This document shows positions 1 to 32,909 of a stretch of DNA of 32,909 nucleotides, piece after piece (the first letter of the stretch is position 1; every line of letters starts with the position of its first letter). The translations under genes were made by a program, and so were the position numbers. Source of the stretch: a virus (Duplodnaviria; Caudoviricetes); IMG/VR virus record IMGVR_UViG_3300036833_000578, positions 1-32,909 of that record; one strand, written 5' to 3'. The notes beneath the pieces are model-generated. The model saw nothing but the letters and a program-made list of their open reading frames with translations, was not told the DNA's origin and made no database searches.

Positions 1-486
1 TCACGAGTCGCGGGTCCCCACGGTTCCCGGCCCGACCCGCTGCTGGACATCCTTACGCAGATCCGCGTAGCGATCGCCCAGTGACACGCCAAAGATGCGC
101 CGGCCGCGGCATATGGTGAAGTGCGGGGCCTGGCCGGCGACCCTGAGGGCCTCCATCTTGAGCCGCAGCCGCCCGGCGTCGCGCGGGTGATTGAGCACGC
201 ACCACAGTGCGGCAATCGTGAGGGCCCGGATCCTGTTGCGGTCAAACCGGGCCATCGCCGTGTCGAGCTGTGTCATCGTGGCGGCGCGCAGGCTCGCCCC
301 ATCGGTGCCGGTGTGCTCGGCCTCGAAGTCCGTCGCAAACCTCCGCAGCGCCGCGTCGAGGGCGCGGTCTTCGATCGAGATAGTGACCGCCTGGTGGTGT
401 GGCCAGAGCTCGATGGTGATCGCGGTCCAGCCCGGATCGGCGCGCCAGCTGGCGAGCTTTTTGGTGCTCATCCATTCAACCGGCAT
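1..486 (-). CDS. hypothetical protein
   Basis: 161-aa ORF whose start overlaps the stop of the upstream minus-strand ORF at 486; no family recognised. Confidence 0.6.
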   Translation of the reverse strand: MPVEWMSTKKLASWRADPGWTAITIELWPHHQAVTISIEDRALDAALRRFATDFEAEHTGTDGASLRAATMTQLDTAMARFDRNRIRALTIAALWCVLNHPRDAGRLRLKMEALRVAGQAPHFTICRGRRIFGVSLGDRYADLRKDVQQRVGPGTVGTRDS

Positions 487-650
487 CAGAGGACCCCGCG
501 CAACAGCGCACCGATAAAAACGCCGAGCAGAAAGATCGCCGAACCATGCAGCGCCATCATCCGGGTCGTATAGGGCGGCGGCATGTCGCGCATCTCGTCG
601 ATGCGGCGCTCGAGCCTCTTGAGCTGGAGCTCGAAACGATCCTCGTTCAT
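486..650 (-). CDS. small coiled-coil protein with C-terminal transmembrane helix
   Basis: Probable start MNEDRFELQLKRLERRIDEM; ends in hydrophobic SAIFLLGVFIGALLRGVL. Confidence 0.55.
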   Translation of the reverse strand: MNEDRFELQLKRLERRIDEMRDMPPPYTTRMMALHGSAIFLLGVFIGALLRGVL

Positions 651-896
651 CGCGGGCGCAGCGGCCGCGGCCGTTTGGCGTTCTCGCCGTCTTCGCACCA
701 CTTCTGCAGGATGTAGCCGATGGTTGCCGCGCGCGACGGCGAGATCGGTTGCGCCAGACGCCATTCGTCGATCTTGTCGATGATCTCCTGGTCGACGCGG
801 ATATCGAGATGCCCAGCTTTCATGTGGCCGTCCTCTTAACGGGTGTCCGTCCGTAATATCGGGCATCTCTTCCAAGTTTTCAAGGAGAAGGCGCTA

Positions 897-2276
897 ATGG
901 GCTGGCAAAGCGGGACCTTTCACCGGCTCTATTCGTGGAACGCGGACGCCAATGCCGGGCTCGACATCCTGGCGCCGCGGATGGACTCGGATACCGACGA
1001 CATCGCCAACGGGATCTCGAACTGTATCGCGCGCGACGGGCAGAATGTGCCGCTCGCCAATCTGTCGATGGGCGGCTTCAAGCACACCGGCGTGGCTCAG
1101 GGGTCGAACCCGACCGACTATGCGCGGTTTGATCAGGTCGTGCTGAACACCGGCAACTCGACGATCACCGGTAGTCTGACGGTCACCGGCGCAACCACAC
1201 TCAGCGGCGGCGCAACACTTACCGGCGGCCTGACGGTCGACAATTTCAATGATACCGGTCCGGCGCAAGTCGGCGGCCCGCTCCACGCCAATGGTAGTCT
1301 CAGCGTTTTGAACGGGGCGACGACCGACAGCCTTGCCGTGACCGGCTCGGGAAGCGTTAACGGGAACTGGAATGTCGGGACCAATCTGACCGTCAGCAAT
1401 TATGCCCAATTGCCGCTGACCGACATCACCGGGCCCGCGACCCTGGATTCGTCCGTCCGGGTCGCCGGCGCGACCACGCTCAGCGGCGGCGCGAACATCA
1501 CCGGCGGCGCGACGACCGATCAGCTTTCCGTGACCGGCCCCGCCAGTGTCGGCGGTAATCTCAATGTCAACGGTGCCGCCTCTGTGGTCGGCGGTCTGAC
1601 CAGCGGCGGTCTGACCGTCAACGGCGGAGCCACGGTCAATGGGCCGCTGGTCGGGGCGGTCGACCGCATCATTTCGGTAGGCACCAACGCGCCCAGCCTG
1701 GCGGTGTACAACAGCACCGCCGGGGCGGGGTCTTGCCTGTGGATCGGCACCGGCGGTCTCAATTTTGGCCTGTCCGACAGCACCGGCACCCCGACGACGG
1801 CGTGGGGGTATTTCGACGCCAGCGGCAATTTCAACCTCGACTTTGGCCTGAACGTCACGGGTTATGCGAGCCTGAACGGCGGCTTGCGGGTCCAGAATGG
1901 CGATCTCAACGTCTATGGCAACGCCTACAAGCCCGGCGGTGGCGCATGGGGCGACACTGCTTCGGATGTGCGGCTCAAACAGAACATCGCGGATTACCCG
2001 GCGGGGCTCTCCGCGATCCGCCGATTGCGCCCGGTGTCGTACCAGTTCAACGGGCTCGGGGACACGATCGCCGATGGCAAAACCTATTACGGGCTGGTGG
2101 CGCAGGATGTTGTCGACATCATGCCGGAAATGGTCAGCCAGAGGCTGACCGAGCGCCACGGCGAGCCGGTCTCGTCTTACTACTACACGCTGGACGCCAC
2201 ACCGCTGCTCTACGCCCTGGTGAACGGGTTAAAAGAGGTGGTTGAGCGCCTCGAGGCGCTGGAAATTCGCACATAA
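897..2276 (+). CDS. tail fibre/spike with C-terminal intramolecular chaperone (peptidase S74)
   Basis: RBS AAGGAG precedes ATG 897; G/T/V/N-rich beta repeats (GATTLSGGA twice); S74 signature SDVRLKQNI...LRPVSYQF...GLVAQDV...PEMV followed by a coiled coil. Confidence 0.9.
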   Translation: MGWQSGTFHRLYSWNADANAGLDILAPRMDSDTDDIANGISNCIARDGQNVPLANLSMGGFKHTGVAQGSNPTDYARFDQVVLNTGNSTITGSLTVTGATTLSGGATLTGGLTVDNFNDTGPAQVGGPLHANGSLSVLNGATTDSLAVTGSGSVNGNWNVGTNLTVSNYAQLPLTDITGPATLDSSVRVAGATTLSGGANITGGATTDQLSVTGPASVGGNLNVNGAASVVGGLTSGGLTVNGGATVNGPLVGAVDRIISVGTNAPSLAVYNSTAGAGSCLWIGTGGLNFGLSDSTGTPTTAWGYFDASGNFNLDFGLNVTGYASLNGGLRVQNGDLNVYGNAYKPGGGAWGDTASDVRLKQNIADYPAGLSAIRRLRPVSYQFNGLGDTIADGKTYYGLVAQDVVDIMPEMVSQRLTERHGEPVSSYYYTLDATPLLYALVNGLKEVVERLEALEIRT

Positions 2277-2286
2277 AGGAGGAGAG

Positions 2287-2664
2287 ATGGCCAAGGGTCG
2301 ACATCATCCCGAGCGCAACGAACGGCTCGAGGAAGACCGCCGCCACGAGGACGAGCGCGAGATTCAGGAAGAGCGCGAGGAACGCGAAGGCCAGGCAGAG
2401 GCGAGCGAGCGCCTCGAAGAGCAGACCATGCGGGCGGGTGAGCCGACACCGGTGCCGGCCGAAGTTCACGAGGGCGAGCCGGTGTTGCGGCCGGGCTCGG
2501 AGCGGGGTGAATCCCGGCCGCTGATACCGCTGGCTCCGCAGCGGGCAGAGCCGGCGACGTCCGAGGAGCCGCCGATCGCCGTCTTGCCGGACAACGAGCC
2601 CTTGATGTTGCCGCCGGTGCCGGCGCCGGTGCCGGCCGACAAGCCGCTCGAGCCGGCTCCCTGA
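2287..2664 (+). CDS. hypothetical low-complexity (E/R-rich, then P-rich) protein
   Basis: Strong RBS AAGGAGGAG before ATG 2287. Confidence 0.7.
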   Translation: MAKGRHHPERNERLEEDRRHEDEREIQEEREEREGQAEASERLEEQTMRAGEPTPVPAEVHEGEPVLRPGSERGESRPLIPLAPQRAEPATSEEPPIAVLPDNEPLMLPPVPAPVPADKPLEPAP

Positions 2665-3266
2665 GCGGGCTGCCTCCGGGGATCGTCGATAAGCTTTTCG
2701 GTTGGATCGACAAGCCGTGGAAGATTGCCGCGGCGGTGATCCTCGGGCTGACGGCGATCGCCGGCATCACCTTGTGGGAACGTCGCGCCTCGGTTGCCGA
2801 GGCGATACTGGAGAACTGGGTCAAGCCATCCCTGCGCCCGGATGCCTTTCCCAAGCTCGCAGCGAAATTGATGGACGACACCGGGGCCGAGATCGTGATC
2901 CTGGCCGAGGTCGCGATCCGCTCCAATGTGATCAAGAACATCGACGGGCGGCGGCGGAACAACGCCGGCTGGACGCCGGCAGTCAATCCGCGGCCGCTCT
3001 ATGCCTCGATCCGCGATCCGGCCCGCTATGCGGCCTTTATCGAGGGCCGGCCGGTGTGTCACGACATCGACCCGAGCTCCGGCGAAGAGGAGCGGGCCGA
3101 GGCGGCGCTCGGGGTGAAACGGCGTTGCTATATCGCGGTCCCGCCCCTTCTCGACAGCCTGGTCGGGATCTTGGCGATCGGCTGGGCTTCACCGCCTTCG
3201 GGCGAGGCCGAGGCCGGAGCCTCTGCGCTGCTCTACACCGCCGCGACGCAACTGGCGTCCTGGTGA
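2661..3266 (+). CDS. membrane-anchored GAF-like protein, possible T4 gpT-type holin (likely CTG start at 2661)
   Basis: One N-terminal TM helix (KIAAAVILGLTAIAGITLW) plus a soluble domain with two Cys and a GAF-like CYIAVPP..LVGILAIGW; lies at the end of the tail module. Confidence 0.5.
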   Translation: MSGLPPGIVDKLFGWIDKPWKIAAAVILGLTAIAGITLWERRASVAEAILENWVKPSLRPDAFPKLAAKLMDDTGAEIVILAEVAIRSNVIKNIDGRRRNNAGWTPAVNPRPLYASIRDPARYAAFIEGRPVCHDIDPSSGEEERAEAALGVKRRCYIAVPPLLDSLVGILAIGWASPPSGEAEAGASALLYTAATQLASW

Positions 3267-3367
3267 GCTCACCACATGCCGAAAATCGTCATCCAAAAGA
3301 GGACCGAGAGCGCCACAGCGATTATAAAGCCTTCGGCTGCACGTAGCGGCCGACTACCTCCCTGACT

Positions 3368-3401
3368 GGGGGATCGCCTTTGGCGGTCCCTCATTTTTTT
3401 T
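3368..3401 (+). terminator. rho-independent terminator
   Basis: GGGATCGCC-TTT-GGCGGTCCC hairpin followed by a T8 run, between convergent gene blocks. Confidence 0.85.
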
Positions 3402-3418
3402 GCCCGCTATTCGGGCGA

Positions 3419-4210
3419 CTATGCTTCGCCGATATCTTCAGCCGGACCGCCGCAGTAAAGACAGGCCGGTGGCTCGGTGATTGGCGGCTCGGCGTTTGGT
3501 AGATAGTTCCAAAGAAAGTCCCGGCATCGGGTCTGTTCCCGAGCTACGCAGTGCGCATGGCGCACGGCGGCTCCGGGGATGCCGCAAAAGATGCCCGGGA
3601 TTTCGAAGGGTCGCGCCCCCGCGTCGGACGTGAGCATTGCTGGGCCGATATCCTCGGCGGGTCCGTTACAATAAAGACAGATCGGCGGCTCGGTGACCGG
3701 TGGGTCGGCCCGTGGCCGGTATGTCCAAAGAAATGACCGGCATCCGGTCCGTTTCCGATCTACGCACTGCGCATAGCGCCCAAAGACCGGTCCCTCTTTG
3801 GCGACCCTGGCGCGCACCTCGGCGGCTTCTTCGGGCGACAAAAACGGGACATCCTCGTCGAGGCGCTCGATGTCTTCGAAAGTCTCGAATTTTCCCCGCT
3901 CGACGTTGCCATGACGGGCGTTGATCGCGTCCTTGCCGAGATGGGCGGCGAGCTCGATCGCGCAGTCCGCATGCAAGCCGATGATCACCCCGTGGTCCTC
4001 CTGGGTGCGGCCGGAGCCGTGCCAGATGACGATCGGCTTTCTTAGTGCCATACCCTCGGTGCCGGGCCATACGGCGGTGAGGGCAGCAGCCGTCCGGCTG
4101 ATTTCGGCTAACGGGTCGCCGCAGTAAAAGCAGCACTCTGGCGGGTCGCCGTGGACCGCGGCGGCCGTCGACTCGTCGTCGGGGAACAAGCTTAGATCAA
4201 CTGCGGTCAT
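3419..4210 (-). CDS. Cys-rich putative zinc-binding protein with a duplicated C-terminal module
   Basis: N-terminal CFYC...HADC; two copies of C-x7-CRxFLWxYxPxAxPPxTEPPxCLYCxGPAEDIG. Confidence 0.75.
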   Translation of the reverse strand: MTAVDLSLFPDDESTAAAVHGDPPECCFYCGDPLAEISRTAAALTAVWPGTEGMALRKPIVIWHGSGRTQEDHGVIIGLHADCAIELAAHLGKDAINARHGNVERGKFETFEDIERLDEDVPFLSPEEAAEVRARVAKEGPVFGRYAQCVDRKRTGCRSFLWTYRPRADPPVTEPPICLYCNGPAEDIGPAMLTSDAGARPFEIPGIFCGIPGAAVRHAHCVAREQTRCRDFLWNYLPNAEPPITEPPACLYCGGPAEDIGEA

Positions 4211-4234
4211 CTATCCCTCCTCTGGTTTAAGCAT

Positions 4235-4537
4235 TTGGGTCAGTTTGACGCTTGGTGTGCGCTTAGGCGATGGGGTGTGCGCTTAGACGATAGGGACGAG
4301 GGCATGGCTAAGACCAAAGACGAGAACGGGAAGGTCCCGGACGAGCTCTTTCGCCGGGTGTGGGGTCCGGTGCTCAATATCGACGACTGGGATGAGTGGG
4401 TGTTGGCGCCGGGAGCGCTGAACTTCACCGACGCCGAGACATGGGCGAAGGACCGCGGCAGCCCGGAGATCCTTCCGCTGAGCAGCGGGCAGACCTTGGT
4501 GCGGGTGCGGGGTGGCCGGCAACAGCGGGCGTCCTAA
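4235..4537 (+). CDS. hypothetical protein (likely start ATG 4304)
   Basis: GAGG before MAKTKDENG; converges on a minus-strand ORF. Confidence 0.5.
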   Translation: MGQFDAWCALRRWGVRLDDRDEGMAKTKDENGKVPDELFRRVWGPVLNIDDWDEWVLAPGALNFTDAETWAKDRGSPEILPLSSGQTLVRVRGGRQQRAS

Positions 4538-4689
4538 CGCACCGACGTCACGCGATAGGCCGATTGCCGGCGGTTGGTGACCACGTAGTCGATCCAGCCG
4601 CGCAATCTGAGCTCGCGCAAGATGCGGCTCGGACTGTCCGGGGAAAAATCACATTCGAGCTCCTGCAGGTACGTGCGCAGATCCTCCAT
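4534..4689 (-). CDS. small winged-helix-like protein (not in ORF track, 51 aa)
   Basis: AGGAG RBS, then MEDLRTYLQELECDFSPDSPSRILRELRLRGWIDYVVTNRRQSAYRVTSVR, which has a helix-LxxxGxI-wing pattern. Confidence 0.55.
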   Translation of the reverse strand: MEDLRTYLQELECDFSPDSPSRILRELRLRGWIDYVVTNRRQSAYRVTSVR

Positions 4690-4735
4690 GTGAAACTCCT
4701 GGTGCTCACGACAACTCCGGCGGGTCGCCGGGCAT

Positions 4736-5065
4736 TTATTTGGCCTCGCGCGGCCGCCTCCGGCGGCGGTGGGAGAGGAACTCCTCGGCCTCGGGGGGAT
4801 CAGGCGGCGGCGCCTCGTGGGCCGCCAGGCGGGCCGCCAGGGCTCCTAGCGGCTCGGTCCCGAGCTCCTTGGCGAGCCGGTCGAGGCGCTGGGCCATACG
4901 GATCAGCCCATAGTCGATCTTGAAGGGATCGGTCTTGGGCGGATGAAAGGTCTTCGAGAGTTCCTCGAGAGACTCGGCCAGCCGCAGCAGCGCGTAGGCG
5001 AGCGCAAAGCCGGCGCCGTCCTCGTCATGCGACCGATCGCGAAAATAGGTCAGGAGTTCGGTCAT
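4736..5065 (-). CDS. hypothetical protein
   Basis: 109-aa helical ORF in the leftward operon downstream of the Cro-like gene. Confidence 0.6.
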   Translation of the reverse strand: MTELLTYFRDRSHDEDGAGFALAYALLRLAESLEELSKTFHPPKTDPFKIDYGLIRMAQRLDRLAKELGTEPLGALAARLAAHEAPPPDPPEAEEFLSHRRRRRPREAK

Positions 5066-5339
5066 CGCGCTGCTGCCGTGGTTTGCTGGGATGACGTGGT
5101 GCTGGCGGTGGATAGACGTCCGGCCGCAACAGCCACCGCTTACAGGTTGGGAACATCTTCTCGATCGTCAGCACGTGGTGAACCGGGACTCGAGTCCAAT
5201 TGGTTACGGCCGTGCCGCTGATGCCGAGGCGCCGGCCGAGCTCGTTAAAGCCGCAGGCCGCCTGGACCGCGAGCTCGATGCCCGGGTCTTCACGTTCTCT
5301 CGGGACTTTCCCGGTGTAGGCGATGCGTCCTCGCGCCAT
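5025..5339 (-). CDS. Cro/YdaS-like HTH transcriptional regulator
   Basis: AVQAACGFNELGRRLGISGTAVTNWTRVP...IE...LRPDVY is the Cro/YdaS pattern; AAGGA RBS before ATG 5339. Confidence 0.85.
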   Translation of the reverse strand: MARGRIAYTGKVPREREDPGIELAVQAACGFNELGRRLGISGTAVTNWTRVPVHHVLTIEKMFPTCKRWLLRPDVYPPPAPRHPSKPRQQRDDRTPDLFSRSVA

Positions 5340-5500
5340 GGTCTCGGGTTCCTTTCGTACTTGTGCCCGGAAGGGCGGGCAGATCATTTAGCGAACACTG
5401 GGTTCCTGATCAAGCGAATAAGTCTGGGGACAAATTTGCTACTTGACAACCGTTTCTGTTGGCTGCTGTGCTAATGGATCGTTGGTTGGGGGAAAAGCCA
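5340..5500. promoter_or_regulatory. divergent promoter region
   Basis: AT-richer gap between divergent operons; TTGACA at 5443-5448, but the matching -10 is unclear. Confidence 0.45.
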
Positions 5501-5848
5501 ATGTCAGAACGCATCAAACTGCCGCCGCGCCGGCAGATCGTCACCGCTCGGTTGGCTGATCCGCTGACCGGGCACTGGCACCTGACCACAGGTTTTGACC
5601 TGATGGGGAAGGTGCGCGAGATCTTTCTCGACCATGCAGGACATGCCGGCGAGCCGTTCGATGCGCTGATTCACGACGCCTGCATCATCTTCAGCCGCGA
5701 CGCTTTGCAGCGAGGCTGCACCGCGGCTGACCTCGCCCGCAATCTCAGCGAACGGCCACCGTCGCTCTTTGCCCAAGCATTTACGATCGCCGCGGCCCTC
5801 GAGGCCGAGGTCGGACCCACACTTCCCCACGGAGGAAGCAATGGCTAG
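5501..5848 (+). CDS. stand-alone TSCPD-like domain protein (similar to class II RNR C-terminus)
   Basis: RIKLPPRR...GKVREIFL..G...ALIHDACIIFS..LQRG pattern. Confidence 0.65.
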   Translation: MSERIKLPPRRQIVTARLADPLTGHWHLTTGFDLMGKVREIFLDHAGHAGEPFDALIHDACIIFSRDALQRGCTAADLARNLSERPPSLFAQAFTIAAALEAEVGPTLPHGGSNG

Positions 5849-6041
5849 AGGAAGCACGCGAGGACCGACACCATCCTCGCGCATCGGCGGGGTGCGTACC
5901 TACCAGCTGTCGACCAGCTTTGCGCGCTCCAGGGCGCAAGGAGCCTCTCGTTTTAGCCGGCCGTCGGCAAAGCTGCTGCGTGCCGGGCGCGCTCTGGGTC
6001 ATCCGCGGCCGGACGGGAAACCAGAGCCAAGCGAGCGGTGA
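5841..6041 (+). CDS. small basic (R/S/G-rich) protein
   Basis: GGAGG RBS before MARGSTRG; overlaps the previous stop. Confidence 0.55.
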   Translation: MARGSTRGPTPSSRIGGVRTYQLSTSFARSRAQGASRFSRPSAKLLRAGRALGHPRPDGKPEPSER

Positions 6042-6071
6042 ATGGCGACCCGGTCGGGAACCGGGTCAGGC

Positions 6072-6548
6072 ATGCAGCAGCATACACTGGTCCTCGGTCT
6101 CGAGGATCAGCGACGGATCAAAGAGCTGATTGCGCGAGCGGCTGCCCGGCCGCTGACCCGTGAGACTGTGATGAGCCAGATCATGATCCGCCGCCGGGGG
6201 GGGCGGGTGGCGCTCGATCCCACCCGCTGCGTGATGGTGCCCGAAGGTTACCTCGTCGCGTTCTGGCTCGAAGATGCACCCGAATGTGGTCTTGCCCGCC
6301 ACTTGGCGGTCAGCTGCGGCACCGGACTGCCCAACCATTCGGCGCTGCTCATGCTGCTGCGCGAATTCGGGTTTGTCGGAAAGATCTCCGAGCAATGGAA
6401 TTTGGCCTGGCTCGAACCGGTCAGCGGCCGCGGTCGCGCGGTGCATCTGGTCGAGCCGGTCGGGGTTGGCGAATTTGGCGCGACGATCAACCCGGATGAG
6501 ATCGTCCCGCCGTCTCCCGACGAGATCGAGGAGGACGACGCGGAGTGA
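6072..6548 (+). CDS. hypothetical protein, paralogue of 28073..28492
   Basis: Shares RHxxxS, PNH, xxGFxG, AWxE and GRAxxLV motifs with that ORF. Confidence 0.75.
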   Translation: MQQHTLVLGLEDQRRIKELIARAAARPLTRETVMSQIMIRRRGGRVALDPTRCVMVPEGYLVAFWLEDAPECGLARHLAVSCGTGLPNHSALLMLLREFGFVGKISEQWNLAWLEPVSGRGRAVHLVEPVGVGEFGATINPDEIVPPSPDEIEEDDAE

Positions 6549-6739
6549 AACGACGCTGGAACGAACGGCAGGATAAAGCGCTCGCCCTGCGCCAGGCCGG
6601 GCTCGATTTCTCCTCGATCGCGGCAAAGATCGAACGCCTCGACGGGGATGGCTGCATTTCCGTGAGGATGGCGCAAATCCTGGTCCGCAAGGCGTCGGAT
6701 CGCGCTCGCCGCCCGCCGAGCTCAAGGAGGGAGGAATGA
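6545..6739 (+). CDS. small HTH-like protein
   Basis: ALALRQAGLDFSSIAAKI...ISVRMAQILV; GTGA/ATGA translational coupling on both sides. Confidence 0.6.
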   Translation: MKRRWNERQDKALALRQAGLDFSSIAAKIERLDGDGCISVRMAQILVRKASDRARRPPSSRREE

Positions 6740-7020
6740 GCGAGCCGAAATATTGGATGAACGAAACCACCGGCGTGTTGCGGCCGGCGATCATGGCGCT
6801 GGTCGACGGCAGCACGCTGACCCAGGCGCAGCTCGCGACGTTGCGCGGTTACTTTCATGCATGGCTCGACTCGCCGGTCTGGGATCAAAACCCGACCGCC
6901 GACGAGAGCGACAAGGTCTGGCTCGCTGCGCGTCGTGCGGAGATCGACGGGCTGACCGATCGAGAGAAGGTCGAGAGCTGGGTCGATGCGCTCATCGCTA
7001 GCGGGATGGACCCGCTGTGA
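6736..7020 (+). CDS. hypothetical protein
   Basis: Strong RBS GGAGGGAGG; coupled to both neighbours. Confidence 0.75.
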   Translation: MSEPKYWMNETTGVLRPAIMALVDGSTLTQAQLATLRGYFHAWLDSPVWDQNPTADESDKVWLAARRAEIDGLTDREKVESWVDALIASGMDPL

Positions 7021-8153
7021 AGGGCGAGGCTGGCGAGCTCGCGCGTCATCTCGGCGAGCGGATCGATGCATTGGTGCGCGATTTGCTGCCTCGAGGCAGG
7101 CGGAACGGCATTTGGTGGCGCGTCGGCTCGCTCGCCGGCGAGGAGGGTCAGTCGCTCGCCGTCACCCTCTCCGGGCATCGCCGCGGCCGTTGGACCGATT
7201 GGGAGGCCGACCAGGGTGGTGATGCGCTCGACTTGGTGGCGCAAATCGAGTGCAACGGCGACAAGATCGCGGCGATGGATTGGGCCCGCGATTGGCTCGG
7301 GCTCCCGGCCTTTGATCCGAGCAAACCGCTGGCCGAACGCAAACCGCGGCGGCCGGTGCCGACGGCGACCGATGGCCGGGCCGAGGCCGAGCGGCTGCTC
7401 AAACGCAACCGCAATCGTGCGTCGGAGATCTTCCTCAGCGCCAACCCGGTCGAGCGCGATGATCAGGTATGGCGCTATTTCGCCGGCCGCTCGATTGATC
7501 TCAGCCGGCTGCCGCAGCTGCCGCGCGTGCTGCGCTGTCATCCCAAGCTGTGGAACGAGGAGTCGCAACGCGCCTGGCCGGCGCTGGTGGCGATGATCAC
7601 CGATGTCGAGGGGCGCAACTGCGCGGTGCATCGCACCTGGCTCGAGGAGCGCAATCTCGCGTTTGAAGATGCGCCGATGGTCGGCAAGGCGCCGCTCGAC
7701 GATCCAAAGCTGAGCCTCGGCTCGTTTCGGGGTGGCTACATCCGGCTGTGGCGCGGTGCCGAGCAGCGCAGCTGGAAGTCGTTGCGTCCGGGCGAGCCGT
7801 TGCTGATCGGCGAAGGACTCGAGGACGTGCTCAGCTATCTGCAGTTCGATCCAGAGCCGCGGGCTGCGTGTGCGGTGTCGCTCTCCTTTATGGCGGCGAT
7901 GGAATTGCCGCCGGAATTCACCGAGATCCGCATCCTCGCCCAGCGCGATCCTCGGCTGACACCAAAGGGTCAGAAGATCACCGACGGGCGCACCGTGCAT
8001 CTCTCACCGGCGCGCAAGCTGCTGACGAAGGTGATCAGGCGATTTGAGGGTGAGGGTCGCAAAGTAAAACTCTGGACGCCGCCAGTCTTCGCCAAAGACA
8101 TCAACGAGTACGTCCAACTAATAGCTCGGGAGGGGGTTGTGTATGAGCGATGA
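7017..8153 (+). CDS. Toprim-domain primase-like protein (P4-alpha-like N-terminus)
   Basis: WRVGSLAGEEGQSL..GRWTDW..GGDALDL; WPALVA..AVHRTWL; Toprim IGEGLED. Confidence 0.85.
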   Translation: MKGEAGELARHLGERIDALVRDLLPRGRRNGIWWRVGSLAGEEGQSLAVTLSGHRRGRWTDWEADQGGDALDLVAQIECNGDKIAAMDWARDWLGLPAFDPSKPLAERKPRRPVPTATDGRAEAERLLKRNRNRASEIFLSANPVERDDQVWRYFAGRSIDLSRLPQLPRVLRCHPKLWNEESQRAWPALVAMITDVEGRNCAVHRTWLEERNLAFEDAPMVGKAPLDDPKLSLGSFRGGYIRLWRGAEQRSWKSLRPGEPLLIGEGLEDVLSYLQFDPEPRAACAVSLSFMAAMELPPEFTEIRILAQRDPRLTPKGQKITDGRTVHLSPARKLLTKVIRRFEGEGRKVKLWTPPVFAKDINEYVQLIAREGVVYER

Positions 8154-9588
8154 GCGCGCGACGGCCGATGCCGAGGTCGTTGATTTCGGCAAATTTCGCG
8201 AAGAGTTCGGGGGCGGTGGTCGAGGCGGCGGTAGTGGTCCGCCAAGTGCGCCGAGCGAGCCGATCGACGCGCCGGTTTTCGCCTCCGAAGACGCGATGGG
8301 GCTGCAGTTGGTCGATGAGCTCGGCGAGGATTGGCACTACGTCGAAAAATGGGATGAGTGGATTACCTGGAACGGCAGCTATTGGGAGCGCGATGAAAAA
8401 TGCCGAGTGTTCGACCGGGCGCGCAACGTATGTCGAGGGACCGCCGGCCCGATGGAGAAAAAAGCCGGGAACCTGAGGCGTCTGATCAGCTCGCGCCGCA
8501 CGACGTGGAGCGTCGAGCAATTTGCCCGCAAAGATCAGAGGATGATCATGACCCCCGATGCTTTTGACGCCGACCCGTTTTTGCTCAACACGCCGGGCGG
8601 CATCGTCGATTTGGTGACCGGACAACTCTATGGTCACGAGCGCGACAAGTGGATGACGGAGCTCGCCGGTGCCGGCCCCGAGGGTGAATGTCCGAATTGG
8701 ATGCGGTTTCTGCACGAGATCACCAACGGCGATCTTGTGTATCAGCAATATCTGCAGCGGCTGATCGGGTACAGCCTGACCGGCTCGTGCGAAGAGGAGA
8801 TCTTCGCATTTTGCTATGGCCCGCCGAATACCGGTAAAAGCAAGTTTGTCGAGACCATCAGATTGCTGCACGGGACCTATGGCACGAGTGCCCCGATGTC
8901 ATCCTTTGTCGCAACCACCGCAGAGAGACATCCGGCCGATCTTGCCGGTTTTGCTGGCAAACGGCTCGTGACCGCAGCCGAGACCGATGAGGGTCGACGG
9001 TGGGATCAGCAGCGGATTACCAACCTGACCGGGCGTGATCAGATCAAGGCGCGGTTTATGCATGGTGAGTTTTTCGTCTACTATCCGCAATTTCTCCTAT
9101 TCTTTCACGGCAATTGCCGTCCCAGGCTCGGCGGTATTGATATGGCAATGCGGCGGCGCCTTCATCTGCTGCCGTTCACGCACAAGCCAAAGGAGATCGA
9201 TCCGCACCTGATCGACAAATTCAAGGCTGAGCTCGGCGGCATCATGGTGTGGGCGGTACATGGCGCTGTGTTGTGGAGAAAGCACGGTCTAATGCCGCCG
9301 CCAATCGTCAAACAAGCAACGCAAGATTACTTTGATCGCGAGAACCTGATCGAGGCTTGGCTCGAGGATCGCTGCTTGCGCGATCCAGACGCGAAGACCG
9401 AGCTCGGCTTGGTTTACACCGATTATGCCGACTGGACTAAGCGGGCCAACGAATATGTCTTGTCGCGGCGGCGGTTTGTCGATGCTCTCGAGAACCTCGG
9501 CTTTAATCGCGGCCTAGACGGGGGCTCGCGGCGCGCAACGATTGCTGGTCTCGCACTTATTGCACGACCTGGTGATTTGGGAGTGTGA
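8143..9588 (+). CDS. P4/D5-family primase-associated SF3 helicase
   Basis: D5_N-like WxxWNG..W and DADPFLLNTPGGIVDL; Walker A GPPNTGKS; Walker B VTAAETDE; LTGRDQIKARFMH; C-terminal winged helix. Confidence 0.93.
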   Translation: MSDERATADAEVVDFGKFREEFGGGGRGGGSGPPSAPSEPIDAPVFASEDAMGLQLVDELGEDWHYVEKWDEWITWNGSYWERDEKCRVFDRARNVCRGTAGPMEKKAGNLRRLISSRRTTWSVEQFARKDQRMIMTPDAFDADPFLLNTPGGIVDLVTGQLYGHERDKWMTELAGAGPEGECPNWMRFLHEITNGDLVYQQYLQRLIGYSLTGSCEEEIFAFCYGPPNTGKSKFVETIRLLHGTYGTSAPMSSFVATTAERHPADLAGFAGKRLVTAAETDEGRRWDQQRITNLTGRDQIKARFMHGEFFVYYPQFLLFFHGNCRPRLGGIDMAMRRRLHLLPFTHKPKEIDPHLIDKFKAELGGIMVWAVHGAVLWRKHGLMPPPIVKQATQDYFDRENLIEAWLEDRCLRDPDAKTELGLVYTDYADWTKRANEYVLSRRRFVDALENLGFNRGLDGGSRRATIAGLALIARPGDLGV

Positions 9589-9590
9589 TA

Positions 9591-9806
9591 ATGAGTGCAA
9601 TGGATAGGATATATCGCAGGGTGCTCAACCAGGCCGACAACGCTTTGGGTCAGGTCGAGGGTCAATGGGCCCGCTTGGCCGAGTTTCTGCGTGTGTTGGA
9701 CAGGCGACAAATTGTCGATGTCGATGATACCGACGTGATCATCCAAGATGTGACCACCAAGATCCGCGTATTGCGCGAGAGGATTGACACATGGCTCGAC
9801 GCGTAG
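9591..9806 (+). CDS. small coiled-coil hypothetical protein
   Basis: GGAG RBS, directly after the helicase stop. Confidence 0.6.
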   Translation: MSAMDRIYRRVLNQADNALGQVEGQWARLAEFLRVLDRRQIVDVDDTDVIIQDVTTKIRVLRERIDTWLDA

Positions 9807-9863
9807 GTCCGCTCGCTGCGGTTGAGTGTGATATCGTGGCCTTGGTGTGGGATGTGGGTAACA

Positions 9864-9973
9864 CCGAAGGCAACGAAGGCAAGGACCGGTAACCGGTGTC
9901 ACCCGGGTGTGCACGTGCGTATATATGCGCCCGGGTGACACCGGTTACCCTGTGTTGCCTTCGTTGCCTTCGG
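9864..9973. repeat. 110-bp inverted repeat, candidate replication origin
   Basis: Perfect 19-bp arms 9864-9882/9955-9973, each holding two CGAAGGCAA iterons; perfect 20-bp arms 9888-9907/9930-9949; central TATATA. Confidence 0.85.
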
Positions 9974-10080
9974 GCTTGTTTTGTTCTCATGGTTCCGCGC
10001 TTAGGCGGTTGCAGCTACCTTGGTCGGGCTCGACGGGTTGGTAAGCCGCTGATGGAATGGAATAAACTAAGGGGGTTATA

Positions 10081-10629
10081 ATGACCGATCGTGGCTTTAA
10101 GGCGGGTCTCGCCGGGGCGGTCGAGGCGGCGCGCCAGCAAGAGTTGCAGCAATTGGCCCGGCAGCTCGACTTTGGCTTCGACCCAGGCCAGGCGACCCCC
10201 GACCAGAGTGTGCAGGACGCGCCCGGTGAAGTTGCAAAGCGGGGTCGACCTGCAGGGTCGCGGAACAAGAGAACTGACGCGGCTTCGCGGTTCTACATGA
10301 GCCAGTTTGGCGATCCGCTGGCTCGGGGAGCGCAGATCTCGGCCCTTCCGATACTCGCTGAGGGCGTATTGCCGGAGCTCGCCAAGGTGCTCGGCTGCGA
10401 GCGCTTCGAGGCAGCCAAGTGGTGGGCCGGCGTTTATGCCGCGACGCTCCCGTTTATGCATCAGCGGTTGAGCACACTCACAGTTCGGCCGGAAGGCTCG
10501 CCGGAGGGTGAACCGGTCAGCTGGACGTTCAGTGAGGAGATCCTCGAACTCGTCCACACCACCCAGGACGCGCGGCGCCAGGAAGCGCTCGAGGCCGAGC
10601 AAGAGCTCGAACCACAATCCGGGGAATGA
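10081..10629 (+). CDS. probable terminase small subunit / DNA-binding protein
   Basis: KRGRPAGSRNKRT...DPL...AATLPFMHQRLS pattern typical of TerS-like proteins. Confidence 0.6.
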   Translation: MTDRGFKAGLAGAVEAARQQELQQLARQLDFGFDPGQATPDQSVQDAPGEVAKRGRPAGSRNKRTDAASRFYMSQFGDPLARGAQISALPILAEGVLPELAKVLGCERFEAAKWWAGVYAATLPFMHQRLSTLTVRPEGSPEGEPVSWTFSEEILELVHTTQDARRQEALEAEQELEPQSGE

Positions 10630-11219
10630 ATTGCGATGGCCGTGATTATTGCGCTCGAATGTCGCATAAGCTCCATTATGGAAAATGCGGTCTGCAGCGA
10701 TATCAACGTGTTAGGCTGTTGCGTGCCTTATCCGCAATGCTGGAAGCCGTCGATTACCAGATCTAGTGGGTCGTGATGAACCAGGGGGCGCGCAACCCAA
10801 GCATCGCTTATCGCAATATTGCGACGAACCGAGCTTGTCCTCGTCGTCGCCAGCACGCGCCGTCAGCCACAGCGCCACGATCGCCACCAGGACAACAAGC
10901 GTCTGCGGCGACCACAGCATTCGGGGCGGTACGCGGATTCGCCTATGGGATGATCCCGTCTTTATTGCTTTGGTGGCTGATTATTTGGGCAGTCAGGGTA
11001 ATACTGCGCGAGATCTTTCGACTGGCAGCATAGACTGGGGAACTGATGTGATTACTGTGGCTCTATTAGAAAAGGCACTCCAAAGACCCCCCGGTGGGTA
11101 TGCCGGAAAAAGCGGCGATACCTTGGTAGGGGTTGGGCTGGCTCGAGCGCCTCGATTTCTTAAAAATTTTTGCAGACCGCTGAAATTTCAGAAAAATTGT
11201 TGAACCGAAGGAGTGACTG

Positions 11220-11744
11220 ATGGGTGAAGCGAAGCGGCGCGAACAGATCCGCAAAACCTTCGAGGCGGTGCGTGCCAGCATATGGACGTTTCTTGGCGAC
11301 GCCGCGGAGCGGGTCCACGTCAAGCGGGCTGATCTGCTCGCACTCCTCCTTGAGCACGGGATGCTCGGCGGCGGGTTTGACGAGGCGGAGTCGGATTACT
11401 TCATCAGCCGGATGGAGGCGATCGAGCAGGCTCTCCCGCAGCGGGAAGGGGAAGCTCCAACCTCACCCCAGCCGGCGCCGGTGCCTAGGTCGCTCGATCA
11501 GACCGCGGTCGGCAGGCTGGCGCTGCGCCAGGTTGGTGATCACTGGGTGGCCTTCTACGCCGTACCCGACAGCATGGAGGACGCCCTGGAGCTCGCCCGC
11601 ATCCGCATGGTCCTGGTCGAAAGAGAGGACCGCCGGCATGAATTTATGCGGGTGATGGCGGAGGTGGTCGCCGATCTGATCGAAGAGCAGGTCGGGGTGC
11701 GGCCGTTCATGCCGGGACCCCAGCCGGCGCCGCGTGCGAACTGA
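11220..11744 (+). CDS. hypothetical protein
   Basis: AAGGAG RBS; MGEAKRR N-terminus. Confidence 0.75.
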   Translation: MGEAKRREQIRKTFEAVRASIWTFLGDAAERVHVKRADLLALLLEHGMLGGGFDEAESDYFISRMEAIEQALPQREGEAPTSPQPAPVPRSLDQTAVGRLALRQVGDHWVAFYAVPDSMEDALELARIRMVLVEREDRRHEFMRVMAEVVADLIEEQVGVRPFMPGPQPAPRAN

Positions 11745-11852
11745 GGGAGGGTTGATGAGCGCGAACGAGCAGATGTTGTTGCGCCAAATCCTCGAAACAT
11801 TGCGCGAGATCCTCGAAGTGTTGCGCAAGATCGAGCGGCAGATCCCCGCGGA

Positions 11853-12098
11853 TTGATCATGGAAATCAAGCTGCGGATCAGCGGCAGCGGAATCGCCCAT
11901 AATGGCATCAGGGCGATCGGAGGGCGCGAAGAGCTCTGTGACGCGACCTCGGCAATTAGCTGCCTGCACGACGCATTACTTGCTGTCGCAAAAGGAACTG
12001 TCACTCCGGCCGAGATCCGGGATTTCTTTTGGCATCGCGATCTTGACAAGGCGGAGTTCTTTGGTGGCGTGATTTCGTTTACACGGACTGAAGGGTGA
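11853..12098 (+). CDS. hypothetical protein
   Basis: Coupled ORF in the rightward accessory operon. Confidence 0.55.
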   Translation: MIMEIKLRISGSGIAHNGIRAIGGREELCDATSAISCLHDALLAVAKGTVTPAEIRDFFWHRDLDKAEFFGGVISFTRTEG

Positions 12099-12466
12099 GA
12101 AGGATGATCTCGCTGTTGATGGCGGTCCGGGGGGGTGGACAACCGGTGCCGGTGATCGAGGTCGCGGGGCCCGCGCCAAGCTTCACGTTCTGGTACCCCC
12201 CGAGCATGGCGAACCCTCTTCCGGTCATCGATATGGGCGGTGCGGGTGCTGGAGCGTCGATCAATGGGCCCTATCCGCCGACGGCGAGTGCGCCGTGGCC
12301 GATGCACGTCGTGCCGGGCGGGGTGGTGCCGCCGATCGACACCTGGTGGCTGCCGACAACGGACAATCCGTGGCCGGTGGTGCTCGTTACCGGGGTGACG
12401 CTACCAGACATCCACACCTGGTGGCCGCCGTCGGCGCAGATGCCCTGGCCGGTCTATTTCGTATGA
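12095..12466 (+). CDS. Trp/Pro-rich repeat protein
   Basis: Four copies of an (aromatic)xP(x4-5)P[WL]P[VM] motif. Confidence 0.7.
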   Translation: MRRMISLLMAVRGGGQPVPVIEVAGPAPSFTFWYPPSMANPLPVIDMGGAGAGASINGPYPPTASAPWPMHVVPGGVVPPIDTWWLPTTDNPWPVVLVTGVTLPDIHTWWPPSAQMPWPVYFV

Positions 12467-12738
12467 AGGTTCGAAAGTGGAAGGAGGAGTTTGAGGGTCT
12501 GACCGCGGAGACAGTCGCCGACATTGTCCGCGTCACCTGCCTCAATCGCGCGGCGCGCAAGGGGGTCAAACCGCTGGAAGTGGATACCTCTGGTTGGCAA
12601 ATTCCCAGCGACGGGGGTGAGTTGCTCGATCTGATCGAGGGCAAAATTCGCCAAGCCGAAGAGGCGGCGGGCTGGGACAAGATCCCGGATTTGCCGCTCG
12701 ACGAGCGACGGCGCCGAGCCGGGCTTCCCCCATTATGA
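12463..12738 (+). CDS. hypothetical protein
   Basis: ATGA-coupled start MKVRKWKEEFEG. Confidence 0.6.
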   Translation: MKVRKWKEEFEGLTAETVADIVRVTCLNRAARKGVKPLEVDTSGWQIPSDGGELLDLIEGKIRQAEEAAGWDKIPDLPLDERRRRAGLPPL

Positions 12739-12929
12739 CCTACATCTATCGTGGCGACCATCGGCTGCGGATCAGGCGGATCATCTGGCACTGGCACGGC
12801 CGGGTGCGGCACTGGGAGGTCTCATTCGACCGGGGGCCGCGAGTCTCCGTCGGGATGCATCGCCGGTTCACTGTGGCGTTGCTGCAGGCGCTCAGGGGGA
12901 TCTATGTCCCGCAGCGCGACCCCCGCTAA
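12735..12929 (+). CDS. small basic hypothetical protein
   Basis: ATGA-coupled ORF. Confidence 0.5.
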   Translation: MTYIYRGDHRLRIRRIIWHWHGRVRHWEVSFDRGPRVSVGMHRRFTVALLQALRGIYVPQRDPR

Positions 12930-13138
12930 TGCACCACGAATTTGATTGCGCCGGGTGCGGCCGGCACATCTACCAGTTCGGTGGGCCGATCTCTGTCTCT
13001 TGCGCGCTCTGCATTGCGCTCCCGGGCTGGCAGAACGACCCCGAGCTGGTGAAAATCTTCGATCCCGACATGCCGATCGGCGGCTGGCGGGACGATCAGG
13101 GAGGCTCCCGTGATAGCGACGAGACATCTGAGCGGTGA
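12929..13138 (+). CDS. small zinc-finger protein
   Basis: CAGC...CALC; TAATG coupling. Confidence 0.6.
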   Translation: MHHEFDCAGCGRHIYQFGGPISVSCALCIALPGWQNDPELVKIFDPDMPIGGWRDDQGGSRDSDETSER

Positions 13139-13364
13139 GGATCACCAAAAACTGGCGCACCTGCTCAACCAGGCCCAGGACAACTTGAACGAGGCGACCC
13201 GAATTGTTAAGCGGGCGCCGTTTAGCGATCGCGTGCTCAACGCCAGTAAACAGGTGCAGGAGCGGCTGATCGATCCGTTGCGCGAGGCCTGGAACGCGCA
13301 TTTCGCCGGCCTTGGGCACGAGAACCCGTATCAAAGCATCGGCTATGGCCGCGGACGGCGCTGA
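13110..13364 (+). CDS. hypothetical helical protein
   Basis: GGAGG RBS before the GTG start. Confidence 0.6.
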   Translation: MIATRHLSGEDHQKLAHLLNQAQDNLNEATRIVKRAPFSDRVLNASKQVQERLIDPLREAWNAHFAGLGHENPYQSIGYGRGRR

Positions 13365-13698
13365 CAAGCCGGGGATGCGCCTGTTGGGCTGGCGCAAGGT
13401 CGGTAAGGGCAAGGTGATCGGAGTCGCCAGCATCGAGCTGCCGAACGGGTTTCGCATCCATGAGATCATGGTGTTTCGCGGGCAAGACGGGCCCTATGGG
13501 ATGCTGCCGTCGCGGCCGCGGCTCAACCGCGACAAGCGGCTCGTCGTCGACTCGGCCGGCAAGCAGGTCTACGAGACGCTGAACGAGTGGAAATCGGCCG
13601 CGCTGGGCAAGGCATGGAGCGCCAAGCTGATCGAGCTCTGCCGGGCTGCGCACGGCGATGATTTCTATGATCCCGAGACCGGGGAATTTGATGCGTAG
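13345..13698 (+). CDS. SpoVG/PC4-like putative single-stranded nucleic-acid-binding protein
   Basis: IELPNGFRIHEIMVFRG..GPYGMLPSRP...GKQVY, with an acidic C-terminal tail (DDFYDPETGEFDA). Confidence 0.55.
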   Translation: MAADGADKPGMRLLGWRKVGKGKVIGVASIELPNGFRIHEIMVFRGQDGPYGMLPSRPRLNRDKRLVVDSAGKQVYETLNEWKSAALGKAWSAKLIELCRAAHGDDFYDPETGEFDA

Positions 13699-13834
13699 GC
13701 GAGGCGCGGTGCCGAATGGCGGATCGTTTCGGTCAAATGGCGTCCGGTAGATACCCAGAGCGACAGCCGCGCCGGTGATGCGTGCAGGTAGGCGGCCGCC
13801 CTCCCCGTGGCGGTTGAAAACCGAAGGAGAGCCG

Positions 13835-14293
13835 ATGACCGAGTATCGAATGCCGCCGCTGCCGCTCGAGGGCGGTGATGTCGCGCGACCGGAAAAGCCG
13901 ATCCTGTGTCTCGATTTTGACGGGGTATTGCACTCCTACGTGACCGGTTGGAAGGGAGCGACCGAGATCCCCGACCCGCCGGTCCCCGGCTTTGCCGAAT
14001 TTTTGGCGGCCGCGGTGATGCGGTTCCGGGTGTGCGTCTATTCTTCGCGTTCGTCCTCGCCAGCGGGCATCAAGGCGATGCAGCGGTGGCTCTACGACGC
14101 GTTAGCCCAGGCCGCGGATCCCCGCACTGCCGCTGTGCTCTTCGATATGATCGATTTTCCCAAGAGCAAGCCGGCGGCGTTTCTGACGATCGATGATCGG
14201 GCGATGATGTTTACCGGGACCTGGCCGGCGGTCGAGGAGCTGGTCAACTTCCGGCCTTGGTATTGGCGTCCCCCAACCAAAGAGGAGGCATAG
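13835..14293 (+). CDS. HAD-superfamily phosphatase
   Basis: Motif I LDFDGVL, motif II VYSSR, KP, motif IV IDDRA. Confidence 0.88.
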   Translation: MTEYRMPPLPLEGGDVARPEKPILCLDFDGVLHSYVTGWKGATEIPDPPVPGFAEFLAAAVMRFRVCVYSSRSSSPAGIKAMQRWLYDALAQAADPRTAAVLFDMIDFPKSKPAAFLTIDDRAMMFTGTWPAVEELVNFRPWYWRPPTKEEA

Positions 14294-14295
14294 GC

Positions 14296-14511
14296 GTGCA
14301 TTACATGCGGCAGTTTTTTGTGTTTGATCACCTGCCCGAACACCTGCGGGAGATCAGCAAGCCGTTCGCCGAGCTCGCCGAGTGGATCGACGAGCAGCTG
14401 CCGGGAAACCCGGAAAAAGAGACGGCGCTGCGCAAGCTGCTCGAGGCGAAAGACTGCGCGGTGCGGGCCCGGCTGTTTAGGGGAACCCAAAGCCTGTCGG
14501 CGCGCGAGTGA
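14296..14511 (+). CDS. small helical-hairpin phage protein (possibly Acb2/Tad1-like)
   Basis: FDHLPEHLREISKPFAELA..IDEQLPGNPEKETALRKLLEAKDCAVRA; GAGGAGG RBS. Confidence 0.65.
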   Translation: MHYMRQFFVFDHLPEHLREISKPFAELAEWIDEQLPGNPEKETALRKLLEAKDCAVRARLFRGTQSLSARE

Positions 14512-14747
14512 CGGAGGAACAATCGCAGAAGCTGGCGAACATGATCGCCAGACTCGAGGAAGCGTTGACGCAGGCGGAGTTTGCGATTGATGCCGAGAGC
14601 CTGCAGGAATTCAAAAAGGTGCAGCCGCCGAGATTGATCCCGGTTCAAGATTCGGGGACGCTGGAGCTCAAGCATTGGATTCCGGTCTGGCAGGTCGCCG
14701 AGGTGTTGATGCGTCTGCGCGATGCTCGCGGAGGCGGCGATGCCTGA
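14508..14747 (+). CDS. hypothetical protein
   Basis: GTGA-coupled ORF. Confidence 0.6.
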   Translation: MTEEQSQKLANMIARLEEALTQAEFAIDAESLQEFKKVQPPRLIPVQDSGTLELKHWIPVWQVAEVLMRLRDARGGGDA

Positions 14748-15081
14748 TGAGACCAGGGTGTGGATCGCGCAGTGTCTGTGCTCGCAGCGGCACTGTATCG
14801 CGGGCACGGCCGACGAGGCGGCTGACGAGACGGAGGCCAGGCGCACGGTCGCCGAGGCGTTGCGCAGGCAAATTCGCGACTTGATCACCAGCGGTGCGAT
14901 CAACCCGTGGTGCGGGATCTGTCATGCGCCGCGCGAGAGTTGGCACTTCGAGCTCGGCCGCACCGTCTGGGCGACCCTGGAGGAGGCGGCGCTGGCGCTC
15001 GAAAAGAACGCGATCGAGCAGGCTGCGGCGGGGGTGATATTTGGTGAGTTCCTCGGTGTCAAAAGCCGGAGCAGGCATTGA
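14740..15081 (+). CDS. putative zinc-binding protein
   Basis: CLCxxxHC...CGIC; GGAGG RBS. Confidence 0.65.
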   Translation: MPDETRVWIAQCLCSQRHCIAGTADEAADETEARRTVAEALRRQIRDLITSGAINPWCGICHAPRESWHFELGRTVWATLEEAALALEKNAIEQAAAGVIFGEFLGVKSRSRH

Positions 15082-15151
15082 TCGACGTCAAAGGTTCCCG
15101 TTATCCCGGTAGACGGGATAGTGCCGCGGCCGAGCACTGAGCCTGCTCGCC

Positions 15152-15331
15152 TTATGGCTCTTCGCGGTCGTTCAATTTGTCGTCAAGTTCTGGTGATCCG
15201 CAGATGGGGCAGACGATCCAGATCAGTTTTCGTGGTGCTTCGGGGGTGTCGCCGGGGACCAGGCGGGCCACCATCCCGGCCTCGCCACCGTAAGGTGAGC
15301 ATTCGGGACAACCGGCGGGTTTGGGGATCAT
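15152..15331 (-). CDS. 59-aa zinc-ribbon protein (not in ORF track)
   Basis: MIPKPAGCPECSPYGGEAG...IVCPICGSPELDDKLNDREEP; GGAAG upstream. Confidence 0.55.
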   Translation of the reverse strand: MIPKPAGCPECSPYGGEAGMVARLVPGDTPEAPRKLIWIVCPICGSPELDDKLNDREEP

Positions 15332-15343
15332 AGGGCTTCCGTG

Positions 15344-15382
15344 AAACGAAAAAGGGCGCCGCTTTCCAGGGCGGCGCCCTTT
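15344..15382 (-). terminator. rho-independent terminator closing the sciP operon
   Basis: 12-bp stem AAAGGGCGCCGC/GCGGCGCCCTTT; U-rich tail on the minus strand. Confidence 0.85.
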
Positions 15383-15406
15383 AGTTGCAGAGAAACTCTT
15401 TATCGG

Positions 15407-15664
15407 CTATCCGGCGACGAGCCGCAAGGGTCGTGCCCGGCGGCCGCGGATGTCCGCCTTGAGGCCGCCCTTGCCGTGCCGCTCGACGGCGGTCTGCCAC
15501 TCGCTGAGCTCGGTCCGGGTGATCTCGTAACGGCGATAGGCTTCCTCGGCGGTCAATTCATTGAGGCGGACGGCCTCGACGACGGCCAGCTTTTTGCCCG
15601 GTGTCCACCGCTTCACCGGCGGCGCCGGCAGCGGCACCGGCAGAAAACGTGGTTGTGAGGTCAT
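15407..15664 (-). CDS. sciP: SciP-like CtrA inhibitor (DUF1153)
   Basis: LPAPPVKRWTPGKKLAVVEAVRLNELTAEEAYRRYEITRTELSEWQTAVERHGKGGLK matches SciP (LPP..T.RW..RRKA.VV.AV..GL.S.EEA..RY.L..EEF..WQ..I.RHG..GLR); GGAG RBS. Confidence 0.85.
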   Translation of the reverse strand: MTSQPRFLPVPLPAPPVKRWTPGKKLAVVEAVRLNELTAEEAYRRYEITRTELSEWQTAVERHGKGGLKADIRGRRARPLRLVAG

Positions 15665-15957
15665 GGTTGTCTCCATAAGTTCGAGGTCTCGTTTCTCGAC
15701 GCGGGTTCTCCGTGGCCCCGATCGCCGGGGGCGGGCACGCCGCCGGGGTGTTCCAGCACCTGCGGCGGCACCTCGCCGCCTGTGGCACGACAGCGCGCCA
15801 TGAACATCTCGACCTTGGCCGAGGAGATCACGGCGCCGTCGCCGGCAAACGCGCGTAGCTGTGCCACCCGCTGGCGGCACAGCTGGTCCGGGGTAGAACA
15901 GGCCGCGAGCAGCATTACTGCTGCTCCGGCGAGCGTGCGGGCTAATCGCGCCGACAT
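15661..15957 (-). CDS. lipoprotein
   Basis: Signal peptide with lipobox LLAA-C. Confidence 0.7.
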   Translation of the reverse strand: MSARLARTLAGAAVMLLAACSTPDQLCRQRVAQLRAFAGDGAVISSAKVEMFMARCRATGGEVPPQVLEHPGGVPAPGDRGHGEPASRNETSNLWRQP

Positions 15958-16256
15958 TGCTCTTCCTGTTCTTGACGAACACGGCTCAGGCGCTCTTCGA
16001 GCTCCTCGCGGGCGTCGTATCGAGCCCGGTCGATTGCTCGTTCCAGCTGGTGTTCGGCGTGGTGTAGCTGCTCGCAATGTTGCCAATGATCGCGGCCGCG
16101 ACCGCCCTGGACGGGCTGCGGGATGGCGATGCCAGGAGCGAGAGGGACGGTGACTCCAGGGACGGCGGGAACGGGTATCTGGACATATTGCGCCGCGGCC
16201 GGGAGGGCTGTGATGGCGAGTAGAGCGGCGGTCAGTGCAGTTTTTAACATTTCCAA
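15942..16256 (-). CDS. secreted/periplasmic small protein
   Basis: Sec signal MLKTALTAALLAITALPAAA-Q; two Cys flank a charged helical hairpin. Confidence 0.75.
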   Translation of the reverse strand: MEMLKTALTAALLAITALPAAAQYVQIPVPAVPGVTVPLAPGIAIPQPVQGGRGRDHWQHCEQLHHAEHQLERAIDRARYDAREELEERLSRVRQEQEEQCRRD

Positions 16257-16267
16257 TCTCCGTGGTT

Positions 16268-16459
16268 TCAGAGGCGGGGGGTGCGGCGGCGGTCGCCGAG
16301 GTGACGGCGGATAAACGCTGCCTCCTTCGCGGGGTCGAGGACCTCGCGAAGATCGCGATCGGCCGGCAATCGGGCGGCGCGCTCGAAGACCACTTCGAGG
16401 TGTTCGAGCGCCCGCCGAAGGCGGTCGATGATGGGGGTCAGATCGTCTGGGCTCTTCAT
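16268..16459 (-). CDS. small hypothetical protein
   Basis: ATGA overlap with the ctrA-like stop. Confidence 0.6.
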   Translation of the reverse strand: MKSPDDLTPIIDRLRRALEHLEVVFERAARLPADRDLREVLDPAKEAAFIRRHLGDRRRTPRL

Positions 16460-16794
16460 TGCCGCAGCACGTAACCGCGGCCCCAGACGGTCTGGATCAG
16501 CTTATCGGCCGAGGTGAGGGTCGCGGCGAACTTGCCGCGGATCTTGCAGACGAAGACGTCGATGATCTTCTGGCAGGGCTCGGTCGTCGACGGGTAGAGG
16601 TGATCGAGGATCTGGCTCTTTGAGACGATGGTGCCGGCGTGCGAGGCCAGGCACTCGACGAGCGCATATTCCTTTTTGGTCAGACGCACCGGGTGTCCGG
16701 CGAGCTCGACCGTGGTGGCGACGCAGTCGATGCGCAGCGGGCCGATCTGGTGCCGTGCGCAGGCCGGGTTTGGTTCGCTAGACGGATCTGGCAT
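16456..16794 (-). CDS. CtrA-like winged-helix DNA-binding domain lacking the receiver domain
   Basis: VRLTKKEY...HLY...EP.QKIIDVFVCKIR...IQTVWGRGYVLR closely follows CtrA ([22 protein letters not shown]...IETVWGRGYVLR); AGGAG RBS. Confidence 0.88.
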   Translation of the reverse strand: MPDPSSEPNPACARHQIGPLRIDCVATTVELAGHPVRLTKKEYALVECLASHAGTIVSKSQILDHLYPSTTEPCQKIIDVFVCKIRGKFAATLTSADKLIQTVWGRGYVLRQ

Positions 16795-16991
16795 ATGATG
16801 GTTCTCCTGGTTCTAGTAGTGCCCAACACAACGAACCGGAAGGACGCCGCTCCCTCTGCATTGATGGATCCGGGGACGGGCTCAAACCGTCGCCGGTGAC
16901 AGATCGATGGGGACGGTCCGGGGAAGGCCGGTCACTCGGCCCGAGACCCCCGGCCCTCGCGAGTGTCCGCGGGGGGGCGGCGTCGATCGGT

Positions 16992-17029
16992 ACGCCGTAC
17001 ATATACGGCTAACGCCGTACAGAAACAAG
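16992..17029 (-). promoter_or_regulatory. promoter/operator upstream of the ctrA-like operon
   Basis: Palindrome TACGG-N6-CCGTA at 17004-17019 plus an extra ACGCCGTAC at 16992-17000; minus-strand TTGTTT-N17-TATATG. Confidence 0.55.
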
Positions 17030-17045
17030 GGTAAATTAAGCGAGT

Positions 17046-17270
17046 TTAGCGGTCGCGGGGGCGGCTTCGCTTGACCAGCGAGCGGACCGAACGGCCCTCC
17101 TTGCGCTCGTTGGACGCGATCAGGTCGAGGGCGAAATTGATCAGATAGACGATCGCGGCAGTGCGCGAGGGAGCGACCTGCTGGTCTTGACACCAGCCGT
17201 CGACCCGCTCGACGAGCTCCGGGGGGACGCGGAGCTCGAGACGGGCGGTGGCTCGGGGGGTGCGCGGCAT
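17046..17270 (-). CDS. ribbon-helix-helix (Arc/CopG-like) regulator
   Basis: RLELRVPPELVERVDGW......SRTAAIVYLI. Confidence 0.85.
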   Translation of the reverse strand: MPRTPRATARLELRVPPELVERVDGWCQDQQVAPSRTAAIVYLINFALDLIASNERKEGRSVRSLVKRSRPRDR

Positions 17271-17276
17271 CCCGTC

Positions 17277-17304
17277 ATTGTACGGAAAACGCCGTATAGG
17301 TCAA
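17277..17304 (-). promoter_or_regulatory. sigma70 promoter with embedded operator; probably a leaderless transcript
   Basis: TTGACC-N16-TACAAT, then 6 nt to the ATG; TACGG-N6-CCGTA at 17281-17296 overlaps the spacer and -10. Confidence 0.75.
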
Positions 17305-17535
17305 TGGATTGTCACGCAGCGGTAGTGAACGGCGACGGGTAACCCGGTGACCGCCAGGGCGCGGTTGTCCTCGCGCTGAAACTGCCGGGCGAGTGGGCTG
17401 CAGTCGGCCCAGCCCTGATGGTAGCTCAGCGGTTTGCAGCCGGACTGGGTGTGGGTCGCGTAGCACTGCAGAAGGGCTACCAGGAGCAGCGATACCAGGC
17501 TTCTCATGGGCGCTGGAAATCGGCGGGGGTTTCCA

Positions 17536-17868
17536 TCAGGTCTCTCCCGCCGGTTCCTCCGCCAATTGTGGCGAGGGCAGAGGCTTGAGCAGTTGTTCCA
17601 GCGCCGCGACGTGTTCGGGACACAGCAAGCCGTCGCGATACCACTGGGTGCCTGGTCCAAAATCGAGGACAGGTGTCGGGTGCGCCTGCCAGAAGACGTG
17701 AAGGTAGACCCAGCCCCGAGGCAGGGCGGTGCCGTTGGCGCAAGCGACGGCCACGCAGTTGCCCCAGGCGCAGGCGGTGGGTAAAGCGGCATATTGGCTT
17801 GGTGATATCTCGACCTGACCGAGCAGCCGGAAGGTCGGTGCCTTGCTGCGGCGTTGGTGACGGTTCAC
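17536..17868 (-). CDS. putative zinc-binding hypothetical protein
   Basis: CAWGNC...LPRGW...LCPEH; GGAGGA RBS. Confidence 0.7.
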   Translation of the reverse strand: MNRHQRRSKAPTFRLLGQVEISPSQYAALPTACAWGNCVAVACANGTALPRGWVYLHVFWQAHPTPVLDFGPGTQWYRDGLLCPEHVAALEQLLKPLPSPQLAEEPAGET

Positions 17869-17952
17869 TGATATTCCTCCGCGTGTTGCATTAAGCGCCG
17901 GAACAATATGACATCAACCCGTGCTTCGGGCAAGTGTACGGGAGGGGATTTC

Positions 17953-18291
17953 GTGCCACCACGTTGGTCAAAGGAGAGCGACGCCTATGTTGACCGCCGC
18001 ACCGCGGAGGGAGCGAATTACGCGACGATCGCCGGTGAGCTCGGGCCCGAGATCACCGCCGCGGCGATCGCCGGCCGGATGCGGCGACGAATACTGGCCG
18101 CCGCCGGCCGCGAGCCGATCAGTGCCGCCGTGCTCGATGAGCGTCTTACAACCGAGGGATGTCGCTGGGTCATCGGCGAGCCCGGTCGCGGTGGTGACTG
18201 GCGTTGGTGCGGGGCAAAAATTGTCGATGGTAGCTGGTGTGCGGCGCACGCCGCGATTGGGCGAACACGAGGGGGGAACAAACCACTATGA
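17953..18291 (+). CDS. gcrA: GcrA-like cell-cycle regulator (compact)
   Basis: N-terminal W....EG.....IAGELG..IT..AIAGRMRR helix-turn-helix; C-terminal CRWVIGEP....WCG......WCAAH; GGAGG RBS before GTG. Confidence 0.82.
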   Translation: MPPRWSKESDAYVDRRTAEGANYATIAGELGPEITAAAIAGRMRRRILAAAGREPISAAVLDERLTTEGCRWVIGEPGRGGDWRWCGAKIVDGSWCAAHAAIGRTRGGNKPL

Positions 18292-18860
18292 GGCAGCAAC
18301 GAAACAGGCGGCGGGTCGGGGACGAGGAAGCGCGGATTGCACCACCGCCGGAGCGGTTTCGGGCAGATCACGTTTCGGGTGCGCTGGTGGTGCGTTGCGA
18401 AGAGCCGGTGGTCGATGCCGATGGCGGAGTTGGCCGGCCGTGGAAGGCGCTCGACACCTTGGCCAGGATGGAGCGCGCCGGCTCGATCTCGCGTGGCATG
18501 CGAGCGGCCGGGGTCCTCTTTAACGAGTATTTTAACAATGCCGGGTTAGATCCGCTGTGGGCCGCCGACCCAACGCGGATTCCGGTATTGACGATGAGCG
18601 GCAAGCCCTGGTCGATCGGTCGCCGCGGCTCGGGCTCGGCCCTCGAGGCGGTGATCGATGCATTGGTGATGCTGGGCGGGATTTCGTCGCCCGGCGGGTC
18701 GTGTGCCTGGCATGTTCTGGGGTGCGAAATGACAATCGAACGCTGGGCAATCTCGCGATCGTGGTGCGGTCACCCGGTGCACCGCAAGGTGGCGTCCGGC
18801 ATCCTGTTGACGGACTTGGGGATTTTGGAAAATTACTTTGGGCTGAGCAAAGACGCTTGA
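18288..18860 (+). CDS. DUF6456-like putative late-gene regulator/antiterminator
   Basis: LARM...GSIS....AAG..F motif and C-terminal HTH ending L..YFGL; sits immediately before the packaging genes. Confidence 0.6.
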   Translation: MRQQRNRRRVGDEEARIAPPPERFRADHVSGALVVRCEEPVVDADGGVGRPWKALDTLARMERAGSISRGMRAAGVLFNEYFNNAGLDPLWAADPTRIPVLTMSGKPWSIGRRGSGSALEAVIDALVMLGGISSPGGSCAWHVLGCEMTIERWAISRSWCGHPVHRKVASGILLTDLGILENYFGLSKDA

Positions 18861-18947
18861 CAGGGTGGGGTCCCCCAGAAAAAGTTTTTGCCCGACGGGT
18901 GGGGGTGCGTCCCCCACCTGGACCAAACCCAGAACATCGGAAAAGTG

Positions 18948-21152
18948 ATGCCGAGCTACGAGCCGCAGGGCGCGCAGCTGCGTGCCTTCTCCGCCTCCAA
19001 TGCGTTTCTGCGGGCCTTGATCGGGCCGATCTACGGCGGCCGCAAAAGCTGCTGCATCAACGATATCGTTCGACGGGCGACAATCCGGCGGTGGGCGAAG
19101 CAAACTCGCTGGCGATGGGTCGTGGTGGCGCCGATCCGCCGCGAGCTCGAGCGATTTGTGATCCCGACGATCAAGAATTGGCTCGAAGTCGGCGAATACG
19201 ACGACAAAGGGCGGCATTTTGCCCTGCATTACCGCCTCGAGGATGGGGTTCAGCGTCTGATCGAGATCGATTTCCTCGGTATGGACGACGCGCAGGACCG
19301 AAAACGCTTTGGTGTGGCCACGGCGACGGGTGTCTGGCTCGACGATGCCCGGAATTTGAGCGAAAGCGTTCTCGAAGACGCGATGCGCATCGCCGGCACG
19401 TACCCGACACCGCTCGCCGGTGGGGCGATGTGGTCGGGGGTGATCTGCTCGTCGCGGATGCCGCCGCCTGGTCATTGGCTGGTGCGCAGGCCAGAGGACC
19501 CGGGCGATTTACAGCTGTTTCGCCAGCCTGGCGGGCGGACTGCGGAGGCTGAGAACCTGCCGGCGCTGCGGGCCAGGGGCTTCAGCTACGAGGCGTTTGC
19601 CGGCGAGCGCGACGCCGACTGGATCAGGGTCAATATCGACGGCGAGCTCGGGCAAACCGCCACCGAGGCCGCGGCCGAGGCGGAACGAGCAGCGGCCCGC
19701 GAGCAATTGACCCGCTGGGTCGGGCTGACGATGCCCGATTTGACGCCGGCAAGGCATCACGAGCTATTGATTGCCAAGCTCGAGGCCCTGGCGCGGCGCG
19801 AAATCAAGCGTCTGATGTTCTTTTTGCCGCCTGGATCGGCCAAAAGCACCTATGGCAGCGTGCTTTTCCCCTCCTGGTACATCGGCAACTACCCGACGCA
19901 CTCGGTAATCGCCGCTTCGCACTCCAAAGAGCTGGCCGAACGGTTTGGCCGCCGGGTGCGCAACATCGTCGGTTCACCAATCTTTCGCGAAACGTTCGGA
20001 TTTGGCCTCAGTGGCGATTCGGGTGCCGCCGGGCGCTGGGAAACCGCTCGCGGGGGCGAATATTTTGCCGTCGGCGTCGACGCCTCGGTCACCGGCCGGC
20101 GCGCTCATCTCGGCATCATCGATGATCCGGTCAAAGGGCGGGCCGAGGCCGACAGCGCGACGGTCCGGCAGCACGTTTGGGAATGGTACAAGGCCGATTT
20201 CTGGACCCGGCTCGTGCCCGAGGCGACGCTGCTCTACATCGGCACCCGGTGGCACGAGGACGATCTCGCCGGGCGCCTGCTCGAGGACGCCAAGGCCGGC
20301 GGCGAGCAATGGGAAGTGGTCAGCCTACCGGCGATTGTCGAGGAGGAGGGGGATGCGCTAGGCCGGATCATTGGCGAGCGGCTCTGGCCCGAGTGGTACA
20401 CCCCGGAGATGCTGGAGGTCGCCCAGCGCGACACGCGCAATTGGTCGGCACTCTGGCAGCAGCGGCCAATGCCGGAGTCGGGCGACTATTTCCAGAATGA
20501 CTGGGTGCGCTGGTACGACAGCGCCCCGCCGCGTGACCGGCTGCGCACCTATGGCGCCTCGGATTATGCGGTCAAGGCCAATGCCGGCGACTGGACGGTG
20601 CACCTGGTCGCCGGGATCGACCCCAACGATGATCTCTATCTCCTAGATCTGTGGCGCAAACAGACCGCCTCGAACGAATGGGTCGAATCGGTCATCGATC
20701 TGATGGATCTGTGGAAAACCATCACCTGGGCCGAGGAGGCCGGGCAGATCGAGAAGGGGGTCGGACCGTTTCTGACCAAGCGCCAGCTCGAGCGCAAGAT
20801 TTACGCGGTCAGAAAGCAATACAGCTCGGCCGCCGACAAGGCGGTGCGAGCCCAGGCGATCCGCGGCCGGGTGGCGATGGGCAAGGTGTACTTGCCCAAG
20901 CGCGCGCCCTGGGCGCCGGTGCTGCTCGACGAAATGCTGCGCTTTCCGGCTGGGAAAGCAGATGACCAGGTCGACGGCCTGGCCCTTTTGGGCCGGATGC
21001 TCGATGAGATGGTGCCGGGGAGTAAGCCAAAGCCGGCGGCCGAGGAGCCGCGCGGGGTTTCCGGGATGACTCTCGACGAGCTGTGGAAGCTCGATAAGCG
21101 CTACTTCAAAAACGGCCGGTTTGTCGGGGATGGTCGGCCACTGAGGATCTGA
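18948..21152 (+). CDS. terL: terminase large subunit with an extra N-terminal degenerate ATPase domain
   Basis: Main module: LPPGSAKS (Walker A), GIIDDP (Walker B), IGTRWHEDDL, nuclease ASDYA...DDQVD. The N-terminal ~235 aa resemble a second TerL ATPase. Confidence 0.92.
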   Translation: MPSYEPQGAQLRAFSASNAFLRALIGPIYGGRKSCCINDIVRRATIRRWAKQTRWRWVVVAPIRRELERFVIPTIKNWLEVGEYDDKGRHFALHYRLEDGVQRLIEIDFLGMDDAQDRKRFGVATATGVWLDDARNLSESVLEDAMRIAGTYPTPLAGGAMWSGVICSSRMPPPGHWLVRRPEDPGDLQLFRQPGGRTAEAENLPALRARGFSYEAFAGERDADWIRVNIDGELGQTATEAAAEAERAAAREQLTRWVGLTMPDLTPARHHELLIAKLEALARREIKRLMFFLPPGSAKSTYGSVLFPSWYIGNYPTHSVIAASHSKELAERFGRRVRNIVGSPIFRETFGFGLSGDSGAAGRWETARGGEYFAVGVDASVTGRRAHLGIIDDPVKGRAEADSATVRQHVWEWYKADFWTRLVPEATLLYIGTRWHEDDLAGRLLEDAKAGGEQWEVVSLPAIVEEEGDALGRIIGERLWPEWYTPEMLEVAQRDTRNWSALWQQRPMPESGDYFQNDWVRWYDSAPPRDRLRTYGASDYAVKANAGDWTVHLVAGIDPNDDLYLLDLWRKQTASNEWVESVIDLMDLWKTITWAEEAGQIEKGVGPFLTKRQLERKIYAVRKQYSSAADKAVRAQAIRGRVAMGKVYLPKRAPWAPVLLDEMLRFPAGKADDQVDGLALLGRMLDEMVPGSKPKPAAEEPRGVSGMTLDELWKLDKRYFKNGRFVGDGRPLRI

Positions 21153-21162
21153 GGGGGGAGCA

Positions 21163-21564
21163 ATGGCAGCTGTGCCGTCGATGGCGAACGAGGCGGTGAT
21201 CTCGGTCAATTACGATCCGACCGGGCTCGTCTGGGCCGATATGTTCGACAATCACGTAGTGGCGTGGATTGTCGACGAAGTCGAGCCGCAAAGCTTCGAG
21301 CCGGCGCCGCGCATCCTCGGCAGCCTGCCGCCGGCACCGCCCGACACGGCACCGGTATTGTCGCCGCAATGGGGTTTGGTGCTGTCGCAGGGCATGGTCT
21401 ATGTGCCCGATCAGGTGCGGCTGCCGGTTCATCAGTTCTTTGACTGGCTGGCCACCAACAATGGGGCGCGCCGGAAATTGCGCGGGCTGTTCTCGCAGCA
21501 GTTTCTGGGGACCACGTGGATCGACTGGGCCGCAGCCAACCCCGGCTCGGTGTGGGGCGGCTGA
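21163..21564 (+). CDS. hypothetical protein
   Basis: GGGGAG RBS; lies in the late operon. Confidence 0.75.
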   Translation: MAAVPSMANEAVISVNYDPTGLVWADMFDNHVVAWIVDEVEPQSFEPAPRILGSLPPAPPDTAPVLSPQWGLVLSQGMVYVPDQVRLPVHQFFDWLATNNGARRKLRGLFSQQFLGTTWIDWAAANPGSVWGG

Positions 21565-21566
21565 CG

Positions 21567-21950
21567 ATGGCCTTTGTCGTCGAGGATCCCGATCGGCACG
21601 CCGGCCAGGTGGTCGCGAACGGACATTGCGTGAGATTTGCCCAGGAAGCAGCCCGCCGTCTGCCGCATACCTCACAATGGCGGCGTGGCGCCCGGGTGCG
21701 CTACGGGAATGTGCCGCCCGGTACAGTCATCGCGACGTTTGAGTCCAACGGCTGTTATGGCAACCACATCGACGGGCGCTCGCACGCCGCGATCCTGGTC
21801 GCCGAGGAAGCGGGCGGACTGCGCGTCTGGGATCAATGGGTCGGGCATCCGGTGCAGCAGCGGCTGATCCGGTTTCGCGACGGCGCCGGCAAGCCGGTCA
21901 ATGACGGGGACGCTTTTCACGTCGTCGAGACCGAAGAAAGCCTCGCCTGA
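21567..21950 (+). CDS. BPSL0067/Tae2-like papain-fold peptidoglycan peptidase
   Basis: GHCVRF...P.TSQWRRG..V....PGTVIATF..G.Y......HAA......VWDQW with a Cys/His dyad. Confidence 0.8.
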   Translation: MAFVVEDPDRHAGQVVANGHCVRFAQEAARRLPHTSQWRRGARVRYGNVPPGTVIATFESNGCYGNHIDGRSHAAILVAEEAGGLRVWDQWVGHPVQQRLIRFRDGAGKPVNDGDAFHVVETEESLA

Positions 21951-23692
21951 TGGCCGATCTAGCGGTTGCCTCGACAGTTGTCGGCACAATCGAGGAGCGC
22001 AAGGACCTCGGCACCGAGCCGAATGCGATCTGGCGCTTCTGGAACTCGCAGCTAAAGCTCGCCGAGCGAACCGACGAGGACTGGATCAAGCGGGGGCGCC
22101 AGGCGGTCGACCGGTACCGCGACGAGCGCGACCAAAACGAGGCGCGGGCCAGCAAATACAATGTCTTGTGGTCAAATGTGGAGACCCTCAAGCCGGTGCT
22201 CTACGGGCGCACACCGGAACCGGACGTCGCCCGCCGGCACAAGGACCAGCACGACGCGGTGGCCTCGCTGGGCGCCCAGATCCTCGAAACCGCGCTCGAT
22301 TACGAGAATGATATCGAAGAATTCGACGCGGTGATGCAGCAAGTCGTCGAAGATCGGTTATTGCCGGGTCGTGGTGTCGCCAGAGTGTTCTACGAGCCGG
22401 AATTTGGCGAGGAAGAGGAAGACCAAGACGCCGAACCCGACGAAGAAGGTAATCAGCCGACATTTCAGTCGGTGACCAATGAGAGAGCGCCGGTGCGCTA
22501 TGTATTCTGGGAAGATTATCGAGAAACGCCGGCCCGCACCGAAGGTGAGATCTGGTGGAAGGCCTACCGGGTATTTATGACCCGCGACGAGCTGGTCGAG
22601 CGTTTTGGCAGTGAAATCGGCAAAAAGGTGACCCTCGATTACACCCCGTCGGGGGTGCATGCGGTGGCCAGCGAGGCGCAGTGGGGCCCGCTGGCGGATA
22701 TGTTCAAAAAGGCGACCGTTTGGGAGATTTGGGACCGCAACCGCAAGGAAGCGGTGTGGATCGCCAAGGCCTGGACGGATGCGCCGCTCGACACCCAGGA
22801 CGATCCCTTGGAATTGCCGGATTTTTTCCCGTCGCCGCCAGCTTTGCGGGCGACCACGACCAATGAGCAGCGGGTGTCGGTCAACGATTACGTCGAATAT
22901 CAAGATCAGGCGATGGAGCTCGACACATTGACCGCGCGGATCGACCGCCTGACCCGGGCACTCAAGGTCTCCGGTGTCTATGCGGGCTCGGAGAAGATGA
23001 CGCTGCAGCAGCTGGTCGACGATTCGAGCGAGAACCGGCTGATCCCGGTCGAGGATTGGACTGGTTTTGCCGGCGACAAGGGCGGGCTCAACGGGCTGAT
23101 CCAGTGGCTGCCGGTCGAGCAGATCGCCCGCGTCTTGATCCAGCTCTATGACGCCCGCGAGCGCACCCTGAGGATCATCTATCAGACGACCGGCATTGCC
23201 GACATTCTGCGGGGCGAAACCAATCCGATCGAGACGCTGGGGGCGCAGCAGCTCAAGACCCAGTTTGCGACCCGGCGCATCACCCGGGCGCAAAAGGACG
23301 TCGCCCGCTTTGCCCGCGACCTGCTGCGGCTCAAGGGTGCAGTGATGGCGCGGCATTTTATGCCCGAGACACTCTCGCGGATGTCCGGGCTCCCCGAACC
23401 GCTCCCGGCGCTGCCGCCACCCCCGCCAATGCTGATTCCCGCACCGTCTCCTGCGGTGCCCAGCCCGGCGACCATGGGCGGCCCGGCGTCCCCGTCGGCC
23501 TCCGTGCCGGGGGCGGTGCCAGGTGGTCCCGGTGCACCGCCCGGTGCTGTTGGACCAGTGCCGGCCATCGGTGGTCCTGGACGTCCGGGGCCGCCGGTTG
23601 CTTCCTCGGTGCCCGGGGCCCGCCTGGCTCCCGACGGCCGTCATTACGTGCCGGACCCGCGGCGTCCGGGCAAATACCTGATGGTGGCCTGA
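21950..23692 (+). CDS. portal protein, N-terminal part
   Basis: YNVLWSNVETLKPVLY..TPEPDVARR; DRLLPGRG..RV; FFPSP; TGIADILRG....ETLGAQQLK. Ends in a Pro/Gly linker plus an unrelated tail. Confidence 0.9.
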   Translation: MADLAVASTVVGTIEERKDLGTEPNAIWRFWNSQLKLAERTDEDWIKRGRQAVDRYRDERDQNEARASKYNVLWSNVETLKPVLYGRTPEPDVARRHKDQHDAVASLGAQILETALDYENDIEEFDAVMQQVVEDRLLPGRGVARVFYEPEFGEEEEDQDAEPDEEGNQPTFQSVTNERAPVRYVFWEDYRETPARTEGEIWWKAYRVFMTRDELVERFGSEIGKKVTLDYTPSGVHAVASEAQWGPLADMFKKATVWEIWDRNRKEAVWIAKAWTDAPLDTQDDPLELPDFFPSPPALRATTTNEQRVSVNDYVEYQDQAMELDTLTARIDRLTRALKVSGVYAGSEKMTLQQLVDDSSENRLIPVEDWTGFAGDKGGLNGLIQWLPVEQIARVLIQLYDARERTLRIIYQTTGIADILRGETNPIETLGAQQLKTQFATRRITRAQKDVARFARDLLRLKGAVMARHFMPETLSRMSGLPEPLPALPPPPPMLIPAPSPAVPSPATMGGPASPSASVPGAVPGGPGAPPGAVGPVPAIGGPGRPGPPVASSVPGARLAPDGRHYVPDPRRPGKYLMVA

Positions 23693-23715
23693 TGCGAGCT
23701 CGAGCGCGTTGAGCG

Positions 23716-25899
23716 ATGTCGGAAACACGGATCGACCCGGACACGGGTGCCACCCTCGTTCCGGTCGATCACGATCCCTATAGCGATCCGCCGCCGGCCG
23801 GTTACTTTGACAAGATCGGTCAGGATCTCGCCGATTTCTGGCAGCAGCCGCTGGCCCACGTCAAACAGCGGCTGTCCGATATCGGCCAGTCGTTTAGCGA
23901 TGTCGCGACCAGTGGATTGCAGCGCCAGGCCGAGCTCACCGGGGCCGACTATTCGGGCCAGCCGTTTATCGGGGTGGATCCCTCGAGCGGCGAGCTCACC
24001 GGGCGATTGCCGGCATTGGCCGAGCTGGCGCGCAGCGGGATGGCCGGGCCGGTGCCGGGTGGCGCCTTGGGTGCGGGGCCGGCGATCCTCGGACGAGCGG
24101 GCCGTGCTGCGGCCGAGGCGGGCAATCTCGACACGCCGATCAGCGACACGTTGCAGGCCGGCAAGTTTGCCGATCAGCTGCGAGCCGAACACCTGGCGCG
24201 CGACAAGGGACTGCCGCTCAGCGGTGCCGATCAGCCGGTCAGCCCGCCGCCGCACATCCAGACGCCGGCCGACATGGATGGGCTGGTCAACCGTTACGCC
24301 GATCTTGCCGAAAGCGGGGCTAATGCCAAGGATTGGTACGCTCAAAGCGGACGGGCAATCCTCAACGCGGCGGGTGATCCCGAGGCCGCCGACCGCCTCG
24401 CCGCGACATTGGCGGTATCCTCGCCGCGCGCGAGTGTCGCCGAGAATGCGGCAAAAGCGGTGACCCTGTGGAACCAGGCGATGACCAACGAGCCGGCACT
24501 CGCCGTCGGCGGCCGTGGTGGCATGCAGATCGGCGAGCGGGCCGCACCGCTGCTCTACGAAGGGGCGCCGATGACCGGTGAGAAGACCGGGCCCTTCAAA
24601 ACCGCGCTGGGGTTGACCTGGGATCCCGACCCGGCCGGGCATCCCTTTGTCAACGACATCTGGAACATGCGCGCGGCCGAATATCCGCCCGAGCTCGGCA
24701 GTGACAAGGCAGCTCCTCAGTACACCGGCACACCGACCCTGGGACAGCACAACTTCACCCGCATTTTGGCTGATCGGGCGGCCGATGTGCTGAATTCACG
24801 AACCGGTGAGAACTGGAGCCCGGAGCAGATCCAGGCCGCGGTGTGGGCTGGTAAGAAATCGCAGGTCGAGGGCACCCCGGTCGGCGATGCGGCGTTCAAT
24901 TTCGCCGACGCTTTGAAGAACCGCGTTGCGCAGCAGAGCTGGGAGTCGGCGCCGGGCGAGACCGCGGTCAACCATATGCCGGAGTTTCACCAGGCCTCGC
25001 CGATCGACCAGCAGGCCTATCACGACGCGATCCGTGGCGTGCTCGAGGACGATCAGGGGCACGACGTCATCTCGCGCCACCTGGGGCTATTGACCGAGCC
25101 CAGCTTTGGTGGGCCGGGGGTGTTTCAGGGTCAAGTGCGGCCGGGAAGCCAGGCGCAGAGCCTCGCCGGTGCGGCCCTGCAGGGCGGCTATATGGGCGGG
25201 GTCGATCAGTCGACCCGCGATCTGCTCGATACCGCGGAAGCCACTCGAGGGCTGTTGCTGCGCCAGGATGCGGCGGCCTGGCATTTGCCGACCTATCGCG
25301 CCGGTCTCAAGCCGGGCGACAGCAACATGGTCGACGTCAACATCGGCCGGCCGCTCAGCGCCGACGAGGCGCGTTCGGTGGTCGATGCGATGCAGGGAGC
25401 GACCGGGAAGAGCTTCTTTAGCCCGATCGCGACGCAGAACGGGTTCCGCTTGCAGAACGTGCCCGATCAATCGGGCATGAAGAACATAGACTTCCAAAAG
25501 TCGGTTGAAAAAGCCCTCGGAAATGCCGATTTTAAAGGGGTTGACAAGGCCGAGCTGACACCGGCCTTTGCCGATGGGAACTACATCTCGAACGATTGGC
25601 GGGAGCAGCCCAATGGTCAAGGTTATCTGGAAGCCCTCGCCGGGACCGGAAGACCCGATCTTCAGAGAAGGTCCTCGGAGCTACTCGCCACATTGGGGCC
25701 GCGCCTATCTCAGGTCGAAGAACAGTTCGCCCAAACCCACGGATGGAGCCCCGACCGAGCCACCCGGGTCTGGGAGCAAAGCCCGCAAATCCAGCGATAC
25801 GGAAACACCCTAGTGCCGGCGCCGCCGCGGCCGTGGGCCGGTGGGCGGCCGCCGGCATTGGTGCCGGTCGATCATGATCCGTTTGCGGCGGGACCGTGA
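23716..25899 (+). CDS. large protein with an HhH-GPD/DUF7178-like domain, possibly a virion-injected protein
   Basis: WY...LAVSSP..SV.EN...GEK..PF...L...VNDIW.MR...WSPEQIQAAVW; LVPVDHDP[YF] at both termini. Confidence 0.6.
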   Translation: MSETRIDPDTGATLVPVDHDPYSDPPPAGYFDKIGQDLADFWQQPLAHVKQRLSDIGQSFSDVATSGLQRQAELTGADYSGQPFIGVDPSSGELTGRLPALAELARSGMAGPVPGGALGAGPAILGRAGRAAAEAGNLDTPISDTLQAGKFADQLRAEHLARDKGLPLSGADQPVSPPPHIQTPADMDGLVNRYADLAESGANAKDWYAQSGRAILNAAGDPEAADRLAATLAVSSPRASVAENAAKAVTLWNQAMTNEPALAVGGRGGMQIGERAAPLLYEGAPMTGEKTGPFKTALGLTWDPDPAGHPFVNDIWNMRAAEYPPELGSDKAAPQYTGTPTLGQHNFTRILADRAADVLNSRTGENWSPEQIQAAVWAGKKSQVEGTPVGDAAFNFADALKNRVAQQSWESAPGETAVNHMPEFHQASPIDQQAYHDAIRGVLEDDQGHDVISRHLGLLTEPSFGGPGVFQGQVRPGSQAQSLAGAALQGGYMGGVDQSTRDLLDTAEATRGLLLRQDAAAWHLPTYRAGLKPGDSNMVDVNIGRPLSADEARSVVDAMQGATGKSFFSPIATQNGFRLQNVPDQSGMKNIDFQKSVEKALGNADFKGVDKAELTPAFADGNYISNDWREQPNGQGYLEALAGTGRPDLQRRSSELLATLGPRLSQVEEQFAQTHGWSPDRATRVWEQSPQIQRYGNTLVPAPPRPWAGGRPPALVPVDHDPFAAGP

Positions 25900-25922
25900 A
25901 AACTTGAGCAATAGGAGCTCTG

Positions 25923-26156
25923 ATGGCGTTGCACCCTTCCGTCTTTGAATACCTCAAGCCCTCCGAAGAGCAGCTGAGCCAGATGGCCGATGTTCGCGCA
26001 CACTTTGCCAGCTTCGCCCAATACCTCGACCACGCCCTGCCCGAGGGTCCCGACAAGACCTATGTGCTGCGCCATCTGCGCGAATGCGCGATGTGGTCAA
26101 ACATGACGTTGGTGCGTACCGCCGACGGCACGCCGCGGACCCCGCCGCGGAGCTGA
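25923..26156 (+). CDS. Acb2/Tad1-hairpin-like small protein (putative immune-signal sponge)
   Basis: FEYLKPSEEQ...VR..F..FA..LD..LPEGPDK...L..L.E..MWSN; AGGAG RBS. Confidence 0.6.
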   Translation: MALHPSVFEYLKPSEEQLSQMADVRAHFASFAQYLDHALPEGPDKTYVLRHLRECAMWSNMTLVRTADGTPRTPPRS

Positions 26157-26159
26157 GTG

Positions 26160-26423
26160 ATGGCGATCAAGGCCGAAGAGCTGGCGCTGATGGCCGAGGG
26201 TAAGGGCTGCCTCGGCAAGGCGGCCGACGACGAGCCGCTGTTCATCCTGCGGGCCAAGGATCCGGCGGCAGCCTTTATCGTGCGGGTGTGGTGTCAGCTC
26301 GCCTGGCAGGCCGAATTGCACGAGCCGGAGAAGATCGAGGACGCCAAGGCGCTGGCCAATCGGATGGAGGCCTGGCGCATGCGGAATATTACCGCGGCGC
26401 CGCTGCCCTGGCGGAAGGGCTAG
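26160..26423 (+). CDS. conserved small phage protein (DEPxFxLRAxD motif)
   Basis: CL.KAADDEPLFILRAKDP.A...VR.W......KI.DA...A.RM..W. Confidence 0.7.
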   Translation: MAIKAEELALMAEGKGCLGKAADDEPLFILRAKDPAAAFIVRVWCQLAWQAELHEPEKIEDAKALANRMEAWRMRNITAAPLPWRKG

Positions 26424-26959
26424 GGCTTGGTCTCGGGCGAATAGCCCCAGTCGACCGGGTCCTTTTCGCTGCCTGGGGTTCGTATCGGCGGGGTCGGCTT
26501 CCAGCCCGGCGGGATCGGCGGCGGCCACTCGGGCTCGCGGATCACGACGCCATCCTCGCCGCGTACCCACTCGCCTCGCAGCACGTCGGTGTGGCCCAGG
26601 CTGGCCTCCTCGTCGACCACCGCGAAATCGTGCTTGCGGCCGAGAAGCCGGTCGCCGGGCCAATCCCATTTGATCGGCGTGCCCTTAACGGTCGGCGGGG
26701 GGCCGCTCTTGCCGAACAGGAATTGCAGGAAGGCGGTCGATTTGGGCGCCGTCACGTGCGGCACCGGCAGGACCTGGCCGCCGAGGCGCGGCTCCCACCA
26801 AGGCGGGATCGTCGGGCGGAAGGCGCGCAGGAAGTGATCGGCGCCGATCAGATCGCCGATGTGGCGCCACATCGCGATGATCGACCGGCGCTGCTGGTAC
26901 TCGTCCCAGGTTTCCGGGCGATCGTCGGGGCGGAGCGGGATCGGAGGAGGTAGAGCCAT
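26420..26959 (-). CDS. Pro/Trp-rich hypothetical protein, antisense to the late operon
   Basis: Likely start MALPPPIPLRPDD; its stop overlaps the stop of the convergent gene. Confidence 0.45.
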   Translation of the reverse strand: MALPPPIPLRPDDRPETWDEYQQRRSIIAMWRHIGDLIGADHFLRAFRPTIPPWWEPRLGGQVLPVPHVTAPKSTAFLQFLFGKSGPPPTVKGTPIKWDWPGDRLLGRKHDFAVVDEEASLGHTDVLRGEWVRGEDGVVIREPEWPPPIPPGWKPTPPIRTPGSEKDPVDWGYSPETKP

Positions 26960-26979
26960 GGTCAGGACAGTAGCCCGAA

Positions 26980-27918
26980 ATGTCTGACCAGCGGAACAAT
27001 GTTGTCGGGTTTCCGGGTGGTGGCGCGGTGCCGCCGGGGCCGGCTGGTGGGCCGCCTCCGGGGATCGGGGGAGCGCCTGCCCCACCGGGAATGACCGGGT
27101 CACCTGCCAGGCCTGGTCTGCCACCGCCGGGCCCTGGGGGGACTGCTATTTCAGGGCCCGGCGGGGCATCACCAGTCCCAGGCGGTCCGGCGCCGGGGGG
27201 TGCAGCGCCCGGGCCGGGGCCGGTGGCGGCGCCGGGTATGACGCTCAACCCGGCGTTTATGCAATGGCAGCAGATGAGCCAGGCCTGGCACGCCGAAAAC
27301 AACCGGCGGAAACAGCAGTTCCTGCAGGCGTGTCACACCCTGCGCCACGATGTGCGGACCGGCTACAAGATCGACATCGAGGCCGATTCGACCATCGCGC
27401 CCGATGAGCAGGCGGAAAAGCAGGCGCGCACCGAGTTTCTGCAGTCGATCATGCCGATGTTGCAGATGATCATCCCGGAAGTGCAACAGAACCCGCAGGT
27501 CGCCCAGCTGGCGGCCGCGCTGGTCATGTTCGGGGTGCGGGCGTTCCCGGCGGCGCGCGGGCTCGAGGATACGTTCCTGCAGGCCTTTGTCGCCCTGGCG
27601 CAGTCGCCGCCGCAGCCCAATCAGGGGCAGGGCAAAGGCAACACCAAGTCGCCGATGGAGATCATGACCGAGGCCAAGACCGCGCAAGGCGATCAGCAGA
27701 TCGACGCCGCCAAGGTCCAGGCCGATCAGCAGAAAAACTCGGTCGAATTGATGAAGGCCTACATCGCCGCCCAAGGCGATCGCGCGAAACTGGCGCAGGA
27801 AGGCCAGCTCCGTGCCGCCGAGCTCGCGCAGCAGGGTCAGGAGATCCAGGACCGGTCGGCGCTCGACGCGGCGCGCACCAGCCATTTGATCTCGCGCGAC
27901 ACCGCGGGGCTGGTCTAA
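26980..27918 (+). CDS. portal protein, C-terminal part
   Basis: Pro/Gly linker, then LRHDVRTGYKIDIEADSTIAPDEQAEKQARTEFL...FGVRAF..AR.LE, then a Q/A coiled-coil barrel. Confidence 0.82.
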   Translation: MSDQRNNVVGFPGGGAVPPGPAGGPPPGIGGAPAPPGMTGSPARPGLPPPGPGGTAISGPGGASPVPGGPAPGGAAPGPGPVAAPGMTLNPAFMQWQQMSQAWHAENNRRKQQFLQACHTLRHDVRTGYKIDIEADSTIAPDEQAEKQARTEFLQSIMPMLQMIIPEVQQNPQVAQLAAALVMFGVRAFPAARGLEDTFLQAFVALAQSPPQPNQGQGKGNTKSPMEIMTEAKTAQGDQQIDAAKVQADQQKNSVELMKAYIAAQGDRAKLAQEGQLRAAELAQQGQEIQDRSALDAARTSHLISRDTAGLV

Positions 27919-28072
27919 TGTGTGTTTCACAGATCGAGGGCGGACTCCGTGGCGGCGGACCGGCACGAGCGAGCCCTGGGGAGTAGGGCCCGGTCCGTCT
28001 CCGGCTAACGCTTCCAAGCCGGTGATCCCCGGTCGAGCAGGGGTGGAAGGCCCCGCATACTCGGTGGAAGAA

Positions 28073-28492
28073 ATGGCCGGAACACCCCTCTTGATCGGAC
28101 CGGCCGAACGCGTCGAGCTCCTCCGGCTGCGTGAGACCGCGGCTCTCCATCCGGTCGACATTTCGGCTCTGCGGCTGCGGATCGGGACCCGCGAAGGCAA
28201 GAAGAAGCACCTGCGCCAGATGACCAAGCAGACGATCCGCTTGCCGGCGGCCTTTATGGTCACCTTCTCGATCGAAACCGGGCATCCCGGCGGGACGATG
28301 CGGCACATGTCGATGTCGGTGCAGCGCCAGGACCGCATCCCCAACCATCACGCGGTGTGGATGGTCGCCCAGGAGCTCGGCTTTACCGGTGGGCTCGAGG
28401 CCTGCATGGCCTGGCCCGAAAGCCTCAACGGGCATGGCCGGGCGATCAACCTGGTGCAGTTCGTCGCCACCGCGGAGGCCTCCAGGGCCTGA
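28073..28492 (+). CDS. hypothetical protein, paralogue of 6072..6548
   Basis: Shared motifs RHMSMS, IPNH, LGFTG, AWPE, GRAINLV. Confidence 0.75.
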   Translation: MAGTPLLIGPAERVELLRLRETAALHPVDISALRLRIGTREGKKKHLRQMTKQTIRLPAAFMVTFSIETGHPGGTMRHMSMSVQRQDRIPNHHAVWMVAQELGFTGGLEACMAWPESLNGHGRAINLVQFVATAEASRA

Positions 28493-28535
28493 ATTTCAAA
28501 GGGATTAAAATCCCATTTCAAACCAGGAGAAAGAG

Positions 28536-28910
28536 ATGGCATTCCGGCGACGCTGGGTGGTGCGCGACGGCCGGCTGGTCGAGCTCGATCTCGAGGCGCC
28601 CTTGCCGCCGCCGGTGGCGCCGATGATACGCAGCGATATCAGTCCTTATCGCTCGGTGAAGACCGGTGAGATGATCACCGGTCGGGCGCAGCATCGCGAG
28701 CACCTGCAGCGGCACGGAATGATCGAGGTCGGCAACGAACGCGCGCCGTTCTTCAACCGGCCGGCCGCCGGACCGCCGCCGGGTGACATCGCCCAGGACA
28801 TCAAGCAGCAACTGGCGCGCGATCCGGTGGAGCGGCGGAGCGAAGCGACCCGGGTGCTCAACCAGGCCGGCTATTCTGGACCGCAAGTGGAGCGCATCCT
28901 AAAATCCTGA
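28536..28910 (+). CDS. conserved phage head-module protein
   Basis: DI.PYRS..TGEMIT.R..HREHL..HG.IEVGNE; AGGAG RBS. Confidence 0.8.
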   Translation: MAFRRRWVVRDGRLVELDLEAPLPPPVAPMIRSDISPYRSVKTGEMITGRAQHREHLQRHGMIEVGNERAPFFNRPAAGPPPGDIAQDIKQQLARDPVERRSEATRVLNQAGYSGPQVERILKS

Positions 28911-28911
28911 G

Positions 28912-29571
28912 GTGCCCGCCAGTCTGATCATCCCGGTTGTTGTCCCGGCGCTAGCCAAGAAGCGCTGGAAGATCCGCCTGCGGGTCGACGCGGATCAGAC
29001 GGCATGGACCGAGTGCGAGGATTTTGCCGAACTGACGCAGGCGGTCGGCCAGGCGCGCCAAATGTCGCCGGACGCCGAGCTCTACATCACCGCACCCAGC
29101 GACGCCGAGTTGGATCACGAGCTCCGGGTGGCGGCCGGAATAATCATGTTTGACGCGAGCGATCCGGCGTGGCCCGGGCCGCCGCTCGGCGATGTGTTCT
29201 TTGGCGGGCTGCGCAACCTCGATCATCTCTATGCGCGGCTAAAGGGGGCGCGGATCAGCATCGAGGCCGGAATGGCGGCCGAGAATGCGGCGGTGTGTGT
29301 ACTCAAGCGCATGGGTCTGCTCGAGCCGCCGCGTCCGGTGCGGGTGATCCAGCCGCCGGCATTGCCCAGGCCGCGCAAGGCGCGCAAGCCGCGCGAGACG
29401 AAGCCGCGCGAGACGGCGGCGGCCAAGATGCGTCGGCTGTGGGAGCGTGAGCGCCGCCGGAAGCTGCTGAACCGGGTCAAGGACGAGAGCGGTCCGCGGG
29501 ACGAGTGGTTGAGCTACGGCCCGACGGACTGGGACAATTTTGCGCCGATCAAACCGCGAAAACGCCACTAA
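28912..29571 (+). CDS. hypothetical protein with basic C-terminus
   Basis: 219-aa ORF directly after the previous stop. Confidence 0.6.
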   Translation: MPASLIIPVVVPALAKKRWKIRLRVDADQTAWTECEDFAELTQAVGQARQMSPDAELYITAPSDAELDHELRVAAGIIMFDASDPAWPGPPLGDVFFGGLRNLDHLYARLKGARISIEAGMAAENAAVCVLKRMGLLEPPRPVRVIQPPALPRPRKARKPRETKPRETAAAKMRRLWERERRRKLLNRVKDESGPRDEWLSYGPTDWDNFAPIKPRKRH

Positions 29572-30008
29572 CTCGTTGATCTAGCAGCGATCGCAACGCC
29601 ATTGCGGCGGATTGCGGTTACTGTGCGATTTCGATCGCAACGCGTTGCGGCCGCTAGGGCCCCTGCGGGACAAGCTGGTTGGGGTCGTTGCGATCAGGTC
29701 CAATGACAGCGGCCATTGAGACCCCCATCAGGCGGCCTCCGGCGCGGCCTATAGACGATTAACGATTGAGTGCGCACTGGCCGTCACAAGCGGCGAGTTT
29801 ATGAACAAATCTCGTGGTGAGCCCACCCGATTTTGTTCGTGAACGGGCGTTCTCAGCGAACGCAGAGTGAACACCGCGATGCCCTGTGAATTTTGCCGCG
29901 GCCGCCACCGGCTGCCGCCGTGTCCAGCCTGTGGCGGGTGCGCCATCGGGTCGTGCTGCGAAGGTGCGGTCGGCGGACCGTACGAGGTGGGCAATCTGGG
30001 GACAGTCA

Positions 30009-30416
30009 ATGAAAACCGTCGTGATGCGGCGCAGCGACCGCGAAAAGAAGGACGCTACGGAGAATTACGCGGTCCCGTTCCACCCGCAGGCTGAGGACTA
30101 TCACCACGGGCTGGTGATCAACCTCGACGACGACTGTCTGCGCAAGCTCGGGATCGACGAGATGCCCAAGCCCGGCGACCATTTTCGGATCGAGGGCGAG
30201 GCGCACGTGATGGAGTCGGCGCAGCGCGACACCGACAAGAGTTCCGACCGCCGGGTCGAGATGGTGCTGCACAAGCTTGGTGCCGAAAAGCAGGGCGGCG
30301 AGGACAAACCGGAGAAGTCAATTCGCGACGAGCTCGAGGACGCCCGGCACCGGGCGAGGGGGACCTCGAGCCCGTCGATCGGGGCCCGTGCCAACGGGGC
30401 GCGAGCGGCTAGCTAA
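30009..30416 (+). CDS. capsid staple/cement-like protein
   Basis: Y..GL.I.LDD..L.KLGI...PK.G....I...A.V pattern; precedes the scaffold gene. Confidence 0.65.
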   Translation: MKTVVMRRSDREKKDATENYAVPFHPQAEDYHHGLVINLDDDCLRKLGIDEMPKPGDHFRIEGEAHVMESAQRDTDKSSDRRVEMVLHKLGAEKQGGEDKPEKSIRDELEDARHRARGTSSPSIGARANGARAAS

Positions 30417-30428
30417 CAGGAGAGCGCT

Positions 30429-31670
30429 ATGCCAGCTGAAGACGAGACCAGAAGCACACTGCCGGAGACCGGCAACACGCCGAGCGATCTGCGGACGATG
30501 ATCGCCGACACCTTGCGCGACGCCAAGGAGGCGGACGCGGCCGCACCGGCGGCACCCGCTGCGGGCGGCTTGTTCGAGGACCGGACCGCGGTCGGAAGCA
30601 CCGCGGCGGGAAGCGGCGAGCCGCCAAAGCCCGGCGAAGGCGAAGACAAGGACAAGGACAAGGGTGGAGAGTCCGGGGCACCGCCGGCACCTGGTCCGAC
30701 CGAGCCGGCCGAGCGCGAGCCCGCCGGGCCGGCGGCCGCACCGCAGCACTGGGCGGCCGAGGACAAGGCGACTTTTGAGGGATTACCGACGGCCGCCAAG
30801 GGGCCTTTTCTCAATCTCTACAAGCGGATGGAGAGGGGGTTCCAGCCGCGGCTCGAGCGGCTGGCGACCCTCGAGAAGGATCTGCCGGCGATGCAGGAGC
30901 GCGTCCAGACCTATGACCGCGACTATTCGGAGATCGACCGGGCATTTGGCCCGCACCGCGAAAAACTGCGTTCGCAGGGCCGCGGGCCGAAGGAGATCCT
31001 GCAAATTTGGTACAACACCGAGGCCGGGCTCGCCAATCCCGAGCAGCGTGACGCGGTGATCGCCAACATCATCGCCGCCTACCAGTGCGACCCGTTCAAG
31101 ATCGCCGAGCATCTGAATGCCAGGCGGGGGTTTGCTCCGCAGTCCCCGGGTGGCGACGGGGGTGGGCAGCCGCAGCCGCAAGTGCGCAGCCAGATCGATC
31201 CGGCGCTGGAGGCGCGGTTTAGCGCCCTGGAGAACGCCGAGCGCAATCGCGTCGAGACGATCGTGCGCGACAACATGGACAACGCCAAACGCATCTATGA
31301 GGACTTCGCCAACGCCAAAGGGGCAGATGGCGCGCTCCTCCATCCCGATCTCGTGGCGCTGGAGCCCGTGATGACCGCTTTTGCCGATGTCGACCGAAAG
31401 GCCGGCAAGCAGATCGATCTGCAGGACCTCTACACCCGAGCCGAATGGGCCACTCCCTCAACCCGTGACCGTCTCCTCGAAAGGCAGGGCGCCGACGAGC
31501 AGAGAAAAGCGGCAGACGAGCGGAAGGCCAAAGCCGAAGCCGCACGACGGGCTTCCTCGAGCGTCACTGGTTCCCCTGGACCCGGTGCAGCGCCGCAGGA
31601 TCTCGGCGCGCCGGACCGATCCATCCGTGATGAAATCCGGGCCCAAATGAACGGCGGGCGCCGCAGCTAG
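30429..31670 (+). CDS. capsid scaffolding protein
   Basis: Acidic/Pro-rich N-terminus, APQHW..E....F..LP, coiled coil, C-terminal SIRDEI; directly upstream of the capsid gene. Confidence 0.85.
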   Translation: MPAEDETRSTLPETGNTPSDLRTMIADTLRDAKEADAAAPAAPAAGGLFEDRTAVGSTAAGSGEPPKPGEGEDKDKDKGGESGAPPAPGPTEPAEREPAGPAAAPQHWAAEDKATFEGLPTAAKGPFLNLYKRMERGFQPRLERLATLEKDLPAMQERVQTYDRDYSEIDRAFGPHREKLRSQGRGPKEILQIWYNTEAGLANPEQRDAVIANIIAAYQCDPFKIAEHLNARRGFAPQSPGGDGGGQPQPQVRSQIDPALEARFSALENAERNRVETIVRDNMDNAKRIYEDFANAKGADGALLHPDLVALEPVMTAFADVDRKAGKQIDLQDLYTRAEWATPSTRDRLLERQGADEQRKAADERKAKAEAARRASSSVTGSPGPGAAPQDLGAPDRSIRDEIRAQMNGGRRS

Positions 31671-31715
31671 CAGCGCTCGCCTCAGGGCCCTTTCAGCAAC
31701 CCAGGGGAGAAAGGC

Positions 31716-32747
31716 ATGCCCTCACCGAACCCGAATTGGGGTGAAATCACCACAACCACGTTGTTCAATCGGAGCCGAAAACTCGCAGACAACGTGACGA
31801 AGAACAACGCCATCTTGGCGAGACTGTCGCAAAGGAACAAAGTCAAGCCTGTCGATGGCGGTCAGGCGATAGTGCAGGAGCTCGAATACAGCGAGAACGG
31901 GACCTATAAAAGGTACACCGGCTATGACATTTTGAATGTCTCGCCGTCGGATGTATTCACCGCCGCACAGTATCCGTGGGCGCAGGCCGCCGTCGCGGTC
32001 AGCATCAGCGGTCTCGAGGAATTGCAGAACAGCGGCGAAGAGCGGATGATCGATCTGCTCGAGTCGCGCATCGGCAATGCCGAGAGAACGATGACCAACG
32101 GGATTTCGGGCGACTGCTACGGCAACGGCACCTTGGACGGCGGCAAGCAGATCGGTGGTCTGCAATTGCTGGTCGCCGATGTGCAGACTGCCGGAGTGGT
32201 CGGTGGTATCGATCGCGGGTTGTGGCCGTTTTGGCGGGCCTACATTGGTTCCTTCTCGGCGGCGGCAATAACTCCGGGAACAGCCACCATCCAAACCATG
32301 ATGAACCGCCAATGGTTAAATCAGGTCCGAGGAACTGATAGACCAGACCTAATAATAGCCGACAACGCTTACTTCAGTTTCTACTGGGAAAGCTTGCAAG
32401 CGATTCAGCGGATCACCCAGGCGAACGAAGGAATGGCTGGTTTCCAGACGCTTAAATTTATGGACGCCGACGTTGTATTTGACGGCGGCTTCCAAGGTGT
32501 CGCGGGCGGTACCGGGACGACGATCGGCGGTGGGATCACCTGGGCGACCCCGAGTGGTGCTCCGTCCAATCATATGTACTTCCTCAACACCGACTATATA
32601 TTCCTGCGTCCGCACCGTGAACGGAACATGGTTCCGCTCAATCCCGACCGGTTTACGGTCAACCAAGACGCAATGGTCAAGTTGGTGGGGTGGGCCGGCA
32701 ACATGACGATGAGCAACGCGTTCTTGCAAGGCGTGCTGATCAATTAG
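31716..32747 (+). CDS. major capsid protein (HK97 fold)
   Basis: TTT...RSRKLADNVTKNNA.L..L....GG..I...LEY; AAQYPW.Q.AV..SISGLEELQNSG; W.GNMT.SN..LQG. Confidence 0.93.
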   Translation: MPSPNPNWGEITTTTLFNRSRKLADNVTKNNAILARLSQRNKVKPVDGGQAIVQELEYSENGTYKRYTGYDILNVSPSDVFTAAQYPWAQAAVAVSISGLEELQNSGEERMIDLLESRIGNAERTMTNGISGDCYGNGTLDGGKQIGGLQLLVADVQTAGVVGGIDRGLWPFWRAYIGSFSAAAITPGTATIQTMMNRQWLNQVRGTDRPDLIIADNAYFSFYWESLQAIQRITQANEGMAGFQTLKFMDADVVFDGGFQGVAGGTGTTIGGGITWATPSGAPSNHMYFLNTDYIFLRPHRERNMVPLNPDRFTVNQDAMVKLVGWAGNMTMSNAFLQGVLIN

Positions 32748-32783
32748 CCGTCTGTCGTGCTAACTCTTAGAGCGGAGTGAGAA

Positions 32784-32909
32784 ATGACTTGGGCAATACA
32801 AGATGACCTGATCGGCATGCCGCCGATCACGACTGTCGATGCCGCGCCGCGGATGCCGCCCGGCATGATTGCGCACGCCGTCGATCCGGTGCTCGGCGGG
32901 GGCGAGTTT
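32784..32909 (+). CDS. putative capsid decoration protein (partial)
   Basis: GGAG RBS, MTWAIQDDLIG...AVDPVLGGGEF; runs off the window end. Confidence 0.6.
   Translation, partial: MTWAIQDDLIGMPPITTVDAAPRMPPGMIAHAVDPVLGGGEF

Follow-up and report, generated by a model that had tools for sequence, protein, structure and literature searches.

The 32,909-bp window analyzed here, which is the whole stretch of DNA from virus record IMGVR_UViG_3300036833_000578, a soil phage, and represents about 55% of the genome, contains three genes within 2.9 kb that resemble those for the cell-cycle regulators SciP, CtrA, and GcrA. With middling confidence, we read them as diverged relatives of these regulators, divided between two modules that are inherited independently. 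One is a mobile cassette with a likely damping effect on the host genes that CtrA activates; the other is a pair of gcrA-like and DUF6456-like genes that likely drives phage late genes. On this reading, the trio exists because the cassette adjoins this pair in this lineage. The features of the locus are listed below by window position.

15351..15382, minus strand: intrinsic-terminator-like hairpin closing the cassette (12-pair stem, T tail)
15407..15664, minus strand: SciP-like gene, 85 aa, lacking the N-terminal arm and conserved C-terminal tail motif of host proteins (DUF1153 and PDB matches)
15661..15957, minus strand: putative lipoprotein gene, 98 aa, hydrophobic leader followed by Cys (sequence; weak lipoprotein model, E 0.058)
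15942..16256, minus strand: putative exported protein gene, 104 aa, signal-peptide-like start (sequence)
16268..16459, minus strand: 63-aa ORF overlapping the ctrA-like stop (ORF list; no family match)
16456..16794, minus strand: CtrA-derived winged-helix gene, 112 aa, no receiver and no C-terminal tail (profiles, alignment, and tree)
16843..16990, strand unsettled: conserved structured non-coding element of about 150 nt, likely RNA (copies and covariation)
17000..17028, minus strand: promoter-like site P2, upstream of the structured element and the ctrA-like gene (palindromic operator at 17004-17019)
17046..17270, minus strand: ribbon-helix-helix (RHH) repressor-like gene at the cassette head (RHH_5 and phrog_4738)
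17277..17304, minus strand: sigma-70-type promoter P1, upstream of the RHH gene (operator copy at 17281-17296)
17953..18291, plus strand: GcrA-like gene, 112 aa, GTG start (Pfam GcrA, PF07750; PDB alignment)
18288..18860, plus strand: DUF6456-related gene, 190 aa, resembling the GafA C-terminus and GafZ, candidate late activator or antiterminator (homologues)
18888..21152, plus strand: terminase large subunit gene, where the late genes begin (profile searches)

Pfam and NCBIfam profile searches upheld the coordinates and families that the initial annotation had assigned to the three regulator-like genes, and their best matches were not generic OmpR or transposase proteins. The SciP-like protein scored 60.5 bits against Pfam DUF1153 (PF06627; cut-off 23.5) and matched PDB entries 2jrt and 2oa4; its score for NCBIfam SciP (NF051866) was 58.1 bits, below the equivalog cut-off of 100. 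A transposase HTH origin was rejected, as such models reached only 15-17 bits. The protein keeps 15 of 25 host-conserved columns and has neither the N-terminal arm, which bears the T24 position in the host, nor the C-terminal motif. Given these losses and the sub-equivalog score, it may no longer touch CtrA.

For the ctrA-like gene, CtrA was the best NCBIfam model (NF045991; 101.7 bits, compared with 58.8 for the runner-up), and Trans_reg_C gave 72.1 bits. The protein retains 41 of 70 host-conserved positions, of which OmpR paralogues keep 14-27, and groups with CtrA at the split between CtrA and OmpR proteins in the tree (99/99); these scores, positions, and split rule out a generic OmpR origin. 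Against our main reading, only 18 of 41 CtrA-diagnostic positions are present. Because the stop-to-stop frame has 118 codons, neither a receiver nor the phospho-acceptor D51 can be encoded, and the earlier description of a receiver-less CtrA is thus correct. The recognition helix (almost unchanged) and the wing are retained, the alpha-loop, a polymerase contact in OmpR/PhoB, has changed from GGMD to PSTT, and the protein terminates at position 223. Isolated OmpR-type domains typically bind DNA weakly, a further point against that reading. Binding of TTAA-N7-TTAA boxes is predicted from the retained recognition helix, and since the receiver, the tail, and the host alpha-loop are missing, this protein likely acts as a repressor.

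The GcrA-like protein scored 35.5 bits against Pfam GcrA (cut-off 26.9; the scan used the 127-aa frame that begins at 17908) and 22.2 bits against the NCBIfam GcrA equivalog, below its cut-off of 280. Both domains, namely, the N-terminal HTH and the CCCH zinc-finger sigma-70 domain, align with PDB 7ye1_G. Compared with the residues described in PMC5887438, the zinc finger is C-X15-C-X9-C-X2-H, as against C-X14-C-X9-C-X2-H in Caulobacter; W120 is retained, and the F130, F132, and Y142 positions are Trp. The R33, N34, and I37 positions are Ala and G38 and R42 are kept; of the four residues that form the methyl pocket in Caulobacter GcrA (R33, N34, I37, and G38), only the last is thus conserved. 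The relatives L118, L128, and L217 also lack R33, N34, and I37. Because of this pocket loss and the late-gene control position, activation of GANTC-methylated promoters, which the initial annotation invoked for GcrA, should not be carried over to the phage protein.

The ctrA-like gene, the three small ORFs, and the sciP-like gene overlap or abut on one strand, in line with the shared leftward operon suggested previously, but the unit starts further right, at the RHH gene (17046-17270). The terminator suggested for this operon corresponds to the hairpin at 15351-15382 after the sciP-like gene; a scan found two terminator-like sites compared with 3.3 expected in shuffles, so only the position argues for it. 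Purine-rich ribosome-binding-like words precede the sciP-like, ctrA-like, and gcrA-like genes, whose GC3 values are 0.83, 0.85, and 0.67, respectively. For the 104-aa ORF, profile searches returned no family above cut-off, and the C-terminal part of the lipoprotein-like product has a relative near the sciP-like gene in phage L111 (tblastn, 54% over 37 aa).

The RHH gene matched RHH_5 (E 0.007) and the phrog_4738 repressor (E 5e-6), and lies directly before the sciP-like gene in the related phages L118 and L219. P1 has 10 of 12 consensus matches (one found by the scan, 0.5 expected). P2 was recognized by eye and not flagged by the promoter scan; its TTG and TA.AT columns are invariant in five copies and have promoter spacing. 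The palindromic operator word, defined after being seen, occurs twice in the window compared with 0.09 expected, and L118 has only a looser version. The structured element has four further copies in related phages, with changes on both sides in 14 of 46 pairs when read on the minus strand and 12 of 51 on the plus strand; the promoter favors minus, and folding slightly favors plus. No Rfam match was found over this element, which may be considered a candidate new RNA family.

The cassette is located before the gcrA-like gene in the window and in L118, and between the terminase and portal genes in L219. The L219 version contains the RHH gene, the sciP-like gene, the structured element, a lipoprotein-like gene, and a full-length CtrA-like gene with Asn at the D51 position. 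One shared capture of the window and L219 ctrA-like genes was neither supported nor rejected by the tree test (p-AU 0.53). In a quick CtrA tree of 122 rows, which kept about one-third of the host rows plus 10 chosen ones and omitted most host rows and 16 fragments or near-copies, the window protein has a long branch without resolved placement. No host donor was singled out by the trees. The sciP and ctrA genes may have been captured jointly from a single stretch of host DNA: in 21 of 80 loci, the host copies of the two genes are no more than 6 kb apart, but sciP is then mostly upstream on the same strand, which is the reverse of the window order. The clustering is not a misjoin, because one public contig spans 14349-19970 without any difference; misassembly is ruled out as far as one contig, which may derive from the source sample, can tell. 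No RNA data set was listed as a carrier of the sequence.

On the plus strand, the terminase gene lies downstream of gcrA-like, as expected from the claim that gcrA leads into the late genes, and we add the 190-aa DUF6456-like gene between the two. The protein of this added gene and its L118 copy have no Pfam DUF6456 match, and the L219 copy is a weak match; homologues with 44-54% identity do match DUF6456, including three of five chromosomal ones over the cut-off. The order XRE/S24 repressor, zinc-finger gene, DUF6456, and terminase recurs on Stellaceae-type chromosomes, where each partner is present in 14 of the 20 top-ranked loci. In a search for the host, the phage capsid protein had no match at E<=1e-20 among 244 genomes from the order to which a Stellaceae MAG belongs. 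GafZ is similar to the GafA C-terminus and antiterminates (PMC11150451), and GafA homologues carry a DUF6456 annotation (PMC9638019). For the 190-aa protein, however, DUF6456 is reached through homologues and its connection to GafZ is indirect, which counts against this assignment. The pocket loss and the chromosomally mirrored order of the DUF6456-like and terminase genes suggest a likely role for gcrA-like in late transcription. Its product would dock on sigma-70 via an intact zinc finger, the altered helix of this protein would bring the polymerase to a phage word, and the DUF6456-like protein would work like GafZ, as an activator or antiterminator of the terminase operon.

For the cassette, the RHH repressor may bind the palindrome in both leftward promoters. 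Its release would allow P2 to express a stable, phosphorylation-independent winged helix that sits on CtrA boxes and, with its alpha-loop replaced, activates only weakly. According to PMC4083442, SciP stops CtrA from recruiting polymerase and its overexpression abolishes motility. The SciP-like protein would likewise block activation by host CtrA. Both proteins would then act in one direction and lower the transcription of flagellar, pilus, and late cell-cycle genes, which would mask receptors that rival phages use or postpone division. An anti-CtrA role of the sciP-like and ctrA-like pair is our best reading and remains a candidate. We propose only tentatively the fuller version, in which an autorepressed mobile anti-CtrA cassette with a new structured RNA uses a SciP without its arm and a CtrA domain that can be neither phosphorylated nor degraded to shut down pili and flagella and stall the cell cycle, and a methylation-blind GcrA with a GafZ-like antiterminator forms a late-gene switch, as before the terminase gene of Stellaceae-type chromosomes.

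It is rather unlikely, but conceivable, that all three of these host-derived proteins now serve the phage alone, as regulators that act on phage sites and leave the host CtrA regulon untouched. The strong divergence of all three proteins, the loss of the SciP arm and tail, and the abundance of highly diverse receiver-less CtrA-type winged helices (about 45 of 80 viral loci) are consistent with this possibility. However, the CtrA recognition helix is almost unchanged even though the window, at about 55% of the genome, offers it no TTAA-N7-TTAA box (0.02 expected); there is thus no sign here that the phage reads CtrA. The joint presence of sciP-like and ctrA-like genes in one cassette with two differently placed copies also argues against it. 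In favor of the main reading, three records have a sciP-like gene but no CtrA-type gene, namely, G085 (46% complete), G081 (93%), and G082 (73%), which points to a host target.

The distribution among phages bears on the "mini circuit" of three proposed in the initial annotation. Among 10 related phage records, three have GcrA, two have SciP, one has a CtrA-type domain, and none has all three, which leaves that proposal without support; only two of these records are at least 90% complete, both with GcrA alone, and the other eight are below 90%. None of 80 CtrA-bearing viral records has all three genes. Each of the three clusters has a member on a 58,643-bp contig, likely from one near-identical sister phage that appears to hold all three. 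Viral scans with single proteins recovered no relatives, and neither did tblastn with the SciP-like and GcrA-like proteins in 50,697 phage records; a metagenome scan returned one 1-kb contig. Two narrow-pattern SciP alignment scans of viral contigs found one and four loci; because they missed L118 and L219, these are minimum numbers of SciP-bearing phages. Five cassette-type SciP-like proteins form a group, with a support of only 65. A single circuit, in which the SciP-like and CtrA-like proteins turn CtrA off and the GcrA-like protein turns on host S-phase to give a replication-competent reset, is therefore doubtful. Its appeal lies in the 2.9-kb spacing, the putative sister contig, the host-takeover role proposed for phiCbK gp222 (PMC3556154), and the presence of GcrA at E<=0.001 in 25 of the 80 viral records with CtrA-type genes (in 14 over the cut-off). 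Against it, in addition to the absence of the trio from both record sets, are the opposite strands and separate promoters of the cassette and gcrA-like, and the lost methyl-pocket residues.

Among 20 full-length viral CtrA-like proteins, D51 is absent in 14, compared with none of 77 host proteins. Five have Glu at this position, the substitution of the constitutive laboratory allele. It is highly improbable that the window protein mimics CtrA constitutively, by switching on CtrA targets or shutting down the host origin (G1-like arrest), with the SciP-like protein tuning it or host CtrA. In favor, one could cite the Glu-51 proteins, the Ile and Ser at positions 168 and 170, the determinants of SciP sensitivity in Caulobacter CtrA, and the origin not being an in vivo SciP target. 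However, the Glu-51 proteins and RDJL gp37 keep GG(M/R)DEPE, whereas the window protein has a replaced alpha-loop, and position 168 is altered in most viral copies and so is not special here.

Our preferred two-module reading extends what is known of Alphaproteobacteria phages, which read CtrA and carry GcrA homologues. Phage GcrA is already published and a receiver-less CtrA is annotated in roseophage RDJL; in the published literature searched, we found neither a phage SciP nor a phage protein attacking CtrA. The cassette would provide two small candidate anti-CtrA proteins and fits a wider pattern in which viral CtrA copies repeatedly shed phosphorylation control, by receiver loss or by Glu, Ala, or Asn at position 51. 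The gcrA-like and DUF6456-like pair offers an alternative to the view, put forward in 2012, that host S-phase is driven by phage GcrA, and ties phage late control to gene transfer agent regulators.

Compared with known systems, the SciP-like protein shares the HTH core, the RW motif, and the T65 position with host SciP/DUF1153 proteins, and differs in its sub-equivalog score, missing arm and C-terminal motif, and phage-borne location. The CtrA-like domain is 50-55% identical to the best host domains and shares the recognition helix and wing with CtrA of Caulobacter crescentus (NF045991), but lacks the receiver, D51, and C-terminal tail and has a replaced alpha-loop and altered positions 168 and 170. 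Gp37 of Roseobacter phage RDJL Phi 1 (ADK73438.1, annotated as "transcriptional regulator CtrA") is also a receiver-less phage-borne winged helix (45% identity over 71 aa) but, unlike the window protein, has 151 aa, a C-terminal extension, and a host-like alpha-loop. PHROG 31800 (152 positions) is a family resembling gp37; the RDJL record (G042) has no SciP or GcrA, and a term search of the RDJL genome paper returned no mention of CtrA (PMC3070671). The phages with CtrA-box "lytic deferment" (PMC9437464) are also tied to the CtrA network, but they read host CtrA via boxes, whereas this window has no full box and encodes proteins instead. Caulobacter GcrA and phiCbK gp222 (PMC5887438 and PMC3556154) share with our protein the two-domain plan, the CCCH zinc finger, and the aromatic sigma-70 interface; the phage protein differs in having Ala at R33, N34, and I37, Arg at Y151, a linker of about 20 aa instead of about 60, and a gene that precedes a DUF6456-like gene and terminase. 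As in GafYZ and GafA of gene transfer agents (PMC11150451 and PMC9638019), a terminase-led operon would be controlled by a sigma-70 partner and the DUF6456-related gene that comes after it; here the partner is of the GcrA type, which binds domain 2 in Caulobacter, rather than GafY (domains 3-4), and the genes are phage-borne and immediately before terminase.

Profile and PDB matches confirmed the three ORF positions and the families (SciP, the CtrA winged helix, and GcrA) proposed in the initial annotation. All three proteins scored below their NCBIfam equivalog cut-offs (SciP, 58/100; CtrA, 102/350; GcrA, 22/280) and are thus diverged relatives rather than orthologues. Judged from sequence, a division into two separate modules, namely, a cassette directed against host CtrA and a late switch of the gcrA-like and DUF6456-like genes, is moderately probable. 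The relevant features are:

15407-15664, minus strand: sciP-like gene
16456-16794, minus strand: ctrA-like gene
16843-16990: structured non-coding element
17000-17028, leftward: promoter-like site P2
17046-17270, minus strand: RHH repressor-like gene heading the cassette
17277-17304, leftward: promoter-like site P1
17953-18291, plus strand: gcrA-like gene
18288-18860, plus strand: DUF6456-like gene
18888-21152, plus strand: terminase gene

The CtrA-like protein lacks a receiver because its open frame has only 118 codons. It keeps 41 of the 70 positions conserved in 77 host CtrA proteins (for 12 OmpR paralogues from a single genome, the number is 14-27) and 18 of 41 CtrA-diagnostic positions. 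Little has changed in the recognition helix and wing. PSTT takes the place of GGMD in the loop preceding this helix, and the protein ends at position 223. In OmpR and PhoB, this loop contacts polymerase, and regulated proteolysis of CtrA requires the receiver and tail. A 30-row tree placed the protein on the CtrA side (support 99/99) and named no donor. Positions 168 and 170, which in Caulobacter CtrA determine promoter class and SciP sensitivity (passages of 10.1101/739516 and PMC4083442), are Ile and Ser, and position 168 is altered in most viral CtrA copies.

A scan of viral contigs found 88 CtrA relatives, 80 of which were retained. Among these, 19 have a recognisable receiver and five have a degenerate form of the N-terminal domain; another nine are 3' fragments of host-like type, and in one the contig end truncates the gene. 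Approximately 45 of the 80 are receiver-less, with near-copies counted. Several records, mostly proviruses (L028-L031, L034-L036, and L040), carry a host-like ctrA as a 3' fragment that in most cases lies close to a record end, which may reflect integration into ctrA. With the related phage L219 added, D51 is kept in only six of 20 full-length viral proteins, compared to 77 of 77 hosts; the other 14 have Glu (five), Ala (three), Asn (two), Val, Phe, Gly, or a gap (one each). The Glu-bearing proteins are those of loci L005, L006, L007, L012, and L022, and Glu at this position is the substitution of the constitutive laboratory allele. At L006, a GcrA gene lies approximately 3 kb upstream. GcrA was matched in 25 of the 80 CtrA-bearing records at E<=0.001 (14 over the cut-off) and SciP in one. 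The latter (G015; 165 kb with terminal repeats; loci L018, L084, and L085) has two SciP-like genes and no GcrA, and its receiver-less CtrA, with a host-like alpha-loop, lies tens of kb from them.

In the SciP-like protein, the helix-turn-helix core and the RW motif persist, as do 15 of the 25 columns that 24 hosts conserve. It also has a threonine at the T65 position, a placement based on the 41 residues that separate T65 from T24 (both residues are named in passages of PMC4083442). The host N-terminal arm and C-terminal motif are absent. Narrow scans found SciP-like genes in at least the further viral records G015, G081, G082, G083 (weak, 5 kb), G085, and G088. In another phage, G081 (L111:8400-10213), the gene follows small exported and lipoprotein-like genes and lies beside the terminase; one of these small genes matches window 15661-15957, and one by eye resembles the L219 cassette lipoprotein.

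The leftward unit is mobile and its content varies, as its placement and gene sets in two related phages indicate. L118 has, in this order, the RHH gene, sciP-like gene, and element at the location seen in the window, but no ctrA-like gene. In L219, the unit lies between terminase and portal and comprises the RHH gene, sciP-like gene, a small membrane gene, the element, a lipoprotein-like gene, and a full-length degenerate ctrA-like gene. An identical palindrome occupies the spacer of both window promoter-like sites (17004 and 17281; two in 32.9 kb versus 0.09 expected, the word having been defined after it was seen). Both L219 promoters bear a related word and L118 only a looser form, and we infer that the RHH protein autorepresses the cassette. 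Between P2 and the ctrA-like gene sits the element, which spans approximately 150 nt, has ends that pair, and carries a conserved promoter-like site; its position varies within the phage clade. Its five copies show compensatory changes:

Copies of the structured element
Window: 16843-16990
L118: 6900-7095
L219: 14255-14465
L225: 5019-5191
L228: 9947-10125

The element has no Rfam match and is a candidate new structured RNA. It is not specific to sciP or ctrA, since the L225 and L228 copies lie amid virion genes without either.

For methyl reading, GcrA requires R33, N34, I37, and G38, and for sigma-70 binding it uses a CCCH zinc finger with W120, F130, F132, Y142, and Y151 (parts of PMC5887438). 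The GcrA-like protein carries Ala in place of R33, N34, and I37, keeps G38 and R42, and retains the zinc finger with aromatic residues at four of five interface positions (Arg at Y151). Its gene overlaps the 190-aa gene 18288-18860, followed by terminase, an order also found in G084, G085, and G090. In L118:7836-8507 and L128:1216-1965, a gene that is resolvase-like by eye directly precedes gcrA-like; the window has other genes at this place. The terminase ORF has approximately 255 additional N-terminal residues ahead of the matched region, which are kept in relatives. Homologues of the 190-aa protein occur in 176 of 244 genomes (four unpublished, none among the 20 loci read) from the order of a Stellaceae MAG, a weak host clue because one order alone was covered. 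Across the 20 best chromosomal loci, tblastn gave 14 matches each for an XRE/S24 repressor, for a terminase, and for a zinc-finger gene whose product is related to the sigma domain of GcrA; the GcrA profile matched in 13 loci. Three of five chromosomal homologues passed the DUF6456 cut-off. DUF6456 annotates GafA homologues (section of PMC9638019), and GafZ, which resembles the C-terminus of GafA, acts as an antiterminator on the Caulobacter GTA cluster (section of PMC11150451). These links and the gene order suggest that the gcrA-like and DUF6456-like pair is a late-gene switch. The conserved chromosomal loci L265-L283 (order of G091; XRE/S24 repressor, GcrA-type zinc-finger gene, DUF6456 gene, and terminase) look like a gene-transfer-agent cluster head with a GcrA-type partner replacing GafY.

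Beyond the directly observed families, residues, gene order, mobility, and distribution, the two modules would work as follows. The RHH protein would autorepress the cassette, the poorly activating winged helix would occupy CtrA boxes, and the SciP-like protein would block host CtrA; the GcrA-like protein would dock on sigma-70, with antitermination by the late module. In a Roseobacter, cells that lose the CtrA pathway lack flagella and resist phage (portions of PMC13392355), so receptor masking is a plausible benefit of the cassette. Repurposing of the three proteins for phage-internal regulation is possible but less probable. The single circuit of the initial annotation appears unlikely, although its families stand. 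Close variants of all three proteins (84%, 90%, and within a 90% cluster) each list a 58,643-bp contig, which is probably one sister phage, but 10 related records, gathered via terminase, the 18288-18860 protein, and the element, include GcrA in three, SciP in two, a CtrA-type domain in one, and all three in none. The two near-complete records among these 10 carry GcrA only. A 58,067-bp contig also carries the ctrA-like and gcrA-like proteins, together with the sciP-like protein called at greater length. That the CtrA-like winged helix acts as a constitutive CtrA mimic is improbable.

The window record is classed as a provirus in IMG/VR and approximately 55% complete, but may be a trimmed whole phage, given near-complete relatives of 56.5 and 59.4 kb. 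It has phage-type versions of the primase, terminase, portal, and capsid genes, and no integrase was found among the 34 ORFs scanned. The portal model phrog_12082 matched two ORFs with a 727-aa gene and several small ORFs between them (21950-23692, 23716-25899, and 26980-27918), as in L225, and the accessory region encodes SpoVG-like (13312-13698; E 3.5e-5) and HAD-like (13775-14293) proteins. The DNA is present in soil metagenome runs. In X1, which may be the source sample, a single contig covers 14349-19970 with zero differences. X3, from another study, has a strain approximately 5-7% different, in which 30 letters at 15655-15686, where sciP-like starts, are replaced by 293 others, which points to an additional small gene in its cassette. 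GANTC is depleted (38 versus 159 +/- 12 under a first-order model), which would fit an alphaproteobacterial host with CcrM.

Literature searches, which covered main texts and few subscription papers, found no phage-encoded SciP or CtrA protein, and by term search neither PMC11934525 nor PMC3070671 mentions CtrA. Phage-encoded GcrA is already known (excerpts of PMC3556154), and phages reading host CtrA have been described (PMC9437464, where the passages on SciP deal solely with binding motifs and the biology of the host). Roseophage RDJL Phi 1 gp37, annotated as CtrA in GenBank, is likewise receiver-less.

Follow-up and report, generated by a model that had tools for sequence, protein, structure and literature searches.

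Phage portals are regarded as rings of a single kind of chain, which must nucleate the head, withstand the pressure of packaging and gate the DNA. The locus analysed here, a stretch of 32,909 nucleotides from a soil phage, a provirus record of Caudoviricetes (IMGVR_UViG_3300036833_000578; hereafter the window), raises the question of whether such a ring can be built from two separately encoded chains, and what the genes lying between them contribute.

A portal family encoded in two open reading frames

As the sequence-only reading had claimed, the portal ORF (chain N) stops at 23692 and the remainder of the protein (chain C) restarts at 26980, 3.3 kb away and in a different frame, the two matching positions 14-473 and 525-699 of phrog_12082, respectively. 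This confirmed that the phrog_12082 portal is encoded in two ORFs, and removed the doubt, also raised in that reading, whether the C-terminal ORF aligns with portal C-termini. The whole length of the family is covered, but by two ORFs together, a departure from the single polypeptide of podophage portals. The features of the locus are as follows.

18888-21152, + strand: terminase large subunit, uninterrupted (phrog_38, E 6e-109)
21950-23692, + strand: chain N of the portal, 580 aa, its conserved core reaching about 23392 (phrog_12082 positions 14-473 of 715, E 1e-138)
23387-23446, + strand: proline-rich arm of chain N, with G480, L481, P482, P486, P489, P492 and P499 invariant in 16 sequences
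23447-23617, + strand: variable Pro/Gly tract, first half of the ancestral loop, predicted to be disordered (from unsplit relatives and the pLDDT of the modelled loop)
23618-23692, + strand: 24-aa beta module ('APDG tag') at the C-terminus of chain N, candidate cargo-docking hook
23716-25899, + strand: cargo protein of 727 aa, resembling DUF7178, with VDHDP[FY] motifs at both ends (23758-23781, 25861-25884)
25923-26156, + strand: Acb2/Tad1 hairpin-domain protein, 77 aa (PF24729, E 1e-9, 38.5 bits against a cut-off of 27)
26157-26423, + strand: phage protein of 87-88 aa, unnamed family (ESM Atlas matches of 0.91-0.93 to unnamed viral clusters)
26420-26959, - strand: ORF of 179 aa, no family (third-position GC 0.87)
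26980-27918, + strand: portal chain C, 312 aa (phrog_12082 positions 525-699 of 715, E 1e-20)
30429-31670: probable scaffold gene, assigned by position, without a family match
31716-32747, + strand: podophage major capsid protein, uninterrupted (phrog_9953 and NF033394)

Chain C opens with its own start, an NVV-F motif and a Pro/Gly head, followed by an NPAF-QW helix from 27247, the KIDIEADST strand from 27364, and crown-type and barrel-type helices; start and head are kept in the split loci L002 and L003. The ribosome-binding site that serves chain C in the window is a weak one, AGGA at 12 nt upstream, with the antisense ORF preceding it. Near-complete relatives (94-100%) contained exactly two phrog_12082 matches, N and C, in five cases out of five, and no other portal of the family. 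Elsewhere in the window, the 32 ORFs within 1-18860 yielded one PHROGs family match and no integrase, and the scan for promoters and terminators remained at chance level. A sequence search of solved structures returned none for chain N, and its alignment gave two chance-level matches only.

Cut site and descent of the split loci

The two Pro/Gly tracts had been read as a duplicated linker. This was rejected: the tracts of chains N and C could not be aligned (BLASTP best E 14, a weak test on low-complexity sequence), no repeat linking them occurred among the 20 largest direct-repeat families of the window, and both flanks of the cut sit inside a single variable Pro/Gln/Gly loop in unsplit relatives. 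The tracts are the halves of one ancestral loop. The earlier description of the end of chain N held in that a Pro/Gly tract is present; it failed in that the tract is not the terminus, the conserved 24-residue module following it at 23618-23692.

The structural setting of the cut was taken from a model of the unsplit relative P0015 (a monomer, ~54% identical in the N core, the window's own chains standing outside the model), which matches the solved podophage portals of Pan3, N4, SU10 and P22 (best E 9e-12). The pLDDT values are 87-91 for the arm (residues 501-520), 42-49 for the loop (521-560) and about 94 for the following helix; the loop is predicted to be disordered, with the ordered proline arm on one side and a long helix on the other. 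Chain C is predicted to supply one short beta strand and the final helices, its invariant KIDIEADST strand falling within the folded body of the model.

The phylogenetic tree placed the window within a clade of 23 split representatives with a support of 100. Left out of this tree were L093 (a false split caused by a later frameshift), near-copies (≥97%) and loci with fewer than 415 N-core positions, the re-fused L033 and L067 among the latter. The split recurs in separate lineages, with at least seven changes of state; a single origin of all splits was rejected. The portal of Myxococcus Mx9 is unsplit; a GTDB scan returned at least seven loci, all of them fused among the matches listed, and no host genome carrying this clade's split was among those matches.

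Both halves are under purifying selection, in agreement with the earlier view that they are intact. Across 17 pairs, dN/dS was 0.02-0.19 for the N core and 0-0.34 for the part of chain C past the helix, the window's chain N giving 0.15-0.16 against L002 and L003; the arm reached 0.66-1.3 in three of the 17 pairs (22 codons, noisy). The trees of the two chains agree (Mantel r 0.85 over 25 rows, a value reached in 0 of 5000 permutations), with 13 of 22 splits shared, and chain C lay downstream of chain N in the loci examined, a regularity biased by the loci having been found with chain C.

It is extremely improbable that the arrangement arose through chimeric assembly or through breakage of the portal gene in a defunct prophage. 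The provirus record is 55% complete and neither an integrase nor a tail block was identified among the window ORFs scanned, which speaks for such a reading; against it stand the 23 split representatives, the purifying selection on the window's own halves, the near-complete relatives and contigs bridging the locus in two studies. In particular, run X1, which may be the source sample, yielded one contig that covers 23104-27430 with zero differences, and a diverged relative in run X4, from another study, bridges 23188-25708 and 25681-27918, thereby crossing both junctions and dispelling the suspicion of a chimera that the sequence-only reading had voiced. The split arrangement is not a product of decay.

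A probable two-chain portal and its alternatives

The portal is specified by two separate genes, the cut falling in a variable loop, and is very probably composed of two chains. This option, raised among others in the earlier reading, is supported by chain C's own start, by selection on each half and by their co-descent. The chains would likely be made independently and assemble non-covalently into an ordinary portal ring, held together, as we infer, by packing of the arm on the helix, by the strand of chain C joining the sheet of chain N, and by ring contacts, while the freed end of chain N likely serves as a hook for the cargo protein.

Spacers among the split loci range from a 4-base stop/start overlap to 4472 nt, differ in length even among L012, L019, L021 and L022 (N-core dN about 0.01) and, for the 28 longer than 100 nt, fall into 12 clusters, showing that the spacer turns over fast. 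This range of spacers, together with the lack of an intron, intein or slippery site, makes two separately made chains most likely. Covalent rejoining after transcription or translation, whether by protein ligation, by ribosomal bypass or frameshifting, or by an intron that escaped recognition, is improbable. The similar P-x-M-x-[IL]-x-P motifs beside the cut in both chains could mark matched take-off and landing points, but are explained by fused relatives. Also in favour of rejoining, frame C of the zero-gap members is open ahead of the chain N stop; a canonical slippery heptamer occurred in none of the 11 overlap regions tested. An intron or intein would have no space in the zero-gap members, the genes in spacers of 0-4.5 kb are unrelated, the Rfam scan of the window returned no family, no intein family was matched and chain N has no cysteine. 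Moreover, chain C has its own start codon, often coupled to the upstream stop, and conservation of the 3' tag as protein indicates that chain N is translated to its stop. Splicing or programmed recombination, which the sequence-only reading had offered as well, was likewise set aside as the normal route, given the freely varying length and content of the spacer, the zero-gap members and the second gene's own start.

The loci L033 and L067 bear on a further explanation, namely that some members of the population lose the spacer from their DNA and that a working portal comes from such re-fused genomes alone. Both are ~99% identical to the split L032 at the join, yet fused in frame across a 6-nt microhomology, so that DNA-level rejoining can occur; however, they have lost the proline arm and show private substitutions at the join, features that fit an inherited deletion. 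In addition, the window's spacer has no flanking repeat or recombinase site, no spacer-skipping joint was listed in four runs (contigs drop rare variants), and a published particle-producing phage carries the split sequence, all of which leaves this explanation very improbable. Re-fused and arm-less, L033 and L067 also suggest that the arm may be dispensable.

The particle-producing phage is Bradyrhizobium phage ppS10JBj-1 (OP596615) of Bradyrhizobium japonicum S10J, a separate split lineage (35% identity) without cargo, split at the same loop into chains of about 522 and 236 aa and with no second member of the family in its record. It has been published as making DNA-filled podophage particles, podophage particles being reported from its host with a single enriched region in DNase-treated particle DNA (PMC10127595). 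A helper portal encoded elsewhere in that host might also account for the particles. The word 'portal' is absent from the main text of that article, the supplements of which may annotate a portal, and both halves are annotated as 'hypothetical' in OP596615; annotation thus misses such portals.

It is also improbable that chain N alone forms the portal, chain C having turned into an accessory protein of its own or become dispensable. In most pairs the faster evolution is that of chain C, and barrel-deleted portals have been solved (7sz4, per its title), in keeping with such a role; against it, chain C retains the invariant KIDIEADST strand in the folded body of the model and, with the sampling bias noted above, lies downstream of and co-descends with chain N.

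A two-chain portal has its nearest parallel in the genes-in-pieces nrdA-a / mobE / nrdA-b of phage Aeh1, an essential phage gene cut in two with a gene in between (Crona et al., PMC3045599). In both cases the halves are separately started, intact and selected and carry new terminal tails, one of which seems derived from inserted DNA in the window portal also; the Aeh1 chains assemble without splicing, and those of the window likely do so. Unlike Aeh1 as described there, the window concerns a structural ring protein, no homing-endonuclease family was matched in its gap, the spacer is swappable or empty, the cut is repeated, and the tail is proposed to bind cargo and not the partner chain. Fractured genes with split inteins also consist of two parts with an intervening gene (PMC2677866), whereas no intein parts were found at the window portal. 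With the single-chain podophage portals (SU10, PMC9509320; N4, P22, Pan3) the locus shares the terminase-portal-capsid order and, in the model of the fused relative, the fold, but differs in having two genes and in the proline-arm/loop/helix insertion that immediately precedes the final conserved strand. By title or abstract opening, the non-subscription literature gave no report of a two-gene portal. A natural two-chain portal, evolved several times and present in a culturable phage, would reveal a tolerated cut point and make the order of ring folding testable.

Spacer genes and the candidate cargo hook

The gap (23693-26979) contains ORFs of 727, 77, 87-88 and 179 aa, all with coding-like high third-position GC. 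The statement that these four ORFs lack transposase, maturase, homing-endonuclease and intein families stood up to searches of Pfam, PHROGs and NCBIfam, in which the 727-aa and 179-aa ORFs had no firm family and might yet include a remote nuclease. The 727-aa protein matched nothing in Pfam, PHROG, NCBIfam or PADLOC (the latter returning none for eight ORFs); its ESM Atlas features resemble DUF7178 clusters (0.91-0.93), and its structure matches DUF7178 partially (TM 0.79 by target over 176 residues), PF23802 being unmatched by hmmscan. The 77-aa protein is a candidate anti-defence signal sponge, as its family name would suggest.

New here is that chain N ends in a 24-residue module that travels with VDHDPF-motif genes. 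A VDHDPF-motif gene is present in 13 of 13 tagged split loci and in none of the 28 other split loci. Between the window and 12 relatives the 24-codon tag shows 0-3 amino-acid and 8-16 synonymous differences; it is modelled as a small beta fold (pLDDT 87-90) and is C-terminal in many other phage proteins too. The tag had no Pfam family and, among solved structures, weak matches only (best E 0.003; one fold match at Z 2.3), and no report of the VDHDPF motif was found in the non-subscription literature. Ejection-type genes and the whole portals of two other families have the tag/motif pair as well, suggesting a hook for the loading of cargo. Chances are about even that the tag binds the VDHDPF motifs and brings the 727-aa protein into the head, from which it would be ejected, a reading tempered by a sign test p of 0.06 (5/5 pairs). 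Adjacent as they are, tag and cargo could also move as one cassette, an observation that counts against the hook. As 28 of the 41 split loci lack the tag, it does not explain the split.

In a broader and somewhat more tentative proposal, the pair would represent a so far undescribed loading system of two parts, widespread among short-tailed phages. An upstream virion protein, whether an ejection protein, a whole portal or the N half of a split one, would end in the beta module, bind through it the VDHDPF peptides on the next gene's product and load that product into the head; the tag and cargo cassette may even be the insertion that split the portal, turning the loop into twelve hooks. Among known systems, portal- or MuF-fused effectors and polyvalent proteins comprise effector-like, portal-linked cargo that is thought to be packaged and injected (Iyer et al., PMC5512222). 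There the cargo is covalently attached; in the window, cargo and portal are distinct proteins, the former with short motifs at its ends and the latter with the 24-residue module. In phage T4, a short motif, the capsid-targeting sequence, addresses unrelated internal proteins to the head; the motif of the window is different, stands at both cargo ends and has a candidate receptor at the end of the upstream gene. Binding of tag and motif, if it occurs, would bear on how short-tailed phages load ejected proteins and would provide a tag of very small size for directing proteins into capsids. Finally, at the 179-aa ORF, relatives in runs X3 and X4 show a net in-frame shortening of 234 nt.

Two portal halves in the window

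The portal gene of the window, an IMG/VR provirus record of 32,909 nt and 55% completeness found in soil metagenomes, is present as two ORFs, here chain N and chain C, separated by 3,287 nt and flanked by a terminase gene on one side and a capsid gene on the other, both uninterrupted.

Portal halves and intervening ORFs
21950-23692: chain N, positions 14-473 of the 715-position portal profile phrog_12082 (profile match)
spacer: 727-aa protein without family match, DUF7178-like according to the Atlas
spacer: Acb2/Tad1 hairpin protein (family match)
spacer: 87-aa unnamed phage protein
spacer: 179-aa ORF, antisense
26980-27918: chain C, positions 525-699 of phrog_12082

The sequence-only reading had taken the second ORF for the C-terminal part of the portal, and its profile match, complementing that of chain N, bears this out. 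The split itself was likewise substantiated, both junctions being bridged by contigs from the probable source run and from a diverged relative of another study, and the claim that the spacer carries no intein, transposase or homing nuclease held in family searches, which matched no such family. No Rfam families were found in the window. The proposed duplication of the linker was not upheld: the two tracts fail to align, and among the DNA repeats listed none is common to both. Considering these data together with the comparisons below, the portal gene fission is genuine and recurrent, and we regard it as quite probable that the product is a portal of two chains without a covalent join. Literature searches found no report of such portal fission; it would work like the genes-in-pieces of phage Aeh1 (PMC3045599), but as no homing nuclease family was matched it is not placed in that family. 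The label Stellaceae on a chain C of 63% identity hints at a host among the Alphaproteobacteria.

Other genes of the window include a BPSL0067-family gene (NF033857, E 2e-18; 21567-21950) immediately 5' of the portal gene, common to relatives L002 and L003. At the record start (843-2276) lies a tail fibre gene that encodes an S74 chaperone domain; a block of tail or ejection genes was not recognised in the fragment. The terminase ORF (18888-21152) encodes 754 aa, with the Pfam ATPase match beginning at residue 310 and, by eye, a second, degenerate ATPase-type segment at residues ~1-250; the phrog_38 profile is also ~760 positions long.

Recurrence, site of the cut and portal function

Both halves, C and N, served as queries to search viral, metagenome and genome collections for relatives. 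The resulting 185 loci plus the window comprise 83 split and 80 fused portals, 22 loci whose N end lies beyond the contig and one lacking C; the split/fused ratio is no measure of prevalence, as the loci are redundant and were mostly found with split-type queries. Once short rows and near-copies had been removed and fused proteins added, there were 32 split and 128 fused representatives. In the FastTree phylogeny, the window sits in a clade comprising 23 split representatives, which has support 100. The split/fused label requires at least seven changes, all forced by strong branches, a count in which fissions and re-fusions are taken together and are indistinguishable. A single clade for seven split rows was rejected by the AU test (17 rows in all, p 5e-41). 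Identity of fused proteins to most of chain C tops out at ~43%; standalone C-like proteins, some of them maybe contig fragments, reach 96%, and an N-core match was present in none of 120 among the matches listed.

In fused relatives, a proline-rich arm is followed by a variable Pro/Gln/Gly loop, an NPAF-QW helix and a [KR]IDIEADST strand; in split members, chain N terminates past the arm and some of the loop, and chain C opens with the remaining loop. An NVV-[PF]-type motif, which 11 of 80 fused proteins carry within the loop, lies on chain C in 16 of 38 split loci, on chain N in seven, on both in none and on neither in 15, which fits cuts at differing points within one loop. The AlphaFold model of the fused portal P0015 matches solved podophage portals, with pLDDT values of 87-91 in the arm, 42-49 in the loop and ~94 in the helix. 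The arm may pack on the helix, and the insertion may be turned toward the head interior; in phage SU10, the portal wing is described as lining the inner capsid face and contacting DNA (PMC9509320).

Across 17 pairs, dN/dS was 0.02-0.19 in the N core and 0-0.34 in chain C beyond the helix; values for the 22-codon arm were noisy, reaching 0.66-1.3 in three pairs. The trees of N and C are concordant (r 0.85), and five relatives of 94-100% completeness contain the portal family as two halves only. On this comparative evidence, portal function is judged to be maintained across the split. Chain C starts at its own codon, often overlapping the upstream stop, and a canonical slippery heptamer occurred in none of 11 overlap regions tested. 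The separate start, together with purifying dN/dS in both parts, strengthens the two-chain option raised from the sequence.

Spacer turnover and the chain N tag

At one extreme the two chains overlap by 4 bases, at the other the spacer measures 4,472 nt, and 28 spacers fall into 12 unrelated clusters. Gains and losses fall in the final codons of chain N. Those of L012 and L016 are the final codons of the cargo genes in their close relatives L021 and L017, respectively, and the L017 cassette is flanked by an 11-nt direct repeat; the L012 and L016 states are therefore read as putative cassette losses by deletion. An apparent re-fusion of a split portal, with loss of the arm, is seen in L033 (1-877) and L067 (1-884), which compared with L032 lack ~450 nt, removed in frame at a microhomology of 6 nt; in both, the contig begins inside the N gene, and L067 is also frameshifted further on. 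A transposase-like ORF in the portal spacer of L020 (6828-7784, minus) is presumably IS1595-like. Separately, the major capsid gene is interrupted by 720-860 nt, past query residue 69 or 27, in the split-portal relatives L012 (7839-9717), L013 (10389-12267) and L016 (10726-12473), possibly by introns.

Chain N of the window ends in a 24-aa tag, predicted to fold as a small beta unit, which is nearly invariant as protein while 8-16 of its 24 codons differ synonymously in 12 relatives. Among 41 non-redundant split loci, [IV]PVD[HY]DP motifs occur in the spacer gene of all 13 tagged loci, nearly all close to both of its ends, versus none of 28 untagged ones; the association was concordant in 5/5 independent pairs (p 0.06). 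The exact pattern is confined to the cargo gene in three tagged near-complete genomes and absent from two untagged genomes. A pattern scan of viral contigs retrieved 71 distinct tagged proteins, 16 of them chain N; a motif gene lies within 400 nt downstream of 50 of the other 55, against an antisense background of zero motifs in 1.87 Mb. When 51 of these 55 were scanned against families, 13 matched portals of two other families (phrog_1216 and phrog_156) and ~10 matched families of lysozymes, transglycosylases, peptidases, tape-measure proteins or released proteins; the majority of the remainder had no named family. In Cyanophage Pam5, the tag ends the tail lysozyme and two motifs begin the next gene. 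Mere adjacency could keep tag and motif gene together; a role of the tag as a candidate docking module for the motif-bearing neighbour is favoured, because it recurs as a fusion to portals of three families as well as to ejection-type proteins, usually with the motif gene next.

One tagged phrog_156 portal (L228, 3476-6880, minus; 1135 aa) contains a ~350-aa insert matching terminase families, probably an intein. In another split lineage (L142, L143, L156), the small module that closes chain N is a different one (EG..TRF.NGQ.W), and the spacers hold other genes, one of which we take, by eye, to encode a sugar aminotransferase.

A split portal in a particle-producing phage

In the GenBank phage OP596615 (Bradyrhizobium phage ppS10JBj-1), the portal is cut in the same loop, the two genes overlap by GTGA, and there was no further phrog_12082 match. 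This phage belongs to a separate clade of seven split loci, among 82 loci examined (73 fused, two unscored), which argues against a sequencing error. According to PMC10127595, its host spontaneously releases podophage particles, and DNA from the DNase-treated particles shows enrichment of this single prophage; a split portal thus appears compatible with DNA-filled particles, perhaps with the aid of a helper portal. The annotation of OP596615.1 (2944-5219) calls the two portal halves hypothetical and begins chain C at 4698, which is 3' of the conserved strand; the start is probably GTG 4509.
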